Source: Minisyncoccota bacterium (lineage in GTDB: Bacteria; Patescibacteriota; Minisyncoccia; UBA6257; UBA9933). Taken from it: DNA of 64,000 nucleotides. Position 1 is the stretch's first letter. Every line of letters begins with the position of its first letter. The position numbers and the translations under genes are program-made. Location: contig JBAZEU010000001.1 of assembly GCA_041653755.1 (NCBI GenBank), forward strand, positions 1,398 through 65,397, read 5' to 3'. This document shows, piece by piece, positions 1 to 64,000 of the stretch. Under the pieces are notes generated by a model. That model did no database searches, was not told the DNA's origin, and worked only from the letters and a program-made list of their open reading frames with translations.

Positions 1-493
1 ACCATTTCACAGAGTTATCGCGGTGGAAAAGGCCTATCAAGCTGAACTGCCGGACGGAACCATCTTCAAAGGAAAGGCGGACCTCATTTATGACGATGGG
101 GAAGGAGACGTTCTTCTGGACTGGAAAACAACCGGAGGTTATTTTCTGGACAGCCGGCCTGACCTTGATGACCAGTTAACCGCCTACAGCATGCTTTCCG
201 GTATTACCAAAGTGGCTTACGGAGTCCTTCTAAAGAAGAAAGAACCGGAAGTAAACTTTTTTTTCGCCGTCAGGAACGAATCGGACTATCTTGATTATCA
301 GGTAAAGGTAATTAAGACGGTGGCTGATATAGAAGCAGGATTTTTTTACCGGAAGCCGTCTCTCTACTGCGGTTTCTGTAATTTTTGCTTTCTGTGTAGG
401 GGCCAGATGGACAAGGCAAAGGAAGAACTTCGTCAATTGCCGGTGGAAGACAGATACAAAAAGTTGGAGTGCAAACAGGTGTGTTTGCTTTGA
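1..493 (+). CDS. PD-(D/E)xK nuclease, Cas4/RecB-C-terminal-like; 5'-truncated by the window edge.
   Basis: The reading frame is open from nt 2. Motif DLIYDD...DWKTT fits a D..E.K nuclease core. A C-terminal cysteine cluster (C-x-x-C-x-x-C-x-x-C) resembles the Cas4/AddB Fe-S cysteines. Confidence 0.45.
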   Translation, partial: PFHRVIAVEKAYQAELPDGTIFKGKADLIYDDGEGDVLLDWKTTGGYFLDSRPDLDDQLTAYSMLSGITKVAYGVLLKKKEPEVNFFFAVRNESDYLDYQVKVIKTVADIEAGFFYRKPSLYCGFCNFCFLCRGQMDKAKEELRQLPVEDRYKKLECKQVCLL

Positions 494-508
494 AAGGAGA
501 AAAAGCCG

Positions 509-667
509 ATGTACAGTCCGAAGATTGAGCCGGAACAGGTGGGAAAGCTGTACCTCCTGCGGGAATCCTTAGCTCAGGAAGGTGTCAAAAAACCCATAAC
601 AACCCTGGTTAAAGAAGCGATTGAGGAATATCTGGATAAGAGAAGAGAGGAGAACAATTCAGAGTAA
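509..667 (+). CDS. Small 52-aa protein, possibly ribbon-helix-helix (CopG/Arc-like) DNA-binding. Absent from the ORF track because it is under 60 aa.
   Basis: An AAAGGAGA RBS sits at 494-500 followed by ATG 509. The charged helical C-terminus ITTLVKEAIEEYLDKRRE is typical of an RHH second helix. Confidence 0.3.
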   Translation: MYSPKIEPEQVGKLYLLRESLAQEGVKKPITTLVKEAIEEYLDKRREENNSE

Positions 668-678
668 GGATTACTACG

Positions 679-718
679 AGCCAATGGCAAATACTGCATT
701 GGCTCTTTTTCTTTTGGA
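679..718 (+). terminator. Rho-independent terminator.
   Basis: A 9-bp stem gagccaatg/cattggctc is followed by tttttctttt. Confidence 0.5.
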
Positions 719-756
719 AAGCTACCTGATTTGAAGTTTCAAAAGTATCTGAAAAA

Positions 757-765
757 TGCTATAAT
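757..765 (+). promoter_or_regulatory. Candidate extended -10 promoter (TGcTATAAT) for the methyltransferase operon.
   Basis: The sequence tgctataat lies about 100 nt upstream of the ATG at 863. No clean -35 was found. Confidence 0.3.
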
Positions 766-862
766 CCAAAGTACGAGTACCTCAAGATAATTTTTTAGGA
801 AATTCGGTGCGAAACACAAAAAATAGGGTATTTCGATTGGAAATTTGGTAAAATAGAAAACT

Positions 863-2056
863 ATGTATGATAATGTCGTAGCCCAAGAAATTTCTCGGAA
901 ATATAGGCAAACGCCGTTGGTAAATTTTGCCGGTGTCAGCCAATATACAAAGCTCCAAGATTTGAACTTAAACTGGAGAGAAAGAGATTTACCGGAACGA
1001 GCAAGAACAAAACATGTTCACAGATTACACCCGTACATGGGGAAGTTTATTCCACAGCTCGTGGAAATCTTTTTGCGAAAATATCAACCCCGCTTGGTTT
1101 ACGACCCGTTTTGCGGTTCTGGTACAACATTGGTAGAAGCGAACGCCCTCGGCATCGATTCAATTGGCACCGATATTTCCGCTTTTAACATATTGCTTTC
1201 AAAAGTAAAAACCGACGAATACAATTTTCCTTTACTGGAAAAGGAATTATACGAAATCTTAAGAAGGTTCTGCGAATACAAAAACAAATTTTCAAAAAAT
1301 AAAGGAGTTGATAAATTATTTCAAACAAAAAACGAATACATAAAAACTTGGTTTGCGCCTAACACCCAAAAAGAATTACTTTGTTATTTGAAACTCATCA
1401 AAGATTATACCTATCAAGATTTGTTAAGAATAATCTTGTCACGGTCCGCTCGGTCCGCCCGTTTGGTTACTCACTTTGACTTAGATTTTCCCAAAAAACC
1501 GCAAATCACCCCGTATCAATGCTATAAACACGGGCGAATATGCAAGCCGACCGAAGAGGCATACAAATTCCTAAATCGTTATACAATAGATACTCTTCGA
1601 CGAATAAAGGAATTTTCGCGAATAAGAACAAAGGCGAAAGTCGTTCTTAGTAACGATGATTCTCGATCCCTCAATCTTCCCAAAGGAATCGACATGGTTT
1701 TCACCTCTCCGCCTTATCTTGGTTTAATTGATTACCATGAACAGCATAAATATGCTTACGAACTTCTTGGATTGAAAAACAACGAGACGCGTGAAATTGG
1801 AGCGGCGAAAAACGGCCATTCAGATAAAGCAAAACAAGATTATATTAAAGGTATAAACGATGTCTTATTGCATACGCGTGATTATATGGCTAAAGACGGA
1901 TTGGCAATCATTGTCGTAAACGATAAATTTGGTTTGTACAAGCCTGAAGCTACAGGGTTTAAGGCAATCGGCCGAGTCGAAAGACATGTCAATCGTCGAA
2001 CCGGCAGAAGAAAGGGCGCATTTTACGAGAGCATCCTAATTTGGAAAAAAATATGA
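863..2056 (+). CDS. DNA amino-methyltransferase (N6-adenine or N4-cytosine), alpha-class motif order.
   Basis: AdoMet motif I is DPFCGSGTT near aa 80. Catalytic motif IV is FTSPPY near aa 280. The roughly 200-aa spacing suggests a target-recognition domain between them. Confidence 0.8.
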   Translation: MYDNVVAQEISRKYRQTPLVNFAGVSQYTKLQDLNLNWRERDLPERARTKHVHRLHPYMGKFIPQLVEIFLRKYQPRLVYDPFCGSGTTLVEANALGIDSIGTDISAFNILLSKVKTDEYNFPLLEKELYEILRRFCEYKNKFSKNKGVDKLFQTKNEYIKTWFAPNTQKELLCYLKLIKDYTYQDLLRIILSRSARSARLVTHFDLDFPKKPQITPYQCYKHGRICKPTEEAYKFLNRYTIDTLRRIKEFSRIRTKAKVVLSNDDSRSLNLPKGIDMVFTSPPYLGLIDYHEQHKYAYELLGLKNNETREIGAAKNGHSDKAKQDYIKGINDVLLHTRDYMAKDGLAIIVVNDKFGLYKPEATGFKAIGRVERHVNRRTGRRKGAFYESILIWKKI

Positions 2057-2889
2057 CAAAAGAACAAGAAATGAAGGAAGCCATCCAATCTGTCGTTAAG
2101 CTGATGATGAATAGGGTTATGCAAAAAGTTTTAGTGGAGGATCCGTTCATAAAAGAAGAACATAAAGCTAAAAAACCGCTGTATGCCGCTTTAGTTCCAG
2201 ATGAAATATTTAAAGGGGCGCATTTCGAAAGACGCTTTGTCACTCCTTTCGGTGGTGTCTGGGAGAAACTCGCTATTGTGGCTGCAAACAAAGGTCTTGG
2301 ATATGGAGTAAAGGAGCATAGTATTACAGGAACGGTAAATTCTGAACGGTTAAGAAGAATACAAGAAATTTTAAATAATTTGGAACATTCAGAAAAGGGA
2401 AAGAAAAAGATTAGACCGAATTGGGATAGCGAACTCAAATATATCATGGAAGGTAAAAGCGAGAAAGTTATGCCAACTACCGTTATTTGCGATGTGTACG
2501 CCGAAGATAGAAAAAATGACAAAAAATATGCCTTTGAGTTAAAAGCTCCGCTACCAAATAGTGATCAAACGAAAGTAAGTAAAGAAAAAATTCTCAAGCT
2601 ATACAGCATGGAACCAAGACAAATTGATGAGGCTTATTATGCCTTACCATACAACCCTTTCGGAAAAAGAGAAAACTATTCCTGGAGTTTTCCTGCAAGA
2701 TGGTTTGATATGAAAAATGACAAAGCGGTGTTAATTGGAAATGAATTCTGGGAAAAAATCGGAGGGCTTGGGACATATAAAGCTTTTATTGATGCAATAA
2801 ATGAAATAGGCAAGGAATATAAGGACCGAATTTACAGAGAATTTTTGGGTATTGAACCACCGTCTGATATAGATGCGGATAAGTTGTAA
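2041..2889 (+). CDS. Putative type II restriction endonuclease with a PD-(D/E)xK core, cognate to the upstream methyltransferase.
   Basis: It overlaps the methyltransferase stop by 16 nt, implying translational coupling. Motif VICDVYAED...YAFELKAP fits D...ExK. The rest is unique sequence typical of REases. Confidence 0.5.
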   Translation: MEKNMTKEQEMKEAIQSVVKLMMNRVMQKVLVEDPFIKEEHKAKKPLYAALVPDEIFKGAHFERRFVTPFGGVWEKLAIVAANKGLGYGVKEHSITGTVNSERLRRIQEILNNLEHSEKGKKKIRPNWDSELKYIMEGKSEKVMPTTVICDVYAEDRKNDKKYAFELKAPLPNSDQTKVSKEKILKLYSMEPRQIDEAYYALPYNPFGKRENYSWSFPARWFDMKNDKAVLIGNEFWEKIGGLGTYKAFIDAINEIGKEYKDRIYREFLGIEPPSDIDADKL

Positions 2890-2899
2890 TTTAATATGT

Positions 2900-3682
2900 A
2901 TGGAACCTTTTAAACTACCGGCTCTTGAATCTCTTGCGAAAATCGTCGGTGATCGTTATTCAGGAACAGGAATATCGGAATTTTTTCGTAAAGCAGGTTT
3001 TCCTGACGTTGTTCATGACGGTGGTACAAAATGGCGATTTGTGTACGCTTCCCTTGAAAATCTACAGAATCGGGCTTATGGCCCTATTAACGTGGTAAAA
3101 GTAATTCAACAGTTGTGCGATCCTCAGGAGTATTTTTCAACACCAGATCAACATACGGAAATCTGTGACCAAGTCAATCAGATTCTCGGGTTTTATGGAT
3201 TGCTGGTTGGCGAAGATGGTCGAGTGAGAAAACTTGATGAAAAAGTTACATCGCTTTCAAAGCCTATACCGGAGAATGCAAAAATATTTGATAGCCGTCA
3301 GTTTCACTCCACAATTATTTGCCACGCCCGCAAATTATTCGTCGAAGGTAATTATTTTCACGCCATTTTTGAGTGTTGTAAAGTATATGATAAAGAAGTG
3401 CAAAACAAGTCCCAGATGTCTGGCTATGGATCAAGGCTAATGGAGGAAGCTCTTTCTCTTTCGGGGTCACTTAAACTAAATACTCAACGAACCAGAACAG
3501 AAGTTAATGAGCAAGAAGGTGTTATGCATCTTTCGGTTGGTTTGATGAGGGCTATTAGAAATCCTCAAGCTCATGAACCTGCTCTTGATTGGCCAATCAA
3601 TCGAGAAGAGGCGTTGGATTTACTTTCTTTTTTGAATTTCCTATTTCGAAAATTTGATAAGGTAACATACTTTAAACAATAA
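2900..3682 (+). CDS. HEPN-domain protein (TIGR02391/Ymh-like or Abi-like), a predicted RNase. The start may be the upstream ATG at 2873.
   Basis: A C-terminal Rx4H motif (AIRNPQAHEP) sits at aa 229-234 of the 269-aa ORF. The gene overlaps the REase stop. Confidence 0.55.
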   Translation: MEPFKLPALESLAKIVGDRYSGTGISEFFRKAGFPDVVHDGGTKWRFVYASLENLQNRAYGPINVVKVIQQLCDPQEYFSTPDQHTEICDQVNQILGFYGLLVGEDGRVRKLDEKVTSLSKPIPENAKIFDSRQFHSTIICHARKLFVEGNYFHAIFECCKVYDKEVQNKSQMSGYGSRLMEEALSLSGSLKLNTQRTRTEVNEQEGVMHLSVGLMRAIRNPQAHEPALDWPINREEALDLLSFLNFLFRKFDKVTYFKQ

Positions 3683-3686
3683 ATTT

Positions 3687-6560
3687 ATGAGTACTCCATA
3701 TCCAAAAGGTTCGGAATGGCGAAAATGGGATTTACATGTCCACACACCTTCGTCTGCTTTAGCTCATACCTTGGGTAGCGATTGGGATGGATATGTCAAC
3801 CAACTTATTGATGCTATAAAAAAACACCAGATAGCCGCGATTGCTACCGCTGATTATTTTACAATTGAGGGATACAAAAAGCTGCTTGAATATTACAGTA
3901 AAGACACATGTACGCTCTCCGCAAATAGCAAAAGCGTTCAATGTTATTTGATCCCTGGCATAGAATTACGACTCAACATCTTCAACAGCGAAGAAGAATC
4001 TATAAACTTACATATATTCTTTGATCCAGAATGTTGTTCGAGCGAATTCATTACCCAAAATTTCCTTGAAGCATTAAACATCGTTTATAGGGGATCGGAA
4101 GTATTGCTGAAACAACAGAACCTTTTGGCAATTGGAAAGAGCATTGCCGATAATACACCGGCAGATTTTGGCCAGAGTTTTGGCGCATGCAGCGAAGCCA
4201 CAAAAGATGAATATATTAGAAAAGCACTTGGAGCAATAACCTTAAACTATACCAATATCGATGACGCACTTAAAGGTATTGATAAAATATTTGAAAAACA
4301 AAATCTCCCACCAAAAGCTTATTTAATCGCAGTCGTTGGTAAGGGACACGGTGGTATCAGATCGCTTAAATGGTTTGAAGACAATAAAAGTTTCTCTCGC
4401 GCTGGACTTATCAGAGAACATTTGACCTACCAAACAGATGCCATTTTTTCGAATGATCAGAACGATAGGAATTTCTACCTTGGCAGACGGGAAGATGCTC
4501 CCGCAACGGAGATTCAAAATAGGTTTGATAATCTCAAGCCGTGCATTTGGGGTTCTGATAGTCACTCTCTTGATAAATTACTTCATCCATCTAATGGCAA
4601 TACATTGGATTATACGTGGATCAAGGCGGAGATTTCCTTTGAGGGATTTAAGCAAATTACTTACGAACCAGAGCTGAGGGTAAGGGTTCAGCAAGATAAT
4701 CCAGTTGAAGAAGAAGCTTATGCAAAGATCGAAAAACTGGAATTAGATTTCCCGGATGATCTGAAAATCAAAGACAAAGAATCCGAAGAGGCGATATCCT
4801 TTTGTATTCAAGGCAAACAGGAGGTAAACTTTTCATCAAATTTGACATGTATTATTGGTGGGAGAGGATCGGGTAAAAGTACCTTGGTTCATATCCTTTA
4901 TAACCTTGTTCCAAAAAGAGACGCTGACCGACTTTCTAAAGTCAGTTCCCCTTTGTTCAATTTACAACTTGGGTCGAAAGATGAGCTAGGAAAAATTCGT
5001 TCCCAAACTAAATCTAACATACCATCGAGCACAGAATTTTTCTTACAAAATGAGGTTGAAAAATTCGCAAAAGATGTTAGTGAAATGTCTATCCTAATCA
5101 AGACTCGCCTTTACGGTTTATCTGCCATTGATGATGGACAAAAAAATCTTCAAGAAATTGAAAGTGAGTGGCAAGATACTGCCATAGGAATGGAGGAATT
5201 GATTTCCGCCTATGATGAAATCACAAGGATTGATCAACAAATAGTTTTGGTCGTTAAGCAAAAAGATACATTAAAAAAACAGACCGATGTTATCAGCTCA
5301 AAAGATTATAAAAAACTCCAGAAAGAAATTGAAGAAATAGCTAATGCCATCAGTGCTTTTGATACCTACGAAAAAGAATACAGACGATTGTCGCTTGAGA
5401 TATTGACGCTTATAAAAAGCATCGCCAGGCTCGATTGGACTAAATATGAAGGCCAGTCTATTTTGGTTTCCCTATCCGCCGAACTTGATAAAAAGAAAGC
5501 CGAGATTCAAACATTTTTTGAAGAAACAAACAAAAAATATGTTACCGCAGATTACGCAACTAAATTAGGCGATAAAAAAACGCAACTAAAAAACTTCTTG
5601 AAAGAAAAGGGCCTTTCTCCGGAAAATATTGGAGAAATAGCCACCGCTACGCAGCAAATTGCTGAGTTGGATGAACAAATAAAGATTCTGAGGCAGGAAA
5701 GAATACCACACCAAGAAATCTATGACAGTAAAGAAGGGACACTTCAAACATATAGAGAGGCGTACGCTTCTTACAAAGGAGTGTTCGAATCAGTAGCGAA
5801 TAAGCTTCAATCAAATTTAAGTAATCTTAAATTTGACGGCGAAGAGACAAACATTTCTTTTCAATTTAAGACTAATGATCAATTACTAAAAGACGGAGTT
5901 GCTGATTTTATTAAAAGCCATAACACTTCAAGAATTAATTTAAGAGCCGATAACATTCAAAATGTTTTATTTGGGAATAATGATGTACCCTTTTCAGCTA
6001 TAGTCTCTGATCAATTAAAGATAGTGGCGGCCGTAAATAGTTCAGAGGTGGCCGATGCCCACACTCAAATTATTAGGGATCTAATAGGCGACCCAACTTT
6101 TGTTGAAAAACTTTACTTGCGGATGCAACGATACCACTTTGACATCGAAAACGTCCAAGTGCAAACAAAACTTGGCGAGAAATTTTTACAAAACACGTCG
6201 TTTGGCGAGAGATGTGGAATCGTAATTGCTATTGTTCTTGTTGCCGGAACAAATCCTATAGTAATTGACCAACCAGAGGATAATCTGGACGGGAAATATA
6301 TTTCGAAAGTTCTTGTTCCTTTAATCCGTACTCAAAAACATAAACGCCAAATTGTACTTGTTACAAGAGATGCAAATATTGTAATTGGTGGCGATTCAGA
6401 ACTGATATTAATTCTTGATAAAGAAAACCATGGTTCAGTATTACTGCCTGCAACTATCGAGAATAAAGTTATTCGATCCAAATATATTTGGATTCTAGAC
6501 GGTGGCGAAAGAGCATTCAAAGCTCGTGAAGCAAAATACTGTATTCACAAAGCAGCATAA
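3687..6560 (+). CDS. PHP phosphoesterase fused to an SMC/Rad50/SbcC-like ABC ATPase with a long coiled coil. From memory, possibly the TrlF-family architecture.
   Basis: PHP motifs are WDLHVHTPSS, GIELR, NLHIFF and WGSDSH in the N-terminal ~330 aa. Walker A is IIGGRGSGKST at aa 391-399. A coiled-coil-like charged region spans about aa 430-800. Signature-like SFGERCG lies at aa 838-844, Walker B/D-loop VIDQPEDNLD at about aa 860, and H-loop-like VLVTRD near aa 890. Confidence 0.75.
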   Translation: MSTPYPKGSEWRKWDLHVHTPSSALAHTLGSDWDGYVNQLIDAIKKHQIAAIATADYFTIEGYKKLLEYYSKDTCTLSANSKSVQCYLIPGIELRLNIFNSEEESINLHIFFDPECCSSEFITQNFLEALNIVYRGSEVLLKQQNLLAIGKSIADNTPADFGQSFGACSEATKDEYIRKALGAITLNYTNIDDALKGIDKIFEKQNLPPKAYLIAVVGKGHGGIRSLKWFEDNKSFSRAGLIREHLTYQTDAIFSNDQNDRNFYLGRREDAPATEIQNRFDNLKPCIWGSDSHSLDKLLHPSNGNTLDYTWIKAEISFEGFKQITYEPELRVRVQQDNPVEEEAYAKIEKLELDFPDDLKIKDKESEEAISFCIQGKQEVNFSSNLTCIIGGRGSGKSTLVHILYNLVPKRDADRLSKVSSPLFNLQLGSKDELGKIRSQTKSNIPSSTEFFLQNEVEKFAKDVSEMSILIKTRLYGLSAIDDGQKNLQEIESEWQDTAIGMEELISAYDEITRIDQQIVLVVKQKDTLKKQTDVISSKDYKKLQKEIEEIANAISAFDTYEKEYRRLSLEILTLIKSIARLDWTKYEGQSILVSLSAELDKKKAEIQTFFEETNKKYVTADYATKLGDKKTQLKNFLKEKGLSPENIGEIATATQQIAELDEQIKILRQERIPHQEIYDSKEGTLQTYREAYASYKGVFESVANKLQSNLSNLKFDGEETNISFQFKTNDQLLKDGVADFIKSHNTSRINLRADNIQNVLFGNNDVPFSAIVSDQLKIVAAVNSSEVADAHTQIIRDLIGDPTFVEKLYLRMQRYHFDIENVQVQTKLGEKFLQNTSFGERCGIVIAIVLVAGTNPIVIDQPEDNLDGKYISKVLVPLIRTQKHKRQIVLVTRDANIVIGGDSELILILDKENHGSVLLPATIENKVIRSKYIWILDGGERAFKAREAKYCIHKAA

Positions 6561-6708
6561 ATTTTTTCTGCTAAACAACCATCCGCAAGAAAATTTTTGA
6601 ATTAATCACCACTAAAAACCAAACAGTATTTCTCCCAATGCCCCTTAATCCCAATAGTTATTAACACCCCCCTTGTTTTTCCTGCCAGATATCTTAGAAT
6701 TAGATTAA

Positions 6709-8241
6709 ATGAATTTTTCTAAATCACGCAAAGGTTTCACCCTCATAGAACTTCTAATCGTGATAGGTATCGTAGCAGTTCTAGCCGTCGTCGTCTTAAC
6801 AGTTCTCAATCCAGTGGAATTCCTCAAAAAAAGCAGGGACTCTAGGCGTATGGTAGACCTCCAGACCTTGGATAAAGCCCTAAGGTTAGCTGATTTTGAC
6901 AATATCTCCATGGGAACAGCCAATGTGGTATATGTTTCCATCCCTGATGACACAGCAGCCACCTCAACCTGTCCTACCCTATCCTTACCAGCTTTACCAG
7001 GAGGCTGGACTTATCAATGCTCTAATACTACTAACTACCGAAAAGCTGACGGTACTGGCTGGGTACCTGTTAACTTCACCTCTCTTACCACAGTTCCCAA
7101 TCCTTTAACCTTACTACCAGTTGATCCCACCAACAGTACTTCCACCAATCTCTACTATTCATATGTCTCTGGTAGTTGGGAACTTACTGCCTTATTTGAA
7201 ACCACTGGTTACCAAACCAAATACGCAGCCAGCGACAATGGCACTTCCACTGTCCTATTTGAAGTGGGCAACCATCTTAAGATTACCCCTAATGCGGTAG
7301 CTTCAAGGACTAATACCGGAGGAGGGGGAGGCGGAAGTTCCTACACCTTAACCTTTAATACCAGTCCTACTTATTCAGGTTCGGTTACCTTTGACGGTTC
7401 TTCCTACGCCAATGGCGATACTGCTTCCAAATCTTCAGGTTCTTACAATATTTCTGGCACCCCTGGTTCAGGCCGATCCTTTTCCTACTGGTCTCCTACA
7501 GGGATGACTGTCACTGACACCAGTACCTTAAGCACTTCTGCCACTGTCTCAGGCGCTGGCAGTTTATCCATGATTCAGGTTCCTGACTCATACACCAAAT
7601 TACTCCTACATATGGATGGGACGAATGGGTCAACTAGTTTCCCTGATAGTTCTACCGCGGCCCATACGGTTACAGCTAATGGAACCGCCCAAGTAACTAC
7701 TGCCCAACAAAAATTTGGGACAGGATCGGTTCAATGTAATGGAAGTGGTAATTATCTTACTTCTGCTGATAGTGATGATTGGTATTTTGGTACCAATGAT
7801 TTTACAGTTGATTTTTGGGCAAGAAATACAGGCGGAACTAATGTGTATTTAGTTAATCAATGGCACATTAACAGCGGTGGTGTAAGTATGAGTTGGGCTA
7901 TTCTTTGGAATAGTAGCAACGGAGTGCTTATTTTACTTAGAGATCATCCTGGAGCTTGGAATGATTTTAATCAATACAATACTAGTGGGATAACTATGTC
8001 TAGTAATACTTGGTACCATATAGCATTAGTAAGATACAACAACTATGTAGATATTTATGTTAACGGTACGTCTTACTTACACCAGGCTTATTCTCTTTCT
8101 CTCCAAAACAGTGACATGAATTTGGGTATTTGTGATTATATGGGAGCCCAAGGATTTACTGGGCAAATAGATGAAGTTCGTATTTCTAAAGGTATAGCTC
8201 GTTGGACTTCAAACTTTACTCCGCCAACAGCGCCGTATTAA
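6709..8241 (+). CDS. Type IV pilin-like protein (class III signal peptide) with a large S/T/G-rich body and a C-terminal LamG-like lectin domain.
   Basis: The N-terminus SRKG|FTLIELLIVIGIVAVLA carries a prepilin cleavage/methylation motif with E at +5. The C-terminal approx 200 aa (LLLHMDG...FTVDFWAR...RISKGIARWTSNFTPPTAPY) is a concanavalin/LamG_3-like jellyroll and is paralogous to the C-terminus of the 55820 ORF. Confidence 0.7.
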   Translation: MNFSKSRKGFTLIELLIVIGIVAVLAVVVLTVLNPVEFLKKSRDSRRMVDLQTLDKALRLADFDNISMGTANVVYVSIPDDTAATSTCPTLSLPALPGGWTYQCSNTTNYRKADGTGWVPVNFTSLTTVPNPLTLLPVDPTNSTSTNLYYSYVSGSWELTALFETTGYQTKYAASDNGTSTVLFEVGNHLKITPNAVASRTNTGGGGGGSSYTLTFNTSPTYSGSVTFDGSSYANGDTASKSSGSYNISGTPGSGRSFSYWSPTGMTVTDTSTLSTSATVSGAGSLSMIQVPDSYTKLLLHMDGTNGSTSFPDSSTAAHTVTANGTAQVTTAQQKFGTGSVQCNGSGNYLTSADSDDWYFGTNDFTVDFWARNTGGTNVYLVNQWHINSGGVSMSWAILWNSSNGVLILLRDHPGAWNDFNQYNTSGITMSSNTWYHIALVRYNNYVDIYVNGTSYLHQAYSLSLQNSDMNLGICDYMGAQGFTGQIDEVRISKGIARWTSNFTPPTAPY

Positions 8242-8290
8242 AGTAAAGATTAATCAGGTATCAATCTGCGGCTTATATTATATTTTTATA

Positions 8291-8779
8291 ATGTCTCAAA
8301 ACTGGCAATATTTATTTAAAATTGCATACACCAAAGCACAAGAAAGCACTAATCCGTCTACCCAGAACGGAGCTATCCTGATTGACGATAATGGGAACAT
8401 TGTTCTTTCTGCAATCAATAGTTTCCCTGATGGAGTAATAGAAACACAAGAACGGCGAAAGAAACTCTTACGTTATAAATTCAGTGTACACGCAGAACGA
8501 AACGTACTTTACCAAGCCGCACTTCTTGGAATAAAGACAAAAGGGCTTACTATGGTATGTCCGTGGGCGGCATGCAGTGATTGCGCCCAGGCCATAATTC
8601 AAACAGGCATCAGAAGATTGGTAACTCATAAACAAGCTCTTGATAGATCTGATACATGGCAAGAGGACATAGAGCTTGCTTTTATAATGCTTCGCGAAGC
8701 CGGAGTTGAAATTATTATTTTCGACGGAAAGATAGGAGTAGGTAAAATTTTGCGAAGTGGAGAAGTTTGGGAACCATAA
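8291..8779 (+). CDS. dCMP/cytidine deaminase family protein (ComEB-like).
   Basis: Zinc-binding motifs are present: HAE (VHAERN) and PCxxC-like CPWAACSDC. Confidence 0.65.
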   Translation: MSQNWQYLFKIAYTKAQESTNPSTQNGAILIDDNGNIVLSAINSFPDGVIETQERRKKLLRYKFSVHAERNVLYQAALLGIKTKGLTMVCPWAACSDCAQAIIQTGIRRLVTHKQALDRSDTWQEDIELAFIMLREAGVEIIIFDGKIGVGKILRSGEVWEP

Positions 8780-8847
8780 AAGACGGTAATATTAAGAAAT
8801 AATTAGACCCGAACAGATCTAACATCGCAGTCAGCGGAGTTTTCAAG

Positions 8848-9036
8848 GGTAAGTAGTGTAAATATGTCTTCCCGCACATTTTCTCCTATCTTAATTTTTA
8901 TTTCACAAACAGCGAAAATGGATCATAAGAAAAGGTTGGAAAAATATTTTTACGGTTCGTGGAAGTTTTTACTCTTTATTATATTTATCGATGTTCTTCA
9001 GGTAAAAAGTTCTAACATCGTCCACGAGCCTGCACC
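8848..9036. repeat. Dispersed repeat family, full copy A (~190 bp).
   Basis: About 85% identical to 15352-15540. The core gtcttcccgcacattttctcctatctt...cacaaacagcgaaaatg also occurs at 12838-12900 and 13131-13185. Confidence 0.7.
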
Positions 9037-9266
9037 AACGATGACTTTTTAACTCTAATTCACAATTCAGCTAGTAAATACAACAAAATTTTAGGTTCTA
9101 ATCTTTTATCAAATTATAGCAAAAAGGTAAGCACCCCAGAGAGGACTGGAACCATTCCCAAAAAGTTCGAATCCTAGGCACACCGCCAAACGCAGGGAAG
9201 CGTGTTCTTTGAAAAGTCTAAAAAATGTTTAGTTTAAAGACTGAAAGAATGTTAAGATAAAAATAT

Positions 9267-9569
9267 ATGATTTCAGGGATTACAGACAACAAGGCAATTC
9301 ATGAATTGCGAGATGAGCTTAGAGATTTAAATAAAAATCTAAAAAAGGCGAACAAAGAGAATAAAAGGTTAACCATACTCGTAATTATTATTGCTCTAGT
9401 TCAGTTTACGACTTCCTTATTCCAATTTCTGGTAGGCATAATATCTCTATCTCCTAGCGAAATTTGGTTGGGAATAATCCTAGAGGTACTTTTATTCTTG
9501 TTTATTTATAAAATAATCAAGGAATCGAGTTTATTTTTGAAGGAAGATAAGCAAAAAAGGAAAAATTAA
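9267..9569 (+). CDS. Hypothetical small membrane protein with an N-terminal charged coiled segment and two TM helices.
   Basis: ORF only. The hydrophobic stretches are LTILVIIIALVQF and IWLGIILEVLLFLFIY. Confidence 0.35.
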   Translation: MISGITDNKAIHELRDELRDLNKNLKKANKENKRLTILVIIIALVQFTTSLFQFLVGIISLSPSEIWLGIILEVLLFLFIYKIIKESSLFLKEDKQKRKN

Positions 9570-9673
9570 AGAAATTTCTTTGATTTTGAAAATCAAAAAT
9601 TATTGTCGGTGAGTTTGGCTGGTGATGATATCATAAATGATACATTGATATTTCCGCACTAAATTGTTATTCT

Positions 9674-10309
9674 GTGAATGATTACGTTTTGCCGTTAGGC
9701 GATAACTTTTTCCCTATGTCTTATATTGACGAAATTATTAAAAATATACCAAATGGCCTTTACTACCTAGCGGTAGGTTGGGTTGTTTGGCAAGTAGCAA
9801 GGTTTTATTTTATAAGATTCCGAGATTTAGAGAAAAAATCGGATGATATATCTGGTATTAGTAAAAAAATCGACGATAAGCTTGAACCTACTCTTATAAA
9901 AATAAACTCAACCCTTGATAGAATAAGTCGATACATCATTACGAAAGATTCTCTCGATCCAGCTTTTTTCAGCACTAATAGTCCGGTTGAGTTGAATGCT
10001 TTAGCGAATGAACTTTTGGAGAAAAGTGGTGGTACGGCGTTTGTAGATAACACTCTTGATTTTCTAGTTTCGAAGATTGAAGAACGAAATCCAAAAAGTA
10101 TATTGGATATTCAACAATTAGCAGTATCTGTGATTTTCGACCTTGTGGATACCGAAGCATTTAGCAAAATCAAAGACTTTGTTTACCAAAATCCAAAGTA
10201 TAAAAGTCAAGACGTGGACATACCCGTGATCATCAATATTATCGCTTTACACCTAAGGAACAAATATTTCGAGAAACACCCCGAACTCGAAAGTTCTAAC
10301 CAACAATAA
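9674..10309 (+). CDS. Hypothetical protein with an N-terminal TM helix.
   Basis: ORF with coding-like composition. No recognisable motif. Confidence 0.4.
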   Translation: MNDYVLPLGDNFFPMSYIDEIIKNIPNGLYYLAVGWVVWQVARFYFIRFRDLEKKSDDISGISKKIDDKLEPTLIKINSTLDRISRYIITKDSLDPAFFSTNSPVELNALANELLEKSGGTAFVDNTLDFLVSKIEERNPKSILDIQQLAVSVIFDLVDTEAFSKIKDFVYQNPKYKSQDVDIPVIINIIALHLRNKYFEKHPELESSNQQ

Positions 10310-10314
10310 ATTTT

Positions 10315-10740
10315 ATGTCTTACTTCGTTCGACCAACAACAAATCAGGGCATTCACGATAAAGCCGTTAAAGATATTGCACGGAAGCGGTTTGACGGCGT
10401 GAAATATGATGTTTATACAAACCCCGGCGGTGAGAAAAATGCTTATGTTGGATCGAAAACAAATCCGATCCATCCAGATATTCTTGTTTTAGAAAAGGGC
10501 TATGGACTTAGAACCGCGATTGCTATAGGAGAAATCGAAACATCAGATTCTATTACTGATAACGAAGCAGATCAGTGGAAAGAGTATGCGGCAACAAAAA
10601 TACCTTTTTATTTGTATATCCCCGCCGGGAATGCTAGCAAGGCAACGGATATTCTAAAGAAAAAAGGGATAAAAATTTCTGGCTTAAGAACATACAAATA
10701 TGATTCGTTAGGAGAATTAATTGTTTCTAATATCTTTTAA
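10315..10740 (+). CDS. Hypothetical protein.
   Basis: ORF starting 5 nt after the upstream stop, consistent with an operon. No confident motif. Confidence 0.4.
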   Translation: MSYFVRPTTNQGIHDKAVKDIARKRFDGVKYDVYTNPGGEKNAYVGSKTNPIHPDILVLEKGYGLRTAIAIGEIETSDSITDNEADQWKEYAATKIPFYLYIPAGNASKATDILKKKGIKISGLRTYKYDSLGELIVSNIF

Positions 10741-10847
10741 TATCGCCGCCAAAAAATTCGTCAGCCAGCGGAGTTCTCGAAGATAAGGGGCGTAGACTTA
10801 TAAGTTCTACCCCTTTATTTTAATAATCATTAATTTGTATAACTAAA

Positions 10848-11015
10848 ATGTTAAGCACTGAAAAAGTAAAAGAATTGCTAAAAGACCAAGCTATATCTGA
10901 TGAGGAAGCCGAAGAGATTAGGAATGGTTTCCGCGACCTGATCGAGATTATCTTTGAGAAGTGGATGGTTGATACAGGAAGAAGGAAGAGGCCAGATCAG
11001 AATTCGCTTACCTAA
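10848..11015 (+). CDS. Small 55-aa hypothetical protein, absent from the ORF track.
   Basis: ATG 10848 to TAA 11013-11015, followed by a hairpin plus T-run at about 11038-11067. Confidence 0.25.
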   Translation: MLSTEKVKELLKDQAISDEEAEEIRNGFRDLIEIIFEKWMVDTGRRKRPDQNSLT

Positions 11016-11100
11016 AAAACGTATTTTCCCCTCCCTGAACCAGTCTTGACGAAAGGCTGGTTTTTTGTTATCGTCCAACCAGATTTTTGATAATTAAAAC

Positions 11101-11170
11101 TTCTTTTATAGGGTAAATTTGTCCCTGAGAAATTCCTCTCGGGACCAGATAAAACCCTATGAAAGGGAAA
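11101..11170 (+). promoter_or_regulatory. Conserved structured 5' leader RNA motif, copy 1, upstream of pyrF.
   Basis: TTCTTTTATAGGGTAAATTTGTCC, then a hairpin, then CCAGATAAAACCCTATGAAAGGGA. The same motif with compensatory hairpin changes occurs at 14791-14860. Confidence 0.5.
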
Positions 11171-11179
11171 GGAGGGGTT

Positions 11180-11920
11180 ATGGAAGCAAAAGATAGGATT
11201 ATTGTTGCATTGGATGTGGACAGTCTGGAAAAGGCGAAGCCACTCGTAAAAAGTCTTGCTCCGCACGTCGGATGTTTCAAGGCTGGTTTAGAGCTGCTTA
11301 TGGCCGCTGGCGCTCCGAAGATTGTCGAGTTCATTCATTCGCTCGGTGGCGATGTCTTTCTCGACGGCAAGTTCAATGATATCCCAAATACGGTCGGCAA
11401 TTCAGCCAAAGTAGTCGCTGGGTTAGGAGTCGAGGCGTTTAATGTTCATGCCTCGGCTGGCATTGAAGCAATGATGGCCGCTGTCGCCAACAAAGGGGAA
11501 TCGATAGTTCTTGCCGTGACGGTACTCACTTCGTTAGAGGAAAACAATGTTTATTTAATCTTCGGCGCACCGAGCAAAGCTAAGGTTTTGCAATTGGCGC
11601 GTGATGCGAAGATCGCCGGCTGTGACGGTATTATCTGTTCGCCACAAGAGTTAGAATTTCTCGGGAAACAAAAAGGCATCGAGGGTTTGATGAAAGTCAC
11701 CCCGGGCGTTCGTCCAGAATGGGCCGCGGTAGGAGATCAAAAGAGAGTTATGACACCGGCAGAAGCTATTAAGGCCGGAGCAAACTACTTAGTTATTGGT
11801 CGACCAATAACTAAACCACCCGCGGAAATTGGCACGCCTATTGACGCAGCCAAGGCGATTGCAAAAGAAATTCAGGACGCGTTCGTTGATATGGAAATGA
11901 AGCAACAGTTTAAAGGTTAA
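11180..11920 (+). CDS. pyrF: Orotidine 5'-phosphate decarboxylase.
   Basis: Motifs IIVALDV and DGKFNDIPNTV match the OMPdecase D-x-K-x-x-DIPNT signature. An AAGGAGG RBS lies 6-8 nt before ATG 11180, so the track start at 11159 is probably too early. Confidence 0.8.
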   Translation: MEAKDRIIVALDVDSLEKAKPLVKSLAPHVGCFKAGLELLMAAGAPKIVEFIHSLGGDVFLDGKFNDIPNTVGNSAKVVAGLGVEAFNVHASAGIEAMMAAVANKGESIVLAVTVLTSLEENNVYLIFGAPSKAKVLQLARDAKIAGCDGIICSPQELEFLGKQKGIEGLMKVTPGVRPEWAAVGDQKRVMTPAEAIKAGANYLVIGRPITKPPAEIGTPIDAAKAIAKEIQDAFVDMEMKQQFKG

Positions 11921-11956
11921 CGAAAAGAAACAAAACTATGAAAGGAGGTGAAAGAC

Positions 11957-12745
11957 ATGAAAGGACCAGCAAAAAGAGCAAGCGAGTTAGTTTCAATCGC
12001 CAGGTTCGATCATTTGCTAACACTAAAGAGATGTGGCGGATATTATGAATGCCCCATTAGCCCAGAAGGCAAACTTTTGGGTCCTCTGGTTGGTTATGCG
12101 GGTAAGTACGAGGCGCCTGACAAAACCAAAAAACAGTGGGTTGGTATGATATATGCCAATTTTGCCAAAGCAGAAGAATATCCACACGTTTTGTATTGGT
12201 TCGCTCAGCAGATGATTAAGCCAAAGAAAATAGGAGCGGCAATTCTCGGCTTAACTGATGTTTTCTGCGGTGCTCCATTGGGCGGTTACGACTTTGCCAA
12301 GATGCTTGGTTTGGTTCTAGATCGTCGAGCAATCAAGGCTGAGAAAAAAGTAACTGCATTTGCGACAGCCGACATGCGCGAACAATCCACCATGACATTT
12401 GCTCGCCACGAAATAAAACCGGGAGACAGAGTCACAATAGTGGAGGACGTGTGTAATAACTTTTCAACAACCGATCAGCTTATCCAGTTGATCGAACAGG
12501 CGGGCGGTTCAGTAACGGCTATTACTTGTTTACTAAATCGTTCTTTGACCGTTGATTCAATCTACACCCCTCCACGTAAAATAGTGTCCTTGCCGGTCAT
12601 AAGTCTCGTCCGTTTACCGATCGCTGAGTTTAAACAAGAAGATTCTGCGGTCGCTGACGACATTGTCCGAGGCAACGTAGTTTTAAAGCCAAAGGATGAA
12701 TGGGGACGATTGATGGCAGCGATGGATAAGGAAGAAAAGCAATAA
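11957..12745 (+). CDS. Type I phosphoribosyltransferase, probably orotate PRTase (pyrE-like) given its position after pyrF.
   Basis: The PRPP-binding motif is VTIVEDVCNNFSTTDQ. RBS AAGGAGG at 11942-11948. At 265 aa it is longer than canonical PyrE. Confidence 0.5.
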   Translation: MKGPAKRASELVSIARFDHLLTLKRCGGYYECPISPEGKLLGPLVGYAGKYEAPDKTKKQWVGMIYANFAKAEEYPHVLYWFAQQMIKPKKIGAAILGLTDVFCGAPLGGYDFAKMLGLVLDRRAIKAEKKVTAFATADMREQSTMTFARHEIKPGDRVTIVEDVCNNFSTTDQLIQLIEQAGGSVTAITCLLNRSLTVDSIYTPPRKIVSLPVISLVRLPIAEFKQEDSAVADDIVRGNVVLKPKDEWGRLMAAMDKEEKQ

Positions 12746-12760
12746 AAAAACAAAGGGTTT

Positions 12761-12797
12761 AAGCGGCACCCGTCGAAAGACAAAGCCGCTTTTTCAT
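12761..12797 (+). terminator. Terminator after the pyrE-like gene.
   Basis: Stem aagcggc...gccgctt followed by ttttcatttc. Confidence 0.4.
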
Positions 12798-12837
12798 TTC
12801 AAGATTTTTTATATTTTTAATATGTTTCATAGTAGTA

Positions 12838-12900
12838 ATTTATCTTTCCGCGCATTTTCTCCCATCTTGATTTCCTTTTCATAAACAACGAAAATGAATA
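12838..12900. repeat. Partial copy C of the dispersed repeat core.
   Basis: tatctttccgcgcattttctcccatcttgatttccttttcataaacaacgaaaatg is about 80% identical to the copy A/B cores. Confidence 0.55.
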
Positions 12901-13069
12901 TATAAATATTAAAAAGGTTCCGATTCTTCCACAGATGTACCAGATAGAATATCTTTTAACTTCTGCCATCTCTTTAGTTCTTGTATTAGTCGGTTCCAGT
13001 TGAATCTTAAGAAGTGCACAAGTAGGTTAAAATAGCGTGTGGAAGCATATTTACCAGTCTTGACTACAA

Positions 13070-13098
13070 AAAACCGCTTAAAAAGCGGTTTTTTTATT
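13070..13098. terminator. Bidirectional hairpin terminator.
   Basis: aaaaccgctt aaaa agcggttttttt. Confidence 0.5.
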
Positions 13099-13130
13099 GT
13101 TTTTCTCCCCAAAAAGAACCTTTCGAGTAG

Positions 13131-13185
13131 GTAAAACTTGTCTTTAAAGACACATTCTCCTGTCTTGATTTTCCCTAAGGATTAA
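13131..13185. repeat. Partial copy D of the dispersed repeat core.
   Basis: gtaaaacttgtctttaaagacacattctcctgtcttgattttccc aligns to the start of copy B. Confidence 0.45.
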
Positions 13186-13238
13186 TATTGATCATTCCAA
13201 AATCGTCAAAAAGGCGGTTTTGCTGGTATAATATCAAT

Positions 13239-14666
13239 ATGGTTTCTTCTACAAAAGAAAAAATTAGTGCTTATCTTGAAGTATCCCCAAAACAATTAGA
13301 GAAACTTGGGGTTTTTGATGCCATAATAGGCATTGATAGCAATCTTTTTATAGATCCCCACCTCCTCAACAAAATTAAAGTTTTAGAGTTCAAAGAATCA
13401 CGGAAAAAACTTGAAAAATATTTTTCTGAAATAATTACGCTTTTACAATCATCGCAACAGAAAGGTGACAGAGCTTGGCGTGAAGCTCAACGCAGACTTA
13501 TTTTTCATGAGACTCGTGGAGTTTCAATTGGCTACGGAGTTAAAAGTAGCGATGGACGAGCTATTGGTATTGGTTTAGGCAGTAAACTCATAGAAACTGC
13601 TGACGAAATTATAAAAATGGGGATAAAAGACCCAGCTATTTTTGAATTAATAGGATTGTTTGAAGAAAAATTTGGTGCCGATAGGCTAAGCGACATGACC
13701 ATTTCAATCCTTAGTGAAAGTTTTTTGGAGTATACAGAAAGAGTTACAAAAACATTGGCAATAAAGAAAGCTGCTATTTTTCAAACGCCAAGTCGAAAAT
13801 ACCTTCTGCCTATACACCCAAGCGGTAACGAACCGATTATTTTCCTCCCAACTTCTCTGTTAAGAGATTTGCCTGTGGCATTTACTTGGGACGATATAAA
13901 TTACGTTGTTTCAGTGAACCAAGAACTGCGGCAAAGATTGAATACTTTAATTGGCAGGGTTTGGTCAAGAAGAATGAAGTTATTGAAAAGAGATTTGCGA
14001 AGCCTTATTTTCAGTAATCCAGATAACATCAAAATGCTTGTTGAGGCATACAAGAAAAATACGGCTGGAGCCTATGATATAAAAAATGACCCAAGTGGAT
14101 ATTTGGTTTGGTATGAAATTGGAAAACATTTTGCGGAGACAAATAGACTCAAGATAGATAATAGATTACCGAAAACGTTGGCTGAAGTGGAGAAGGTAGT
14201 TGAGGCGATAATAGAGCAGTTTAAGAAAAATATCGAAGTTAATGGTTTAAACGAACACCTTTATGTAAACGGAAAAGTGCGACCAGAACGTTTTAGCCAA
14301 AGACTTTTTTTCAGTGTTGCTGACACATATTGCGCTGCTAATAACGTTGATTTGAGTCGTGAACCAAATGCTGGAAGCGGACCAGTAGATTTCAAAGCAA
14401 GTGGAGGATACACGGCTAGAACCCTTGTAGAAATTAAGCTTTCTTCAAATAAAAGCCTTATAAGTGGATATATGAAACAAATAGAAGCTTACAAAAAGAG
14501 TGAAAGCACAGAAAGTTGTTTTTATGTAGTTATCAAAGTGACAAGATCAGAAAGCAATATAAAACGTCTTCTCGGAATAAGAGATGCTCTACTCTCACAG
14601 AAAAAAGATTGTCCAGAAATTATTGTTATTGACGGGACAATGCAACCTTCAGCGAGTAGAAGATAG
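13239..14666 (+). CDS. Large hypothetical protein with a C-terminal PD-(D/E)xK-like motif. The start could be the upstream codon at 13188.
   Basis: The C-terminus GPVDFKASGGYTARTLVEIKLS has D-x15-E-I-K spacing typical of restriction-endonuclease-fold nucleases. The N-terminal 380 aa have no recognised motif. Confidence 0.45.
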   Translation: MVSSTKEKISAYLEVSPKQLEKLGVFDAIIGIDSNLFIDPHLLNKIKVLEFKESRKKLEKYFSEIITLLQSSQQKGDRAWREAQRRLIFHETRGVSIGYGVKSSDGRAIGIGLGSKLIETADEIIKMGIKDPAIFELIGLFEEKFGADRLSDMTISILSESFLEYTERVTKTLAIKKAAIFQTPSRKYLLPIHPSGNEPIIFLPTSLLRDLPVAFTWDDINYVVSVNQELRQRLNTLIGRVWSRRMKLLKRDLRSLIFSNPDNIKMLVEAYKKNTAGAYDIKNDPSGYLVWYEIGKHFAETNRLKIDNRLPKTLAEVEKVVEAIIEQFKKNIEVNGLNEHLYVNGKVRPERFSQRLFFSVADTYCAANNVDLSREPNAGSGPVDFKASGGYTARTLVEIKLSSNKSLISGYMKQIEAYKKSESTESCFYVVIKVTRSESNIKRLLGIRDALLSQKKDCPEIIVIDGTMQPSASRR

Positions 14667-14790
14667 TGCTCTTCATAACCCTATTTCCCAACGAGCATAA
14701 ATAAAGTACTTTTTAGTATAAATCATCATTCATTGACAAACCTAGCGATTTTTGTTATTGTTCGCTTAGTATTTTAATAATCTACAGTCT

Positions 14791-14860
14791 TTCTTTTATA
14801 GGGTAAATTTGTCCTTGAGTTGAGATTTCCTCAACCTCGAGGCCAGATAAAACCTTATAA
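14791..14860 (+). promoter_or_regulatory. Conserved structured 5' leader RNA motif, copy 2.
   Basis: The flanks are identical to copy 1. The internal hairpin ccttgagttgag/ctcaacctcgagg is longer but preserved by covarying positions. Confidence 0.5.
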
Positions 14861-14872
14861 AGGGAGGAAGAA

Positions 14873-15271
14873 ATGAATGGATGGTTTATTTTTTGGGCTG
14901 TTGTTGTTACGTTTTTCGCTTTGTGCATGAGCTTTCTTCTCGGTTTTAATCTGCGGCCTGAAAAGCAGAATGTTGATTTGGCAAAGATTTTAGCTATGCT
15001 CATGGTTGTCGGAGCTTTAGCGCTTCCATTGCTTTGGAGGTATGTCAACGCCGGAGATCTGCTCGAGGCAGGAGCTTTAAAAGCCAATGCGGTGTACGAA
15101 CTTCGCGGCCAAGTTGATACGGGGAGAGGAACAACTGCTGCTATTTTGGTAGATATGGCAGGGCATATTAAAGCCTGTAAGCTTAAAAGTCCTATCCTTG
15201 CCCCGCCTAAGTTTCTCAGGACTCACGTCTTACCAAACGGAGCAATGGAGCTCCAGCCAATTAGCCCTTGA
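14873..15271 (+). CDS. Small hypothetical membrane protein (2-3 TM helices).
   Basis: GGAGG RBS. Hydrophobic N-terminal half. It sits directly downstream of leader motif copy 2. Confidence 0.4.
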   Translation: MNGWFIFWAVVVTFFALCMSFLLGFNLRPEKQNVDLAKILAMLMVVGALALPLLWRYVNAGDLLEAGALKANAVYELRGQVDTGRGTTAAILVDMAGHIKACKLKSPILAPPKFLRTHVLPNGAMELQPISP

Positions 15272-15351
15272 AAACCATCTTTTCATCATTGTATCGAAGA
15301 CCCCACCACAGCAATTGTGATGGGATCTTTATTTTTCAGACTATATTTATA

Positions 15352-15540
15352 GTAAGGAGTGTAAACTTATCTTCCCGCACAAATTTTCCCATCTTGCTTT
15401 CTTTCTCACAAACAGCGAAAATGAATCATAAGAAAAGGCTGGAGAAATATTTTTAAAGGCTTCGTGGAAGTTTCTATTCTTTATCATACTTATCGATGTT
15501 TTTCAGATAAAAAGTTCTAACGTCGTCCACGAGCCTGCAC
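15352..15540. repeat. Dispersed repeat family, full copy B.
   Basis: About 85% identical to 8848-9036. It ends 1 nt before the ATG of the MBL hydrolase gene. Confidence 0.7.
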
Positions 15541-15541
15541 T

Positions 15542-16192
15542 ATGACTAAAATTACAAAATATATTCATTCAGCGGTTCTAATAGAACATAAAAATAAAAG
15601 GATTTTGATTGACCCGGGGTGCTATTGCTATAGCGAAAATTTTTCCGCAAACGATTGGGGCAAGGTTGATATTTTATTGATTACTCATTCGCACAAAGAC
15701 CATTTCGTGATAGAGGCAGTAGGAACAATAAGACAAAATAATCCTAATCTTGTTATATTCTCTACCAAGGCAATAGAAGAGGTCTTATCTAAAGAAAATA
15801 TTGATTGTGAGGTTTTGAACCCTGACGAGGAAAAATTAGTGGATGGCATTAAAATAAAAGGCGTAAAGCAAGCCCACGGAGATTTACCATCAGGTGATCC
15901 AAGACCGGATGTGATTGGTTTTTTAATTGATGATAAGTTTTATCATCCAGGCGATACAATCTACATGGAAGAAAAGCCAAAGACAGAAGTTCTATTTGTT
16001 CCGTTTAATGGGATTGTTACGATGGATATAAAAGAAGCTGCAAAGTTTTCTAAGGAAATAAATCCTAAAATAATAATTCCAATTCATTATAATAGTCCAA
16101 AGTTTCCGGTTGATGTAAACGACTTCGTAAAAGAAATGGAGGGTTACAATGTTAAGGTTCTCAAAAATGGAGAGAGTATTGAGATAGAATAA
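15542..16192 (+). CDS. MBL-fold metallo-hydrolase.
   Basis: The HxHxDH motif is LLITHSHKDHF. Confidence 0.75.
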   Translation: MTKITKYIHSAVLIEHKNKRILIDPGCYCYSENFSANDWGKVDILLITHSHKDHFVIEAVGTIRQNNPNLVIFSTKAIEEVLSKENIDCEVLNPDEEKLVDGIKIKGVKQAHGDLPSGDPRPDVIGFLIDDKFYHPGDTIYMEEKPKTEVLFVPFNGIVTMDIKEAAKFSKEINPKIIIPIHYNSPKFPVDVNDFVKEMEGYNVKVLKNGESIEIE

Positions 16193-16194
16193 GC

Positions 16195-17115
16195 TTATTT
16201 TAATTCTTTTCTTCGTCTCCCATGAAATGCTTGGTGGACTTCTCTTAACTCTTGGTTGGTTAAATGAGTGTAAATTTGAGTTGTAGAAACATTCTGATGG
16301 CCTAAGATTTCTTGGACTGAGCGCAAGTCCGCGCCGCCGATTAAAAGATCAGTAGCAAAAGCATGGCGAATAGTATGCGGGTGAATATTGGTAGTAATGC
16401 CGGCTTTTATCGCATAGTGCTCCACTAATCTTTCAATAGTTCTAGGAATAATACGGCCGATGATTTTCGGTTCTTTCGCTTTGGTTAAGCTTATAAACAT
16501 TGTCTCTTCGGTGTCATTTCTTTTATCTAAATAATTTTTTATCGCTTTTCTTGCTCTGTCCGAAAGGAAAACTAATCTTATTTTACCTCCTTTTCCGCGC
16601 ACCGAAACCTCTCCTCTTTCTAGATCGAGATAACGATCCAAAGCGCATAATTCGGAAACTCGTAAGCCGGTTGAAAATAAAACCTCTAAAATTGCTTTAT
16701 CGCGCAAAGATTTTAAGTCGTTTCCTGACGGAGCAGAGAGCAATCGTTCCAAATCCTTATATTCCAATATTTTAATTTGTCGTTCTGGGATTTTGGGGAG
16801 CTCGATATTATCTGAAGCCAGAACATCGTAATTATTTTTTGCTAAGTATTTTAGAAAATTCCTGATAGCGATTATGTAATATGATTGGGTATTTTTTTGA
16901 AGAGGTTCATTTTGTTGGGCGCCTTGTTGTTTACTTAAAAATAGTCGAAAATCGCGGACTTTGTCTTGAGTAATATCTTTTTCGGTTTTTATTTTTGAGA
17001 AGCTAAAAAATGCTTTAAGATAGCGCTCATAGTTTTTTTGCGTCTTCGGCGAGCGGTTTTTCTCAATTTCCAGATAGGCCAGGTAATCTTTTAAAAGTTG
17101 GTTTATGTCAGCCAT
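16195..17115 (-). CDS. xerC: Tyrosine recombinase XerC/XerD family.
   Basis: An N-terminal SAM-like core-binding domain. The catalytic region contains R...HTIRHAFAT...LGHQNVSTTQIYTHL with the terminal Tyr. Confidence 0.85.
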   Translation of the reverse strand: MADINQLLKDYLAYLEIEKNRSPKTQKNYERYLKAFFSFSKIKTEKDITQDKVRDFRLFLSKQQGAQQNEPLQKNTQSYYIIAIRNFLKYLAKNNYDVLASDNIELPKIPERQIKILEYKDLERLLSAPSGNDLKSLRDKAILEVLFSTGLRVSELCALDRYLDLERGEVSVRGKGGKIRLVFLSDRARKAIKNYLDKRNDTEETMFISLTKAKEPKIIGRIIPRTIERLVEHYAIKAGITTNIHPHTIRHAFATDLLIGGADLRSVQEILGHQNVSTTQIYTHLTNQELREVHQAFHGRRRKELK

Positions 17116-17200
17116 TAGGGTAAGTATAGAGCATTCAGGGAAGTGTCGCAAAATCTCTCGAATTTGCTTTTTAGAAATATTTGGGCTATAATAGATTCAA

Positions 17201-17467
17201 ATGTTAACACCAAGAAAAAAATCAAAAGTCATTAAAGAGCACCAGATTCACGAGAAGGACACTGGTTCAGCTGAAGTGCAGGTAGGCCTTTTAACTAAAC
17301 AAATTGAAGAATTAGTAAGCCATCTAAAAAAGCACTCAAAAGACAACCACTCTCGACGTGGCCTTTTAAAAATGGTTGGCCGAAGAAAAAAGTTTTTAAG
17401 TTATATTCAAAAAGCCGATCCTAAGAGGTACCAGAAAGTGGTTAAAAAGTTAGGGTTGAAAGAATAA
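17201..17467 (+). CDS. rpsO: 30S ribosomal protein S15.
   Basis: Motif HSKDNHSRRGLLKMVGRRKKFLSYI. Confidence 0.9.
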   Translation: MLTPRKKSKVIKEHQIHEKDTGSAEVQVGLLTKQIEELVSHLKKHSKDNHSRRGLLKMVGRRKKFLSYIQKADPKRYQKVVKKLGLKE

Positions 17468-17471
17468 AAAA

Positions 17472-17999
17472 ATGCGATATAAGGATCAGAGGGTTGGAAT
17501 TTTCATTGATGTTCAGAATTTGTATCATTCTGCCAAACATCTCTACTCCAGCCGTGTTAATTACAAAGAACTTTTAAGATTTTTATTAGCCGGAAGAAAT
17601 CCGATCAGGATTATTGGCTACGTCGTTAAAAGCGAAGGAATTGGAGGCGATAATCGGCCTGACGCATCGAAAAGCGAAAAACTTTTCTTCGATGCTTTGG
17701 AAAAAGCCGGTGTTGAGTTAAGAAGTAAAGATTTACAAATTTATCCTGGCGGACTTAAAAAAGCTGATTGGGACGTTGGGTTGGCAGTCGACGCTATCAG
17801 AATGGCGTCGGCTTTAGATGTAGTCATTTTAGTAACTGGCGATGGCGATTTCGTTCCATTGGTTGAGTATTTGAAATGGGGCTTGGGCAGACAAGTTGAA
17901 ATTGCCGGTTTTTCAAGAAGCGCTTCTGCCAAGCTAAAAGATTCAGCTGATTTGTTTCTAAACATCGAGGAGATCCCAAAGATTTTAATCAGAAAATAA
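17472..17999 (+). CDS. NYN-domain (LabA/DUF88-like, PIN-fold) protein, a predicted RNase.
   Basis: GIFIDVQNLY, then DVGLAVDA, then ILVTGDGDF acidic residues in NYN order. Confidence 0.65.
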   Translation: MRYKDQRVGIFIDVQNLYHSAKHLYSSRVNYKELLRFLLAGRNPIRIIGYVVKSEGIGGDNRPDASKSEKLFFDALEKAGVELRSKDLQIYPGGLKKADWDVGLAVDAIRMASALDVVILVTGDGDFVPLVEYLKWGLGRQVEIAGFSRSASAKLKDSADLFLNIEEIPKILIRK

Positions 18000-18006
18000 T
18001 TCAATA

Positions 18007-20091
18007 ATGAATTTAGATAGAAAACAATTTGAAACCGAAGTGGCCGGGCAGAAGGTCATTTTTGAAGTTTCCAAAATCGGCGAGCAAGCCAGTGCGGCAG
18101 TTTTGGGTAAATATGGAGAAACAGTGGTGTTAGCGACAGTGGTTATGGATAAAAAAGATAGGGAAGCAAACTATATGCCGTTAACGGTTGATTATGAAGA
18201 GAAGTTTTACGCGGCTGGGAAAATTTTAGGCAGTCGTTTTGTCAGGCGGGAAGGAAAGCCGTCGGAAGAAGGCATTCTTTCAGCGCGTTTAATCGATAGG
18301 ACTATTCGTCCCCTTTTTGACCAGAGGATAAGAAGAGGAATCCAGGTGATAGCTACGGTTCTCTCTTATGACGAAGAAAACGATCCTGATTTTATTGCTT
18401 TGATGTCTGCTTCTTTGGCTTTAGCAATTTCTGACGTGCCTTGGAATGGTCCGGTTGGCGGAGTGAGAATAGCTTTGTCAAAAGACGGAAAGATTATTCT
18501 GAACCCGACCAATCTACAGATGGTTGACGCAAGATTCAAAACAATTGTTTCTGGGCCAAAAGGCAAAATTAATATGATCGAGTTAGAAGGCGGTCAGATA
18601 CAAGAAAAAGAAGTTATTGAAGCGTTTAAGCTAGCGACAAGCGAAATAGATAAGCTTGTTGATTTTCAAAACGAAATCGTAAAACAAATTGGTAAGAATA
18701 AAACCGTTGTTCCTTTGGCTGAACCAGAAGCAGAGCTTAAAACCGAAGTTCAAAAATATCTTTCAGATAAACTAGAAGCGGTAGTTTATGTAAAAGAAAA
18801 AACTGATCGCCAATCAAATCTTTTTGATTTAACAAAAGAATTAAAAGATTATTTAACAGAAAAAGGTTTCGCCAATTTAACTTTGGTGGATAATTTAATT
18901 GATGAAGCGATAGAAAATTTAGTTCGTAAAAATGTTTTAGAGTCAGAGAGACGACCAGACCTTAGAAAGCTTGATGAGTTAAGACCGCTTTACGCTGAAG
19001 TTTCTTTATTAAAGCGGTTGCACGGTTCAGCAATTTTCGTTCGGGGCAATACGCAATCATTAGCAGTAACAACATTGGCGGCGCCTGGCTCTGAACAGTT
19101 AATTGAAACAATGGAAACATCTACCAAGCGAAGATTTTTGCTCCATTATAACTTCCCTCCGTTTTCAGTAGGAGAAACCGGTCCGTTAAGGGGACCGGGT
19201 CGCAGAGATATCGGTCATGGCGCTTTAGCGGAAAAAGCCGTACGTAATCTTCTTCCCTCACAAGACGAATTTCCTTATACAATCAGGGTGGTTTCTGAGA
19301 TTCTTTCTTCAAATGGTTCTTCTTCGATGGCCACGGTTTGCGCCACTTCTTTATCTTTGATGGATGCCGGAGTGCCGATTAAAAATCCGGCAGCCGGTAT
19401 TGCTATGGGTTTGGTAACAGACGGCAAGAATCATAAAGTTCTTACCGATATTCAAGGCCCGGAAGATCATTTCGGTGATATGGATTGTAAGGTAGCCGGC
19501 ACCCAAGAAGGAATAACGGCTATGCAAATGGATACGAAAGTTGAAGGACTTGGCATAGACGTTTTAGAAAAAGTTTTGATTCAAGCCAAAAAAGCGCGAT
19601 TGGAAATTTTAGATGTTATAACTAAAACCTTAGATAAGCCACGAGCAGAAATTTCTACTTATGCTCCGACGGTTTTGGCTCATACGATTTTGCCGGAACA
19701 AATCAGAGATGTGATTGGTCCGGGCGGCCGAGTGATTAACGGCATTATGGAATCAACAGGCGCTACTACTATTGATGTTGAACAAACCGGGAAAGTTTTC
19801 GTCGCTGCGTCTTCAAAAGAAAAAGCTGAAGCCGCGATGAATCAAATTAAAGGAATTACTCATAAATATCAAATTGGTGAAATTATTGATGGGGAAGTTA
19901 TAAAGATTTTGGACTTTGGCGCTATTGTCGGCTTCAACGGGAAAGATGGTCTTCTTCATATTTCAGAAATGAAAGACGGTTTTGTCAAAAAAACCGAGGA
20001 CGTTGTAAAGCTCGGCGATAAGCTTAGGGTGAAAATTATCAAAGTTGACGACGATGGTCGGCTTGGATTAACATTGAAAAACGTAGAGTAA
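18007..20091 (+). CDS. pnp: Polynucleotide phosphorylase.
   Basis: Two RNase PH domains, a KH domain (GPGGRVINGI) and a C-terminal S1 domain across 694 aa. Confidence 0.95.
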   Translation: MNLDRKQFETEVAGQKVIFEVSKIGEQASAAVLGKYGETVVLATVVMDKKDREANYMPLTVDYEEKFYAAGKILGSRFVRREGKPSEEGILSARLIDRTIRPLFDQRIRRGIQVIATVLSYDEENDPDFIALMSASLALAISDVPWNGPVGGVRIALSKDGKIILNPTNLQMVDARFKTIVSGPKGKINMIELEGGQIQEKEVIEAFKLATSEIDKLVDFQNEIVKQIGKNKTVVPLAEPEAELKTEVQKYLSDKLEAVVYVKEKTDRQSNLFDLTKELKDYLTEKGFANLTLVDNLIDEAIENLVRKNVLESERRPDLRKLDELRPLYAEVSLLKRLHGSAIFVRGNTQSLAVTTLAAPGSEQLIETMETSTKRRFLLHYNFPPFSVGETGPLRGPGRRDIGHGALAEKAVRNLLPSQDEFPYTIRVVSEILSSNGSSSMATVCATSLSLMDAGVPIKNPAAGIAMGLVTDGKNHKVLTDIQGPEDHFGDMDCKVAGTQEGITAMQMDTKVEGLGIDVLEKVLIQAKKARLEILDVITKTLDKPRAEISTYAPTVLAHTILPEQIRDVIGPGGRVINGIMESTGATTIDVEQTGKVFVAASSKEKAEAAMNQIKGITHKYQIGEIIDGEVIKILDFGAIVGFNGKDGLLHISEMKDGFVKKTEDVVKLGDKLRVKIIKVDDDGRLGLTLKNVE

Positions 20092-20093
20092 AA

Positions 20094-21389
20094 ATGATTG
20101 ATTTAAAAGCGTTAAATCGTTTAATAGAGCAGATTGCGGAAGAAAAAGGCCTTGAAAAAGAAAAGGTTTTAGGCGCGATTGAAGATGCGATTGCGGCTGC
20201 TTATAAAAAAGAGTACGGCGAAAGAGGCGCTTGGGTTAAGTGCGTTTTGAGTTTGAAAACTGGCGAGATGGAATTTTACAGATCGAAAACCGTGGTTGAT
20301 GAAACAACGGTTAGAATAGCGGAAGAAGGAGAAGAGGAAAAAGAAGACAAGAAAGATGGAGAAGATGTTTTACCGAGATACAACCCCGAAAGACATATTT
20401 TTTTGAAAGAAGCGAAAGAAACAAAGAAAGACGCGCAATTAGGCGAGGAGATTTTATTTCCCCTAGAAGAGCATCAGGATTTTGGACGTATTGCCGCCCA
20501 AGTTGCCAAGCAGGTAATTTTACAAAAATTCAGAGAAGCGGAAAAATCTTCGATTATTGAAGAGTTTAAAAAGAAAGAAGGCGAAATTGTCAGCGGTATT
20601 ATCCAAAGAATCGAACACGGTAATATTTACATTAATCTTGGCCGAACAACCGGAGTAATGTTTTTCAATGAAACTATCCCGGGCGAATATTACAAAATTG
20701 GCGATAGGAAAAGGTTCTACCTGCTAGCGGTTCAGGAAGAAACCAAGAGGATGCCGGGGTTGGTTCTTTCCCGAATGCATCCGCATTTTATTAATAAGCT
20801 TTTTGAAATGGAAGTGCCGGAAATTCACGACGGTGTTGTGGAAATTAAAGGCGTTAGTCGTGAGGCCGGCAGTAGAACTAAAATTGCTGTTGCTTCGACT
20901 GTTGATGGCGTTGATCCAGTAGGGAGCTGTATTGGCCAGAAAGGCATCAGGGTAATGACGATTACCGATGAGCTTGGTCAGGAGAAAATTGACGTTATCC
21001 CCTGGTCAGATGATGCGGCAAAGTTTGTCGGGTCAAGTTTATCGCCAGCCAAAGTTAGATCGGTTGAAATTTTACCGCGTCGGGAGGCGTTGGTTTATGT
21101 GCCTGATGATCAATTATCTTTAGCAATCGGCAAAGGCGGTCAGAATGTACGTTTAGCCGCCAAATTGACTGGTTGGAAGATTGACGTCAGATCTCAATCA
21201 AACCCAGAAGAAGTTTTAGAGTGCGGCGTAGCCGGAGTGGTTGAAGAGAAAGAAGAACCGGTGATAGAATCAGAGGAAGTCAAAGAGGTTAAGCCGGAAG
21301 GAACAGAAAAGCCAGTGAAAAAACCAAGAGCCGTGCCTTCCGGCAGGCAGGCTAAAAAAACCAAAAAAGAAGAAAAAACAGAAGAATAA
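20094..21389 (+). CDS. nusA: Transcription termination/antitermination factor NusA with a K/E-rich C-terminal tail.
   Basis: N-terminal NusA domain, S1 and tandem KH ([19 protein letters not shown]). Confidence 0.9.
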
Positions 21390-21394
21390 AATTA

Positions 21395-21979
21395 ATGAAT
21401 TTAATTCCAACAGTAATTGAAAAATCTTTTGACGGCGAAAGGGCCTATGATATTTATTCTCGTCTTTTAAAAGACAGGATAATCTTTTTGAGCGGGCCGA
21501 TCACTGATGCGACGGCAAATACCGTTATTGCTCAGCTTTTATTTTTAGAGCAAGAGGATCCTAAGAAAGATGTAAAACTTTATGTTAACAGCCCTGGCGG
21601 TTCAGTAACTGCTGGTTTGGCGATCTATGACACGATGCAGCATATAAAATGCGATGTAGCGACTATTTGCGTCGGCATGGCTGCGTCAATGGGAGCGGTG
21701 CTTTTAGGAGCTGGTGCGAAAGGAAAGAGATCTGCTTTGCCGAACTCTGAAATTTTGCTTCATCAATTAATGGGCGGAGTTGAAGGTCAGGCAATCGAAG
21801 TGGAAATAGCCGCAAAGCATATCATCAAAATAAAAGAACGACTAAATCAAATCATAGCCAAGCATACTAATCAGCCGTTAGAAAAAATAGGAAGAGACAC
21901 CGACCGTGATTTCTGGCTGACTGCCGATGAAGCCAAGGATTATGGTTTAATAGATCAAATTATAAAGACGAAGAAGTAG
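21395..21979 (+). CDS. clpP: ATP-dependent Clp protease proteolytic subunit.
   Basis: GxSxG catalytic context (GMAASMGA) with His and Asp residues. 194 aa. Confidence 0.95.
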
Positions 21980-22008
21980 TTTCAGAACACTGCATTACTC
22001 TTCGGAAA

Positions 22009-22041
22009 CACGTTTCGTTTGACACGAAGCGCGTTTTTTGT
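22009..22041 (+). terminator. Terminator after clpP.
   Basis: cgtttcgtttgacacgaagcg hairpin followed by cgttttttg. Confidence 0.45.
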
Positions 22042-22109
22042 TTATATTAAAATCTGGATAGTTCGTTGAAAAACCAATAAATTTTTGTAATTAACCAAAG
22101 GGGGTCAAA

Positions 22110-22664
22110 ATGTCAATTTATGAAATGCAGTTGGTCTTGAGATGCACAGATGTGAGATTGAGGAGTGGTTTAAGAATGTTCGCGAAGGAAAAGTTAATGG
22201 TAGTGGATGGTATAGGATTGTTTGTTCGTTATGACGACGAGAAACGGCTTACTCCGGCTATTATTAGAAGCCACTTAATCGGCGGAGAAACTACATATTG
22301 TTATGTAGAAGCTGATTCGCCTGACAAAGCAATAAATAAATTTTATGCAGAATGGGAAGGCGCTAAGATTGGGGGTGAAACTCCAGGATCAAAAGCGCTA
22401 AGAATTGACAGCGCAGAAGAGATCGTTGAGCTCCCGTTTTGCAGCAGACAGCGTAAGAATAAGAAAGGAGAATTTATTTGTGGTGATCCTCTCAAAGATG
22501 GTCAAGGCGAGTTTGGAATGTGTATCATTGAAGGCTACGATGCTCCGGATGACTGCGTAATAGCCGTTTTCCATGATAAATTGTACAAGGCTCATGAGAA
22601 AGGAATTGTGAAGGTAGAAACCGTGAAAGGTTTCCGGTTCGTCAGGGCCAATCAGTTTGTTTGA
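22110..22664 (+). CDS. Hypothetical protein.
   Basis: Strong RBS AAAGGGGG. ORF of 184 aa with no recognised motif. Confidence 0.45.
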   Translation: MSIYEMQLVLRCTDVRLRSGLRMFAKEKLMVVDGIGLFVRYDDEKRLTPAIIRSHLIGGETTYCYVEADSPDKAINKFYAEWEGAKIGGETPGSKALRIDSAEEIVELPFCSRQRKNKKGEFICGDPLKDGQGEFGMCIIEGYDAPDDCVIAVFHDKLYKAHEKGIVKVETVKGFRFVRANQFV

Positions 22665-22681
22665 TCTTTTTGTTGAAACCC

Positions 22682-22718
22682 AAAGCGGTTTATCTCGAAA
22701 CGAGGTAAACCGCTTTTA
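22682..22718. terminator. Bidirectional terminator shared with trpS.
   Basis: aaagcggtttatctcg aaa cgaggtaaaccgctttt. Confidence 0.55.
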
Positions 22719-22738
22719 TATTTCTTTACTTAGAATTT

Positions 22739-23722
22739 TTATATCAACAATCCTAGTTTCTTTTTGACTTCTTCTAACTTTTTCTCGGATTTTTCACGGG
22801 CTTTTTCGGCGCCATCTTTTGCTACCGCAAGAATTTTTGGCTTCAAAACATTTGATTTCTTGTCTTGAAATTCCCGCAAGTTTTTAACAAGCAATTCGGC
22901 CAACGCGGTTTTAAATTCAACATAGGTTTTACCTTTGAATTTCTCTTCGATTTCTTTAGTTGTTAATCCGGAAAATCCTTCGTAAATTAGCATCAAATTA
23001 GAAATTGCTGGTTTATTTTTTTCGTCAAAAATGACTTCTTTTCCGGAGTCGGTTACGGCTCTTCTTATTTTTTCTTGTATTTCTTCTTCGGAATCCTCTA
23101 AAAATAGGCAGCCGTTTGGATCTGACTTTGACATTTTTTTCTCTGGGTCAATTAAACTCATCAGCCGTGGGGTTTTTGTAAGTAACGGTTTCGGCTCTAC
23201 GAAAACCTCTCCAAATTTTTTATTAAATTTTCTGGTTAAAGTTCTGGTAAATTCTAGGTGCTGGAGCTGGTCTTCGCCAACCGGCACAAATCCAGCGTCA
23301 TAAAGGATAATATCAGCCGCCATTAAGACCGGGTAACTAAAAAGTCCGGCATTAATATTCGTTTGCTGCCTTTGCGATTTATCTTTGAATTGGGTCATTC
23401 TTTGGAGTTCGCCTAAGGGCGTAATGGTATCTAAAACCCAAGTCAATTCGGTGCAAGCCGGAGCTTGCGACTGGATAAAAATGGTTGATTTTTCCGGATC
23501 AATTCCAGCTGCCAAGAAATCAGAAACAACGCTTAAAGTTTCTTCGATTTTGGCTTCGGGATTGAAATTTTCCGTTAAAGAATGCAGGTCAGCGACGAAA
23601 AAATAACAATCGTATTTATCCGAGTTTTGAAGCTCGACAAAATTCTTCAGAGCTCCCAAATAGTTTCCTATATGTAATTTTCCGCTCGGCTGAACGCCAG
23701 AGATTAAGATCGGTTTTGCCAT
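22739..23722 (-). CDS. trpS: Tryptophanyl-tRNA synthetase.
   Basis: A HIGH-like motif (GKLHIGNYLG) and a KMSKS motif are both present. Confidence 0.95.
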   Translation of the reverse strand: MAKPILISGVQPSGKLHIGNYLGALKNFVELQNSDKYDCYFFVADLHSLTENFNPEAKIEETLSVVSDFLAAGIDPEKSTIFIQSQAPACTELTWVLDTITPLGELQRMTQFKDKSQRQQTNINAGLFSYPVLMAADIILYDAGFVPVGEDQLQHLEFTRTLTRKFNKKFGEVFVEPKPLLTKTPRLMSLIDPEKKMSKSDPNGCLFLEDSEEEIQEKIRRAVTDSGKEVIFDEKNKPAISNLMLIYEGFSGLTTKEIEEKFKGKTYVEFKTALAELLVKNLREFQDKKSNVLKPKILAVAKDGAEKAREKSEKKLEEVKKKLGLLI

Positions 23723-23726
23723 GTTT

Positions 23727-25430
23727 TTAGACCTCGATTACCACCGGTATTATTACCGGCCGCCTCTTGGTCTTAGTATACAAAAATTGGCCGATTTGTT
23801 CACGAATCAATGACTTTAAATAATCAGCTTCGATTGGTTGATAATGAGGGATTCTCATTACGGTGTGTTTGATTTTGTTCCTTAGGTCTTCGATGAAATC
23901 CTTATTTTCTTTTAAGTAAATAAATCCGCGAGAAATGATATCAGGATTTTTAAGTAAGCTGCCGTTTTGTCTGTTAAGAGTGATAATAATGACTACCATT
24001 CCTTCTTGGGATAGCGAACGTCTATCGCGCATAACGACTTCTTCAACGTCCCCTACGCCGAGTCCGTCAACCATAACGTAATAGGCGGGGACTGTTTCTT
24101 TGGAGATATGGAATGCGTCTTTGGTGAGTTTAATTATTTCCCCGTTATCAGCTAAGATGCAATTTTTTTGCGGGATTCCAACCTCTGTCGCTAGTTCCGC
24201 GCTCTTATATCGCATAAAGTAATAGCCGTGCGTTGGCATGAAAAACTTTGGTTTTATAAGCCGCATTACTTCTTTCAGCTCTTCTTGCGGTGCATGACCA
24301 GAAGAATGGAAATCAACTACTGCTGATTGATGGATGATTGCTCCTTGACGAGCCAAATTATCTTTTAATGTTTGGATTGCTCTTTCATTACCTGGAATAA
24401 CAGAGGCGGAAAAAACAACTGTGTCGCTCGGCTTTATTTTTATAAATCTATGTTCAGCGTTACTGATTTTCATTAAGCTGGCGTTTGGTTCTCCTTGGGC
24501 ACCGGTACATAAAATCAAAAGTTGCTCATCTCTATATTTGTGGATGTCTTGAATCGGAATTGTTGATTGTTTTTTTATTTTTAGATATCCAAGATTTTGT
24601 GCGATGGTGACATTGTTTTTCATCGAAGTGCCGCTAATCGCCACGTATCTTTTTTGTCTTTCAGCAATCTTAATAATCTCTGCAATTCTTCCTAATAAAG
24701 ATGCGAACATTGCGATAATAATTCTTCCTTTCGCTTTTTTCATCATGTCTTCAATGTTTTTCTCGACTACTCTTTCTGAGACGGTATATCCAGGAATTTC
24801 GGCGCTGGTGCTATCAAGAGAAAGAGTGTGAATTCCCATCTCGCCAACTTTTTTAAACATTTCTAATCCTCTAAAATTATCGTTTTCGTCTCGGTCGATT
24901 TTAAAATCAACAATATGGCAGAAATTGCCAATCGGGGTTTTTAACACCATTCCAAAGGTGTCTGGGACATTGTGTTCTATGGGGAAAAGTTGCACTTCGA
25001 AATATCTTGAGATTTGTATCTTATCTTCTGGCTTTACAACTTCTATCTTTAGTTTTGGCGCGTTAGGTACTTCTTCCTGTCTTTTTTCGATAATGGCTTT
25101 GGTGAGAGCTGTTGTATAGATAGTTGGATTGCCTAATTTTTCGATTATATAAGGAAGAGCGCCGATATGGTCGTAATGAGCATGGGTAAGAAAGAGCGCT
25201 TGGATGTTTTCTTTTTTCGATTCTAATGAGGATACATTTGGGATAATGAAATCAATTCCTGGTGTATCTTCTTCGGGAAATTGAAGCCCGGCGTCAATAA
25301 GCACAATTTCATCTTTGTACTCTAGATACATCATATTGCGGCCGACCTCTTCAAGACCGCCAAGAGGAACGACTTTCAAAGAGTCGCCTTGCGGTTCCAC
25401 TGTTTTGTGTTGTCTTTTTGGTTTAATCAT
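23727..25430 (-). CDS. rnj: Ribonuclease J (MBL + beta-CASP).
   Basis: HxHxDH motif (LFLTHAHYDHIGALP), beta-CASP, and a C-terminal domain. The track's N-terminal extension overlaps the tRNA region, so the start is probably ATG at 25430. Confidence 0.9.
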   Translation of the reverse strand: MIKPKRQHKTVEPQGDSLKVVPLGGLEEVGRNMMYLEYKDEIVLIDAGLQFPEEDTPGIDFIIPNVSSLESKKENIQALFLTHAHYDHIGALPYIIEKLGNPTIYTTALTKAIIEKRQEEVPNAPKLKIEVVKPEDKIQISRYFEVQLFPIEHNVPDTFGMVLKTPIGNFCHIVDFKIDRDENDNFRGLEMFKKVGEMGIHTLSLDSTSAEIPGYTVSERVVEKNIEDMMKKAKGRIIIAMFASLLGRIAEIIKIAERQKRYVAISGTSMKNNVTIAQNLGYLKIKKQSTIPIQDIHKYRDEQLLILCTGAQGEPNASLMKISNAEHRFIKIKPSDTVVFSASVIPGNERAIQTLKDNLARQGAIIHQSAVVDFHSSGHAPQEELKEVMRLIKPKFFMPTHGYYFMRYKSAELATEVGIPQKNCILADNGEIIKLTKDAFHISKETVPAYYVMVDGLGVGDVEEVVMRDRRSLSQEGMVVIIITLNRQNGSLLKNPDIISRGFIYLKENKDFIEDLRNKIKHTVMRIPHYQPIEADYLKSLIREQIGQFLYTKTKRRPVIIPVVIEV

Positions 25431-25437
25431 ATTTGTT

Positions 25438-25500
25438 AGTGGGCAGGGCGGGAGTTGAACCCGCAAGGGCGGGGCCCGCTCCGCACCCGCTTCCCCTCTG
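25438..25500 (-). other. tRNA-like element (T-arm plus partial acceptor stem, no complete cloverleaf) between tRNA-Leu and the rnj start.
   Basis: Minus-strand sequence GCGGG-TTCAACT-CCCGC followed by CCTGCCC-A. No matching 5' acceptor strand or D/anticodon arms. Confidence 0.25.
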
Positions 25501-25584
25501 TGCCCCCGAGAGGATTTGAACCTCTAAGAGATTGCTCTCACTGACTCCTGAAGCCAGCGCGTCTGCCATTTTCGCCACGGGGGC
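25501..25584 (-). tRNA. tRNA-Leu (anticodon CAG), type II with a long variable arm.
   Basis: Manual cloverleaf: acceptor GCCCCCG/CGGGGGC, anticodon loop TTCAGGA, variable arm about 16 nt, T-loop TTCAAAT. Confidence 0.8.
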
Positions 25585-25606
25585 GCAACGTTTATCGATT
25601 TTCTAC

Positions 25607-26317
25607 TTAGTTTAAAAATTCGAATTTTTCAGGGTTGTTTGTGAATTCTTGATAAATTGGTTTTTTAAATCGCAGTTGTGAAGGCGAATTTTTCGGCAAT
25701 TTATTAATGTTCAATTTTCCAACGGTTTTATAATGAGGGTTTTTAATATTGCCATTGGAAAGAACATAATACCCGGCGCCATACTTGTTTTTCAAAATAG
25801 AATAATCGGATTGAACCTGATTAGAAAAAAGATCAGCAACAATTAAAGTTTGTTTGGAGGGATTAATGATTAAATGATTATAGAAAGCAGGAATGATTAT
25901 TTTAAAAGGAGGTTTTATCCTTTCAAGATATATTTTTTCGGCAGATGCTCCGGGCTCTTGGAGCAAGACTAACGCTTCTCCGCTTAGCACCTCATAGATT
26001 TCCGGGGTTTTGTGGCAATGGCCGATGGTTTTGTTGAATTCTTTTTTGAATTGATACGGGAAAATAGTGGTTATATCGTATCGAAGATGATTATTTTCAA
26101 ATAAATCTTTGTCTTTTTTTAAGCAAACGCCGCGGTACATTACATAGGCGTTTTTCGAAGCGAGAGATTTGTTCGTTTTCCCTCCATAGAGATACGATTC
26201 CAGTTCCTTGATTTTTCTGCCAGCAATAGAGGAAAGAGCGATTTCTTTGGTTAAAATAAGTTTACCATCTTTAAATTTAATTGGCAAACTGCTGGATTTT
26301 TCGAGATCGATTGTCAT
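25607..26317 (-). CDS. Cupin-domain protein, possibly a cupin-type glucose-6-phosphate isomerase.
   Basis: TIGHCHKTPEIYEV resembles the cupin PGI metal-binding signature TxGHxH...E.Y. Confidence 0.4.
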   Translation of the reverse strand: MTIDLEKSSSLPIKFKDGKLILTKEIALSSIAGRKIKELESYLYGGKTNKSLASKNAYVMYRGVCLKKDKDLFENNHLRYDITTIFPYQFKKEFNKTIGHCHKTPEIYEVLSGEALVLLQEPGASAEKIYLERIKPPFKIIIPAFYNHLIINPSKQTLIVADLFSNQVQSDYSILKNKYGAGYYVLSNGNIKNPHYKTVGKLNINKLPKNSPSQLRFKKPIYQEFTNNPEKFEFLN

Positions 26318-26328
26318 ATCTTTTTAAA

Positions 26329-27972
26329 TTATTTGAAGACCCTTATTGTTTTTAAATACCATTTGTCAACGTTATCAAAACGGGCATTTGGCACGGGGAT
26401 ATTTTGTTCTTCGAACCCTTTCAGGTTTTTGCTGGCGATATAGAGATAATTCGGGGAGAGAAGAAAAATAGCTGGTTGATCGTTGGAAATTATTGTCTGG
26501 AAGTTTTTCCAGTCAATGAGCCGGGATTGAACGTCAAAGTTTTGCCTGATTTTTTCTATTAGGGCGTCTACTGATTTATTTTCGTAGAGAGATAAATTAA
26601 GGCCCGGATAAAATCTTTCCGAAGAGTGCCAGAAAGAAAACGGGTCTGGGTTTCTTCCAAAGATATTGCCGAAAAGTATCATTTGATAATCCCGAGTTTT
26701 AACCGCGTCTTCTAATGAAGGCAATTTGATTAGGTTAATTTTAACCCCGATTTTCTGCCAGTTTTCGATTAAAAGATTGGCAGTGCCGGCGAATAAAGGA
26801 TTTTCTGGAGCTATTAGATTAAGTTCTAAAAGAGTTTTATTCTTCCCACTGGTTTTTTCTCTAATGCCATCACTATTTAATTTCCAGCCATCTTTTTCTA
26901 AAATTTCATTAGCTTTATCTAAAGAGAAAAAATTCTGGTCGATCAGATTCGGGTTAAATCCTTCCATGGTCGGCGTAAGCGGTCCAACAACTTCTGTCGC
27001 CATGCCGCCAAATACTTTGTCAATAATAGTTTTCCGGTCGGTCGCATAATTTAAAGCGATTCTTACATTAGAATTTTTCAACGCTCCGTTGGCGTTTTGG
27101 TTAAGGAAAATCGCATAGTATTTAGGAAGATTAACTCTAAAGGTTTGATGGGGCACAGAAATTTCATTTAAAGTCGTTGAAGATATGCCAGCCAACCCGT
27201 TGATTAAGCCGGAATTGAAAGCATCTTTGGCTTTTTCTTCGTCAGCATAAAAATTCAAATTGAAATTTTTCAGATATGGTTTTTTTACCGCGTATTTGTT
27301 TTGAGTCAAGTGATAGGAAACAATAAATCCGTCCTTTTGTTTTTTATAAGATACATATTTGAACGGTCCGGAGCCAACCGGTTCCAGATTATAATTTGAT
27401 AGTTTCAGATTAGTAGCTGGGATATCTGCGAATACGTGTTTTGGAATTGGCCTTAATTCTTGCAAGGTGCTTTCAAAGAAAGAATAAGGCACGGGGAGAG
27501 TTAAGGTTAGCTCTCTTTCGCTCACTCTTTGGGCAGTTATGCCGCTGAAAGCGCTATAGAGTAAAGACTGGGTGCCTAGTCCTTGGATAGTGTCAATTGT
27601 GAAAATTACGTCGTCGCTGGTTAACGGTTGGCCATCGCTCCAGTGGAGGTTGTCTTTTAACCGAATTCTTATTACTTTCCCGTCATCTTCGAATTTGTAA
27701 CTATCGGATAAGCTCAAGACATCTTCAAAAAGCAATTCGGTTAAATCCCGGTCAGCGTCAGAATTAGCCAAGACAGGATTAATGAAAATCGGCTGGCTGG
27801 TTAATCCTTCGGTAAATTCCCCGCCTTCGATCGGCAAGGCAACGGTTTTTTCCTGAATGAAATTAGCGAAAAGAATAATGGCGCTAATCAAAAAAAGCGC
27901 CAGCGCCACGATGAAAAAAATGCGCTCTTTTCTGGAAAAAGATTGGAATATTTTCTTAAGCTTTAAAAACAA
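26329..27972 (-). CDS. ABC transporter substrate-binding protein, family 5 (OppA/DppA-like, peptide/nickel).
   Basis: N-terminal TM/signal anchor. 547-aa SBP_bac_5-like composition. No cognate permease genes are adjacent. Confidence 0.65.
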   Translation of the reverse strand: MFLKLKKIFQSFSRKERIFFIVALALFLISAIILFANFIQEKTVALPIEGGEFTEGLTSQPIFINPVLANSDADRDLTELLFEDVLSLSDSYKFEDDGKVIRIRLKDNLHWSDGQPLTSDDVIFTIDTIQGLGTQSLLYSAFSGITAQRVSERELTLTLPVPYSFFESTLQELRPIPKHVFADIPATNLKLSNYNLEPVGSGPFKYVSYKKQKDGFIVSYHLTQNKYAVKKPYLKNFNLNFYADEEKAKDAFNSGLINGLAGISSTTLNEISVPHQTFRVNLPKYYAIFLNQNANGALKNSNVRIALNYATDRKTIIDKVFGGMATEVVGPLTPTMEGFNPNLIDQNFFSLDKANEILEKDGWKLNSDGIREKTSGKNKTLLELNLIAPENPLFAGTANLLIENWQKIGVKINLIKLPSLEDAVKTRDYQMILFGNIFGRNPDPFSFWHSSERFYPGLNLSLYENKSVDALIEKIRQNFDVQSRLIDWKNFQTIISNDQPAIFLLSPNYLYIASKNLKGFEEQNIPVPNARFDNVDKWYLKTIRVFK

Positions 27973-28171
27973 GGTTTAGAATAGCTAAGACGATAAAAAC
28001 AGCGACCAGGACTATGGTGGAGTAGAAAATTACGCGTTCCAACCCTCGTCTGGTCTGATAGAATTCTCCGCCATGACCGCCGAAAATTCCGGATACGCCA
28101 CCGCCCCTTTCCTGGAGAAGGATTAACACTATCAAAACAATAGAAATAATTAGCTGGATGTTTATTAGCAT
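27956..28171 (-). CDS. secG: Preprotein translocase subunit SecG.
   Basis: 71 aa with two TM helices and the LLQERGGGVSGIFGG glycine-rich motif. Confidence 0.75.
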   Translation of the reverse strand: MLINIQLIISIVLIVLILLQERGGGVSGIFGGHGGEFYQTRRGLERVIFYSTIVLVAVFIVLAILNLVFKA

Positions 28172-28180
28172 TTTGTTCTT

Positions 28181-28555
28181 TTAGGCCTCGTTCCTAAGCA
28201 CGGATTTGGCGAAAAAGGTGATTATCGTATTAACAAAGCTTACAATTAAAGTGGCAAAAAGTAAAGCTTTCAATGAAGAAATTACGATGTATGCCGGGAA
28301 AAGATAGGCGAGGAGCCACAAAAGGGCAGCGTTGACTATAATGATCCCAAGCCCAAAAGTCAGAAAAATGACGGGCGACAAGACAATTTTTAATATCGGC
28401 CTGATGAATATGTTAATTAACATTAAAACAGCCGACACTATGAGTAAGGCCTTTATGCTATTGGAAACGCTGAAACCGGCCACAAAATGCTTGGCTAATA
28501 GTAGTCCTGTTAAGCTCGACACGAAAAGAATGATGACGTGGTTGACGAACTTCAT
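28181..28555 (-). CDS. Small polytopic membrane protein (4 TM helices; holin-family-like/DUF360-like).
   Basis: Hydrophobicity pattern only. Confidence 0.35.
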   Translation of the reverse strand: MKFVNHVIILFVSSLTGLLLAKHFVAGFSVSNSIKALLIVSAVLMLINIFIRPILKIVLSPVIFLTFGLGIIIVNAALLWLLAYLFPAYIVISSLKALLFATLIVSFVNTIITFFAKSVLRNEA

Positions 28556-28571
28556 AATTGCATTGATTGTA

Positions 28572-30113
28572 TCAAATATTGAGGTATTTTACCAGATTTT
28601 GGCCGGTCATCTCTTCGGCTTTCTTAACTTCTAAGAGTTCCAAGACGGTCGGCGCTATGTCTGATAGAACGCCGATAACGTTTTTTATCTCTTTCTCGGC
28701 TTGGAGCGGATCTTTTTGACGCTGAAGATTTTTCGCTATTAAATAGAAAGGCACCGGATTATTGTTGTGCTTGGTTTCGATTTGGCCGGTCATTGGATCA
28801 AACATTTTTTCAATATTACCGTGGTCAGAAGTCAACATTAAAACCGCATCGTGCCCCAAAACAGTTGTAATGACTTTCTCAAGCATCTGGTCGATGATTT
28901 CCACTACCTTTTTAGTCGCTTCATAATTGCCGGTGTGGGCGATAATGTCAGAGTTGGCATAATTAACCAAGATGAAATCAAAGGCCTTTTCTTCTATCGC
29001 TTGGATAAGACGGTTAGTAATTTCATTGGCTCTCATTTCCGGATGATCGTCCGGTTTTAGATCCATTCGTGATGGGATAAGAATTCTGAATTCATTCTCA
29101 AATGGTTTCTCAACTAGTCCGTTGAAAAAATAGGTGATATGGGCATATTTTTCGGTTTCGGCCAGACGCAATTGAATCTTTCCGTTATCAGCCAAAATTT
29201 TTCCCAAAGGATTTTTCTCTTCTTCCGGCGGGAAAGCAACATTCACCTTGAAATCGTCGCGATAACTTATCATCGTAGCGATATAAAGGTTTTCGAATTT
29301 TTTTACCGGGAACTCTTTGAAATCTTTATTTATGAACGTTTCAACCATTTGACGCATTCTGTCCTCGCGGAAATTAAAGAAAATAACACTGTCGTTATCT
29401 TTAATCCCAGCATCGGGTTTCAGAAACATTGGTTCAACGTATTCATCATTAAGTTTTTTATGCGTTTTTTTGATACTCTCTTCGTAATTTTCAACCGAGG
29501 GAGAATCACCGACTAAAACTTTATAAGTTTTTTCGGTTCTGTCCCAATGCTTTGCCCGGTCCATTGCCCAATATCGTCCGGCTAAACTGGCGACGTTTTT
29601 TACTTCTTCACCAAGGCCCTTAATAAGTTCTAAAGATGAATAAGGTGGGCTGTCACGGCCGTCAGTAAAAAGATGAAGATTATATTTAACGCCTTCCTGT
29701 TTGGCGAATTTTATCAAAGCCATAAGATGTTCGGTGCTGGAATGAACATAAGTGGAAGGCGCGCTTAAAAGACCAACAATGTTTACAGAAGAATTATTTT
29801 TTTTGGCGTTTTCAAAAGCGCCTTTTAGGGCTTTATTTTCAAAAAAACTTCCATCGCGGATTGATAAAGCGATTCTTGGATAATTCTGATAAATTACCCG
29901 GCCTGCTCCCAAAGTAAGGTGACCGACTTCACTGTTGCCCTCTTCGTTCCAAGGTAGACCAACAGCAATACCAGAGGCCTGAAGCAGTCCGCAAGGGTAA
30001 TTATATTTTAGAGAATTAAAAACTTTTGGTTTGGCAGTATAGATAGGATTCGATTCGTTCATCTCTCCTTCTCCCCAGCCATCCAAAATCATTAAAACAA
30101 CAGTTTTGCGCAT
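28572..30113 (-). CDS. gpmI: 2,3-bisphosphoglycerate-independent phosphoglycerate mutase.
   Basis: MILDGWG N-terminus, metal-binding TSDHGN, 513 aa. Confidence 0.9.
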   Translation of the reverse strand: MRKTVVLMILDGWGEGEMNESNPIYTAKPKVFNSLKYNYPCGLLQASGIAVGLPWNEEGNSEVGHLTLGAGRVIYQNYPRIALSIRDGSFFENKALKGAFENAKKNNSSVNIVGLLSAPSTYVHSSTEHLMALIKFAKQEGVKYNLHLFTDGRDSPPYSSLELIKGLGEEVKNVASLAGRYWAMDRAKHWDRTEKTYKVLVGDSPSVENYEESIKKTHKKLNDEYVEPMFLKPDAGIKDNDSVIFFNFREDRMRQMVETFINKDFKEFPVKKFENLYIATMISYRDDFKVNVAFPPEEEKNPLGKILADNGKIQLRLAETEKYAHITYFFNGLVEKPFENEFRILIPSRMDLKPDDHPEMRANEITNRLIQAIEEKAFDFILVNYANSDIIAHTGNYEATKKVVEIIDQMLEKVITTVLGHDAVLMLTSDHGNIEKMFDPMTGQIETKHNNNPVPFYLIAKNLQRQKDPLQAEKEIKNVIGVLSDIAPTVLELLEVKKAEEMTGQNLVKYLNI

Positions 30114-30149
30114 ATGTTTATTTTAACAGACAATTTCTTGAGTACCAAT

Positions 30150-30190
30150 AAATAAAAACCACCGTTAGATCAAAGACCTAACGGTGGGGT
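30150..30190 (-). terminator. Minus-strand terminator upstream of gpmI and downstream of the small ORF at 30218-30439.
   Basis: ccaccgttag...ctaacggtgg hairpin followed by a T-run on the minus strand. Confidence 0.4.
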
Positions 30191-30217
30191 GTTGCGAGGA
30201 GAAATGAATCCAGTTAT

Positions 30218-30439
30218 TTAATCTTTTCGTTTTACTATTTTTACTATTTCCCCTCGGACAGGATCAAAATAGACAGTCTCTTTTTTCTTTGCGTTTAGAG
30301 ATCCTAGATTATGTAGATATCTTCTGCGGCGTCGAAGTTCCCAGAGAAAGATAAACGATTTTAGATTGTCTATCCACGGTGTGAACATACACAGAAGAAT
30401 ATATATCAGAAAGCCGATGCAAACAATTTGCAAAACCAT
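30218..30439 (-). CDS. Small hypothetical membrane protein.
   Basis: 73-aa ORF with one TM helix and a basic tail. Confidence 0.3.
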   Translation of the reverse strand: MVLQIVCIGFLIYILLCMFTPWIDNLKSFIFLWELRRRRRYLHNLGSLNAKKKETVYFDPVRGEIVKIVKRKD

Positions 30440-30559
30440 AAACCTCCTTGATTGTTAAATAGCGAGTCCTTATCACGTCATTGTGATCAAGGGTTAATGC
30501 GATATTCTATATATTAGCACATCGTTACTAAAGTGTCAAGATAGTCCTCTGCCATCGCA

Positions 30560-30588
30560 TTGACTTTTTAAAACGCCGGGCATATACT
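30560..30588 (+). promoter_or_regulatory. Sigma-70-like promoter TTGACT-N17-TATACT, roughly 210 nt upstream of rny.
   Basis: The only strong consensus promoter in this intergenic region. It implies a long 5' UTR. Confidence 0.35.
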
Positions 30589-30800
30589 AAAAGGCGTAAA
30601 CTTAATATTAATTATTTCCCATTCCCTAACGAATTCGGAAAGTACTCGTTAAAGTTTAATGAAAAATTTTAGAATAACTATTGGAAAAGATTCTGAATCA
30701 GGACTATACGATGGAGGGCTCTAACCTTTCCAGCGGTTTTTAATTTTTCTTTCAATAACTTTGCGATTACTCCTTTAGAAGTTAGAGGAAAATTTTTGCT

Positions 30801-32327
30801 ATGAACGCTTTAAATTCGCTTTTTGGCGTGTCTCTATTAATTTTAGGCAGTATTGTCGGCTATTTTTTACGACAAACAATTGTGTCCAAGCGAACCAAGT
30901 CGCTTGAGCAAGTTATTAAAAAACAGCTCGAAGAATCAAAAGCCAAAGTCGCTGATATTGTTTTAAAAGCCCAAGAGAAAGCCGCTGATTTGTTGGAAAA
31001 ATCGACCATCGAAGAGAAAGAAAGGAAAACCCAGCTTTTAAAACTGGAAGAAAGATTGCTAAGAAGAGAAGAAATTTTAGATCAAGAATCAGCTGGATTA
31101 AAAACCAAAGACCAGCAAAATCAGCAAACTGCCAAAGAATTAGAAGAAACGAAAGTTGAAATCAGTAGTCTAAGAAATGAAGCAATCATCCAATTAGAAA
31201 AAGTCAGTGGATTTTCAAAAGACGAAGCCAGAGAAGTTTTGTTGAAAGATGTTCGGGAACAATACCAAAAAGAATTGTCTCAATCGCTTGAAAAGCTGGA
31301 GAAAGACAAGAAAGAAGTGTTAGAAAAAAAGTCGTTGGAAATTATGACTACGGCTATTCAACGTTTAAGCCGTTCTCATGTGGCCAATGTTACTACGACA
31401 AACTTTGATTTAAAGAGTGAGGATTTGAAAGGAAAAATTATTGGTCGGGAAGGAAGAAACATTAGGACACTAGAACGATTAACAGGCGTTGAATTAATTA
31501 TTGATGAAACACCGGATAGCTTGGTTATCTCCTCTTTCGACCCGGTTAGACGTGAAATTGCCCGGTTGACCTTAGAAAAATTAATAGCTGACGGAAGAAT
31601 TCAACCAGCTAAAATCGAAGAAAAGGTTGAAGAAGCCAAGCAGGAAATAAATAAGAGAACCATCGAGGAAGGAGAAAAAGCTGCTTCTGAATTAGGAATC
31701 TATAACTTACCGAAAGAACTTGTTCAGCTTTTAGGCCGTCTTTATTTCCGCTTCAGTTTCGGCCAGAATGTTTTGCTTCATTCAATAGAAACAGCACATT
31801 TATCTTCAATGATTGCTTCAGAATTGGGGATTAAGGTAGAGGTGGCCAAAAAAGCAGGCTTACTTCACGATATTGGGAAATCGATTGACTACGAAGTAGA
31901 AGGCAGTCATGTTGAACTAGGCAGAAAGATTCTTAAAAAATACGGCATTGAAGAAGATGTGATTAAAGCGATGGAGTCCCATCACGAGGATTATCCATTT
32001 GCTACTTCGGAATCGTTTGTGGTAGCAGCGGCTGACGCTATTTCAGCTGCCAGACCGGGTGCCAGAAGAGACAGCTTGGAAAATTACATCAAGCGCTTAG
32101 AAGAGCTTGAGAAAGTGGCTGTTGCTTTTAAAGGCGTGAAAAACGCTTATGCTATTTCTGCCGGCCGAGAACTGCGAGTTTTCATTGAGCCGGAGAAAGT
32201 TGATGACTTTGGCGCTCTACAATTAGCCAGAGAAATTGCTTTAAAAATAGAGTCAGAGTTAAAATACCCCGGTGAGATAAAAGTTACGGTTATCAGGGAA
32301 ACCAGAGCGGTTGAATACGCAAAATAA
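30801..32327 (+). CDS. rny: Ribonuclease Y.
   Basis: N-terminal TM, coiled coil, KH domain (IGREGRNIRTLE) and HD domain (LLHDIGK). Confidence 0.9.
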   Translation: MNALNSLFGVSLLILGSIVGYFLRQTIVSKRTKSLEQVIKKQLEESKAKVADIVLKAQEKAADLLEKSTIEEKERKTQLLKLEERLLRREEILDQESAGLKTKDQQNQQTAKELEETKVEISSLRNEAIIQLEKVSGFSKDEAREVLLKDVREQYQKELSQSLEKLEKDKKEVLEKKSLEIMTTAIQRLSRSHVANVTTTNFDLKSEDLKGKIIGREGRNIRTLERLTGVELIIDETPDSLVISSFDPVRREIARLTLEKLIADGRIQPAKIEEKVEEAKQEINKRTIEEGEKAASELGIYNLPKELVQLLGRLYFRFSFGQNVLLHSIETAHLSSMIASELGIKVEVAKKAGLLHDIGKSIDYEVEGSHVELGRKILKKYGIEEDVIKAMESHHEDYPFATSESFVVAAADAISAARPGARRDSLENYIKRLEELEKVAVAFKGVKNAYAISAGRELRVFIEPEKVDDFGALQLAREIALKIESELKYPGEIKVTVIRETRAVEYAK

Positions 32328-32432
32328 GGGATACTTGACGAAGCTTGATTTAGTTAGATAAAATCTGTATTATTTGGGCAGCAGAATAACAAAGGTCGAG
32401 AAAGACAAAATTTTACAAATTTTTTAAATCAT

Positions 32433-32708
32433 ATGAACAAAGTAGGATTAACCGAAGCTGTAATGAAAGTCGCCGAGATCGAAGTTAAGAAACAGGCAAT
32501 AGCCGCTGTTGACGCGGTTTTCGATACAATCGCTTCAACTTTAGGCCGTGGCGAAGAAGTAGCAATTGCTGGTTTTGGAACTTTTAAGGTTGCCAAGAGA
32601 GCAGCCAGACAGGGAATTAACCCACGAACTGGCGAAAGAATTCAGATCGCCGCTTCCATCAAGCCAAAATTTAGAGCAGGTAAAGCGCTAAAAGAGGCAG
32701 TTAAATAA
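32433..32708 (+). CDS. hup: DNA-binding protein HU.
   Basis: 91 aa. GFGTFKV...RNPRTGE arm motif. Confidence 0.9.
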   Translation: MNKVGLTEAVMKVAEIEVKKQAIAAVDAVFDTIASTLGRGEEVAIAGFGTFKVAKRAARQGINPRTGERIQIAASIKPKFRAGKALKEAVK

Positions 32709-32725
32709 GTACTTAATTTAGAAAC

Positions 32726-32752
32726 AAAAAATCCCCGATCGGGGATTTTTTG
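32726..32752. terminator. Terminator after hup.
   Basis: aaaaaatccccgatcggggattttttg. Confidence 0.6.
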
Positions 32753-32856
32753 TTTGGGGTTGTTTGTCTGAAAACTATTTTATATAATATTTTAAGCAGG
32801 ACATTTAAAAGTTTTTTACAGGGTTTTTCGAGTGGTTGGGTTAACAATAAGGAGGA

Positions 32857-33063
32857 ATGATGTTGCAACAAATTAAGCAAATAATTATCAGGGAGTTTTC
32901 AGAATACATTTATTGTTGTAAAATGCGTGGATTTTGGCAATCACTTGCAACGTTGCTTGGGTTTCTTATTGTCGTCGTTATGATTTATCTAATTTGTTGG
33001 TACGTCAATCGGAGAGTAAGTAATCGGCCGATAAGTTGGCTAAAGCAACAACGCCGAGATTAA
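32857..33063 (+). CDS. Small hypothetical membrane protein.
   Basis: AAGGAGG RBS and one TM helix. Confidence 0.3.
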   Translation: MMLQQIKQIIIREFSEYIYCCKMRGFWQSLATLLGFLIVVVMIYLICWYVNRRVSNRPISWLKQQRRD

Positions 33064-33083
33064 AAATCTGCGGTCGACAAAAC

Positions 33084-33116
33084 GGGGAGGGCACATGCAG
33101 TTGCCCTCCCTTTTCC
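33084..33116. terminator. Bidirectional terminator.
   Basis: ggggagggcacatgcagttgccctccc followed by ttttcc. Confidence 0.55.
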
Positions 33117-33136
33117 ATTTATAAAGTAATTATTTT

Positions 33137-33922
33137 TTACAGTTTTTTTACGACTGCACTCATTTCTATGAATGCTTCGTAGGCGGATTTTATTTTTGTA
33201 AAGCCGTCTTCCAAGAGCAGTTGAAGTTGGGAGGCATCAACTTGACCCTCGTTTATTTCGACATCTATGGTCGAACTCGCATTTGCCGTTGAGGTAGCTA
33301 TCTCTTCGGTTGTCGTGGCCGGAGTAGATGTGGCTGAGAAATAGTCGTCAATGATTGTTTTTGCTTTTTCAAACGATTGGTTGGCGTCTCCAAGATTTTG
33401 TCTGGATTTATCCAAAAGCAGGTTCAGTTGAGTTATTTGGTCAACGCCCAAGTTTCCTAACTTTTCAACGTCTTTTTGGACTTTATTTAATCGGTCATTA
33501 GCAGTATCTAGCATCGCTCTCTGTTGGACTAAAAGGGAAAAGTTGATAATTATTTGAGCTTGAAGATTATAAGTATTTTCTCTCCAATTTTTATATTCGA
33601 CAGCCAAGGTTTTTAAAGAAGCAACACTCTTTGCCTTAGAGATTTTTTCGCTGACTTCCTTATTATAAGCATCAAACCCAGAAAGTATTTCTGACAGTTT
33701 AGTCTTTTCTTGAGCATATTCTGAGTTTCCGTCTAGTTGCAGATCATCCAAACTCTTATTTAGGTTTTGAATTTCTGCATTAGAAAGTTCCATAACCTTA
33801 TGGAAAGATTGCTGGCGGTTGGTGAAATCTTTTGATGGGGTAGCGGCTAAAACAAAAAAAGGGCTTATAGCCAAAGAAAAACAAATAGCTGTGACAAGTT
33901 GTAGCTTAAATCTTTGTTTCAT
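33137..33922 (-). CDS. Secreted coiled-coil protein, hypothetical.
   Basis: Signal peptide, then predicted helical Q/E/K-rich repeats. Confidence 0.45.
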   Translation of the reverse strand: MKQRFKLQLVTAICFSLAISPFFVLAATPSKDFTNRQQSFHKVMELSNAEIQNLNKSLDDLQLDGNSEYAQEKTKLSEILSGFDAYNKEVSEKISKAKSVASLKTLAVEYKNWRENTYNLQAQIIINFSLLVQQRAMLDTANDRLNKVQKDVEKLGNLGVDQITQLNLLLDKSRQNLGDANQSFEKAKTIIDDYFSATSTPATTTEEIATSTANASSTIDVEINEGQVDASQLQLLLEDGFTKIKSAYEAFIEMSAVVKKL

Positions 33923-33961
33923 CTAAAAGCGTTATAGCGGGCAGTACGCCCGATATATTCA

Positions 33962-34429
33962 TTATTTTACTAAATCGTTTAGGAGTTGATCAATTGTTTC
34001 AACAGAAGAAGAGACAGTAGATGTGGTATTGGCAATAGAGTTGTTTTTAGAGATGCTTTCCAGAGTACTCTTGGTAATTTCTTGAGACATCTGATGATAT
34101 TTTATTTCATTCAAATTGATGTTGATAGATTGGTTTATTTGGTCAGCTTCGGCAGAAATATTTTTGTCATTTAAGCCGGGCAAGAATAAAGGGGAAATGA
34201 CAGTGTTTAAATACAAGGCGCTGATGAAAATCACAAGCACTAACGCGCTAGCCAAAACAACGCCGCTGGAAAGTCGAAAGCCAGTAAGCGTTTTTTGCCA
34301 GACAGACGTTGCTTCGATAGGACTAATTCTCGGAGAATTTACAATTAAAGAAAGCGACTTTAAAGAATAGTCGTTGCCTGGCTTAATTGTTTTTAGATTT
34401 TTTAGTTTTCCTTCAATATTTTCCATCAT
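33962..34429 (-). CDS. Membrane protein, a putative anti-sigma factor from its position after the ECF sigma gene.
   Basis: Overlaps the sigma gene stop by 4 nt. A single TM helix near the middle. Confidence 0.35.
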   Translation of the reverse strand: MMENIEGKLKNLKTIKPGNDYSLKSLSLIVNSPRISPIEATSVWQKTLTGFRLSSGVVLASALVLVIFISALYLNTVISPLFLPGLNDKNISAEADQINQSININLNEIKYHQMSQEITKSTLESISKNNSIANTTSTVSSSVETIDQLLNDLVK

Positions 34430-34959
34430 TTTTCCAAAATGTTTCTTAAGCTTTTTAAAGCGCGATGTTGGATGATTCTTACGGCTGTTGGCGTTTTTTT
34501 AAGAGCCAAAGCGATCTCCTGCGGCGATAATTCTTCGATATAGCGCATAATAATCACGTCTTGCTGGTCTGGATTCAATTGCCTGATAGCGGTTCTTATT
34601 TTTTTAACTTCTTCATCTAAATCAATCTTATCTTCAACTTTTTTGTCTTCGCTGGCTATCTCTGGAACTTCTTCTATATCAAGTTCAATCTTTTGCGTTC
34701 GGTAAACATCAATCACTTGATTGCGGGCGATTCGGTAAAGCCAACTCGATAAAGGCAGTTTTTGATAAGTAAATCTTTCTATGCTTTGCCAGGCCTTTAG
34801 AAATACCTGGTGAGTGAGGTCTTCGGCCTCTTCTCTTTTGCTTAGCTTGATATAAATAAATCGGTAAATCTGGGGCTGATAGTGGCTGTAAAGCAGGCCA
34901 AATGCCTTCTCGTCGCCATGGATTGCCTTCTCTATTATATTTTGTTCATTATCTAACAT
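34426..34959 (-). CDS. RNA polymerase sigma factor, ECF (sigma-70 regions 2 and 4).
   Basis: Region 2 is YRFIYIKL...DLTHQVFLKAW. Region 4 HTH is LSPQEIALALKKTPTAVRIIQHRALKSLR. Confidence 0.85.
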   Translation of the reverse strand: MLDNEQNIIEKAIHGDEKAFGLLYSHYQPQIYRFIYIKLSKREEAEDLTHQVFLKAWQSIERFTYQKLPLSSWLYRIARNQVIDVYRTQKIELDIEEVPEIASEDKKVEDKIDLDEEVKKIRTAIRQLNPDQQDVIIMRYIEELSPQEIALALKKTPTAVRIIQHRALKSLRNILEK

Positions 34960-34994
34960 AGAAAACGAAAATGGGCGTATTTAGTTTCATCGTG

Positions 34995-35065
34995 AGCGGG
35001 ATACCGGAATCGAACCGGCGTCTTGACCTTGGAAGGGTCGTATACTGCCACTGTACTAATCCCGC
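34995..35065 (-). tRNA. tRNA-Gly (anticodon UCC).
   Basis: Manual cloverleaf: acceptor GCGGGAT/ATCCCGC, anticodon loop CTTCCAA, T-loop TTCGATT. Confidence 0.75.
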
Positions 35066-35123
35066 GCCAAAATTTAATCTTATCATTTTTGCCTTGCCTT
35101 TTTCAATGAGATTGGTTTAGAAT

Positions 35124-35738
35124 ATGAAGATGATGTCTAAACCCGGCTTTAGATTGCCTAAGAAATTTCGAGCCATTCTTATTTTTATAGTTATTATTTT
35201 GGTTGCCTATCTTTTGATCAGAATGATTCCGACCGGCGCACAAAAAGTGCCGAAAGAATTTTTGGAAGCGAGGGCTAATGCTTCCCCAATTGCTCAAGAT
35301 ATAGTAAATAATTCTAACGACTTGACTAAATCTCTTGATCAAGTTGCTCAGTTTGATTCGGAAAAGAAATATACCGAAGCTATTAATTTTTTAACTAAAG
35401 AAATTGATCGCAACAAAGACATTAATCAGAAAGCTATCAAGCTTTCAGAAGAGTTAGGGAAGATGGCAACGGCCGTTCCGAATATTTCTCCAGCCAGCGC
35501 AAGCCAGTTAGCGCTCCAAGCGATTAGTTCAGAGACCACCCTGATTAGTCGTTTGATCGTTTATAATGGTTATCTTGGCCAACTTTTGGAAGAGTTGCGA
35601 TTAAAGTTTCTTGGTCAGAAAACGGATGGTCAAACAATCAAGGATCTTATAGGTAAAATTAATGACGAGGTGAAAAATATCAACGCGCTTAACGTTCAAT
35701 TCAATTCTTCGATGGACAAACTGGACGGAGGAAAGTAG
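35124..35738 (+). CDS. Hypothetical secreted/membrane-anchored protein.
   Basis: N-terminal TM and helical repeats. Confidence 0.45.
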   Translation: MKMMSKPGFRLPKKFRAILIFIVIILVAYLLIRMIPTGAQKVPKEFLEARANASPIAQDIVNNSNDLTKSLDQVAQFDSEKKYTEAINFLTKEIDRNKDINQKAIKLSEELGKMATAVPNISPASASQLALQAISSETTLISRLIVYNGYLGQLLEELRLKFLGQKTDGQTIKDLIGKINDEVKNINALNVQFNSSMDKLDGGK

Positions 35739-35740
35739 TT

Positions 35741-35811
35741 CGGGCTCATAGTATAGTGGTAATACACCGCATTCGCATTGCGGAAACGCGAGTCCGATTC
35801 TCGCTGAGTCC
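35741..35811 (+). tRNA. tRNA-Ala (anticodon CGC).
   Basis: Manual cloverleaf with the G3:U70 Ala identity pair. Anticodon loop TTCGCAT. Confidence 0.8.
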
Positions 35812-35929
35812 ACATCTAGTTATCCACAATGGACGGCTTCACAGGGCCGTTTTTTTGGTATAATAAAGGAAAGGAAGTAAAGGTCGAAAATTTAAGCATT
35901 TAACACTATTATTTAAGTAAATATAAAAT

Positions 35930-36610
35930 ATGTTAGCTCAAAGTTGGACAGAAATCATGGTTAGCTCATTCCAGAATGTCTGGATAAACGTAATTAGTTA
36001 CTTGCCTACTTTTATCGGCGCTTTGATAGTTTTGTTGGTTGGTTTGGCTATTGCTTCTCTTTTGGGGAAACTCATCGAGAAGCTTTTTAAGGCCATTAAG
36101 ATTGATGAATTTTTCCAGAAAATCGGTTTGACTAGATATGCCGAAAAAGGAGGTTTTCAACTTAAGGTTGCTTGGTTTTTGGGACGGCTAGTTTATTGGT
36201 TTTTTGTCATTGTCATTGTTTTGGCATTAGCTGATAAATTAGGATTTGTCGCTCTTTCCAGTTTCTTGCACGACATTCTCTTGTATGTTCCAAATATCAT
36301 TGTTGCAATCTTGATATTGTTGGCTGTAATCGTTGTCGCTAATTTTCTTCGTTCAATCGTTAAGAAAACAGTTCAGACCACTAAATTTGGCGGCGCTGGA
36401 TTTTTAGCAACTCTCACTTGGTGGGTAGTTGTTTTGTTCGGTGTTGCGGCCGCGTTGATTCAGCTTCAGATCGCAGTAACAATTGTTAATACAATTGTCA
36501 TTGCTGTGATTGCTTCATTCGCATTGGCCTGTGGTTTGGCTTTCGGTCTTGGCGGGAAAGACGAAGCAGCCAGAATGTTGGAGAAATTCAGAAAACATGT
36601 AGAAGAGTAG
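35930..36610 (+). CDS. Polytopic membrane protein with repeated conserved TM-helix units (MscS-N-terminal-like).
   Basis: Hydrophobic repeats only. Confidence 0.4.
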   Translation: MLAQSWTEIMVSSFQNVWINVISYLPTFIGALIVLLVGLAIASLLGKLIEKLFKAIKIDEFFQKIGLTRYAEKGGFQLKVAWFLGRLVYWFFVIVIVLALADKLGFVALSSFLHDILLYVPNIIVAILILLAVIVVANFLRSIVKKTVQTTKFGGAGFLATLTWWVVVLFGVAAALIQLQIAVTIVNTIVIAVIASFALACGLAFGLGGKDEAARMLEKFRKHVEE

Positions 36611-36623
36611 AATTCAGGAAATC

Positions 36624-36659
36624 AAAAAAACAATCCGCCCGAGGGCGGATTGTTTTTTG
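36624..36659. terminator. Bidirectional terminator.
   Basis: aaaaaaacaatccgcccgagggcggattgttttttg. Confidence 0.6.
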
Positions 36660-36688
36660 TTAAATAGTGTTTAATAATAGAACGTAGA

Positions 36689-37927
36689 ATGAATTTCAAA
36701 AACCTGAAAAAAATTGATTCAAGTCTATATGATCTGCTGTTTTCTGAAATAAAAAGACAGCAGGATACGATTAATTTAATTCCTTCGGAGAACATTGCTT
36801 CGGAAGCGCTTTTAGAAGTTTTAGGTTCGCCTTTAACTAACAAATATTCCGAGGGATGTCCGGGAGCCCGATATTATCCGGGCAATTTTTATTATGACGA
36901 AATTGAAAAATTGGCTCAAAATAGGGCTTTGAAGGCGTTTAAATTAAGCTCTAAAAATTGGTCAGTTAATGTCCAGCCCTATTCTGGTTCACCGGCCAAT
37001 TTAGCAATATACGCGGCTCTATTAAAGCCAGGCGACACGATTATGGGGATGAGTTTGTCAGCTGGCGGACATTTAACTCACGGTCATAAAGCAAATTTTT
37101 CCAGCCAGTTATATAAATCAGTTCAATACAGCGTTAATCCAGAAACTGGTTTAATCGACTATAAACAGCTTGAAAAATTAGCAAAAAAATATAGGCCAAA
37201 AATTATTATTTCCGGCGCCACGGCTTATCCGAGGAAAATAGATTTCAAAAAGATTGGCGGGATTGCTAAAAAAATTGGCGCTTATCATCTGGCCGATATT
37301 TCTCATATATCCGGCTTAGTCGTTGCAGGATTACACTCCACTCCGTTTCCATGTAGCGATGTTGTGATGACAACTACTCACAAAACATTAAGAGGCCCAA
37401 GAGGAGCAGTAATTTTTTCAAGAAAAAATATCTCCGAGAAAATCGATAAAGCGGTTTTTCCGGGAATGCAGGGCGGACCGCACAATAATGTAATCGCCGC
37501 TATTGCTCTAACTTTTTCCGAAGCCATAAAACCAAGTTTCAAGAATTATCAAAAACAAGTTATTAAAAATAATAAAGCTTTATCAAATACTTTGCAGAGT
37601 TTTGGTTTTAAGTTAATGAGCAACGGCACTGACAATCATTTACTATTGATTGACCTAAAAAATTTGAAGATTGACGGTTATGCAGCTGAACAGAAATTGG
37701 AGAAAGCAGGGATTATTGCTAATCGTAATACGGTAGTTGGCGATAAAAATCCAAGAAGACCTAGCGGTTTACGCTTAGGCACTCCTTTTGTTACTAGCCG
37801 AGGCATGAAAGAGAAAGAGATGAAAAAGATTGCTGAACTTATCTGCAGAGTTTTAATCAAGAAAGAAAACCCGTTGAGTATTAAAAAAGAGGTTCTAATT
37901 TTGTGTAAAAAATTCTATAAATATTAG
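36689..37927 (+). CDS. glyA: Serine hydroxymethyltransferase.
   Basis: The PLP-lysine motif is VMTTTHKTLRGPRG. 412 aa. Confidence 0.95.
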   Translation: MNFKNLKKIDSSLYDLLFSEIKRQQDTINLIPSENIASEALLEVLGSPLTNKYSEGCPGARYYPGNFYYDEIEKLAQNRALKAFKLSSKNWSVNVQPYSGSPANLAIYAALLKPGDTIMGMSLSAGGHLTHGHKANFSSQLYKSVQYSVNPETGLIDYKQLEKLAKKYRPKIIISGATAYPRKIDFKKIGGIAKKIGAYHLADISHISGLVVAGLHSTPFPCSDVVMTTTHKTLRGPRGAVIFSRKNISEKIDKAVFPGMQGGPHNNVIAAIALTFSEAIKPSFKNYQKQVIKNNKALSNTLQSFGFKLMSNGTDNHLLLIDLKNLKIDGYAAEQKLEKAGIIANRNTVVGDKNPRRPSGLRLGTPFVTSRGMKEKEMKKIAELICRVLIKKENPLSIKKEVLILCKKFYKY

Positions 37928-37931
37928 TGTA

Positions 37932-37970
37932 AGTTGCTATCTTTCGCGGCCGCGAGAGATAGCAACAGGA
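37932..37970 (+). terminator. Long inverted repeat/terminator after glyA.
   Basis: gttgctatctttcgcg gc cgcgagagatagcaac forms a 16-bp stem. Confidence 0.45.
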
Positions 37971-38026
37971 CGAAAACAACAAAAAAGTTTGTGCTTTTTA
38001 TCTTTTAGTTTTAAGCTTAAACGATT

Positions 38027-38887
38027 ATGATTATTGATGGTAGAAAAATTGCGGAGGATATTATAGTGAAGCTTCGCTTTGATATATCAAGCAAGCTTGC
38101 TATTAATGGGCTTAAGATTCAGCTGAAACCCGATAAGATTTTTGCGGCTATTTTGGTGGGTGAAAATCCGCAATCTATAAGCTTTTTAAAGCAAAAAGAA
38201 AAAATTGCCAAAGAATTAGGAATTGATTTCAGGATTTACAAATTTCCTGAAAACATAACGAGCGATGAGCTGAGAAAAGAAGTTGGGAAGATTTCTCAAT
38301 TGAGTAAAGTAGGTGGTGTTATCGTTCAACTCCCGTTGCTGGGGCAAATCAACAGTCAATATGTTTTAAATGCTATCCTTCGAGAGAAAGATATTGATGT
38401 TTTAGGGGAGAGAGCATTAGGTGCTTTTTACGCCGGTAGAAATCCAGTTTTACCGCCATCGGTGGCAACAGTTGATGCTGTAATTCAGAATTTAGAAGTA
38501 AAAATTAAGAATTGTCGCGTCGCTGTTGTCGGAGCAGGATTTTTAATCGGAAAGCCGATTGCGACGTGGTTGGCGGGCAAAGTAAAAGAACTTTATATTT
38601 TAGATATCGGCAGCGATTTATCGATTTTGAAACAAGTTGATTTGGTAATCTCTGGGGTTGGCAAAGTAGGTTTAATAAAATCAGAAATGTTGAAAGAAAA
38701 CGCCATTGTTATTGATTTCGGATATTCAATAGATGAGAGTGGGAAGATTAAAGGTGATTTCGATATTAATGATCCAAGATCCAAGATCCAAGATCCATGC
38801 GTCTACACTCCTACTCCGGGCGGCACTGGCCCGATTTTAGTTGCTAAGATTTTCGAAAATTTTTATACTCTCAATAATGAACAATAA
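38027..38887 (+). CDS. folD: Bifunctional methylenetetrahydrofolate dehydrogenase/cyclohydrolase.
   Basis: VVGAGFLIGKPIATWL Rossmann and PTPGGTGPI motifs. Confidence 0.9.
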   Translation: MIIDGRKIAEDIIVKLRFDISSKLAINGLKIQLKPDKIFAAILVGENPQSISFLKQKEKIAKELGIDFRIYKFPENITSDELRKEVGKISQLSKVGGVIVQLPLLGQINSQYVLNAILREKDIDVLGERALGAFYAGRNPVLPPSVATVDAVIQNLEVKIKNCRVAVVGAGFLIGKPIATWLAGKVKELYILDIGSDLSILKQVDLVISGVGKVGLIKSEMLKENAIVIDFGYSIDESGKIKGDFDINDPRSKIQDPCVYTPTPGGTGPILVAKIFENFYTLNNEQ

Positions 38888-39239
38888 AAATAAAAAGATT
38901 ATTCGTGGTTTCAAAAAGGCCTTTGACGGTTTTAGAGAAACCATAATAAAAGAAACAAGCTTTAAGATAATGCTTGTGATAGCTGTGTTGGTGGTGTGGG
39001 CAGCATTTTATCTCAATACCGGCAGAGAGGAAAAAGCTCTTTTATTTTTTGTGATTTTTATCGTTTTGATTCTTGAATTGATAAACTCAGCGGTTGAAAG
39101 AATAATGGATTATCTTGACACAAACCATGACGAAAGAATAAGAGTTATTAAAGATTTGATGGCGGCGATTGTTCTATTGGCAAGTATAGGAGCGATAATA
39201 GTTGGTCTTTTAATCTTCTGGCCGTATTTTTTTAGATAA
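38877..39239 (+). CDS. dgkA: Diacylglycerol kinase (prokaryotic DgkA family).
   Basis: ELINSAVE motif with three TM helices. Start chosen at MNNKNKK, overlapping the folD stop. Confidence 0.65.
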   Translation: MNNKNKKIIRGFKKAFDGFRETIIKETSFKIMLVIAVLVVWAAFYLNTGREEKALLFFVIFIVLILELINSAVERIMDYLDTNHDERIRVIKDLMAAIVLLASIGAIIVGLLIFWPYFFR

Positions 39240-39321
39240 AATTATTTTTTGACAGACGACAGAAAAAATTATAGTATTGCTATCAAGATTTTGATAGCTT
39301 TTTAAAAATTGGGAGGCAAAA

Positions 39322-39807
39322 ATGGCGAATGATGGGTCTCAAAAGAGAATAGAAGGGCCAATTAAGTTTCTTATAAATAGCATTTTATGCGATAGGCAAG
39401 GGAATGTTTCGGCCGATAACGTTAAGCTTGCAACTCAATTGAGAGAGCACGGCGATATCGCAGTAGATCTTATTCTACGCGAGCTTTATCTTTGTAAACG
39501 AAGTAATGCATTGAAACAGCATATAATTCCAAATGCCTGCCCAGCATTTCATTTGATCGGCGTCGTTTGCATCCTTGCAGATTCGCGGCATGCCAATCAA
39601 ACCGCTCAGATGTTGTTGTGGTGGGAAACGTCCAGGGACCGAAGTATCGTAAGCAGCATACTAAAAACAATAGAGAAAATCGGGGACGGGACGACAATCC
39701 CCATATTAGAGAAATATCTTGCGAACCTTGAAATGACAATAAAGCCAAGCCAATCTGTTATAGCAGAAGTCAAACGAGTAATTGCATCTTGCCAAGAGCG
39801 TGGATAA
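39322..39807 (+). CDS. Hypothetical protein.
   Basis: GGAGG RBS. 161 aa with no motif. Confidence 0.45.
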   Translation: MANDGSQKRIEGPIKFLINSILCDRQGNVSADNVKLATQLREHGDIAVDLILRELYLCKRSNALKQHIIPNACPAFHLIGVVCILADSRHANQTAQMLLWWETSRDRSIVSSILKTIEKIGDGTTIPILEKYLANLEMTIKPSQSVIAEVKRVIASCQERG

Positions 39808-39817
39808 GCAAACAAAA

Positions 39818-39853
39818 AAGCCGTAGGATTAGAAATTAATCTTACGGCTTTTT
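39818..39853. terminator. Bidirectional terminator shared with recA.
   Basis: aagccgtaggatt...aatcttacggcttttt. Confidence 0.55.
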
Positions 39854-39868
39854 AAATTTTAATAGAAT

Positions 39869-40888
39869 TTATTCTTTTTTGTCGTTGACCTCGATTATTT
39901 TCTTTTCCATTTCGTGCTGAAGTTTTTTATTGGCGCTTAATCCTTCTTTAGCTCCTTCTAAGCCAACGCCTAATTTTTCTCCGTTAAAACTGTAAGTGTT
40001 TCCGTTTTTCGTGATGACGCCCGAAATAATTCCGGTGTTTACTAAATCGCCGATGTAAGAGATTCCGTCGCCGTAGATAATATCGAATTCCGCTGTTCTG
40101 AATGGTGATGAAACTTTATTTTTTGCTACCTTAGCTTTTACGCGGTGGCCGATAATTTGTTCTCCTTTTTTTATTTTTGCCGAGGCGCGGATATCGATTC
40201 TAACCGATGAATAAAATTTTAATGCTCTTCCGCCAGGAGTGGTTTCCGGGTTGCCGAACATAATTCCGATTTTCATACGAAGTTGGTTAATAAAGATAAC
40301 CAAAGTATTTGATTTGGCAGTGATAGCAGTTAGTTTTCGCAAGGCCTGGCTCATCATTCTGGCTTGAAGTCCGATGAATTGCGCTCCCATTTCTCCTTCA
40401 ATTTCCGCTCGTGGAGTTAAAGCCGCGACAGAGTCGACAACAACTACATCGATTACTCCAGAGCGAACTAAGCTTTCTAAAATATTTAATGCTTCCTCTC
40501 CGCTGTCCGGTTGGGAAAGTATAAGTTCGTCGGTTTTCACTCCGATTCTTTTTGCGTAATCGACATCCAAAGAATGTTCGGCATCGATATAAGCGGCTTT
40601 CCCGCCGGCTTTTTGCGCCTGGCTGACAACAGTCATCGCGAGGGTGCTTTTACCTCCTCCTTCAGGACCGAAAATTTCAACAATTCTTCCTTTTGGAAGA
40701 CCGCCCACGCCTAAAGCTAAATCCAAAGAAAATGAACCGGTGGAAATTGTCGGTACATCCATTTTTTTGACATCGCCTAGTTTCATAACAGATCCTTCTC
40801 CGTACTTTTCTTGCAAAGATTCTAAAAGCTTATCGATGTCTTTTGATTTTTCTTCTTTTTGTTTATTCATTTTACGGTTGATAGTCAA
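39869..40888 (-). CDS. recA: Recombinase RecA.
   Basis: Walker A is [10 protein letters not shown]1/L2 loops are present. Confidence 0.95.
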
Positions 40889-41498
40889 CTAATCTGGTAA
40901 TTTTTATTTCTTTGCCCAAGAATTTTTTCGCCGTGAATATAATATTATTAGGACCTTGCTGAAGAGTGATATCTTTTTCGAACCAGCCGGTTTGGTCCGC
41001 TACGACTTCCGTGTTGTCAATTATTAATTTATCTTTTGGATCAATGCGGCCGGACACTTTAATCGTTGGTTCTTTTACGATTATTTCCGATACGGCGGGA
41101 TTAATAATTTCAAGCTTCGGCGAACCGAAAATATTATTCCATTGGAAGCTTAAATAAATTATAACAATAATCAGAATGATTACGAACAAAAATAGTTTCT
41201 TGCTTTGCTTGACTGGCAGGGCATAACGGTTAGGGGAAAGCTTGTCGTTCTGGCCGGAAGCTTTCAATGGCGATTCGTTTTTAAATGATTGCCACAATTC
41301 TTCGCCATCAAGCCGTAAGACCTTTGCAATTTTCAAGAGATACCCTCTGGTATAAGGCGCGGACGGTAAATTTTTAAAGTCGCCGTCAATTAACGCTTCC
41401 AAATAACGCTTTGGGATATCGGTTGACTCCGATAATTTTTCTAAGGTGATCCCCTTAGATTCCATTAATTCTTTTAAGGTTTCGCTCAAGGTAGCCAT
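40872..41498 (-). CDS. HTH (XRE-type) plus TM protein, RodZ-like.
   Basis: N-terminal [26 protein letters not shown], a TM helix and a C-terminal beta-rich domain. Confidence 0.55.
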
Positions 41499-41504
41499 AT
41501 TGTT

Positions 41505-43613
41505 TTATTCTTCTTCGATTGGGAAATCTTCTTTTTTAAGATTGTTTATTTTTTCGAAATAGACATCTCGGGGTTTTGCGCCGCTGCCGGGGCCGATTAA
41601 TCCTTTGGCTTGCAAAATATCCAAAAGACGGGCTGCCCTGGCATAACCAACTTTCAGATGACGTTGTAGCAATGATGCCGATGCCTTTTTTGCTTCATAA
41701 ATAATTTCAATCGCTTCATCCAAAAGTTCGTCGTCTTCTCCACCATTAGCGTCAAAATCGCTTAAAAAATTTTCAACCTGATCCGGCTCAAAATCAATGC
41801 TTTCGCTGCCATTCGTTACGATGTCATTATTCTCTCTGATAAAGTCAGTGACTTTTTGAGCTTCTTCTTCGCTGACATAAGCGCCTTGAATTCTTTTTGG
41901 TTTTGAAAATTCTGAGGATATGAAAAGCATATCGCCGCCGCCCAATAATTTTTCTGCACCGGAAGTGTCTAATATTGTTCTGGAATCAACTTGGCTTGGC
42001 ACTTGAAGAGCGACTCTGGCAGTAATGTTGGCTTTGATAAGACCAGTGACAACTTCAACTGATGGCCTTTGAGTTGAAAGGACTAAGTGGATACCAGTGG
42101 CACGTGCCATTTGAGCAAGTCGAACAATTGAACTTTCAACCTCGCGTCCGTAAGTAGTCATCAAGTCAGCCAATTCATCGATTACGATGACTAAAAATGG
42201 AAGGGCTTCTTCGGGTTTCTTTTTGTTAAAACTTTGAACGTCTCTGGAACCGGAGGCCTGAAGCAAATCATATCTTCTATCCATTTCAGAAAGAGCCCAG
42301 CGAAAAACGCCGACTGATTTTTTGAGATCGGTTATCGGCGGCGTTAAAAGATGAGGAATATTTTCGTAGATCGAAAGTTCCACTCTTTTCGGGTCGATTA
42401 AAAGCAGTTTTAATGTTTCGGGAGAATTTTTGTAAATTAAAGAAATCAAAAGAGAATGAATGCAAATACTTTTTCCGGAACCGGTTGAACCAGCGACTAA
42501 AAGATGAGGCATCTTTTCAATATCAGAAAAAATTATTTCACCGGATACATCCCGGCCAAGGGGGAAGGACAACAGGCCGGATTTTGAAAATTCCGGATAA
42601 GCCATAAGCGAACCAAGCCGAACAATCGCCGCCGCTTTATTGGGCACTTCAATGCCGACTAAAGATTTTCCCGGAATCGGAGCTTCAATCCTTATTGGAT
42701 GAGCGGCTAGAGATAATGCTAAATCCTGATTTAAAGCAGTAATTCTTGAAAGCTTTATTCCTTCAGCCGGTTTTAAAGTGTAGCGGGTTACTTTGGGGCC
42801 GATATTTATTTCACCCATTTCTACCGGAATGCCGAAACTTTCCAAAGTTCTTTTTATGATATTGGCGTTGGCTCGCAAGTCGCCGGATGTCGGTTTTTCA
42901 ACCGAAGAACGCAAGAGTGAAAATGGAGGAGCGGTATATCCTTTTATCTTCATTGATTTTGATTTGAGGGGAATTAAAGGTTTGACGTTCTTTTTATCTT
43001 GTTCGGGTTTAATCGGCGCCGATTGCTCTTCTTCAAGGCCTTGCGGGATTTTTAATTCTTTCACATTTAATTCGGAGAAGTCCTCTTCTAACTTTTCTTT
43101 CCTGCGGAATTTTATCGGGACATTAAAAACAGCGATGAGAGATGATAAAAAGATCGCCACAATAATTATTATCGCGAAAGGTTTTCCGAATGGATGTTCC
43201 AGCCAGCCCAAAATTTTTCCAAGCCAGCCGCCATTTTTTAAAGTTATATCTATTAAGCCAAGACCGGCTAATATGAAAATTCCGGCACCGATAAAAGGTA
43301 TTTTTATGGTGGTTACGGAATGAGAAGCGAAAAAAACAATCGCCAGCAATAGTAAGATTAAAGGCAAAAGAAAATATCCTTTACCGAAGAACTTTTCAAA
43401 AATACTGTAAATAAAATTACCGGCTGGTCCGGCACTTTTAAATCCTGCAAAAATAAAAAGAAGCATCAAGGCGACGCAGGCGATTCCCCAAAGAGTTTGT
43501 TTTGTTTCTGGATGAAGACCCAAAGAATTGTGGTTCACGGCAATTTCCTTTCTACCGTTCCCATTTTTTCTTCCATTGTTTCTATTATTTTTTCCGTTAT
43601 TTTTCCGAGCCAT
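41505..43613 (-). CDS. ftsK: DNA translocase FtsK/SpoIIIE.
   Basis: N-terminal TM domain, Walker A GSTGSGKS and a gamma winged helix at the C-terminus. Confidence 0.9.
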   Translation of the reverse strand: MARKNNGKNNRNNGRKNGNGRKEIAVNHNSLGLHPETKQTLWGIACVALMLLFIFAGFKSAGPAGNFIYSIFEKFFGKGYFLLPLILLLLAIVFFASHSVTTIKIPFIGAGIFILAGLGLIDITLKNGGWLGKILGWLEHPFGKPFAIIIIVAIFLSSLIAVFNVPIKFRRKEKLEEDFSELNVKELKIPQGLEEEQSAPIKPEQDKKNVKPLIPLKSKSMKIKGYTAPPFSLLRSSVEKPTSGDLRANANIIKRTLESFGIPVEMGEINIGPKVTRYTLKPAEGIKLSRITALNQDLALSLAAHPIRIEAPIPGKSLVGIEVPNKAAAIVRLGSLMAYPEFSKSGLLSFPLGRDVSGEIIFSDIEKMPHLLVAGSTGSGKSICIHSLLISLIYKNSPETLKLLLIDPKRVELSIYENIPHLLTPPITDLKKSVGVFRWALSEMDRRYDLLQASGSRDVQSFNKKKPEEALPFLVIVIDELADLMTTYGREVESSIVRLAQMARATGIHLVLSTQRPSVEVVTGLIKANITARVALQVPSQVDSRTILDTSGAEKLLGGGDMLFISSEFSKPKRIQGAYVSEEEAQKVTDFIRENNDIVTNGSESIDFEPDQVENFLSDFDANGGEDDELLDEAIEIIYEAKKASASLLQRHLKVGYARAARLLDILQAKGLIGPGSGAKPRDVYFEKINNLKKEDFPIEEE

Positions 43614-43662
43614 TCATCTATTCTAATTAAAATATATATAAAATTCAATAAAAATTGTAGAT

Positions 43663-43690
43663 TTGACTGTTTTCTAAAAACGCTTAAAAT
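43663..43690 (+). promoter_or_regulatory. Promoter TTGACT-N16-TAAAAT.
   Basis: Lies in the AT-rich divergent region about 70 nt upstream of the 43760 ORF. Confidence 0.35.
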
Positions 43691-43759
43691 AGAGGAGATA
43701 ATGAAACATTTTATAGTATCGGGGACTAAAAAGTTCCCGATAATATATAACATGTCAAA

Positions 43760-44236
43760 ATGTCATATTTTATAGGCGCGCAAGGCAAACAATTTGCTCC
43801 GACTGAAGTGGCCAAAGAAATTATTTCTTTTATGGAAGCCGATAATAAAAGGAGTTACCGTATTGTTGTCGGTACGGATTCTTTGCTTTTGGCGGACAAG
43901 ACAGCCGATTTTGTGACAGCCGTAGTAGTTCATCGAGTTGGCAATGGCGGCAAGTATTTTTGGAAACGGCAATCATTTAAAAACTTCTATACTTTAAGAG
44001 ACAGGATTTTGAAAGAAGTTATTCTTTCGATTGATTTAGCTAAAGAGGTTTTGTTGGATTTGAAGAATCTTAAAGCGCCTGATTTCAATTTTGAAATTCA
44101 CGTTGATATTGGCACCAACGGTCCAACTAATGAAATGATGCAAGAAGTTATCGGTATGATTCGCGCTTACAATTTTGAAGTGAAAACAAAACCTGATAGT
44201 TATGCCGCGTCAAAAGTCGCAGACCGGCACGTATAG
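43760..44236 (+). CDS. RNase H-fold protein, possibly the YkuK/DUF458 family.
   Basis: IVVGTDS...HVDIG acidic pattern, assigned from memory of DUF458. Confidence 0.35.
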   Translation: MSYFIGAQGKQFAPTEVAKEIISFMEADNKRSYRIVVGTDSLLLADKTADFVTAVVVHRVGNGGKYFWKRQSFKNFYTLRDRILKEVILSIDLAKEVLLDLKNLKAPDFNFEIHVDIGTNGPTNEMMQEVIGMIRAYNFEVKTKPDSYAASKVADRHV

Positions 44237-44279
44237 ATACAATCTATAATTAAGAATGCAGAATTAAGAATGAAGAACT

Positions 44280-45215
44280 ATGAACAATAAAAAATTAATA
44301 ACAATTATCTTTAGCGTTTTATTGGTAGGTATTTTATTTGGTGCTGCAGGTTCCGTTAAAGCCAATGTTTTTGGCGATATATATAATAAGTACTTGAAGC
44401 CGGTTTTTAATTTTGAGAAAACCGCTTCGCCGACAACTACTCCTCAAACATCACAGGAAATTTACTCTCCGACAAATGATTATGAGCAAGCAGTCATAAA
44501 AGCGGTTGAAAACGCTTCGCCGGCCGTGGTTTCCATAATTATCTCTAAGTATGTGCCGGTGATTGAGCAATGTCCTTATAACCCTTTTTCTGATTTGCCG
44601 CCTGAATTTCGGCAACTGCTTGGCGGCGACCAACAATTTTACACTGAATGCCAAAAAGGTACCCAGCTTCAGGAAGTCGGCGGCGGCAGCGGTTTTATCG
44701 TATCTAGTGACGGAGTAATTGTCACTAATAAGCACGTTGTTGCTGACAAAAACGCTTCTTATACGGTTTTAACCAATGACGGTAAAAAATATGACGCTAA
44801 GGTTTTATTCAGAAATCCAAATTTGGATTTGGCAATTGTTAAAATTAGCGCCACTGGTTTAAAAACGATACCATTAGGGACATCAACTGGCTTAAGATTA
44901 GGCCAAACAACAATCGCTATCGGTAATGCTTTAGGCGAATTCAGAAATACTGTTTCGGTGGGTGTTGTCTCCGGCTTAGCGAGAAGCATAACGGCTTCCA
45001 GCGGCGGCCAGTCGAACGAAAAATTAGAGAATTTAATCCAAACAGACGCGGCGATTAACGCTGGTAATTCCGGCGGGCCATTGCTTAATTTGAAAGGCGA
45101 AGTAATCGGCATTGATGTGGCAATGGTTTCAGGCGCGCAAAATATCGGGTTTGCCGTGCCAATAGATCAAGTCAAGCAATCAATCGAATCAGTATTAACA
45201 AATAACAACAAATAA
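44280..45215 (+). CDS. Trypsin-like serine protease (S1C, HtrA-like, no PDZ).
   Basis: TNKHVV (His), DLAIVKI (Asp), GNSGGPL (Ser) and an N-terminal TM. Confidence 0.8.
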   Translation: MNNKKLITIIFSVLLVGILFGAAGSVKANVFGDIYNKYLKPVFNFEKTASPTTTPQTSQEIYSPTNDYEQAVIKAVENASPAVVSIIISKYVPVIEQCPYNPFSDLPPEFRQLLGGDQQFYTECQKGTQLQEVGGGSGFIVSSDGVIVTNKHVVADKNASYTVLTNDGKKYDAKVLFRNPNLDLAIVKISATGLKTIPLGTSTGLRLGQTTIAIGNALGEFRNTVSVGVVSGLARSITASSGGQSNEKLENLIQTDAAINAGNSGGPLLNLKGEVIGIDVAMVSGAQNIGFAVPIDQVKQSIESVLTNNNK

Positions 45216-45216
45216 C

Positions 45217-47841
45217 TTGCCTCAATTTAATCGTTTCACAATTAAAGCGCAGGAAGCATTAGCCAAAGCTCAAGAAATTGCGAGCTCATATAATCATGGG
45301 GAGCTTTCAGCCACCCATCTTTTAGCCGCTCTTATTTCTGACGGCCAATCAATCGTTACGCCGCTTTTAGTTAAATCGGGAATTGATGTTTCGAAACTTG
45401 ATTCTGCGACTAAAGAGATTTTAGAAAAACAGCCGAAAGTTTTTGCCACGGCCAATGTTTCTCAACTATACCTTTCTCAGGAAGTGATGAAGGTTTTAGA
45501 TGATGCTTCAAAAATTGCATCTCAATTGAAAGATGAATTCATTTCTTGTGAACATTTGGTGTTGGCAATTTTGAATACGCCGTCAACAGCCCAGAAATTA
45601 TTGGAAGAATTCGGTTTAAACAGAGAGACGGCATTGAGAACATTATCTTTATTAAGAGGCTCGATGAGAGTGACCGATGAAACGCCGGAAACAAAAATTC
45701 AAATTTTAGAAAAATACGCCATTAATTTGACCGAACAAGCCAAGCAAGGGAAGTTGGATCCTGTTATTGGCCGTGAGGACGAGCTTCGCAGAATTATTCA
45801 GGTTCTTTCCCGCCGGACAAAAAACAATCCGGTATTAATTGGTGAACCGGGCGTTGGCAAGACCGCCGTTGTTGAAGGGTTGGCTCAAAGAATAGTGTCC
45901 GGACAAGTGCCTGAAATTTTGAAAGGAAAAGAAATAGTGATGCTTGATTTAGGAGCTTTAATCGCCGGCACAAAATTCAGGGGTGAATTCGAGGATCGTC
46001 TGAAAGCGTTTATTAAAGAAATTCAGAATTCAGCCGGCCGGATTATTCTTTTTATTGATGAAATTCATATGATCGTTGGCGCCGGTGCGGCCGAAGGGGC
46101 GATTGACGCTTCCAATCTTTTAAAGCCACCATTGGCCAGAGGAGAATTAAGAGCGATTGGCGCCACTACTACCAGAGAATATCAGCGTTATATCGAAAAA
46201 GACGCGGCCCTTGAAAGAAGATTCCAGCCGGTTGTCGTTGAAGAGCCGGCTATCGAAGACAGCATTAATATTTTGCGCGGTCTGAAAGAAAAATATGAAC
46301 TCCATCATGGCGTTAAAATTTCCGATGAAGCGATGGTTGCGGCGGTTAATCTTTCGGTGCGCTACATTACCGATAGGTTTTTGCCGGACAAAGCGATTGA
46401 TTTAATTGATGAAGCGATGGCTGCCAGAAAAATTGAAGCGGAAAGCACGCCTGCTGGGATTGAAAAACTTCAAAAAGAAATCAGAAGCTTGGAGATTGAA
46501 AAATCAGCTTTAACAAGCGAAAAAAAGGAAAAGAATAAAAAACGGCTGAAAGCAATTGAAAAAGATTTAACTAAAATAAAAAAAGAAGAATCAGGCCTTC
46601 TTGCTGAATGGCGCGCTGAAAAAGGCGGATTGGAAAATTTGAATCAGCTTAGACAAAAAATAGAAAATCTTAAAAAAGAAGCTCAAGTAGCCGAAAGAGA
46701 AGCTGACTTAGATAAAGTTGCGAAAATTACTTACGGAGAATTGCCGCAAATGGAGAAGGATTATAACCTTTTAGAAAAGAAATATTTTTCCCAGAAAAAA
46801 GAAAGCAGGTTTGTTAAAGAAATAATTGATGAGGAAGATATCGCCGCCGTAGTTTCTCGTTGGACTGGCATTCCGGTTTCCAGAATGCTTGAATCGGAAA
46901 AAGAAAAATTCAGGAAGATTGAAGAAACCTTAAGGCATAGGGTGGTTGGCCAGGAAGAGGGTATAAAGGCCTTAGCTGACACTCTGCGGAGGGCCAGGGC
47001 GGGTTTATCCGATAAAGACAGGCCCCTTGGCTCATTTATGTTTCTGGGGCCTACTGGGGTGGGTAAAACCGAGTTAGCCAGGGCATTGGCAGAGTTTATG
47101 TTTAATGATGAAAAGTCGATAATCCGAGTTGATATGAGTGAATATATGGAACGTCATTCAACAGCCCGACTTATTGGTTCTCCGCCCGGGTACGTAGGAT
47201 ATGAAGAAGGGGGACAGTTGACAGAAGCAGTCAGACATCGGCCTTACAGCTTAATTCTTTTTGATGAAATCGAGAAAGCTAACCCGGAAGTTTTTAATAT
47301 CCTGCTTCAGGTTTTGGATAATGGCCGGCTGACTGACGGCAAAGGCAAAGTAGTCAATTTTAGAAATTCCATTATTATTTTGACTTCCAATGTTGGCAGC
47401 GAATATTTCAGAGAAATTTCTAAGATCGGTTTCGAGGTTGATAGCGAGAAGAAATATGAAGATCAGACCAAAACTTTTGAAGATCAGGTGTCGGAAACCC
47501 TGAAGAAAACTTTCAGGCCGGAGTTTCTCAACCGTTTGGACGAAATAATTATTTTTAATCCTTTGCGAAAGCCGGAAATCGAGAAAATCGTTGATCTCCA
47601 GCTTGAACTATTAAAGGAAAAGCTGAAAGAAAAAAATATTGTCGTTTCGGTTGATAATTCAGTGAAAAATTATATTATTGAAAATGGTTTCAGTCCTGAT
47701 TACGGCGCCAGGCCGATTAAGCGCTTAATCCAAAAAACGATTCTCGATGAATTGGCTGATCGTCTCATTAAGGGTGAATTAAAAAATGCTAAAAAGGTTA
47801 AAATTAGCTTCAAAAATTCCGCCATATCCGTTAATAGCTAA
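45217..47841 (+). CDS. clpB: ATP-dependent chaperone ClpB.
   Basis: N-domain, AAA1 (GEPGVGKTA), a long middle coiled coil, and AAA2 (GPTGVGKTE). 874 aa. Confidence 0.95.
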
Positions 47842-48508
47842 GACGCTTTTAATTTTTCTGCTTTTGATTTTGGCGAATTTCCATCAATCAAGTTTTTGGG
47901 CCATTTCCGCTTTTATTTTTTTTGCGGTACTTTTTTATTTTTGGCCTTTGCTCAATTCATCGGATTGGCTGGGATATTTTTTGATTTTTTTGACGGGTTC
48001 TTTAATAACAATACTCTCTTTAGATTTTTCAGTGATAGCCCTGATCGCCATTTTAGGATTAACTATCATCTTTTTTCTATTAATCGGTTCAAAGAATTTA
48101 AATTTAAGCGGTCCTCAATCAATTTTTTTGTTGAGAAGTTTTTTGTTCCTTTTGATTTTTTTCATGTTTTTTTCGGTAAACAAGGCAGAATTGTTTTGGC
48201 TGAAATATCTGGCTTTGATCGCGGCAATCTTCATCATATTCTTTGGATTGCTTAAAAATTACCCCAAGAAAAAACTCTATACCGTCGCCTTAACGTTTTT
48301 ATTGGTGCAAATAGTTTGGGCGATAGGATTATTGCCTATTGGCTTTATCAATCAGACGGCTCTGACTTTGGTTTTCATCCTGATTGTCGAGGAGTTGATC
48401 GTTTGCCATTTTAGCGGCGCATTTAATTATCAAAATATCGTGAAGAATGTTATGATTGTCGTTGTTTTAATGGTTTTAATTTTGGCTTTGTCAAAATGGA
48501 CAATCTAA
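47786..48508 (+). CDS. Polytopic membrane protein, hypothetical. Start uncertain because the ORF overlaps the clpB 3' end.
   Basis: About 7 hydrophobic helices. Overlaps the next gene's start by 13 nt. Confidence 0.35.
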   Translation: MLKRLKLASKIPPYPLIAKTLLIFLLLILANFHQSSFWAISAFIFFAVLFYFWPLLNSSDWLGYFLIFLTGSLITILSLDFSVIALIAILGLTIIFFLLIGSKNLNLSGPQSIFLLRSFLFLLIFFMFFSVNKAELFWLKYLALIAAIFIIFFGLLKNYPKKKLYTVALTFLLVQIVWAIGLLPIGFINQTALTLVFILIVEELIVCHFSGAFNYQNIVKNVMIVVVLMVLILALSKWTI

Positions 48509-50601
48509 AAATATCTAAAATTTTTCTAAAAATTTCTCAAGGATTTTTATACTTAACGCTTTTGACGCCAGTTTTGATATCACGTAATTTATTCTTCCCT
48601 TTCGTTTCTGGAAAGATAATTTTTTTCAAGATAATAGTTGAGCTTGCATTGTTGTTTTATCTGTTGGCGTTCCTGTCTAACCCCAAAAACGAAACGTTTG
48701 AATTTAAAAAGTTATTCAAGAACCCCATCTTTATCAGCGTTTGCGTTTTTACCTTATTGTTTTTCGCTTCAAGTTTTTGGGGGATAAACGCTAAATTTAG
48801 CTTATTCTCGAATTACGAAAGAGGAGAGGGCGGTTTTCAGATGCTTCATTATCTTATTTTCTTTTTCTTGTTGGTGTCTTTATTTAAAACGAAAAAGGAT
48901 TGGAAGAATCTTTTTATCGCCTCGATTCTTGTCTCGCTGGTAGTCTGTTCCTATGCATTAGGCCAGCTTGGAGTAGCAAAATGTCTTGATAGGGCCGGCA
49001 GCAATCAAACGGCTATTCAGGCCTGTCAGACCGGAACTTTTTTGTCGGCGAGCAGCCAAGTTTCCGGGACACTTGGTAATTCTTCTTATCTGGCAGTTTA
49101 TATTTTATTCACTTTATTCTTTATCGGTTATCTAATTCTTGGAGAGAAGAGAAAATGGTTAAAAATAATTTTAGGGATTGTGGCGATTTTTGAATTTTTG
49201 ATTTTACTTCAAACTCAAACCCGCGGAGTATTATTCGGCTTGGTTATAGCTACTATCATATGGTGCTTAGCTGCTGCTATTTTCTACCTTTTCAAAAACC
49301 GTAGTAAGAAAAGTTTGCTATTCGTTTTAGCTGTCCTCGGGCTATTAGCGGTTTTTATGCTTATTCTTTCTTTGATTGCCGTAAGCCATCCATCTTCTGT
49401 TGCTAGCCGGTTCATAAAAGTTTTTAGCCCATCTTATTTACTTAATTCATTAAAAGACCGTTTCTGGGCCTGGGGATCAGCTACGGCTTCTATTATGGAA
49501 AGGCCTTTTGGCTGGGGAGCTGAAAATTTCCCGCAGGCATTCGATAAATACTATAATCCTAAGCTTTTTGGCATTGAAAGTTGGTTTGACCGGGCGCACA
49601 ATGTTTACCTGGATTATGCCTTAGTCGGCGGGATTCCTCTCTTGATTGCTTTTTTGTCGATCTTTTACTTTTTCTACCAACGAATATTTAAGAGGTTTAA
49701 AGTCATATCGGAAGGAGTAGTCTTACAGTACGGCAATGAGAATTTAATTATTTTGTCTTCGGTATTTATTTTGATAACAACTTATTTAATTCAGGGGTTT
49801 GTTCTATTCGACGTAATTTCAACTTACATAGTTTTATTTTTATCCTTGGCGTTTTTTGTAAATTATTTTGATAAGCCGGAAGAAGAAAGAAAAAATTCAA
49901 CCGTTGTTCCTTGGTGGGGGAAGGGAGTTGTCTCTATTTTAATAATCTCGATATTCTTTGGTATTTATTGGCTAGGATTTTTGCCTTATCAGCGTTCCAG
50001 GATTTTGATTAACGCTATCCAAAAATCTCAAGCTGAATTCGTGGATGCGATTCGAACCCAAAAAAGCGATTTCAGCGAAACTTTTACTAAAATCAATTCT
50101 TATTTCGATCCGGCGCTAAATCATAAAGCGTTGGTCGGCGGCAATGAAACTATGATTGCTTTTTGTCAGTCGAATGAAAGCTTCTTAAATTATATTTTGC
50201 AGCAAAATACTTCGCCGACAAAAAATTCTTTTATTTCTTTGGTAAGCTATTTAGATCAAGAATCTGATAAAAAAGAAAAAGCAAACGAATTAATCGGAAC
50301 AAGGCCATTATTATATATAGGTTGGGTTGATTTTGCCGTTGGACGTGCTAGCGGTGAAACTTCATATTATCAAAAAGCAGCCGGATATTTCGATAAAGGA
50401 TTGAAAGAATCGCCGACCAGGATGGAATTCATTTATGTTAATCTTGAAGTTGCTTTGACTCAAAAAGATCAAAATACCGCCAAGTTAATGCTCAAAAAGG
50501 CTTTTGGTTTGAGGCCAGACCTTCAGGAAACGAACAAGTATTACAAAGGAGCTTACGAAGCAGAGTTTGGGACAAAGTTTGATGCCAATATCGTCGACTA
50601 A
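48496..50601 (+). CDS. O-antigen ligase / PglL-type oligosaccharyltransferase family (Wzy_C) membrane protein with a C-terminal TPR-like domain.
   Basis: Multi-TM N-terminus with LQTQTRGVLFG and periplasmic-loop RAHNVYLDYALVGG motifs. Helical repeats at the C-terminus. Confidence 0.55.
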   Translation: MDNLKISKIFLKISQGFLYLTLLTPVLISRNLFFPFVSGKIIFFKIIVELALLFYLLAFLSNPKNETFEFKKLFKNPIFISVCVFTLLFFASSFWGINAKFSLFSNYERGEGGFQMLHYLIFFFLLVSLFKTKKDWKNLFIASILVSLVVCSYALGQLGVAKCLDRAGSNQTAIQACQTGTFLSASSQVSGTLGNSSYLAVYILFTLFFIGYLILGEKRKWLKIILGIVAIFEFLILLQTQTRGVLFGLVIATIIWCLAAAIFYLFKNRSKKSLLFVLAVLGLLAVFMLILSLIAVSHPSSVASRFIKVFSPSYLLNSLKDRFWAWGSATASIMERPFGWGAENFPQAFDKYYNPKLFGIESWFDRAHNVYLDYALVGGIPLLIAFLSIFYFFYQRIFKRFKVISEGVVLQYGNENLIILSSVFILITTYLIQGFVLFDVISTYIVLFLSLAFFVNYFDKPEEERKNSTVVPWWGKGVVSILIISIFFGIYWLGFLPYQRSRILINAIQKSQAEFVDAIRTQKSDFSETFTKINSYFDPALNHKALVGGNETMIAFCQSNESFLNYILQQNTSPTKNSFISLVSYLDQESDKKEKANELIGTRPLLYIGWVDFAVGRASGETSYYQKAAGYFDKGLKESPTRMEFIYVNLEVALTQKDQNTAKLMLKKAFGLRPDLQETNKYYKGAYEAEFGTKFDANIVD

Positions 50602-50749
50602 AAAGTGAAACAAACCTAAAAACCCATCGTTTTATATGTATATAGGCAGAAAGACAGTCCCCGTCATCTCTTGCAAATCAGCGCAAAATCTTTTAAAATA
50701 AAAAATAATGGTTCAGAGTGAGGCTGAACTAAAAAATAATCGATTTCCA

Positions 50750-50925
50750 ATAATTTTTTGGTTATTGGTTTTACCTGCCTGCCGGTAGGCAGGAGTTGTA
50801 AGTTAGTTTATGCCTCGCTCAAAAAGCGAGTTTTTTATTTGTTTTGTCTCCGCCAACGGCGGAGGAACAAAACAAGAATCCGCCTAAGTTTTTCGAAAAT
50901 TTTGGCGGATCTTAACCCAAATGAA
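50750..50925 (+). promoter_or_regulatory. Cluster of four hairpins including a near-perfect 36-nt palindrome.
   Basis: cctgcct/aggcagg; ctcgc/gcgag followed by a T-run; ctccgcc/ggcggag; aatccgcctaagtttttcgaaaattttggcggatc. Confidence 0.35.
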
Positions 50926-51061
50926 ATCATGGTCCGAAAGGATCCTTGTTAATTATTAATGGTCGATCAAGGATAAAGAATTAGATCGATAAAATTAAAA
51001 TAAGGATTTTGTTAAATCCCGATTTATCAGGACTTAAAGAAATCCGATCACAATAATAAAA

Positions 51062-52975
51062 ATGAAATTAGGAATAAAAGTTTTTGCTGTAGTTTCAGCA
51101 TTAACAATGATCGCTCCTATTGCATTTGGTGCAACAACTGCTGAATTGCAAGCTCAAATCACAGCCCTTTTGGCTCAGATTCAAGCTTTACAAACTCAGT
51201 TATCTGCACAGGGTGGGCAAGTATCTTCAGCTACCACTTTTACCAGTAGCCTCACTATTGGTTCACAGGGAACTCAAGTTACTGCTTTGCAAAATCTTTT
51301 GATTTCCGCAAATAAAGGAACAAAAGCTCAAGCATTAGCCGCCGTTGGTGCAACAGGATACTTTGGTTCAATAACCAAAGCCGCTTTAGCCGAATATCAA
51401 GCCGCTGCGAATATTTCACCAGCAGTTGGATATTTTGGCCCAATCACAATGGCCTATGTTAATTCATTGGCCTCAACAGGCACAGGAACTGGAACCGGAA
51501 CAGGAACCGGAACAGGAACAACAGCAGCAGAAGGTTCATATACGGTAGCTTTGGCTGCCTCACCAGCGAATCAGGTTAATGCTGCATCAGGAGTTAACGT
51601 TCCAGTTTACGGAATTGAAGTCAGAGCCACTGGTTCTGATATCAAAATCGACAGATTGGATCTTCAGTTAGCAGTTACAAACACTGCAACAGCAGCTATT
51701 CAAAATCCAGCTTCGTTTATAACGAAGATTTCTATTTTGGATGGCTCAACAGTGTTGTCATCCCAGGTAATTAGCTCTGCTAATATCTATCAGGATGCCG
51801 CTCTTGCTTATTGGACTCGATTAACAGGTCTTAACTTCGTGGTTTCAAAGGATACTGCAAAAACTTTGACAGTAGCTATTGATACTGCGGGCGCAGTTGA
51901 TCAGGGTAGAACAATTGTTGTTAACGTTTATGGTGCCAATGGTATCAGAGGCGTTGACGGAATAGGATTAAATACCTATGCCGCTTTAGCAACAACCAGA
52001 ACACACACCTTTGTAACAGGAGGTGCCTCTGTTTTGACAGTTACCGCTGACCCAAATACCGTGTTAACAAACAACCATGTTGTTGATGGTACTACTGGAG
52101 CCACAGAGGTTACAGTAATGTCTTTCAACGCCAAAGCAACTGTTGACAATGCAGTGATCAGAACCATTAACTTGGTTCAGTCATATTCATCAGCAACAGC
52201 TCCATCAGCAGTTAAAATCTATGATGGTAGCACTTTGGTAGGTTCAGGAGTTGCTTCCGGTCTTGCCGCTGCAAACGCAACCGGTTCAACAGCCTTTACT
52301 AACTTGGCAATTTCCGTTCCGAAAGACACAACCAAAACACTTACAGTAAAGATCGACTATCCAGCTACATACGGCGCAACAGGCGGTGAAAACGCCACAG
52401 TCGGTGTCTGGAGAGCTGATGTTACTGCAAATGGAATTTGGTATCAGAGAGCAGATGGCGTAATAGCCGCTGCAACAATGTCTGGTGCTACAGTTTGGGG
52501 AAATACCCAATACACATTCCGCAGAGCTCCAAGCATCACCTTGGTTAGCGCTTCTGCCTCAAAGGTTGGCGGTGGCACAACAGCTTCAAGCAACCTTATA
52601 ACAACAATGGTTTTGAAGTTGAAAGCCCAAGGAGGAACTTTAGTTGCTCCAGATGGGATAGTAGCTTCAGCCGGAGCCAGCACAACCGTTGCAATTCTTA
52701 AAGCTTCAACAGGAGGCGAATTAGAAGCTGCATCTGGTACAAGTGCTTTTGCTGTTACGTTGAGCCCGAATAAGGCAACTTATGCTGACGGAGAAGAGGT
52801 CACAATGACAATTTCAGGAAATACTGCATATGAAGGTCCTACGACCAATGTCAGAACACCTGAATTCCTTCGCATGAGATTGGCTGATTTTTGGTGGAGA
52901 GTTGGAGACACTGATGCTCAAGTACAAAATTGGGGCATTACAGACTTCGTAACACCATACGTTAGCTTGCCGTAA
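51062..52975 (+). CDS. Secreted surface protein: signal peptide, Q/A-rich coiled coil, PG-binding-like domain, (TG)n linker and a T/A/S/V-rich beta domain.
   Basis: Its N-terminal 130 aa are paralogous to the 55820 ORF. The GSQGTQVTALQNLL...GYFGPIT module resembles a peptidoglycan-binding domain. Confidence 0.55.
   Translation: MKLGIKVFAVVSALTMIAPIAFGATTAELQAQITALLAQIQALQTQLSAQGGQVSSATTFTSSLTIGSQGTQVTALQNLLISANKGTKAQALAAVGATGYFGSITKAALAEYQAAANISPAVGYFGPITMAYVNSLASTGTGTGTGTGTGTGTTAAEGSYTVALAASPANQVNAASGVNVPVYGIEVRATGSDIKIDRLDLQLAVTNTATAAIQNPASFITKISILDGSTVLSSQVISSANIYQDAALAYWTRLTGLNFVVSKDTAKTLTVAIDTAGAVDQGRTIVVNVYGANGIRGVDGIGLNTYAALATTRTHTFVTGGASVLTVTADPNTVLTNNHVVDGTTGATEVTVMSFNAKATVDNAVIRTINLVQSYSSATAPSAVKIYDGSTLVGSGVASGLAAANATGSTAFTNLAISVPKDTTKTLTVKIDYPATYGATGGENATVGVWRADVTANGIWYQRADGVIAAATMSGATVWGNTQYTFRRAPSITLVSASASKVGGGTTASSNLITTMVLKLKAQGGTLVAPDGIVASAGASTTVAILKASTGGELEAASGTSAFAVTLSPNKATYADGEEVTMTISGNTAYEGPTTNVRTPEFLRMRLADFWWRVGDTDAQVQNWGITDFVTPYVSLP
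51478..51522 (+). repeat. In-frame hexanucleotide microsatellite (acagga/accgga)n encoding (TG)8.
   Basis: acaggcacaggaactggaaccggaacaggaaccggaacaggaaca. Confidence 0.6.
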
Positions 52976-53000
52976 TATCAGTTACGATTGTTATGAAAAA

Positions 53001-53028
53001 CCAAAAAAGCCCTTTCGGGCTTTTTTGG
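53001..53028. terminator. Terminator.
   Basis: ccaaaaaagccctttcgggcttttttgg. Confidence 0.6.
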
Positions 53029-53076
53029 TTTCAGAAGTTTTGACTTTAAAACTTTCAGCGTTTAAAATTATTAGGT

Positions 53077-55317
53077 ATGCCATTGATAAAAATTTCCGAA
53101 AGAATATTAAAGACGATTTTATTTTTAGTAATTTTCGCCACTCCTTTAATTTTTGCTAATTCATTGTATATGCCTTATGTTGCCGGCAAGGCGTATTTTT
53201 TCCGTTTGCTGATAGAACTCGCCTTGATCCCGTGGACAGTTCTTCTTTTCAAAAAACCAGAAAGCCGGCCGAACTTTAAAAATCTTTTGGTAATCGCTCT
53301 TCTGGCGATGGTGGTAGTTATGATAATTACCGCCTTCACCGGTGTTGATGTCCGCCGTTCTTTTTTCTCGAACAACGAACGTTCTGACGGAATAATCCAA
53401 TATATCCACTGGATTTTATATTTCTTGATGGCAATTTCCGTTTTTAAAACAAAAAAGGATTGGCAGATAGCTTTATCGCTTTTTAGCTCGACAGCGCTAA
53501 TAAATTGCATCTATGCGTTTGCGCACCGTACAAGTCAGTCGCAGCTTTTTGGGTTATTCGGTAATTCATCTTATTTAAGCGGCTTTCTAATTTTTGCGAT
53601 AGGTTTCTGCTTTTTATTTTTAACGAATTCTTTAAAGCTTTTTGCCAAAAAAATACCCGTTGCTTTTGTTCTTTTAGTTGCCGGTTTGATATTAGTTTTT
53701 TCTATTGCATTGGTTCAAGCTCAAACCCGCGGCGCTTATCTTGGTATATTTCTAGGTTTTATTCTTCTCGTGATTTTGGCTAATTTTTCTTTTTGGAAAA
53801 AATCTTTGCCTGACCGGCAGGCAGAAAAGAAAACAATCATTATTCTCGATGTGATTCTTTTTGTTGCGTTAATTTTCTTAGGACTAATTTTTATTTTTCA
53901 AAATTCCCAATTTGTGAAAAGTCATCCAATTATTAACCGGGTTGCCAACGTTGCTCATACTACTTCTGTCCAAGATCGTTTATCTGAATGGAACACGGCT
54001 ATTAAAGGATTTAAGGACAAGCCGATTTTGGGCTGGGGCCCGGAAAACTTCGATGTGGTGACTAACAAGTACTACAATTATCGCGTAGGTTTGTATGAGC
54101 CATGGTTCGACAGACCGCATAATCAGGCGTTTCAGTATTTAGCCGAAGGGGGAATAATTCTATTTGCCGCTTATCTTTTTCTTGTGGCAATGGTTCTCCG
54201 TTCAATCTTTAAGATTTACAGAAAAGAAAAAGTTCTCGGTTCTTTCTTTCTGGCTATCTATGTTGCTTATATTATTCAAAGCTTGATTTTGTTTGATGCT
54301 CTGCCGATGTTCTTGGGTCTATTTACTCTTCTTGCGCTCGTTTATTTCTTTTCTGAATCGTCACCCGCAATAAATGTTTCTTCTGGCTTGACGCGTCCTA
54401 AAAATAATTCCGTATTTTTCACCGGGATAGTAATTTTAACAATTCTAATTTTAGTTCTTATCAGATATACCGTTTTTATCCCTTTTACCGGCAACAAATT
54501 AATCATTAAAGCCTACGAAGATATTGGCTACGGAGAATACGAGAAATTAAATGTAGATTTCGATAAATTATTTTCGATTAGATCGCCGTATGTTTACGTC
54601 GATGCGAGAAGAGCAATTGGCTGGGAATTCCTAAAGAATGTTTTAGACAATCCAGAAATTACTGACGCGAACCGCGCGGCAATAACAGCTTCTTATCAGA
54701 AAATTGCTCCGGAGCTGGAAAATTGGATGAAGTATCGGCCAGTCGATCCACAGGTCTATTATGTTCTCGGCGCTTCTTACCGGCTTGGTTTCCAAAAATT
54801 AAACCAACAAGATGCATTGCCGAAAGCCGAAGTAGCACTTAAAAAATCCTTGAATTATTCAGCTAACAGAATTGAGTATATAGATGAACTTGGGCAAGTT
54901 CTTGTCTTAGAGAATAAGATAGAAGAATTCAACGAGTTAATGAAGAAATTCGTTTCTGGTGTAGATATTAACGATCCATATCGTTATTTATCTTTAGGCC
55001 ATGCTTATTTCATCCAGGGCAATTATACTTTGGCGATGGACGAATATACGAAAGCAAAAGATCTTGGTCAGAAGTTCTGGCAAAGCGATAGAGATTATTA
55101 CCGATACATACAAACAGCGGAACAGTTACAGGATTGGCCTAAGATTATTGAGATGACCCAAGAGTATTTGAAAAATCGCGGAGAAGACGTGAATAATATA
55201 TTTAATCTGGCGGTTGCGCAGCTTTATGCAGGAGACATAGAAAACGCAAGGATAAATTTCAATAAAGCGGTTCAGCTGAATCCTGATTTTGAACAGTATA
55301 GATCTTCTTTCCAGTAA
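53077..55317 (+). CDS. Second O-antigen ligase / PglL-like (Wzy_C) membrane protein with C-terminal TPR repeats.
   Basis: VQAQTRGAYLGIFLG and RPHNQAFQYLAEGG motifs, parallel to the 48496 ORF. The C-terminal 250 aa are TPR-like. Confidence 0.55.
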   Translation: MPLIKISERILKTILFLVIFATPLIFANSLYMPYVAGKAYFFRLLIELALIPWTVLLFKKPESRPNFKNLLVIALLAMVVVMIITAFTGVDVRRSFFSNNERSDGIIQYIHWILYFLMAISVFKTKKDWQIALSLFSSTALINCIYAFAHRTSQSQLFGLFGNSSYLSGFLIFAIGFCFLFLTNSLKLFAKKIPVAFVLLVAGLILVFSIALVQAQTRGAYLGIFLGFILLVILANFSFWKKSLPDRQAEKKTIIILDVILFVALIFLGLIFIFQNSQFVKSHPIINRVANVAHTTSVQDRLSEWNTAIKGFKDKPILGWGPENFDVVTNKYYNYRVGLYEPWFDRPHNQAFQYLAEGGIILFAAYLFLVAMVLRSIFKIYRKEKVLGSFFLAIYVAYIIQSLILFDALPMFLGLFTLLALVYFFSESSPAINVSSGLTRPKNNSVFFTGIVILTILILVLIRYTVFIPFTGNKLIIKAYEDIGYGEYEKLNVDFDKLFSIRSPYVYVDARRAIGWEFLKNVLDNPEITDANRAAITASYQKIAPELENWMKYRPVDPQVYYVLGASYRLGFQKLNQQDALPKAEVALKKSLNYSANRIEYIDELGQVLVLENKIEEFNELMKKFVSGVDINDPYRYLSLGHAYFIQGNYTLAMDEYTKAKDLGQKFWQSDRDYYRYIQTAEQLQDWPKIIEMTQEYLKNRGEDVNNIFNLAVAQLYAGDIENARINFNKAVQLNPDFEQYRSSFQ

Positions 55318-55324
55318 AAAGTTC

Positions 55325-55558
55325 TTATTGTTTTAAAAATCCTTCAATCTCTTCGCGGTTAAAACCAACAATGATATGGTCGTTTATGTCGATTACCGGC
55401 ACGTTTATTTTCCCGGTTTTTTGGATCATTTCTTCTCGGGCTTTCTCGTCAACCGTAACGTCAAATTCTTCATAATCCAATCCTTGTTCAGTAAAAAAAT
55501 CTTTTGCCATTTGGCAATAAGGACAAGCTGGAGTTGAATAAATTTTGATTTTTACCAT
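55325..55558 (-). CDS. Glutaredoxin.
   Basis: CPYC active site. 77 aa with a thioredoxin fold pattern. Confidence 0.8.
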   Translation of the reverse strand: MVKIKIYSTPACPYCQMAKDFFTEQGLDYEEFDVTVDEKAREEMIQKTGKINVPVIDINDHIIVGFNREEIEGFLKQ

Positions 55559-55559
55559 T

Positions 55560-55730
55560 TTATTTGTTTCCTGTTTTGGTTATTTTTCGAGAGAAGGAAA
55601 AAACAATTAAAATTATGCCTATTATTACCGCATTCCACGTGGCAATATTATATTGAAAAAATCCTAAGAGCCAGGGTGAAACAACAAGCCAGATGCCTAC
55701 TATTAAAATTGGCGTAAAAAATTTTGTCAT
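55560..55730 (-). CDS. Small 56-aa membrane protein with an SPW motif, absent from the ORF track.
   Basis: MTKFFTPILIVGIWLVVSPWLLGFF.... Its stop lies 2 nt before the glutaredoxin start. Confidence 0.3.
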   Translation of the reverse strand: MTKFFTPILIVGIWLVVSPWLLGFFQYNIATWNAVIIGIILIVFSFSRKITKTGNK

Positions 55731-55819
55731 ATGAGTATATTGTATCGAATTTTATTTGATATATCAAAATCCTTAGAGACCTCTTGCTTTCTTTTTTTGC
55801 GTATTGGATAATTAATTAA

Positions 55820-57874
55820 ATGTCTAAACTAGCAAAAGGTATTGCTGTTATTGGAGTGCTCAGTATGTTAGCTCCAACTGTTTTTGGTGTTTCGGTTAGT
55901 GACTTACAAGGTCAACTTGATGCTCTTTTAGTCCAACTTCACTCCTTACAGGCTCAATTAAGCGCGCTAAATACTTCTAATGTCTTCAATTTTAGCGTCA
56001 ACCTAACTTTTGGTTCAGTCGGGAGTCAGGTTTCTGCTCTTCAGAACTTTTTGGTGTCACAGAATGTTGGCCTGGCAGCTCTGGCTCTGGCTCGTCATGG
56101 AACAACCCAGAATTTTGGCAGTTTAACTAAAGCAGCCCTCATTGAATACCAGCAGTCAGCTGGCATTTCTCCAGCTATTGGATATTTTGGTCCCATTACC
56201 AGAAATTACATTAACTCTTTGAGGAATAACACCGACAACACGAATAACACGACTACCAATACTTCTGGTTTATCTTTTTCAACTTCAACAACTTCAAACG
56301 AATTAATTGGTTTAGTTCCAGTTGTTTCTACTAATTCAGCTATCAACGTATATGACACTTCAGCTATTTTAAGGGGAGAAACAGATTCTTCTGCTGGTCT
56401 GGTTGGTTTTGATTACGGTCTGACCTCCAGCTACGGTTCAGAGACCACTTCTACCGGCAATGGAATGTTTTCTTCGTATCTTTCTGGCTTATCAGGCAAT
56501 ACCACCTATCATTTCAGAGCCAAAGCTAAGAATTCAGCTGGCTGGGGGTATGGAGGTGATCAAACCTTAACTACTGCCACGGTCTTAAATTATTCAGTCC
56601 CGCAAGGAGACAATAGTGTGGTTATTTCTATCCCTACTTTAACCACAGATGCAGCTACAGCTTTAGCAGCGACCACTGCTACCTTAAATGGAACTATTAC
56701 TGATGAAGGAGGAGCTTCTTCTACGATAACTGGTTTTGATTACGGTCTGACAAATGCGTACGGCACTGAAGCCACTTCCACCTATGCCGGAGGAGCAGCT
56801 GCGTTCTCAAAAGATATTACGAGTTTAGCCAGCAATACCACCTACCATTTCAGATCTAAGGCTAAAAATTCTGCTGGTTGGGGTTATGGAGCGGATGCAA
56901 TATTAACTACCGCCTTAGCTCCTCCAACTGTGACCACTAACGCTGCCACCAGCGTAGCTACTTCTACCGCTACCTTCAATGGTTCTATCACTTCTGAAGG
57001 AGATGCTTCTTCCACTATTACTGGTTTTGATTACGGGTTAACAGACAGTTACGGTTCAGAAGCTACTTCTACTTACGCAGCTGGAGTAGGAGCATTTAAC
57101 AAAGCTATCACTGGTTTAACTTCTGGCGCTACTTATCATCTTAGAGCCAAATCCTACAATGCAGGAGGTTGGGGTTATGGGAGTGATGGAACGTTAACGA
57201 CAGCAGATCAATACGCCAAACTTCTACTGCATATGGACGGGGTTAATGAGTCTACTAGTTTCCCTGATTCTTCGTTTTATAATCATACGATGACGGCTCA
57301 AGGTGGCGTCCAAGTAGATACCAGCAATTACAAATTCCCGACTGGCGGATGCAATTTTGTATCCGATGGAAATTATCTTTCTTCGGCTACTAGCGAAGAT
57401 TGGCATTTTAGTACAGGTGATTTTACAATTGACTTCTGGGTGAAATTTAATTCGTTGGGTACGGAGAAAGCATTAGTTGTCATATTTGATGCGAATCTTC
57501 CTGCTCCAGTTACCTTGAATGTTGTCAGGACATCAGATAATAAATTAGCGGCTGCTATGAGTACTCCGAATCACGGGCCAGTAACCACTAATGCTGTATT
57601 TACTCAAACTGGAGTTTGGTATCATGTGGCTATTGAAAAAAGTGGAGGATCCACAAACCCTTTATTCTTTATCAATGGAGTGCAGCAAACAATTACTAGC
57701 AGCGCTTGGGGAGATGCTTTGTGGCCTGCAGATCTTCCGTGGAAAACTACCTTATATGTTGGTTATTCTCCTTGGCATGGCAGCGGGATAGACGGATATA
57801 TCGATGAGCTTAGAATCAGTAAAGGCATCGCTCGTTGGACTTCCAATTTTACCCCGCCAACAACTCCGTACTAA
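55820..57874 (+). CDS. Secreted surface protein: signal peptide, coiled coil, PG-binding-like domain, three ~100-aa repeats (YHFRAKAKNSAGWGYG), and a C-terminal LamG-like domain paralogous to the pilin-like protein.
   Basis: The repeats GFDYGLT..YG(S/T)E.TST......YHFR.KAKNSAGWGYG occur three times. The C-terminus is LLLHMDG...FTIDFW...RISKGIARWTSNFTPPTTPY. Confidence 0.65.
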   Translation: MSKLAKGIAVIGVLSMLAPTVFGVSVSDLQGQLDALLVQLHSLQAQLSALNTSNVFNFSVNLTFGSVGSQVSALQNFLVSQNVGLAALALARHGTTQNFGSLTKAALIEYQQSAGISPAIGYFGPITRNYINSLRNNTDNTNNTTTNTSGLSFSTSTTSNELIGLVPVVSTNSAINVYDTSAILRGETDSSAGLVGFDYGLTSSYGSETTSTGNGMFSSYLSGLSGNTTYHFRAKAKNSAGWGYGGDQTLTTATVLNYSVPQGDNSVVISIPTLTTDAATALAATTATLNGTITDEGGASSTITGFDYGLTNAYGTEATSTYAGGAAAFSKDITSLASNTTYHFRSKAKNSAGWGYGADAILTTALAPPTVTTNAATSVATSTATFNGSITSEGDASSTITGFDYGLTDSYGSEATSTYAAGVGAFNKAITGLTSGATYHLRAKSYNAGGWGYGSDGTLTTADQYAKLLLHMDGVNESTSFPDSSFYNHTMTAQGGVQVDTSNYKFPTGGCNFVSDGNYLSSATSEDWHFSTGDFTIDFWVKFNSLGTEKALVVIFDANLPAPVTLNVVRTSDNKLAAAMSTPNHGPVTTNAVFTQTGVWYHVAIEKSGGSTNPLFFINGVQQTITSSAWGDALWPADLPWKTTLYVGYSPWHGSGIDGYIDELRISKGIARWTSNFTPPTTPY

Positions 57875-57890
57875 AGATTTGAATTGTCAA

Positions 57891-57923
57891 AACTAAAAAC
57901 CCCCGATTTTGTCGGGGGCTTTT
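57891..57923. terminator. Bidirectional terminator.
   Basis: aaaaacccccgattttgtcgggggctttt. Confidence 0.6.
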
Positions 57924-57927
57924 AGTT

Positions 57928-58125
57928 TTATCTTCGGAAAGATCCTCGATCTTGTCTAAAAGATCTTACTCTTTCTCGATGACAATCGCGGCACAAGAGT
58001 TTGTCCAATTTAGTTGGATCTGGCTCGAATGGAAGCTCTGTAATATCGCCTCCACACTTTGCACATTTCCAGCTGCCCTGGTACATTTTTCTCTCAAAAC
58101 CGCCTTGGTTATTATCGAAAGCCAT
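57928..58125 (-). CDS. Small zinc-ribbon protein (CxxC...CxxC).
   Basis: CAKCGG...CRDCH. Confidence 0.4.
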   Translation of the reverse strand: MAFDNNQGGFERKMYQGSWKCAKCGGDITELPFEPDPTKLDKLLCRDCHRERVRSFRQDRGSFRR

Positions 58126-58228
58126 TTTGTCGTATTTTAATTAATGATTCGTCCCTTTTAAATTAGCTTGAGACAAAATGGCATAATAGACATTTTTCCA
58201 CTTTGCTTTGCTACTTTCTATTAGTATA

Positions 58229-58897
58229 TCAGTTATTCAAAAATTTATCAATAGAGGTTTTGAAAGCGTCATACGGTTGTTCGCCAACAATTGTTTCGGT
58301 GTTTATAAAGAAAGTTGGTGTTCCTTCCACTTTTGCTATTTGAGCATCATCAGACCATTGTTGGACTTTGTCTAAATATTTTCCCGCGGTATAGCAATCA
58401 GAGAATTTATTTTCGTCTAGCCCTAACTCCTTGGCGATTTTTTTCGTTGAGGGCAAAACATCATCTACGGTTTTAACGTTATCGGTTAGTTCCTGGGTAT
58501 GCTCGAAAAGATAATCGGAAAATTCCCAGTATTTGTTTTGTTCGCCAGCACAAAAAGTCGCTTGAGCCAATTCAGCCGGCAAAGAACGTAAGATAAATTT
58601 TACTTTTCCGGTATCAATGTAATCTTTTTTCAGTTGAGGAAAGGTTGTCTCGTAGAAACTTATACAATGACTGCAAAAATAACTTGAGTATTCGACGATA
58701 GTTACGGGCGCATCTTTACTCCCCAAGAAATTTTCACCGGTTACGTCTACATTTCTTGCGTCAAGAACGCTGGCTGTTTGATTCTGGTTGTTCGGATTAT
58801 TAATTTTTTTCAGATTGATTGTGTAATAAAAAATAGAACCGGAGATTAATACTGCGGCGGCTAAAATACTTATGATTAATAATTTTTGATTTTTCAT
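58229..58897 (-). CDS. DsbA-like thiol:disulfide oxidoreductase, membrane-anchored.
   Basis: N-terminal TM and the CSHC active site in a thioredoxin-fold context. Confidence 0.7.
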   Translation of the reverse strand: MKNQKLLIISILAAAVLISGSIFYYTINLKKINNPNNQNQTASVLDARNVDVTGENFLGSKDAPVTIVEYSSYFCSHCISFYETTFPQLKKDYIDTGKVKFILRSLPAELAQATFCAGEQNKYWEFSDYLFEHTQELTDNVKTVDDVLPSTKKIAKELGLDENKFSDCYTAGKYLDKVQQWSDDAQIAKVEGTPTFFINTETIVGEQPYDAFKTSIDKFLNN

Positions 58898-58926
58898 GTG
58901 ATATATTCTATGCTTCTAAAATATCA

Positions 58927-60393
58927 ATGTCAATCTTAGCCAAAGTAAAACATCTTCTTTTCAGAAATAGGACGGTTGGTCAGACCATTGCTAAGAACAC
59001 TTTTTGGCTAACTTTCGGAGAAATAACAGGCCGGATTTTAAGAACGGGCGTTGTTATTTATGCCGCCAGGGTTTTGGGTGCCGAGGGTTGGGGAGTGTTT
59101 TCTTATGCGATGAGCTTAGCTGCTCTTTTTACAATTTTTTCTGACGTTGGATTAAGCGCGGTTTTAATTCGTGAAGGAGCGAAAAATCCCGAAACCAGAG
59201 AAAAATATTTTGTTACGACTCTTGTGATAAAGTTATTTCTGATAGTTTTTAGTTTCATTGTTGTTATGCTTGGCGCTCCGCACTTTACAAAAATACCGCT
59301 TTCAACCAATCTTTTGCTTTTTATAGCCCTTCTTTTATCATTTGATTCTCTAAGGGGCTTTGGCGTTTCGCTTTTTAGGGCGGTAGAAAAAATGGAAATG
59401 GAGGCTTTTTCTAATATTCTCACACAGGGTGTGATTTTAATTGCTGGGATTTTAATACTTATTTTTTCTCCTTCTCCAGAACATTTAGCTATTACTTACG
59501 CAATAGGCAGTGCAGCGGGGTTGCTATTGACGGTTATTTCTATCTGGCCCTATTTTAAGAAATTTTGGCAACATTTTGATAAAAATTTACTTAAGCCGAT
59601 TTTTAAGGCTGCTTGGCCTTTTGGTGTAGCTGGTCTTATGGGCGCGGTTATGATAAACACCGATACGATTATTATTGGCTGGCTTAAAACAGCGGCAGAT
59701 GTCGGGTATTATTCGGCTGCTCAGAAACCAATACTTTTGTTATATATGCTTCCTTCATTGATTGCTGGCGGATTTTTCCCGGTTTTGGCAAAACTTGCGA
59801 ATAAAGACAATGAAAGATTTAGGTACACTCTGGAAAGAGGATTAGCTTTTGTCTTTCTTTTGGCCATACCTTTTACAGTTGGAATTATTTTAACTTCTGG
59901 TCAGATAATTCATCTTCTTTTCGGAAACGCATATTTTAATTTACCAACCATATTAACGCTTCAGTTTTTAGCCATAACATTGATTACTAATTTCCCAATG
60001 AATTTATTGGTTAATTCTGTTTTTGCGTATGATAGACAAAAAGATTTAATTATTTTTTGGACAATTGGAGCGATTGGCAACGCTGTTTTCGATTTGCTTT
60101 TGATTCCGATTTGGGGAATCGCCGGCGCAGCATTAGCCACGGTTATTATGCAGGCTATTAGTAATGGTTTAATTTGGTGGAAGATGAAAAAAATCAATAA
60201 TTTTTCGGTTTTAAAATATTTTCCGAAAATTATTATTGCGACAATCGTAATGACGATCGTCGTCATTCTTTCGAACCGTTTGAACATGCCGATTTTGGTG
60301 ACTGTACCCGTTGCGGCTATTATCTATCTTTTAACTTTAGTGCTTCTTAAAGAAAAGATGATTCTTCAAATGAAGACCTTGCTTAAAACATGA
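58927..60393 (+). CDS. Polysaccharide biosynthesis protein / Wzx-type flippase (MOP superfamily).
   Basis: About 12-14 TM helices across 488 aa, with a typical N-terminal KNT.W...GE..GR motif. Confidence 0.75.
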   Translation: MSILAKVKHLLFRNRTVGQTIAKNTFWLTFGEITGRILRTGVVIYAARVLGAEGWGVFSYAMSLAALFTIFSDVGLSAVLIREGAKNPETREKYFVTTLVIKLFLIVFSFIVVMLGAPHFTKIPLSTNLLLFIALLLSFDSLRGFGVSLFRAVEKMEMEAFSNILTQGVILIAGILILIFSPSPEHLAITYAIGSAAGLLLTVISIWPYFKKFWQHFDKNLLKPIFKAAWPFGVAGLMGAVMINTDTIIIGWLKTAADVGYYSAAQKPILLLYMLPSLIAGGFFPVLAKLANKDNERFRYTLERGLAFVFLLAIPFTVGIILTSGQIIHLLFGNAYFNLPTILTLQFLAITLITNFPMNLLVNSVFAYDRQKDLIIFWTIGAIGNAVFDLLLIPIWGIAGAALATVIMQAISNGLIWWKMKKINNFSVLKYFPKIIIATIVMTIVVILSNRLNMPILVTVPVAAIIYLLTLVLLKEKMILQMKTLLKT

Positions 60394-61001
60394 TTACTAT
60401 TATCGATTACAAAACAGGGAATATCGGGTCGATACTTAACATGCTTAAAAAAATTGGTGTAGAGGCCAATATTTCTTCCGACATTAAAGATATTAAAAAA
60501 TCTGACAAATTGATTCTTCCTGGCGTCGGTGCGTTTAACACCGGTATGGAGAATCTTCAACAGCTGGGCTTAATCTCGCTTCTTAACGACGAAGTTATAA
60601 ATCATAAAAAACCGATTTTAGGGCTTTGTCTCGGGATGCAATTACTCGCTCGAAAAAGCGAAGAGGGAAATCTTTTTGGTTTGTCATGGCTTGATGCCGA
60701 AGTGGTAAAATTCAAATTTGATGATAAAAATTTAAAAATTCCTCATATGGGCTGGAATACGATAATTCCAAAGAGACAATCATCGCTTTTAACAGGTCTA
60801 GATTCAGATTATAGATTTTATTTTGTCCACTCATATCATTTCGAATGCAGAGATTCAAAAGATATACTTGCCAATACTTTTTATGGCTATGAATTTCCGT
60901 CAATCGTTCAAAAAGGGAATATTTATGGAGTTCAATTCCATCCTGAAAAAAGCCATAAATTCGGCATGAAATTATTAAAAAATTTTGCGGAGTTTTGCTA
61001 A
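60390..61001 (+). CDS. Glutamine amidotransferase, HisH paralogue (WbuY-like).
   Basis: The catalytic triad context is GLCLGMQLL and HSYHF. Overlaps the flippase stop. Confidence 0.8.
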   Translation: MITIIDYKTGNIGSILNMLKKIGVEANISSDIKDIKKSDKLILPGVGAFNTGMENLQQLGLISLLNDEVINHKKPILGLCLGMQLLARKSEEGNLFGLSWLDAEVVKFKFDDKNLKIPHMGWNTIIPKRQSSLLTGLDSDYRFYFVHSYHFECRDSKDILANTFYGYEFPSIVQKGNIYGVQFHPEKSHKFGMKLLKNFAEFC

Positions 61002-61761
61002 TATGCTTAAAACACGAGTAATTCCTTGTCTTTTGTTGCAAAACGATATTTTAGTAAAAACGATCGGTTTCAAAAATCCGAAGTATATCGGCGATCCGAT
61101 AAACGCTATTAGAATATTTAACGAGAAAGAAGTTGATGAACTGGTTCTTTTGGATGTAACCGCTACAATCGAAAATAAAAAACTGCCGATAAAAATCCTT
61201 GAAAAAATTGCTGCTGAATGTTTTATGCCTCTTGCTTATGGCGGTGGAATAAAAACCATCGAAGAAATCAAGCAGCTTTTTAATTTAGGGATTGAAAAAG
61301 TCGTAATAAACAGTTGCGCTGCGGAAAATCCGGCGTTTATAAAACAGGCGGCTGAAAATTTCGGAAGTCAAAGCATAGTTGTTTCAATTGATGCGCGAAA
61401 AAATGAATTGGGTGCATATGAAGTAATCGCCAGCAGCGGCACTAAGTCGACAGGGAAGAATCCTGTTGATTTTGCGATGGAGATGGCTATGATTGGGGCA
61501 GGGGAAATTTTTCTAAATTCCATTGATAAAGACGGCGCAATGACTGGTTATGACGTTGAATTAATAGAAAAAGTTGCAAAAGCCGTAAATATTCCGGTCA
61601 TCGCTTCAGGCGGAGCCGGAAAAATCGAAGATTTCAAGACGGCAGTTGACGCCGGCGCTTCGGCCGTCGCCGCAGCAAGTATGTTCGTATTCTACGGAAA
61701 GAACCGCGCCGTTTTAATAAGCTATCCGACCCAAGAAGAATTAAAAAAAGTTTTGAGCTAA
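60985..61761 (+). CDS. HisF-like cyclase subunit (WbuZ-like).
   Basis: (beta/alpha)8 HisA/HisF family motifs VIPCLLL..., GGGIKT and ASGGAGK. Confidence 0.8.
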   Translation: MRSFANMLKTRVIPCLLLQNDILVKTIGFKNPKYIGDPINAIRIFNEKEVDELVLLDVTATIENKKLPIKILEKIAAECFMPLAYGGGIKTIEEIKQLFNLGIEKVVINSCAAENPAFIKQAAENFGSQSIVVSIDARKNELGAYEVIASSGTKSTGKNPVDFAMEMAMIGAGEIFLNSIDKDGAMTGYDVELIEKVAKAVNIPVIASGGAGKIEDFKTAVDAGASAVAAASMFVFYGKNRAVLISYPTQEELKKVLS

Positions 61762-61770
61762 AATTAAACT

Positions 61771-62904
61771 ATGAGAAGAAAATATCAAATTTGTGCGCGT
61801 TGCATAATGGATACGACCGATCCGGAAATTACCTTCGATGAAGATGGCATTTGTAATCATTGTCGGAAATATGATGAACGGGCAAAGAACGAACTTTATT
61901 ACAATATGCCTGATAGCAAAGAAAGGTTGGGACGATTAGTCCAAAAAATAAAAAAAGACGGTGAAGGCAAAGAATATGATTGTATCATCGGCGTAAGCGG
62001 CGGGAGAGATAGCACGACAGTCGCTCATATAATAAAAAAATTGGGGTTGAGACCGCTTGCCGTCCATGTTGATAATGGCTGGGACGCGGAATTGGCCGTG
62101 TCTAATATCGAGAAAACCTTGAAAAACTTAGAAATTGAACTATACACTCGTGTTCTTGATTGGGAAGAATTTAAAGATTTGCAAATTTCATTCTTGAAGG
62201 CCTCAGTCGCAAATTGCGAAATACCGACTGATCACGCCATAGTAGCAACGCTTTACCGGATGGCTGCTCAAAAAAAGATAAAATATATTTTAAGCGGCGG
62301 TAATCTCGTCACCGAGGGCATCATACCGGAAAGTTGGGGTTATGATGCAAAAGATTTAAAACACATAAAAGCCATTCATAAGAAATTTGGAAAGACGTCG
62401 CTTAAAAACTTTCCGACTCTTAGTTTTTTGGATTGGTTTAATTATGTTATCTTAAGGGGCATAAAATTCATCCCGATTTTGAATTACGTCAAATATGACA
62501 AAAAAGAATCGCGTCAAATATTAGAAAAAGAAATTGGCTGGAGGGATTATGGAATTAAACATGGTGAATCAATCTACACTCGATTTTTCCAGAATTATAT
62601 TCTTTTCAGAAAATTCCACTTTGACAAAAGACGAGCTCATTTATCTACGCTTGTTTGCTCAGGTCAGATGACCAGAGATGAAGCGCTTAAGGAAATAAAT
62701 ATCCCGCCGTATCAGACGGAAAAAGAGATGAGGGAAGACAAAGAATATGTCACAAAAAAGTTAGGGGTTACCGAAAAAGAATTCGACGGAATAATGGCTT
62801 TACCGGTCAAAACATATAAAGATTATCCGAATAATCATTTTCTTTTCAACGAACTCAACTTTATCGTTAAATTAATCAAACGAATGGCCACTCGTAATTA
62901 CTAA
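61771..62904 (+). CDS. N-acetyl sugar amidotransferase (WbpG/WbuX-like PP-loop ATPase).
   Basis: N-terminal Zn ribbon CARC...CNHC, then the PP-loop SGGRDS. Confidence 0.7.
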   Translation: MRRKYQICARCIMDTTDPEITFDEDGICNHCRKYDERAKNELYYNMPDSKERLGRLVQKIKKDGEGKEYDCIIGVSGGRDSTTVAHIIKKLGLRPLAVHVDNGWDAELAVSNIEKTLKNLEIELYTRVLDWEEFKDLQISFLKASVANCEIPTDHAIVATLYRMAAQKKIKYILSGGNLVTEGIIPESWGYDAKDLKHIKAIHKKFGKTSLKNFPTLSFLDWFNYVILRGIKFIPILNYVKYDKKESRQILEKEIGWRDYGIKHGESIYTRFFQNYILFRKFHFDKRRAHLSTLVCSGQMTRDEALKEINIPPYQTEKEMREDKEYVTKKLGVTEKEFDGIMALPVKTYKDYPNNHFLFNELNFIVKLIKRMATRNY

Positions 62905-62905
62905 G

Positions 62906-64000
62906 ATGAAATTATGCTTTCTGATAAATATTAACGACAATCATTGTAGGAAATGGGTGAATTATTTTGCCGAAAAAGGCCACGAAATTCATGTGATTTC
63001 AGAATCGTCGGATTATATAAACGAGATCAAAAAACCAAATATTAAAATACATTTGCTTAAAAGTTATCGCGTTAAAGCTTTAAGCATAATTTTGAATATA
63101 TCTGCTGCCAGAAGATTAATAAAGGAGATAAATCCTGATATTCTACATGCGCTTTATGCCGGTGTAAGCGGTATGCTCGGGTCTTTAAGTGATTTTCATC
63201 CTTTCCTACTAACTACTTTCGGATCAGATATTCTTATTAATTCGAAAGCAAAGTTATTAAAACCTTCCATAAAGTTCATGTTAAATAAGGCCGATTTGAT
63301 AACTTGTAATGGGCAAATGCTTTTCGATGAATTATTAAAGCTTGGAATAAAAACTCAAAAAATAAGATATATTTATTGGGGGACTGATACTAAAAAATTT
63401 AGCCCTGGACCAAGGAAAAAAGAGATTAGAGAAGAACTTCATGTATTTGATTCCCCCATGATAATAAGCTTAAGGAACTTTGAACCCGTATATGACATTG
63501 AAACTTTAATCAAAGCCGTACCAATCGTTTTACAGTCTAGCCCCGATGTAAAATTTGTAATAGCTGGAGACGGTTCTTTGAAAAATAAACTTGTTGATAT
63601 GGCAAAAGACTTGGGTGTTATCGGAAATATCAGATTTGTCGGTTGGCTTCAATACGAAAAACTTCCAGATTATTTAAGGTCTGCTGATGTCTATGTTTCT
63701 ACCTCTTTGTCAGATGGCGATTTAGCGCAAAGCACCCAGCAAGCGATGGCATGCAATGTGCCGATAGTAACTAACGATTTAATAGTTAATACAAACAGAA
63801 TAAATGACGGGGAAAACGGTTTTATCTTTCCGACAAAAGATTATCGTCTTTTAGCGGAAAAAATTATAATATTATTGAAAAATAATGATCTTAGGGTTAA
63901 AATGGGTGAGGCTGGAAGAAGGACAATTGATGAAAATCTTAATTATTATAAAAATATGGAAGAAGCAGAAAATCTCTATAACGAATTGAATAGAAATAAA
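62906..64000 (+). CDS. Glycosyltransferase family 4, 3'-truncated by the window end.
   Basis: The ORF is open to the window end. GT4 C-terminal motif E..G....EAMACNVPIV present. Absent from the ORF track because no stop falls inside the window. Confidence 0.65.
   Translation, partial: MKLCFLININDNHCRKWVNYFAEKGHEIHVISESSDYINEIKKPNIKIHLLKSYRVKALSIILNISAARRLIKEINPDILHALYAGVSGMLGSLSDFHPFLLTTFGSDILINSKAKLLKPSIKFMLNKADLITCNGQMLFDELLKLGIKTQKIRYIYWGTDTKKFSPGPRKKEIREELHVFDSPMIISLRNFEPVYDIETLIKAVPIVLQSSPDVKFVIAGDGSLKNKLVDMAKDLGVIGNIRFVGWLQYEKLPDYLRSADVYVSTSLSDGDLAQSTQQAMACNVPIVTNDLIVNTNRINDGENGFIFPTKDYRLLAEKIIILLKNNDLRVKMGEAGRRTIDENLNYYKNMEEAENLYNELNRNK

What the first reader, a model, noticed from the sequence alone, without database searches (positions are those of the whole stretch)
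8848..15540. Dispersed ~190-bp repeat family (two full and two partial copies) concentrated in an 8-kb accessory-like segment
Copies at 8848-9036 and 15352-15540 are about 85% identical over about 190 bp. The ~60-nt core GTMTTYCCGCRCAWWTTYTCCYRTCTTGMTTTYY...CAYAAACARCGAAAATG recurs at 12838-12900 and 13131-13185. A shorter CAGCGGAGTTYTCRAAG motif is shared by 8831-8848 and 10773-10790. Every copy lies in an intergenic space immediately upstream of plus-strand ORFs: 9267, 13239 and 15542 (ending 1 nt before its ATG). Each full copy contains an internal inverted pair, ttcgtggaag...cgtccacgag, and a mini-ORF starting M(D/N)HKKRLEKYF that runs 62 codons in copy A but stops after 11 codons in copy B. 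That argues the element is RNA or DNA, not protein. It could be a MITE-like element, a shared promoter/leader cassette or a small RNA gene family. The genes it flanks are mostly orphan ORFs, which suggests a recombination-prone accessory region.
Basis: seen in the sequence. Interest (0 to 1): 0.6.

Follow-up and report, generated by a model that had tools for sequence, protein, structure and literature searches.

The report
Repeated cassette hiding a tiny gene
A ~190-base sequence repeated in a gene island of an uncultured Paceibacteria genome is real and recurs in related metagenome contigs; its opposite strand carries a conserved 18-32-codon gene flanked by promoter- and terminator-like modules, so it looks like an antisense-controlled small-protein locus, not a jumping element.

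Summary
The repeats are real. A (8848-9036) and B (15352-15540) are about 85% identical, and the core recurs at C (12831-12901) and D (13126-13185). No other copy lies in the 64 kb. The source is a Candidatus Paceibacterota MAG.

Three metagenome contigs (two populations) carry the same element in a fuller form with four modules:
- M1: the core.
- M2: the body, ending GCCTGCAC.
- M3: a hairpin plus an intrinsic terminator.
- M4: equivalent to D, a promoter module.

A and B are M1+M2. C is M1 + unrelated DNA + M3, followed by D.

The plus-strand mini-ORF is not conserved. However, the best-conserved block encodes a micro-ORF on the minus strand, (M)CRLVDDVRTFY…, 17-32 codons long. It is intact in five sequence contexts, including a more distant organism. 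Its substitutions are almost all synonymous (A vs B: 6 of 7, permutation P=0.008). M1 shows no coding signal.

Promoter-like and terminator-like sites suggest a plus-strand RNA antisense to the micro-ORF, an ibs/sib-like layout. The peptide is hydrophilic and fails the type I toxin criterion.

There are no terminal inverted repeats and no Rfam, Pfam, phage or plasmid match.

Verdict: a lineage-specific small-gene/antisense cassette duplicated in a defence island. Its function is unproven.

The parts
8848..9036 (.). Copy A: modules M1 (core) + M2 (body), ending GCCTGCAC.
   Evidence: 85-87% identical to B. nhmmer E 3e-56. 70% identical to L006/L007 over ~190 nt.
8891..8919 (+). Candidate plus-strand promoter in M1 of A. 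It reads TTAATT-N17-GAAAAT; the other copies have TTGmTT-N17-GAAAAT.
   Evidence: A regex finds the same spacing in A, B and C, and it is visible in L006/L007 in alignment A2. It does not reach the threshold of the consensus scan. This is an inference only.
8969..9025 (-). Micro-ORF (ORF-a) in A. From the in-frame GTG it reads VDDVRTFYLKNIDKYNKE*. The conserved codons C-R-L continue to 9034, but the TTG start of relatives is TGG here.
   Evidence: A vs B shows 7 differences, all transitions: 6 synonymous (including TAA->TAG) and 1 N/D. Permutation P=0.008.
8953..8964 (+). 5' arm of the long-range helix in A. It pairs with 9021-9031.
   Evidence: RNAalifold predicts 11 pairs. C->U changes in L006/L007 keep G.U pairs on the plus strand only. 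Inverted repeat I2.
9021..9031 (+). 3' arm of the long-range helix in A (TCCACGAGCCT). It overlaps codons 2-5 of the minus-strand micro-ORF.
12831..12901 (.). Copy C: M1 only. It is the orthologue of M1 in L006/L007 (86% identical to L006).
12902..13014 (.). Segment X: unrelated ~113 nt that replaces M2 in copy C. It is not an inversion of M2.
   Evidence: Local alignments of X, in both orientations, to M2 of A, B, L006 and L007 score no better than shuffled sequence.
13015..13095 (.). Module M3. It holds the junction TGCAC|AAGT, with the TTG start codon of relatives on the minus strand (only TTG TGC is left here). It also holds the hairpin 13020-13062 and the intrinsic terminator 13068-13095.
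   Evidence: Aligned with L006/L007. The hairpin shows AU<->GC and UA<->AU compensatory changes. The terminator is found, and its L007 homologue is called on both strands.
13100..13238 (+). Copy D = module M4. It holds a core-like motif at 13126-13185 with the palindrome TGTCTTTAAAGACA (13139-13152). It also holds the promoter TCGTCA-N18-TGgTATAAT (13203-13232), whose -10 lies 6 nt before the ATG at 13239, which implies a leaderless mRNA.
   Evidence: 88% identical to L006 and 86% to L007. Promoter scan. Palindrome kept with a variable centre in three genomes.
15352..15540 (.). Copy B: M1 + M2. It abuts the ATG of the MBL-fold hydrolase gene at 15542.
   Evidence: The homologous MBL genes in relatives never have the element upstream.
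15474..15530 (-). Micro-ORF (ORF-a) in B. From the GTG it reads VDDVRTFYLKNIDKYDKE*. The upstream in-frame codon at the position of the TTG start is TAG.
15394..15422 (+). Candidate plus-strand promoter in M1 of B (TTGCTT-N17-GAAAAT).
   Evidence: Inference only.
8832..8848 (+). Short motif CAGCGGAGTTTTCAAGG, just left of A. It forms a ~33-nt similarity with 10755-10790.
   Evidence: sequence.
10766..10782 (+). Second copy of the short motif. It lies between the stop codon of ORF 10315-10740 and a terminator-like hairpin.
   Evidence: sequence.

Best explanation
The repeats are copies of a compact small-gene cassette specific to this Paceibacteria lineage.

In its fullest form (contigs L006 and L007) the cassette is about 420 nt and has four modules:
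- M1: a conserved, non-coding, pyrimidine-rich core.
- M2: a ~115-nt body. Its 3' block encodes, on the opposite strand, the start of a 17-32-codon micro-protein, (M)CRLVDDVRTFY….
- M3: a hairpin plus an intrinsic terminator.
- M4: a promoter module for the next plus-strand gene.

Shown:
- The modular homology.
- The purifying-selection pattern on the minus-strand micro-ORF.
- The absence of coding signal in M1.
- A conserved long-range helix.
- Terminator hairpins.

Inferred:
- The micro-ORF is transcribed leaderless, from an A/T-rich -10-like hexamer 6-7 nt before its TTG/ATG start.
- A plus-strand RNA starts in or just after M1, runs antisense across the whole micro-ORF, and stops at the M3 terminator. 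It would control the micro-ORF as cis-antisense RNAs do in ibs/sib-type loci.

In this window the orthologous copy (C + D) has lost the micro-ORF. A and B are M1+M2 derivatives without M3 and without the native start codon. Their plus-strand promoter would now read into the downstream genes (ORF 9267; the MBL gene 15542).

The copies sit at junctions between unrelated gene cassettes in a defence island. They probably serve as homology patches for cassette exchange.
For: Homologues and module layout.

Micro-ORF:
- It is open, with the same N-terminus, in A, B, L004, L006, L007 and L027.
- A vs B: all 7 differences are transitions, 6 of them synonymous including stop->stop, P=0.008.
- Variable sites by codon position are 8/2/12.
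- AGA<->CGA, CTC<->CTA, GAT<->GAC and AGG<->CGC all keep the residue.
- Indels among copies fall outside the ORF.

Plus-strand frames are broken in relatives, and the 62-aa ORF has 0 homologues. M1 has no periodicity (15/17/20).

Plus-strand helix: 11 bp, with C->U changes that keep G.U pairs on the plus strand only. The 2-nt insertion in B adds a C-G pair.

Terminators: an intrinsic terminator lies 45-150 nt after M2 in C, L004, L006 and L007. The M3 hairpin shows compensatory changes.

Independent organism L027 shows the same layout. The minus micro-ORF is at 2637-2735. A plus-strand promoter-like site CTGACA-18-TATGAT lies at 2614-2643. A plus-strand terminator lies at 2748-2761 and a minus-strand terminator at 2476-2457.

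Leaderless use in this genome: TATAAT lies 6 nt before the ATG at 13239.
Against: - There are no expression data. The plus-strand promoter in M1 was picked by eye and fails the consensus scan.
- Only four independent lineages are available, so the statistics are modest (P=0.008 for the best pair).
- A and B lack the TTG start (TGG and TAG instead). They may be untranslated relics, or may start at the GTG without a good Shine-Dalgarno sequence.
- The peptide is hydrophilic, with at most 7 of 15 hydrophobic residues. A toxin role like that of known type I toxins is therefore unsupported.
- A weak minus-strand hairpin in M1 is also compatible with the data. Strand assignment of M1 is therefore open.
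- The helix shows no double compensatory change.
Confidence: 0.45

Rival explanations
1. The element is a purely cis-acting plus-strand promoter/5'-leader cassette (a 'mobile promoter'). It has been copied in front of unrelated genes, and the micro-ORF signal is accidental.
For: - Every copy is co-oriented with, and upstream of, a plus-strand gene.
- B ends 1 nt before the MBL ATG, whereas relatives place another gene there.
- D/M4 holds a near-consensus promoter.
- M1 is non-coding.
Against: - In four of six contexts (C, L004, L006, L007) the M1-M2 (or M1-X) unit is followed by a terminator before any gene, so it does not lead into a coding region there.
- This reading does not explain third-position-only variation in the best-conserved block.
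- It also does not explain conservation of that block in L027 without M1.
Confidence: 0.17
2. The element is a stand-alone plus-strand small RNA gene family: promoter in M1, structured body M2, hairpin and terminator M3. It has no translated product on either strand.
For: - Long-range helix with plus-strand-only G.U pairs.
- M3 hairpin with compensatory changes plus a terminator.
- Terminators follow M2 in four contexts.
- An M3-like trailer also follows a genuine tRNA-Leu in L006.
Against: - There is no conserved structure inside the helix, and z-scores are unremarkable (-2.2 for A, -0.65 for B).
- There is no Rfam match.
- The coding-type substitution pattern is left unexplained.
Confidence: 0.15
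3. The copies are decaying remnants of the 5' end of a longer minus-strand gene, or of a small mobile unit. They were left at the junctions of successive cassette insertions and have no present function in this genome.
For: - A and B lack the start codon, and C keeps only two codons.
- Peptide tails differ between lineages.
- The junction at GCAC|AAGT recurs in five contexts (A, B, C, L004, and tRNA-Leu/M3' in L006).
Against: - Stop codons are kept at the same place in A and B through a TAA->TAG change, and the tails also vary synonymously.
- M1 and M4 are 86-88% conserved between genomes whose flanking genes differ completely.
Confidence: 0.12
4. The element is a MITE-like non-autonomous mobile element, or an att/recombination site used by the neighbouring Xer-type tyrosine recombinase (16195-17151, minus strand). 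A and B would mark the ends of an inserted 6.5-kb segment.
For: - The element has sharp homology boundaries with unrelated flanks.
- Direct repeats lie 6.5 kb apart, next to a tyrosine recombinase.
- The M2 3' end loosely resembles a tRNA 3' end and shares its trailer with tRNA-Leu in L006.
Against: - There are no terminal inverted repeats, and no target duplication by inspection.
- Only 3-4 copies exist, all in one orientation.
- A and B are only 85% identical, unlike fresh att duplicates.
- The recombinase scores as XerC/D/XerA, not as an integron or phage integrase.
- M2 is not tRNA-like by covariance model or ARAGORN.
- There are 0 hits in viral contigs, phages or plasmids.
Confidence: 0.08

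Closest known systems
ibs/sib loci of E. coli (the SIB, formerly QUAD, intergenic repeats); type I toxin-antitoxin modules in general (PMC2887945, PMC2943612)
   Same: - Dispersed or duplicated intergenic repeats of a few hundred nt, missed by gene callers.
- Each holds a very short ORF (18-30 codons).
- On the opposite strand there is, here by prediction only, a structured RNA with its own terminator that fully overlaps the ORF.
- Sequence similarity extends beyond the coding part.
   Different: - The peptide is hydrophilic and charged. It has no 15-residue stretch with at least 10 hydrophobic residues (7 at best), whereas type I toxins are defined as small hydrophobic proteins.
- No expression or toxicity data exist.
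- There is no sequence or Rfam similarity to any known family.
- The window copies lack the canonical start codon.
Putative mobile promoters: homologous intergenic sequences upstream of non-homologous genes (Matus-Garcia, Nijveen and van Passel 2012, cited from my own knowledge)
   Same: The same ~190-nt intergenic sequence sits in front of unrelated genes (ORF 9267; MBL 15542). The related M4 module sits in front of three different genes in three genomes.
   Different: Most complete copies end in a terminator rather than leading into a gene, and the element contains an opposite-strand ORF under selection.
Modular intergenic repeats such as pneumococcal BOX elements or neisserial Correia elements (from my own knowledge)
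   Same: Modular build (M1-M4 in different combinations), an intergenic location, a potential to form long hairpins, and a potential to supply promoters or terminators to neighbours.
   Different: Copy number is very low. There are no terminal inverted repeats. Orientation is single. A coding signature is present.

Membership tests
Type I toxin-antitoxin module (criteria of Fozo et al. 2010, PMC2887945) | Short ORF (16-70 aa) in an intergenic region, missed by annotation | tested here: met
   The ORF is 17-32 codons. It is not called in the source or in any contig, and the exact peptides are absent from the 15-billion-protein collection.
Type I toxin-antitoxin module (criteria of Fozo et al. 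2010, PMC2887945) | Predicted transmembrane stretch: at least 10 of I, V, L, F, C, M, A within 15 residues | tested here: not met
   The best window has 7 of 15 in all four peptide variants. Mean hydropathy is -0.1 to -1.3.
Type I toxin-antitoxin module (criteria of Fozo et al. 2010, PMC2887945) | Antisense or overlapping small RNA that represses the ORF | tested here: inconclusive
   Promoter-like and terminator-like sites bracket the ORF on the plus strand. This is clear in L027 and weaker in the window, L006 and L007. No transcript data exist.
Type I toxin-antitoxin module (criteria of Fozo et al. 2010, PMC2887945) | Duplicated copies, with similarity extending beyond the ORF | tested here: met
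   A, B and C lie within 7 kb. Homology covers M1 as well as the ORF.
Type I toxin-antitoxin module (criteria of Fozo et al. 2010, PMC2887945) | Toxicity of the peptide on overexpression | not testable with these tools
   This needs an experiment.
MITE / non-autonomous transposon | Terminal inverted repeats | tested here: not met
   No inverted repeat joins the two ends in A, B, L006 or L007. Only internal pairs are found.
MITE / non-autonomous transposon | Target-site duplication, and many copies in both orientations | tested here: not met
   The flanks of A, B, L006 and L007 share no duplicated bases (sequences). There are 3-4 copies in 64 kb, all on one strand. The rest of the genome could not be read.
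Any Rfam 15 RNA family | Covariance-model score at or above the gathering threshold | tested here: not met
   Only three tRNAs are found in the window at gathering thresholds. Relaxed scans of A, C/D, B, L006, L007 and L027 give only sub-threshold, terminator-driven hits.
tRNA / tRNA-like element | Cloverleaf recognised by the tRNA covariance model or ARAGORN | tested here: not met
   There is no tRNA hit on M2 even at E up to 10, and ARAGORN finds none. Only the 72-73-nt spacing of the helix arms and a GTTCkAAC motif resemble a tRNA.
Integron (attC cassettes with IntI) | Integron integrase next to the array | tested here: not met
   The recombinase scores 107.9 bits against a cut-off of 265 for TIGR02249. 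It matches XerC, XerD and XerA models best. It also lies convergent to, not divergent from, the repeats.
Putative mobile promoter | Homologous intergenic sequence upstream of non-homologous genes | tested here: met
   A lies before ORF 9267 and B before MBL 15542. M4 lies before three different genes in the window, L006 and L007.
Putative mobile promoter | Demonstrated promoter activity | not testable with these tools
   Only consensus matches are available.

The most novel reading that the evidence does not exclude
This is a previously undescribed family in Candidate Phyla Radiation bacteria: a hydrophilic ~20-30-residue micro-protein controlled by a fully overlapping antisense RNA. It would work as a type-I-like addiction or regulatory module. 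Its conserved non-coding arms (M1, M3, M4) would also act as the junction sequences at which defence-island gene cassettes are exchanged.
Probability: 0.22. Interest if true: 0.7.

Novelty: new variant of a known kind. Interest (0 to 1): 0.5.

Why it matters
Small proteins and antisense RNAs are almost unexplored in Patescibacteria (CPR). These organisms cannot be grown alone, and their annotation omits ORFs this short. A full-text search found no paper linking type I toxin-antitoxin systems to the Candidate Phyla Radiation.

If the micro-ORF and its antisense RNA are real, two things follow:
- This would be a lineage-specific regulatory or addiction module sitting exactly at the boundaries of defence-island cassettes.
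- It would give a handle for finding cassette junctions and hidden small genes in CPR genomes.

The case also carries a methodological lesson. A repeat judged 'not protein' from one strand can hide a selected micro-ORF on the other strand.

Tried and rejected
1. Plus-strand 62/44-aa mini-ORF as a gene. Rejected: 0 hits among 1.84 billion protein representatives, the start is lost or the frame broken in L004, L006, L007 and B, and it is not in the protein collection.
2. Coding in M1 on either strand (the 'FSLF..RKxRWE..GK' frame; SD+ATG 'M[CR]GK'). Rejected: no codon periodicity (15/17/20), and the frame is broken in A and L004.
3. Segment X of copy C as an inverted M2 (an invertible switch). 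Rejected: alignment scores equal those of shuffles in both orientations.
4. tRNA-like M2. Rejected as membership.
5. Extension of A/B homology into the MBL gene start or into the left flanks. Rejected: scores at shuffle level.
6. The element as a conserved leader of the MBL gene. Rejected: in 5 sets of relatives the MBL gene is tightly preceded by other genes, and no locus matches the profile.
7. The element upstream of DUF8370 homologues. Rejected: absent upstream in L027-L029. Only a 19-nt block-3 match with its micro-ORF was found, downstream of the gene in L027.
8. Phage or plasmid origin. Rejected: 0 hits in IMG/VR patterns and in INPHARED and PLSDB.
9. Genome-collection scan. It gave one chance hit only, L002. 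Of the five metagenome hits, L003 and L005 are also chance matches.
10. Reading the rest of the 195-kb source contig. This was not possible; only short Logan fragments were returned.
11. Integron or dif-module reading. Rejected: see the membership test.

Full report
**Observation.** The repeats exist as described. The repeat finder returns A/B as two ungapped blocks: 8849-8952 vs 15352-15455 at 85%, and 8939-9035 vs 15444-15540 at 87%. A 2-nt indel separates them. A degenerate 27-nt core pattern hits 8867, 12843 and 15370, with none expected by chance. A shorter pattern adds 13155. An nhmmer profile of five full copies finds A, B, C (12831-12901, E 3e-15) and D (13123-13174, E 4e-4) and nothing else in the 64 kb.

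**Source and setting.** The MBL-fold protein after copy B is identical to one from a 'MAG: Candidatus Paceibacterota bacterium', on a 194,951-nt contig.
- Window 1-8.8 kb holds a PD-(D/E)XK nuclease, a DNA methylase with a TdeIII-type endonuclease, a Hypoth_Ymh protein, a 957-aa SMC-like ATPase, a pilin-like protein and a dCMP deaminase.
- 8.8-15.5 kb holds orphan ORFs that are singletons in the protein collection. It also holds pyrF with a divergent pyrE-like gene. A 475-aa DUF8370/8371 protein there matches the PADLOC candidate PDC-M36A.
- From 15.5 kb on come the MBL gene, a Xer-type tyrosine recombinase (minus strand), rpsO, an NYN protein, PNPase, NusA and ClpP.

The repeats therefore lie in the distal part of a defence/accessory island, next to core genes.

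**Relatives and anatomy.** One scan of JGI metagenome contigs with a pattern fitting all four window copies gave five hits. L004, L006 and L007 are true homologues, 70-72% identical to A/B over ~190 nt. L004 and L006 come from one population. L003 and L005 are chance matches. The single genome-collection hit, L002, is chance too.

Aligning them shows four modules:
- **M1:** a ~75-nt core.
- **M2:** ~115 nt, ending GTCCACGAGCCTGCAC.
- **M3:** ~80 nt, a hairpin plus an intrinsic terminator.
- **M4:** ~130 nt.

L006 and L007 carry M1-M2-M3-M4. Window 12831-13238 is the orthologue: M1 is 86% and M3-M4 88% identical to L006. There, however, M2 is replaced by an unrelated 113 nt, which is not an inversion of M2. 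A and B are M1+M2 only. L004 has M1+M2 followed by a different hairpin and terminator.

The genes on both sides differ completely among the window, L006, L007 and L004. In L006 an M3-like trailer (nhmmer E 8e-7) also follows a genuine tRNA-Leu(GAG).

**Plus-strand coding is excluded.**
- The 62-aa ORF of copy A has no homologue among 1.84 billion protein representatives.
- Its MDHKK start is ATA in L004/L006, and it is followed by 5 codons in L007.
- B is frameshifted.
- M1 shows no codon periodicity. Variable sites per phase are 15, 17 and 20.

**A hidden micro-ORF on the minus strand.** The best-conserved block, AAAAAGTTCkAACrTCGTCCACGAGCCTGCAC, reads on the minus strand as (start)-C-R-L-V-D-D-V-R-T-F-Y.

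| Copy | Minus-strand reading | Length |
|---|---|---|
| L007 | MCRLVDDVRTFYIEKLRDLDK* | 21 aa |
| L004, L006 | MCRLVDDVRTFYI(E/K)KL…KDSTNL* | 29 aa |
| A | [W]CRLVDDVRTFYLKNIDKYNKE* | 18 aa from the in-frame GTG |
| B | [*]CRLVDDVRTFYLKNIDKYDKE* | 18 aa from the in-frame GTG |
| L027 | MLRIVDDVRTYWQTTTDRFFIPKLSLETVQLS* | 32 aa |

 L027 comes from a different, more G+C-rich organism and was reached through a 73%-identical DUF8370 homologue. It shares an exact 19-mer with B.

Evidence that this frame is under coding selection:
- All seven A/B differences in the ORF are transitions. Six are synonymous, including TAA->TAG. Seven random transitions do as well in 0.8% of trials.
- Over codons 2-21 of five sequences, variable sites by codon position are 8/2/12.
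- AGA<->CGA, CTC<->CTA, GAT<->GAC, ACT<->ACC and AGG<->CGC all keep the residue.
- L007 vs L004 shows 5 synonymous and 2 non-synonymous changes.
- The indels that distinguish copies lie outside the ORF.

The plus-strand frame that shares the same third positions has no start codon and stops before the conserved block.

The peptide has no Pfam or PDB relative. It is not in the protein collection. It is hydrophilic.

**Non-coding modules.**
- *Long-range helix.* On the plus strand an 11-bp helix joins AGG(C)TTyGTGGA to TCCACGAGCCT, 72-73 nt apart. C->U changes in L006/L007 keep G.U pairs that would be A.C on the minus strand. B's 2-nt insertion adds a C-G pair. There is no double compensatory change.
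- *M3.* It folds into a hairpin with two compensatory pairs (AU<->GC, UA<->AU), followed by a terminator. In L007 the scan calls that terminator on both strands.
- *M1.* It has no plus-strand structure. On the minus strand it can form an 11-bp hairpin, paired in all five copies through G.U pairs. The controls are weak.
- *M1 promoter candidates.* All full copies keep TTGmTT-N17-GAAAAT (TTAATT in A) and an invariant AAACArC. Either could serve as a weak plus-strand promoter just left of the micro-ORF stop. Neither passes the scan threshold in the window.
- *M4.* It holds the palindrome TGTCTTnnAAGACA, whose centre varies in three genomes. That suggests a protein-binding site rather than an RNA hairpin. 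It also holds TCGyCA-N18-TGgTATAAT, whose -10 lies 6 nt before the ATG at 13239, implying a leaderless mRNA.
- *Micro-ORF start.* An A/T-rich hexamer with A at position 2 and T at position 6 lies 6-7 nt before the TTG/ATG of the micro-ORF in the window's C copy, L004, L006, L007 and L027 (sequences). This was read by eye.
- *L027.* The scan independently gives a plus-strand promoter-like site (CTGACA-18-TATGAT, 2614-2643). It overlaps the micro-ORF stop codon. It also gives a plus-strand terminator (2748-2761) just beyond the start, and a minus-strand terminator downstream at 2476-2457.

**Interpretation.** The simplest account that covers both strands is a small-gene cassette. A minus-strand micro-ORF is fully overlapped by a plus-strand antisense RNA running from the M1 3' end to the M3 terminator. 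M4 is the promoter of the next gene.

This is the layout of cis-antisense small-ORF loci such as ibs/sib. Those were also first noticed as dispersed intergenic repeats, and their ORFs are missed by annotation (PMC2887945, PMC2943612).

- *Shown:* homology, modules, the coding signature, helices and terminator hairpins.
- *Inferred:* both promoters, the antisense relationship, and any regulatory or toxic role.

In this genome the orthologous copy has lost the ORF. A and B lack M3 and the TTG start (TGG and TAG). They may be translated from the GTG, or they may be relics whose plus-strand promoter now serves ORF 9267 and the MBL gene. In relatives the MBL gene is always tightly preceded by, or overlaps, another gene and has no such element. 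B therefore marks the island/core junction.

**Rivals.** A pure promoter/leader cassette, a pure sRNA gene, decaying remnants of a longer gene, and a MITE or att site are each scored in the rival list. Arguing against a MITE or att site:
- no terminal inverted repeats;
- no target duplication;
- few copies, all in one orientation;
- 85% identity between A and B;
- a Xer-type recombinase, not an integron or phage-type one;
- no hits in viral, phage or plasmid collections.

The recurrent breakpoint at GCAC|AAGT (A, B, C, L004, and tRNA-Leu/M3' in L006) can mean either of two things. It may be a recombination-prone junction, or simply the end of the selected unit, since it coincides with the micro-ORF start.

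**Comparison and novelty.** The locus works like an ibs/sib-type module in layout. It fails the defining hydrophobic-toxin criterion (7 of 15 where at least 10 are needed). It matches no Rfam or Pfam family. I file it as a new variant of a known kind (an antisense-overlapped micro-ORF repeat), not as a member of type I toxin-antitoxin systems. A literature search found no report of type I systems in CPR bacteria.

**Limits.** Only four independent lineages could be collected. The genome-wide copy number could not be read. No expression data exist. The best single statistic is P=0.008.

Noticed in passing
window 11046-11175 and 14733-14870: A second repeat family, not part of the finding. Each copy has a promoter-like site (TTGACG/TTGACA-N17-TATCGT/TATTGT with an upstream TG), then a ~75-nt long irregular hairpin (cttttatagggtaaatttgtccYtga…tcgRgRccagataaaaccYtatRaaaggga), then a strong Shine-Dalgarno sequence and ATG. 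One copy precedes the pyrF/pyrE-like operon and the other precedes the orphan 132-aa ORF 14873. One C-G to U-A compensatory pair is seen, the apical loop varies, and there is no Rfam match. It is a candidate cis-regulatory leader or riboswitch, possibly pyrimidine-related.
   Followed up: partly
window 8800-8850; 10755-10790; L007 1406-1435: Two short recurring motifs lie in post-stop-codon spacers. The first, TCGyCAGyCAGCGGAGTTyTCrAAGrTAAG, occurs at 8815-8850 and 10755-10790. The second, TAATTAGnCCGAAnCAnATCTAACATCG, occurs at window 8800-8828 and upstream of a gene in L007. The second shares TCTAACATCG with the micro-ORF block of the main element. Both are unexplained.
   Followed up: partly
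window 12817-12969 (minus strand): In copy C, the DNA that replaces the micro-ORF opens a 50-codon minus-strand ORF: MAEVKRYSIWYICGRIGTFLIFIYSFSLFMKRKSRWEKMRGKINYYYETY. It has a hydrophobic stretch that meets the 10-of-15 criterion for type I toxins, followed by a charged, W- and Y-rich tail. Its C-terminal half is encoded by M1. It is not in the protein collection. The equivalent frame is broken in A and L004, so it may be a chance ORF in purine-rich sequence.
   Followed up: partly
window 9126-9190: The sequence AAAAAGTTCGAATCCTAGGCACACCGCCA, 130 nt after copy A, looks like a tRNA T-loop and 3' end with CCA. It begins with the same AAAAAGTTC as the micro-ORF block. No tRNA model hit is found, and the three real tRNA genes of the window do not encode CCA. 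Nearby, CCAGAGAGG (9137) matches the core of the PyrR-binding consensus, which could be chance.
   Followed up: partly
L006 23-612: A LAGLIDADG-type ORF (23-463) overlaps the 5' end of an intact tRNA-Leu(GAG) gene (449-533). The tRNA is followed by a trailer homologous to module M3.
   Followed up: partly
window 7590-8243 vs 57211-57876; 56378-57205: The 3' end of the pilin-like gene 6709-8241 (Laminin_G_3 domain) is 79% identical in DNA to the 3' end of ORF 55820-57874. That ORF also contains three ~300-nt internal tandem repeats.
   Followed up: no
window 863-6560 and 13239-14666: Defence-type content: a DNA methylase with a TdeIII-family endonuclease, a Hypoth_Ymh protein, a 957-aa SMC-like ATPase, and a leaderless DUF8370/8371 gene. 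The DUF8370/8371 gene matches PADLOC candidate PDC-M36A. Its homologues occur in several phyla next to serine recombinases, restriction-modification genes and umuC-like genes (L028/L029).
   Followed up: partly
window 686, 6672 and 11040: The independent Logan assembly of the same sample (SRR18595300) breaks into separate contigs corresponding roughly to window 686-6672 and 11040-19300. The stretch holding copy A was therefore not assembled with its neighbours there. This could reflect strain variation or repeats in the island.
   Followed up: no

Follow-up and report, generated by a model that had tools for sequence, protein, structure and literature searches.

A sequence-conserved leader hairpin in a duplicated promoter-leader module upstream of pyrF in a Candidatus Paceibacterota genome

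The pyrF gene of a Candidatus Paceibacterota (CPR) MAG is preceded by a real, selected and lineage-private structured leader, which lies within a promoter-leader module that is duplicated in the 64,000-nucleotide stretch of DNA analysed here (the window). The leader represents a new sequence family, while the kind of element is a familiar one. As for its function, we tentatively favour a factor-recognised and probably protein-bound operator acting on translation or mRNA stability; the label of riboswitch is not earned. Almost nothing is known of how genes are regulated in CPR/Patescibacteria, which rely on hosts for nucleotides. If true, a selected and sequence-specific pyrF leader RNA would give one of few openings for studying how salvage is tuned, and the duplicated module shows how a new orphan gene can gain ready-made expression signals. 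As the evidence comes from one genome, the element is described as a well-defined candidate and not as a discovery.

Two copies of the module and their surroundings

The element measures about 67 and 75 nt at window positions 11101–11167 (copy 1) and 14791–14865 (copy 2), respectively, and is built in the same order in both copies: a 24-nt identical 5′ block, a variable hairpin and a near-identical 3′ block. The original prediction of two leaders with the same architecture at these positions was confirmed by exact matching. The sequence TTATAGGGTAAATTTGTCC occurs exactly twice in 64 kb (11106 and 14796; 0.09 expected by chance), and exact occurrences of CCAGATAAAACCYTAT are located at 11145 and 14843. 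The 5′ block TTCTTTTATAGGGTAAATTTGTCC is identical at 24 of 24 positions. The 3′ blocks (TATGAAAGGGA vs TATAAAGGGA) show the C/T difference that had been predicted; the second variant, originally read as a G/A substitution, is actually a 1-nt indel. No conserved uORF was found in the sequence of either copy.

Copy 1 stands upstream of a unit on the forward strand (11180–12745), which comprises pyrF (11180–11920) and a divergent OPRTase-like PRTase gene (11948–12745). The earlier assignment of pyrF is correct (Pfam OMPdecase, 4.7e-46; NCBIfam PRK00230). The gene behind it, previously called pyrE-like, indeed encodes an OPRTase-like, divergent type-I PRTase from a large CPR-specific family, but its top profile match, pyrE_Therm, is far under the cutoff. 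Copy 2 precedes a gene for a 132-aa predicted membrane protein (14873–15271, forward strand), which is an ORFan, with no homologue except itself among 5.8 billion proteins. Either this ORF is miscalled, or it represents an orphan gene that took over an existing promoter-leader module.

The similarity between the copies continues upstream of the hairpin into a shared sigma-70-like promoter, on which the original prediction was silent, giving a module of about 135 nt. The shared promoter consists of TTGACR, a 17-nt spacer ending with TGT (extended −10) and TATYGT. In copy 1 (11046–11074, forward strand), the −35 and −10 hexamers are TTGACG (11046–11051) and TATCGT (11069–11074); in copy 2 (14733–14761, forward strand), TTGACA and TATTGT are separated by the same type of 17-nt spacer ending with TGT. 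The pattern TTGACN{12,16}TGTTATNGT matches in the window only at these two promoters (11046 and 14733), with 0.01 matches expected. Where transcription from the first promoter is predicted to start, copy 1 carries the conserved block AGATTTTTGATAAT (11081–11094, forward strand), which is identical at 11 of 14 positions to AGTATTTTAATAAT of copy 2 (14768–14781, forward strand; repeat family D6). The block of copy 1 also holds a possible second −10, GATAAT, paired with TTGTTA 18 nt upstream, and the corresponding sequence of copy 2 is AATAAT. Owing to these two promoter-like sites, the hairpin would lie either about 20 nt from the predicted 5′ end or directly at the 5′ end. A terminator-like hairpin of the upstream unit (11037–11063; GAACCAGTC..GGCTGGTTT followed by a T-run) overlaps the −35 of copy 1: the −35 hexamer of the pyrF promoter is situated in the loop of this hairpin, and the T-run of the hairpin is the T-run before the extended −10.

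Conservation along the module is strongly uneven. Identity between the copies amounts to 5/6 in the −35 hexamer, 11/12 in the T-run with the extended −10, 24/24 in the 5′ arm of the hairpin and 19/23 in its 3′ arm (in MAFFT columns, including the C/T difference and the one indel). The linkers are identical at just 12 of 42 positions (29%), close to the random expectation of about 26%. Since the linkers have been randomised while the blocks were kept, the duplication appears to be old and the conserved blocks appear to be under selection, rather than the result of recent copying. This selection is deduced from a single comparison, that of two paralogous copies within one genome, as the search for orthologous copies was negative. 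The arms might also have been homogenised by gene conversion, although this process would then have left out the element's centre.

The start-site block itself could point to a pyrimidine response at the level of transcription. UTP-sensitive reiterative transcription has been described for codBA, upp and pyrBI (PMC7039003). By analogy with E. coli codBA and upp, the T-run at the start site (AGATTTTTG / AGTATTTTA) might mediate UTP-sensitive start choice together with reiterative transcription, whereby the hairpin would be accessory, e.g., by pairing with a poly-U 5′ extension or by competing against it for the purine-rich Shine-Dalgarno (SD) tract. The 11/14 conservation of the block between linkers at random level, its location 7–8 nt after the −10 and its resemblance to 5′-ATTTTTTG of codBA and 5′-GATTTTTTTTG of upp (PMC7039003) are in line with this idea. 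However, the T-runs are shorter here (5 and 4 T), the start site is a predicted one, and the block can also be read as a second −10. Furthermore, a T-run mechanism leaves the hairpin unexplained, and no such run is present at the predicted start of the L023-type pyrF promoters in relatives. Altogether, we consider a response through the T-run quite improbable.

The surrounding 17 kb has the look of a variable island, encoding a methylase with a TdeIII endonuclease, a Ymh protein, an SMC-like ATPase, a dCMP deaminase, a DUF8370/8371 protein, an MBL hydrolase and an XerC-like integrase, and it contains further duplicated segments. Island-like genes around the leaders are situated at window positions 863–6560 and 16195–17151; they include the DNA methylase, the TdeIII restriction enzyme, the Hypoth_Ymh protein, the 957-aa SMC-like ATPase and, on the minus strand, the XerC-like tyrosine recombinase. 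A repeat of up to about 190 nt is present in three copies (8845–9052, 12804–12899 and 15331–15541), of which two are long, with blocks up to 94% identical, and one is partial, at 72%. These repeats follow the dCMP deaminase gene, the PRTase gene and the ORFan, respectively; the last copy reaches into the beginning of the MBL hydrolase gene, of which the first copy has just the initial bases. They are not notably structured (z −0.5 and −0.9). As their minus-strand translation looks conserved with synonymous changes, they may be gene remnants. Readings of the leader element as an integron attC site, a dif site or a MITE were discarded on grounds of sequence and position.

Fold of the leader and access to the Shine-Dalgarno sequence

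Each copy is predicted to form one long imperfect hairpin, a rod of 27 bp in copy 1 and 31 bp in copy 2, and the MFE and centroid structures show the same hairpin. The common fold contains a basal helix P1 of 14 bp (16 bp in copy 2), an AA/AAA internal loop, the helix P2 (AUUUG/CAGAU), a variable helix P3 and a loop of 5–6 nt. In copy 1 (11101–11167, forward strand; −30.9 kcal/mol, z −3.36), the P1 strands 11101–11114 and 11154–11167 are followed by the internal loop (AA 11115–11116; AAA 11151–11153), P2 (11117–11121 with 11146–11150), P3 (11122–11125 and 11127–11130 with 11137–11144, whereby U11126 and C11145 are bulged) and the apical loop AAUUCC (11131–11136). In copy 2 (14789–14867, forward strand; −33.6 to −34.4 kcal/mol, z −5.34), P1 (14791–14804 with 14852–14865) is extended by 14789–14790 paired with 14866–14867; here the AA of the internal loop is located at 14805–14806, P2 at 14807–14811 with 14844–14848, P3 at 14813–14824 with 14830–14842 (C14835 bulged) and the loop AUUUC at 14825–14829.

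In the z-score test, no shuffle reached the observed folding of either copy, and the two elements are more structured than any other of the 25 window leaders whose intergenic region measures 90 nt or more. When the variable segment alone was shuffled with the flanks fixed, the observed energy was attained in 13 of 5000 shuffles for copy 1 and 3 of 5000 for copy 2. This demonstrates that the distal stem is really kept in both copies despite their 8-nt length difference, as had been proposed for the variable internal hairpin. The presence of a structured element on the sense strand of both 5′ leaders was likewise confirmed by the fold energies, the z-scores and the strand comparison, in which the sense strand gave a lower folding energy than the antisense strand both in copy 1 (−30.9 vs −25.6 kcal/mol) and in copy 2 (−33.6 vs −18.3 kcal/mol). 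The third most structured leader of the window (z −4.5) is a long near-perfect hairpin at 37933–37966 (GUUGCUAUCUUUCGCG GCCG CGAGAGAUAGCAAC), in the 99-nt gap ahead of the gene at 38027, which may be the terminator of the preceding gene.

The fold includes 4–5 G-U pairs (4 in copy 1). The G-U pairs, the greater stability of the sense strand and the self-complementary variable spacer together indicate that the element is an RNA hairpin and not a DNA palindrome or site. An element acting as DNA, either an operator with two inverted half-sites or a MITE/REP-like mobile inverted repeat, would be compatible with the sequence conservation of both arms and with the mosaic locus, in which other duplicated segments and an integrase lie nearby. 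However, the spacing of the arms differs by 8 bp between the copies, and a DNA site has no need for a self-complementary spacer or for a sense strand that folds markedly better. Moreover, there are only two copies, with no third in 64 kb, and they share the same orientation, each being located between a homologous promoter and an SD. A DNA-level element is therefore a very unlikely explanation.

The way in which the pairing is preserved differs between the parts of the hairpin. P1 and P2 show no compensatory change between the copies and are invariant except for a G-C pair that becomes G-U. In this comparison of two sequences, at most one compensatory pair (C-G vs U-A, in one register only) was observed, in addition to the paired insertions of P3. 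The covariation signature claimed in the original prediction was thus overstated: the paired insertions in P3 stand, but compensatory exchange is limited to this one pair at most and does not occur in P1 or P2. Since the lower stem (on both of its strands), the AA/AAA loop and P2 have kept their exact bases while neutral positions of the module were randomised, the maintenance of pairing is insufficient as an explanation, which suggests sequence-specific recognition.

Combined, these observations lead us to the tentative proposal of a factor-recognised operator. The transcript would fold into the long imperfect hairpin, base pairing CUUCUUUU with the purine tract on the SD side. The hairpin might then act in cis on translation initiation and/or mRNA lifetime, and a trans-acting factor, most likely an RNA-binding protein, could recognise its sequence specifically. 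By analogy, such a factor may work like those that bind the multi-copy, sequence-conserved hairpins found in attenuation, of the PyrR binding loop and RAT element type. No candidate binding protein for the leader hairpin was identified.

A constitutive structural leader without sensing is nearly as likely as the factor-recognised operator and constitutes its close rival. Here, the hairpin would either protect the mRNA as a 5′ stabiliser against 5′-end-dependent decay or serve as a processing site of the RNase III type, through which the region of translation start is freed or shaped, and it would have been duplicated together with a strong promoter. The helix of 27–31 bp is rod-like, very stable and interrupted by a single small asymmetric internal loop, which is what such a leader could look like, and genes for RNase J (23727–25466, minus strand), RNase Y (30801–32327) and PNPase are present in the window. 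If the second −10 (GATAAT/AATAAT) is used, the hairpin begins within a few nucleotides of the 5′ end. In addition, no conserved alternative pairing was found by eye in the MFE and centroid folds of both copies. On the other hand, a constitutive leader predicts compensatory changes in P1 and P2 at saturated divergence, and none were observed across 24 + 23 nt.

The basal helix joins the 5′ pyrimidine tract to the purine tract that leads into the SD, and the position of the SD relative to P1 differs between the copies. In copy 1, the SD AGGAGGGG (11170–11177) and the pyrF start codon (ATG 11180) occupy 11170–11182 on the forward strand. The AGGAGG of this SD is located 3 nt 3′ of P1 and is predicted to be mostly unpaired if the transcript starts near the hairpin; it is predicted to be free whether P1 forms or not. 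In copy 2, the SD GGGAGG (14862–14867) lies inside the basal helix, with a predicted unpaired probability of about 0. It had been proposed that the 3′ strand of P1 abuts the SD and that refolding could thereby gate translation. The first part holds, with P1 adjoining the SD in copy 1 and covering it in copy 2. The second is not supported: with an accessible SD in copy 1 and a sequestered one in copy 2, the two leaders reveal no gating mechanism in common. The same difference does not fit neatly with a single translational mechanism for the factor-recognised operator. A terminator scan revealed no U-run or terminator between the hairpin and the start codon (3′ flank GAAAGGGAAAGGAGG). Without a U-run terminator behind the hairpin, its effect would not be classical attenuation.

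The start of pyrF is likely the ATG at 11180, in agreement with the NCBI protein of 246 aa. An alternative in-frame ATG within the 3′ strand of P1 of copy 1 (window 11159–11179), 7 codons before the annotated start, would give a product of 253 aa; it is without its own SD and has no counterpart in copy 2.

Distribution of the element and a separate pyrF leader family

The Rfam scan proposed along with the original prediction was carried out, and its outcome supports the statement that the element was not recognised as a known riboswitch class. With Rfam 15 (4227 models, including riboswitches, PyrR and ribozymes) at the gathering threshold, only 3 tRNAs were detected in the window, and permissive scans (E ≤ 10) of both leaders yielded only noise at 10–16 bits. 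A covariance model built from the two window copies (R2) was used to search for further members. No third copy was found in the window with the filters off, and no copy was detected in 71 related loci. The 11 loci added later contributed four further pyrF or PRTase leaders, and visual inspection showed that all of these differ. None of the sampled relatives is close to this genome, with 85% identity for the best PyrF match and 68% for that of the PRTase. When 185,579 GTDB species-representative genomes were scanned with the exact pattern, 13 chance hits were obtained, all lacking the enclosing helix, and the exact pattern gave only chance hits in viral contigs as well. A literature search for a pyrF or Patescibacteria riboswitch retrieved nothing relevant.

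The pyrF leaders of relatives differ from the window element. The closest relative by operon type among the loci examined (L116) encodes a PyrF with the same C-terminal tail and the same PRTase of about 260 aa, and its leader has only a TTGAGA..TTCCTCAA hairpin in common with copy 2, being otherwise unstructured. The apical hairpin shared with this leader (TTGAGAGCTTCCTCAA vs TTGAGATTTCCTCAA) is suggestive, but local alignment gave p = 0.07, and the relationship was rejected.

These results bear directly on the riboswitch reading of the original prediction, here taken to mean that a pyrimidine-pathway ligand at the internal loop/P2 would alter SD access. The location upstream of pyrF and a PRTase gene, the conserved nucleotides around the internal loop combined with a variable distal stem, and the sequestered SD in copy 2 are consistent with this reading, and the element would then be a new class, as it has no Rfam match. 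However, no copy was found before pyrF in the 71 + 11 related loci, whose pyrF leaders are different. A lack of further copies in related genomes had been named in the original prediction as a refuting outcome, and every search made here, in a sample without close relatives, gave this result. The structure argues in the same direction: the 27–31-bp rod offers as conserved unpaired positions only AA/AAA and one or two bulged bases, and P1 comprises 14–16 bp with no competing fold found by eye. In addition, the SD states of the copies differ, with the SD of copy 1 free with or without P1, and the gene behind copy 2 is an ORFan without a pyrimidine link. The riboswitch reading is not supported, and we regard it as quite unlikely.

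The relatives revealed a different leader. Many CPR pyrF genes possess a strongly conserved leader of about 75 nt, composed of a promoter, GAGGAGG, a hairpin (H1), AAUUUGUACCUCGAAAACCAAA and an SD; it was found at L023:1926–2003 and in about 20 other loci (L016, L022, L026–L040, L046, L051, L068). In H1, 95% of cells are paired and three double changes are present, while the core of the leader is nearly invariant and predicted to be unpaired. This H1-type leader has no Rfam match either. In L038, the H1 leader occurs twice together with its promoter (1886–1961 and 2837–2910), before pyrF and before a probable purB, the N-terminus of which gives a weak match to adenylosuccinate lyases at the right position (E 0.13–0.35). 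A diverged form (H1 + AUCGUACAUU + ACCAAC) precedes a PRTase gene alone at L125:205–268. In L120, the 27-nt sequence UUUAAACCUCGCGGAUGCGAGRAGAAA (hairpin CCUCGC/GCGAGG) was observed at 4908–4940 and 5187–5215, directly before acpP and pyrF; L120 and L038 are two other loci that reuse a leader element within the locus.

The H1 family (H1 + AAUUUGUACCUCGAAAACC core; model R1) resembles copy 1 in preceding the same gene, at the same position, with AAUUUGU-CCU in common, and its duplication together with a promoter within one locus in L038 is a further parallel. MAFFT aligned the window copies to the core of this family, and the core pattern AATTTGTNCCT (exact 10-of-11) is unique in the window, at copy 1. 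In the test of the shared core AAUUUGUNCCU, the exact pattern was again unique at copy 1, the PSSM ranked this site 5 of 128,000 positions, and local alignment gave p = 0.13. In contrast, H1 itself is absent from the window copies. With R1 and filters off, the best hits in the window had E > 0.3 and lay elsewhere, and only the SD tail of copy 2 scored (9.9 bits); whole-leader local alignments between the window and the H1 family were not significant (p 0.13–0.29). Because the R1, PSSM and local-alignment tests all failed, the window element was not filed under the H1 family. The hypothesis that the window hairpin and the leaders with an H1 hairpin and GUAC-box are lineage variants of one undescribed Patescibacteria nucleotide-salvage control element, sensing a nucleotide-pathway signal as a new riboswitch class or via a PyrR-like RNA-binding PRTase, seems unlikely to us. 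The H1-type CPR pyrF leader family is a more interesting lead than the window element.

Several candidate features of the H1 family were evaluated and rejected. A switch helix between the 3′ strand of H1 and a downstream segment, which would match P1 of the window element, is convincing by eye, yet a duplex-vs-shuffle test on 14 lineages gave Fisher p = 0.68, and the counts revealed no covariation beyond that of shuffles. The core does not stand out as an anti-SD, since shuffled cores paired with the SD region at least as well. Two further ideas, a pseudoknot formed by the H1 loop with the ACCA tail and a DNA site resembling the B. subtilis PurBox, were judged by eye only and dropped, as the changes were inconsistent. 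A possible leader peptide, (M)LGSICTSKTK (L023:1946–1996 type), starts at a GTG/ATG in the H1 loop; three third-position-only changes (ATT-TGT-ACC, in close relatives) and variable in-frame stops speak for it, and in L035, L039 and L040 its frame runs into pyrF without a stop. The case for MLGSICTSKTK is weakened by a frameshift in the first L038 copy (L038a), by changes outside third positions in the second (L038b) and by GCG at the start column in 3 sequences.

Comparison with known leader systems

Among known systems, codBA, upp and pyrBI are comparable in that a T-run follows a few nucleotides past the predicted start of a pyrimidine-gene promoter, as in both window modules. The likeness concerns the block upstream of the hairpin, however, the T-runs are shorter in the window, and copy 2 serves a non-pyrimidine gene.

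PyrR binding loops of Gram-positive pyr operons are imperfect hairpins of conserved sequence, several of which occur in the pyrimidine-gene leaders of a single genome, and the operon encodes a protein with the PRTase fold. The window element (compared with RF00515) shares the multi-copy conserved hairpin leader and the PRTase-fold protein in the operon. It differs in giving no match to the covariance model even at E ≤ 10, in the absence of the conserved PyrR loop sequence and of a terminator/antiterminator pair, and in that the sole PRTase of the 64-kb window is OPRTase-like and not PyrR.

SD-sequestering hairpins such as fourU/ROSE thermometers and translational operators also pair a 5′ pyrimidine/U tract with the purines of the SD, and the buried SD of copy 2 is similar to theirs. 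In comparison with thermometers, the window hairpins are far too stable (−31 to −34 kcal/mol), and the SD of copy 1 is not buried.

Finally, the window element resembles RNase III hairpins and 5′ stabilisers in its dsRNA of more than two helical turns, its small asymmetric internal loop and its position in the 5′ UTR; its 27 and 31 predicted pairs, interrupted by the AA/AAA loop, exceed the dsRNA size of RNase III substrates (at least about 20 bp). Those hairpins are defined mainly by their shape, whereas the two window copies are conserved in sequence on both strands.

Follow-up and report, generated by a model that had tools for sequence, protein, structure and literature searches.

CPR bacteria (Patescibacteria) are ultra-small, mostly uncultured organisms that live on host cells, and their surface is the host interface. 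What, in such a bacterium, might be the role of two O-antigen-ligase-like genes that lie close together? The window analysed here, a 64-kb stretch of a Candidatus Paceibacterota (CPR) MAG, carries two such genes, Wzy1 and Wzy2, together with genes for two secreted proteins, ST1 and ST2. A preliminary description had read these four ORFs as part of a dedicated glycosylation machinery distinct from a classical LPS O-antigen pathway. All four were recovered on the + strand where it had placed them, and the motifs it had quoted are present: QTQTRGV and RAHNVYLDYALVGG in Wzy1, AQTRGAY and RPHNQAFQYLAEGG in Wzy2. CPR cells have been described as monoderm with an S-layer (PMC6146748), which makes a classical LPS O-antigen role unlikely; some LPS-type annotations do occur in CPR genomes (PMC6146748), and the 64-kb window, only part of the genome, contains no lpx or waa genes. 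Judging from the sequences, we favour, with a probability of about 0.5, the reading that Wzy2, and probably Wzy1, would be a WsfB/PglL-like O-oligosaccharyltransferase (O-OTase) whose substrate is encoded next door, in a monoderm CPR bacterium.

Family, topology and active site of Wzy1 and Wzy2

48496..50601, + strand: Wzy1, a 701-aa Wzy_C-family membrane enzyme with a divergent TPR-like C-terminal domain predicted to be extracellular
53077..55317, + strand: Wzy2, a 746-aa Wzy_C + TPR enzyme with 13 TM helices; proposed O-oligosaccharyltransferase
53896..54123, + strand: large extracellular loop of Wzy2 (aa 274-349), with invariant R301, P316, G319, G321, D345 and H348
54538..55311, + strand: C-terminal TPR array of Wzy2 (aa 488-745), predicted to be extracellular

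Both proteins exceed the Pfam gathering score cut-off of 31.7 for Wzy_C (PF04932), Wzy1 with 51.1 bits (E 1.7e-13, residues 230-387) and Wzy2 with 80.2 bits (E 1.8e-22, residues 205-367), in agreement with the polytopic Wzy_C domain first noticed in each ORF. They are paralogous 13-TM Wzy_C proteins, with 29% identity between their TM domains. A protein identical to Wzy2 is annotated at NCBI as 'O-antigen ligase family protein [Candidatus Paceibacterota bacterium]', and Wzy1 has an orthologue of 42% identity at a related locus, L001. The AF2 model of Wzy2 (pLDDT 90.1) contains 13 TM helices, and residues 274-349 form a 76-residue loop; it thus displays the at least 12 TM helices and the large loop before TM10 that define the Wzy_C superfamily. 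Lys and Arg residues are biased towards the inner loops (11, vs 4 in the outer loops), which fits an N-terminus inside. The predicted topology of Wzy2 therefore has the N-terminus inside, 13 TM helices and the C-terminus outside, and would bring the TPR domain and the active site close to each other at the outer face.

The C-terminal region of Wzy2 is modelled by AF2 as helical hairpins, and its Foldseek and HMM matches are CTPR and OGT TPR domains. Canonical repeats are called by Pfam (TPR_1/2/8) at approximately residues 630-740, and a family-profile search gives a TPR span of approximately 530-737. By contrast, Wzy1 has no Pfam TPR match; homology is none the less evident between its C-terminal residues ~530-680 and the proximal helical repeats of Wzy2 (488-636; hhalign probability 98%, E 7.6e-14). 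The TPR-like domain originally assigned to both proteins is thus canonical in Wzy2, whereas for Wzy1 the term is acceptable in the sense of a divergent homologue.

Residues R218, R301 and H348 of Wzy2 are invariant in alignments of 26 diverse homologues and of 17 sequences, and the same R/R/H triad is kept in Wzy1. In the profile search of the PDB, these residues align to R191/R265/H313 of the WaaL from Cupriavidus metallidurans (CmWaaL, 7tpg) and to R224/R298/H349 of the 9rmk O-OTase. The triad residues are reported to be important in E. coli WaaL (R215/R288/H338) and conserved in PglL (R224/R298/H349) (PMC3643930), and the Arg/His loop motifs are indeed of the WaaL/PglL type. The best PDB match of the TM-domain profile is 9rmk (E 7.6e-12, profile positions 129-402), and CmWaaL follows at E 2.4e-10 over positions 204-381 only. 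The longer 9rmk alignment takes in a GNxSYL loop opposite PglL Q178/N180 and a GxG opposite G316/G318; the equivalents of PglL P313/G316/G318 are P316/G319/G321, all invariant. At other positions PglL residues are substituted, Q178, N180 and H400 corresponding to N163, S165 and Q401 in Wzy2, and E404/P406 fall beyond the HMMER alignment, with D407/P410 nearby. As the WaaL match is nearly equal to the O-OTase match, sequence does not decide between acceptors.

Membership of the PglL/PglS class is recognized by Wzy_C occurring together with PglL_A and Wzy_C_2 (PMC12645811). Neither of these two domains was detected by Pfam in Wzy1 or Wzy2 at E <= 0.01, and the two proteins are therefore not strict PglL-class members. 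Moreover, no pilin gene adjoins Wzy1 or Wzy2, whose neighbours encode PG_binding/Ig-like proteins; the only N_methyl pilin-like gene in the window, at 6709-8241, lies >40 kb away. The triad and the O-OTase as top PDB match strengthen the initial comparison with PglL and PilO, but the accompanying domains and an adjacent pilin gene were not found.

Secreted neighbours, glycan genes and conserved synteny

51062..52975, + strand: ST1, a 637-aa secreted protein; proposed acceptor substrate
51470..51526, + strand: ST1 linker (aa 137-155), ASTGTGTGTGTGTGTGTTA; candidate O-glycosylation site region
55820..57874, + strand: ST2, a 684-aa secreted protein; possible second acceptor
57900..57918, + strand: intrinsic-terminator-like hairpin (8 pairs, 6 G-C, then a T-run), the best-scoring site in the scan; ends the ST2 transcription unit
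58927..60393, + strand: Wzx/MOP-family flippase (Pfam Polysacc_synt E 5e-38, MurJ); putative lipid-linked glycan transporter
60390..62904, + strand: acetamidino-sugar module (HisH-like glutaminase, WbuZ/HisF2, WbuX)
60390-61001, + strand: HisH-like glutaminase (NCBIfam TIGR01855, 246 bits)
60985-61761, + strand: WbuZ/HisF2 (NCBIfam NF038364, 364 bits, cut-off 310)
61771-62904, + strand: WbuX N-acetyl-sugar amidotransferase (NCBIfam TIGR03573, 306 bits, cut-off 203)
62906..64000, + strand: GT4 glycosyltransferase (Pfam Glycos_transf_1, Glyco_trans_4_2), continuing past the window end

ST1 consists of a signal peptide, a coiled coil (26-50), a PG_binding_1 domain called by Pfam (~60-137), a disordered (TG)n linker and three Ig-like beta-sandwich domains, for which Foldseek finds the Ig-like stalks of PrgB, SpaP and AspA. 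In its AF2 model (pLDDT 84), linker residues 140-153 fall below 50 and are predicted to be disordered. ST2 shares the signal peptide, coiled-coil and PG_binding module (55% identity to ST1 over residues 6-136), followed by an N/T-rich linker, three FN3-like repeats and a C-terminal LamG domain (Pfam Laminin_G_3, fn3 and a weak PG_binding_1); this LamG domain is 37% identical to that of the pilin-like protein encoded at 6709-8241. The peptidoglycan-binding domains indicate that ST1 and ST2 are wall-associated. Within the 64-kb window only these two ORFs carry the coiled-coil plus PG_binding module, and both flank Wzy_C genes.

Ser and Thr together make up 22.3% of ST1 and 25.1% of ST2, compared with a window median of 11.1% (SD 4.2%); the pilin-like LamG protein is similarly S/T-rich (25.1%), as had been noted. 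The proteins are not, however, dominated by S/T/A tracts as once described: they are folded, with Ser and Thr spread through predicted beta-sandwich domains, and true low complexity is confined to the linkers (ST1 137-155, (TG)n; ST2 ~135-160, N/T-rich). The ST1 family comprises at least 258 members of ~620-680 aa, and in 35 of 35 members compared the equivalent linker is rich in Thr, Gly, Pro and Ser (T 28%, G 20%, P 10%); it measures 22-66 aa and, although conserved in character, is hypervariable in sequence. PglL/PglS-class O-OTases favour flexible acceptor stretches enriched in Ser, Ala and Pro. We infer that the ST1 linker may serve as a glycan acceptor.

The glycan genes downstream of ST2 are as first proposed, the flippase, the hisH/hisF/wbpG-like module and the GT4 at 58.9-64 kb being identified by Pfam and NCBIfam as Wzx, HisH-like, WbuZ/HisF2, WbuX and GT4. 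The flippase matches the NCBIfam MOP flippase and, weakly, an O-glycosylation Wzx. On a near-identical contig (L086), the GT4 opens a longer sugar cluster, being followed by an epimerase, a methyltransferase, a GT-like gene, a UDP-GlcNAc 2-epimerase, a UDP-sugar dehydrogenase and a WbpB-like oxidoreductase.

What this analysis chiefly adds is the synteny of ST1-type with Wzy_C(+TPR) genes. Among 12 independent loci, 11 show the two gene types as direct neighbours or one gene apart. At L001, L002, L004/L006, L007, L008, L009 and L010, where Wzy2 identity is 38-65%, both genes share a strand and the ST1 orthologue stops 114-227 bp upstream of the Wzy2 orthologue. The pair is found in at least four flanking contexts (ClpB; sigma70/DUF5667; NusA/ClpP; RNase HII/NYN). 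In a reverse search from ST1 homologues of 33-38% identity, a Wzy_C(+TPR) gene was found zero or one genes away in three of four cases, with enzymes just 24-28% identical to Wzy1/Wzy2; one homologue had no Wzy_C gene within 5 kb. Conservation extends to the ST1-to-Wzy pairing only, as other PG-binding proteins occupy the ST2 slot elsewhere. Wzy_C+TPR proteins abound in Patescibacteria, with at least 477 relatives in species-representative genomes; tandem arrays of three to four full-length genes occur at L042 and L075, and short Wzy_C-only paralogues of ~450-500 aa are also present in Patescibacteria. Across 80 loci of this wider family (25-33% identity), just ~15 have an ST1-like neighbour, and SecA (21) and MurB (18) are commoner. 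The O-OTases TfpO, TfpM, PglS and many PglL are often encoded beside their substrates (PMC12645811, PMC3643930).

Taken together, these data lend partial support to a dedicated glycosylation machinery: the monoderm host, the triad and the ST1-Wzy synteny speak for it, whereas the enzymes fall outside the strict PglL/PilO class and ST2 has no part in the conserved pairing.

A candidate pathway and its alternatives

In the pathway that we favour, the downstream cluster would build an Und-PP-linked oligosaccharide rich in diacetamido/acetamidino uronic-acid sugars, which Wzx would move to the membrane's outer face. There, Wzy2, and probably also its paralogue Wzy1, would act as WaaL/PglL-type O-oligosaccharyltransferases, the outward Arg/Arg/His site binding the Und-PP donor while the outward C-terminal TPR array holds the newly secreted acceptor protein, and Ser/Thr (or Tyr) residues would receive the glycan en bloc. 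The likeliest modified sites would lie in the disordered Thr/Gly/Pro-rich linker of ST1-type proteins, which separates the peptidoglycan-binding module from the Ig-like ectodomains; proteins of the ST2 type may be glycosylated as well.

The closest precedent is architectural. A Wzy_C domain combined with a C-terminal TPR has been described for the Paenibacillus alvei S-layer O-OTase WsfB and also for PglL (PMC2943079), while in WsaA/WsaB of Geobacillus stearothermophilus the TPR is a separate protein (PMC2943079); the likeness to WsfB is one of described architecture (PMC2943079). The WsfB/WsaB systems likewise involve a monoderm host, an Und-PP-linked donor reaching the membrane's outer face, and linkage to a glycan cluster and a nearby secreted surface protein (an abundant one in those systems), as found here. 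They differ in phylum (CPR/Patescibacteria here), in the several paralogues per locus seen here, in the candidate acceptor, a PG_binding_1-anchored coiled-coil/Ig-like protein instead of an SLH-type S-layer protein, and in transport, which would be Wzx-dependent here but uses an ABC transporter in G. stearothermophilus. With Neisseria PglL, PglS and 9rmk, the Wzy proteins share the invariant functional residues described above and an extra C-terminal domain after a 12-TM core; apart from the missing domains and substituted residues, they differ in that this domain is a ~250-aa TPR array and the host is without an outer-membrane-bounded periplasm. TfpO/PilO and TfpM resemble them in the Wzy_C core and the immediately adjacent cognate substrate gene (PMC12645811), but what they modify is a type IV pilin, at its C-terminus or close to it. 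Our literature search found no paper linking Patescibacteria with O-OTases.

Several observations count against a protein acceptor. A wall-binding protein beside wall-glycan genes would also be expected if the glycan were the protein's anchor, and TPR domains also scaffold polysaccharide export machines. The greater frequency of envelope housekeeping genes than of ST1-like genes as neighbours in the wider family, the absence of PglL_A/Wzy_C_2 and the closeness of the WaaL match weigh in the same direction. Of the alternatives weighed here the most serious, although one that we consider unlikely, is that the enzymes are TacL/WaaL-like ligases transferring an Und-PP-glycan onto a glycolipid or other envelope acceptor to give a lipoglycan or secondary cell-wall polymer. 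ST1 and ST2 would then be linked to them solely as wall-associated proteins in, or binding, the polymer layer, as their peptidoglycan-binding domains would allow. Lipid-acceptor ligases use the same triad, and CmWaaL shares with Wzy2 the fold family and an Und-PP-linked donor; TacL, a Wzy_C protein of the monoderm S. pneumoniae, ligates teichoic acid, an Und-PP-linked polymer, to its final glycolipid acceptor at the outer face (PMC5727136). Distant family members, moreover, often adjoin MurB, SecA, flippases and phosphoglycosyl transferases, not ST1-like genes. Both ligases are, however, ~400 aa in size and lack a C-terminal domain (PMC5727136): TacL has 397 aa, no C-terminal TPR and no adjacent secreted substrate protein, and WaaL, of ~400-420 aa and without TPR, has lipid A-core as its acceptor; the CPR host here is reported to be monoderm. 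The Wzy_C-only paralogues of ~450-500 aa would suit a ligase role better, and a large outward TPR array is a protein-interaction module common to WsfB and PglL. Furthermore, the ST1-Wzy pair survives changes of context and a fall in enzyme identity to 24-28%, a tighter association than expected from a shared envelope layer.

A classical Wzx/Wzy pathway, in which one paralogue (Wzy1, for instance) would polymerize the repeat units of a capsule/EPS-like polysaccharide and the other would attach the completed chain, seems improbable. Pfam Wzy_C takes in both ligases and polymerases, a repeat-unit-type sugar cluster lies next door together with a Wzx flippase gene, and the paralogues stand side by side in L001, as a polymerase/ligase pair would; yet both retain the full ligase/OTase triad and an outward helical-repeat domain, no Wzz/PCP chain-length regulator was recognized in the window or among recurrent neighbours, and the arrays at L042/L075 misfit a scheme of one polymerase and one ligase. 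We give still less credence to linkage without enzymatic meaning, that is, synteny through shared ancestry of a Paceibacteria envelope gene neighbourhood: the strictest synteny is limited to one clade (Wzy2 identity >=38%), and L002 and L004 also have upstream sigma70/DUF5667 genes in common, but the pair recurs across the four or more contexts and with the most divergent enzymes, and the only two coiled-coil/PG-binding genes of the window both flank Wzy_C genes.

Implications for the CPR surface

The Wzy_C+TPR architecture is already known from Paenibacillus WsfB, and on either reading of the acceptor known biology is extended without a new principle. If these are lipid or wall-polymer ligases, a CPR envelope glycopolymer pathway would still be defined. 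If instead the adjacent wall-anchored Ig-like proteins are glycosylated, the 'O-antigen ligase' annotations of a monoderm lineage would be explained, Wzy2 with ST1 or the ST1 linker would form a concrete enzyme-substrate pair, and bioconjugation might gain new O-OTases that carry a TPR acceptor-binding domain.

We extend the favoured reading to the lineage more tentatively: Wzy_C+TPR proteins may be the O-oligosaccharyltransferases of a lineage-wide glycosylation whose substrates are peptidoglycan-anchored coiled-coil/Ig-like proteins with hypervariable Thr/Gly/Pro linkers. Were this the case, CPR bacteria would have their first defined glycoprotein system; paralogue expansion would diversify glycan or acceptor specificity, and the system would probably shape the surface layer and the host attachment of these episymbionts.

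Two paralogous enzymes of the WaaL/PglL superfamily

The four interleaved genes, together with the motifs quoted from them, were found exactly as given in a preliminary description, which had proposed a PglL/WaaL-like O-glycosylation machinery acting on adjacent S/T-rich surface proteins:

48496-50601, + strand: Wzy1, Wzy_C membrane enzyme
51062-52975: ST1, secreted S/T-rich protein
53077-55317, + strand: Wzy2, Wzy_C membrane enzyme
55820-57874: ST2, secreted S/T-rich protein

The window has a low GC content (~39%). Wzy1 and Wzy2 are encoded on one contig of 194,951 bp, where the protein identical to Wzy2 is listed by NCBI as 'MAG: O-antigen ligase family protein [Candidatus Paceibacterota bacterium]'. 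All close relatives come from Patescibacteria/CPR MAGs; in one published description (PMC6146748), CPR cells are monoderm and carry a distinct S-layer. Upstream of the region, in which Rfam and tRNA scans found nothing relevant, lie housekeeping genes for RecA, FtsK, ClpB and an HtrA-like protease. A 240-aa polytopic membrane protein without Pfam or NCBIfam match (47786-48508) overlaps the clpB 3' end by 56 bp and the Wzy1 start by 13 bp. At the related locus L001 a 34%-identical homologue lies after clpB, and the apparent association is with ClpB, not with the Wzy genes. A conserved third component, in the form of a no-Pfam protein of ~230-290 aa upstream of ST1-like genes, was rejected because the proteins at loci L088, L089 and L090 are unrelated to this one, whose homologue occurs only in L001.

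Pfam Wzy_C scores above the gathering threshold in both enzymes, which are paralogues with 29% identity across ~470 membrane-domain residues. The TPR-like C-terminus ascribed to both holds as canonical TPRs for Wzy2, where a family profile widened the signal to residues ~530-737. No Pfam TPR was found in Wzy1. In hhalign, its C-terminal domain pairs as a homologue with that half of the Wzy2 repeat domain which lies nearer the membrane (98%, E 7.6e-14), so that Wzy1 carries the same domain in shorter, diverged form. The S-layer O-oligosaccharyltransferase (O-OTase) WsfB of Paenibacillus alvei and PglL have likewise been described as Wzy_C plus a C-terminal TPR motif, with the TPR contributed in Geobacillus by the neighbouring WsaA (PMC2943079). 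The glycolipid ligase TacL, in contrast, is a 397-aa protein with Wzy_C only (PMC5727136), and short Wzy_C-only paralogues (~450-500 aa) also occur in Patescibacteria.

Across 26 aligned, diverse homologues very few positions are invariant; these include R102, R218, R301, P316, G319, G321, D345, H348 and D407 (Wzy2 numbering). Searched against the PDB by Foldseek, the full-length Wzy2 model matched TPR proteins only and was uninformative on the transmembrane domain, and single-sequence PDB searches gave TPR matches only for Wzy2 and none for Wzy1; this domain was instead compared by sequence profile. The profile matches PDB entry 9rmk, 'Oligosaccharyltransferase' (610 aa; E 7.6e-12, profile positions 129-402), and Cupriavidus WaaL, 7tpg (E 2.4e-10, positions 204-381), and Wzy2 R218/R301/H348 align with CmWaaL R191/R265/H313 and 9rmk R224/R298/H349. 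The corresponding R215/R288/H338 are important in Escherichia coli WaaL and conserved in PglL (PMC3643930). Among residues listed as PglL-specific in the same paper, G316/G318 correspond to the invariant G319/G321, and Q178, N180 and H400 to N163, S165 and Q401 in Wzy2. PglL_A and Wzy_C_2, the marker domains of PglL/PglS-class enzymes (PMC12645811), have no Pfam match in Wzy1 or Wzy2. Judged by sequence, both proteins thus genuinely belong to the WaaL/PglL ligase superfamily, have an intact donor-binding site and lie slightly nearer to the O-OTase side than to WaaL. Their earlier designation as PglL/O-antigen-ligase-like proteins stands for the superfamily and its Arg/His residues; with both marker domains undetected, they fall outside the PglL class by published criteria. 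A PilO/TfpO-type pilin system was considered and rejected, as no pilin gene is adjacent.

The near equality of the WaaL and O-OTase matches favours an alternative in which Wzy1 and Wzy2 are TacL/WaaL-like ligases making a lipoglycan or wall polymer, with ST1 an associated wall protein; we regard this as possible, at somewhat better than one chance in four. TacL lacks the TPR array that Wzy2 bears. A division of labour between the paralogues as polymerase plus ligase is unlikely, because neither has lost the ligase triad and Wzz was not recognised in the window or among recurrent neighbours.

The Wzy2 model comprises 13 predicted membrane helices (pLDDT 90.1). Its short loops hold 11 Lys/Arg residues inside versus 4 outside, a bias that, in the predicted topology, puts the catalytic loops on the outer side of the membrane together with the entire TPR array. 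A protein-interaction module of this kind, facing outward beside the active site, is as expected of an enzyme with a protein acceptor.

Wall-anchored surface proteins as candidate acceptors

ST1 and ST2 have a common N-terminal module (135 residues, 55% identical) of signal peptide, coiled coil and PG_binding_1 domain, and contain 22-25% Ser plus Thr, where the median across the window is 11%. In its AF2 model (pLDDT 84) ST1 consists of a helix (26-50), the PG-binding domain, a disordered linker (140-153) and three beta-sandwich domains similar to the Ig-like stalks known from Gram-positive adhesins, for example PrgB and SpaP/AspA. Given these domains, the proteins are indeed S/T-rich, but they are folded surface proteins with low complexity in short linkers and are not, as previously stated, dominated by S/T/A tracts. 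The linker between the PG-binding and first Ig-like domains is hypervariable (22-66 residues) in 35/35 aligned ST1-family members, with a composition of Thr 28%, Gly 20%, Pro 10%, Ala 9% and Ser 9%. PglL-type enzymes usually target flexible Ser/Thr/Ala/Pro-rich segments, and the linker would be the acceptor site.

In several ST1 homologues this Thr/Gly/Pro linker (ST1 residues 134-158 in the family alignment) contains small Cys-rich inserts, for example CGNGTCDVGETHTSCAADCP repeated in P0126 and CPNGMTLASNCT repeated in P0143. They may be disulfide-stabilised mini-domains. The following gene lies downstream of the region:

58229-58897, minus strand: DsbA-like thioredoxin gene

At its C-terminus ST2 has a LamG domain sharing 37% identity with that of ORF 6709-8241, a type IV pilin-like protein with an N_methyl motif and a G/S/T-rich middle; the tail RISKGIARWTSNFTPPT(A/T)PY is near-identical between the two. 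This resemblance suggests a common lectin-like head shown on either a pilus or a wall-anchored stalk. Near the window start, 863-6560 is an anti-phage defence island:

863-2056: type II DNA methyltransferase
2041-2889: TdeIII-type restriction endonuclease
2873-3682: Hypoth_Ymh / PD-Lambda-3_B-like HEPN protein
3687-6560: Ppl-like protein, 957 aa, PHP-type N-terminus plus ATPase

Linkage of ST1-type and Wzy_C genes

Gene linkage is the strongest new evidence here. A coiled-coil/PG-binding HMM matched only two ORFs in the 64-kb window, both flanking Wzy_C genes. At all near-clade loci with enough flank (L001, L002, L004/L006, L007, L008, L009 and L010; Wzy2 identity 38-65%), the ST1 orthologue ends 114-227 bp 5' of the Wzy2 orthologue on the same strand, and at five of them the gene 3' of the Wzy2 orthologue encodes another copy of the PG-binding module at the C-terminus of its product. 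In a reverse search that took ST1 homologues (33-38% identity, long contigs) as its starting points, a Wzy_C(+TPR) gene was next, within 100 bp, for P0127 and P0155 and one gene away for P0126; none lay within 5 kb of P0150. These enzymes are only 24-28% identical to Wzy1/Wzy2 and the flanks differ by locus (ClpB, sigma70/DUF5667, NusA/ClpP, RNase HII/NYN), so the pairing has survived both extensive divergence and rearrangement; linkage through ancestry alone is accordingly improbable.

The association does not extend across the whole Wzy_C+TPR family, where an ST1-like neighbour occurs in 13-15 of 80 loci. Neighbours counted there include SecA (21), epimerase (18), MurB (18), Wzx (9) and phosphoglycosyl transferase (8). 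SecA, MurB and NAD-dependent epimerase are the most frequent beside distant members (L006-L085); many copies thus belong to a conserved neighbourhood of housekeeping genes for secretion and the cell wall, a setting that speaks for the TacL/WaaL-like alternative.

Pattern scans of the window gave the following sites:

50814-50830: terminator-like hairpin, between Wzy1 and ST1
53040-53068: promoter-like site, in the ST1-Wzy2 gap
57900-57918: strong terminator, after ST2

No terminator-like site was listed in the 101-bp ST1-Wzy2 gap. This layout fits joint expression of ST1 and Wzy2, although such scans carry little weight as evidence.

A second conserved family (~570-600 aa; L002 12261-13958, L004 12274-13995, L087 7113-8906) has the coiled-coil/PG-binding module at the C- rather than the N-terminus and lies directly after or beside a Wzy_C+TPR gene, the slot of ST2 in the window. 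In other Patescibacteria genomes, full-length Wzy_C+TPR paralogues stand in tandem, two to four together (L075 3306-12786, L042 7971-14664, L016 5740-10232; up to four in L075 and L042), which points to diversified donor or acceptor specificity. Sigma70_r2/r4 and DUF5667 genes lie directly upstream of the ST1-Wzy pair at L002, L004 and L087; a trio similar by eye lies 16 kb away in the window (33137-34959):

34426-34959, - strand: ECF-type sigma factor-like gene
33962-34429, - strand: small membrane protein, maybe anti-sigma factor
33137-33922, - strand: secreted coiled-coil protein

Glycan supply and proposed pathway

Pfam and NCBIfam bore out the expected sugar genes at 58.9-64 kb: a Wzx flippase, a HisH-like/WbuZ/WbuX acetamidino module and a GT4. 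A near-identical contig, reached by exact-sequence look-up of the HisH-like protein, extends the cluster with an epimerase, a methyltransferase, a UDP-GlcNAc 2-epimerase, a UDP-sugar dehydrogenase and a WbpB-like oxidoreductase; the whole is a pathway of the diacetamido/acetamidino-uronic-acid type.

With a probability of roughly 0.5, we propose that the glycan of this cluster is moved onto wall-anchored ST1-type proteins, a reading in which the protein acceptor, its modified sites and the glycan structure are all putative. The cluster would make an Und-PP-linked oligosaccharide, which Wzx would flip and Wzy2 transfer to secreted ST1-type proteins and possibly ST2; Wzy1 would probably perform the same transfer with different specificity, and the TPR domain would bring in the acceptor. 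The enzyme family, the Wzy_C+TPR architecture, the WsfB precedent for monoderm surface proteins and the placement of O-OTase genes beside substrate genes are already established. Our literature search found no paper tying Patescibacteria/CPR to O-OTases or glycoproteins; what is new here is an uncharacterised member of the family in a poorly understood lineage, with a specific, testable enzyme-substrate pair.
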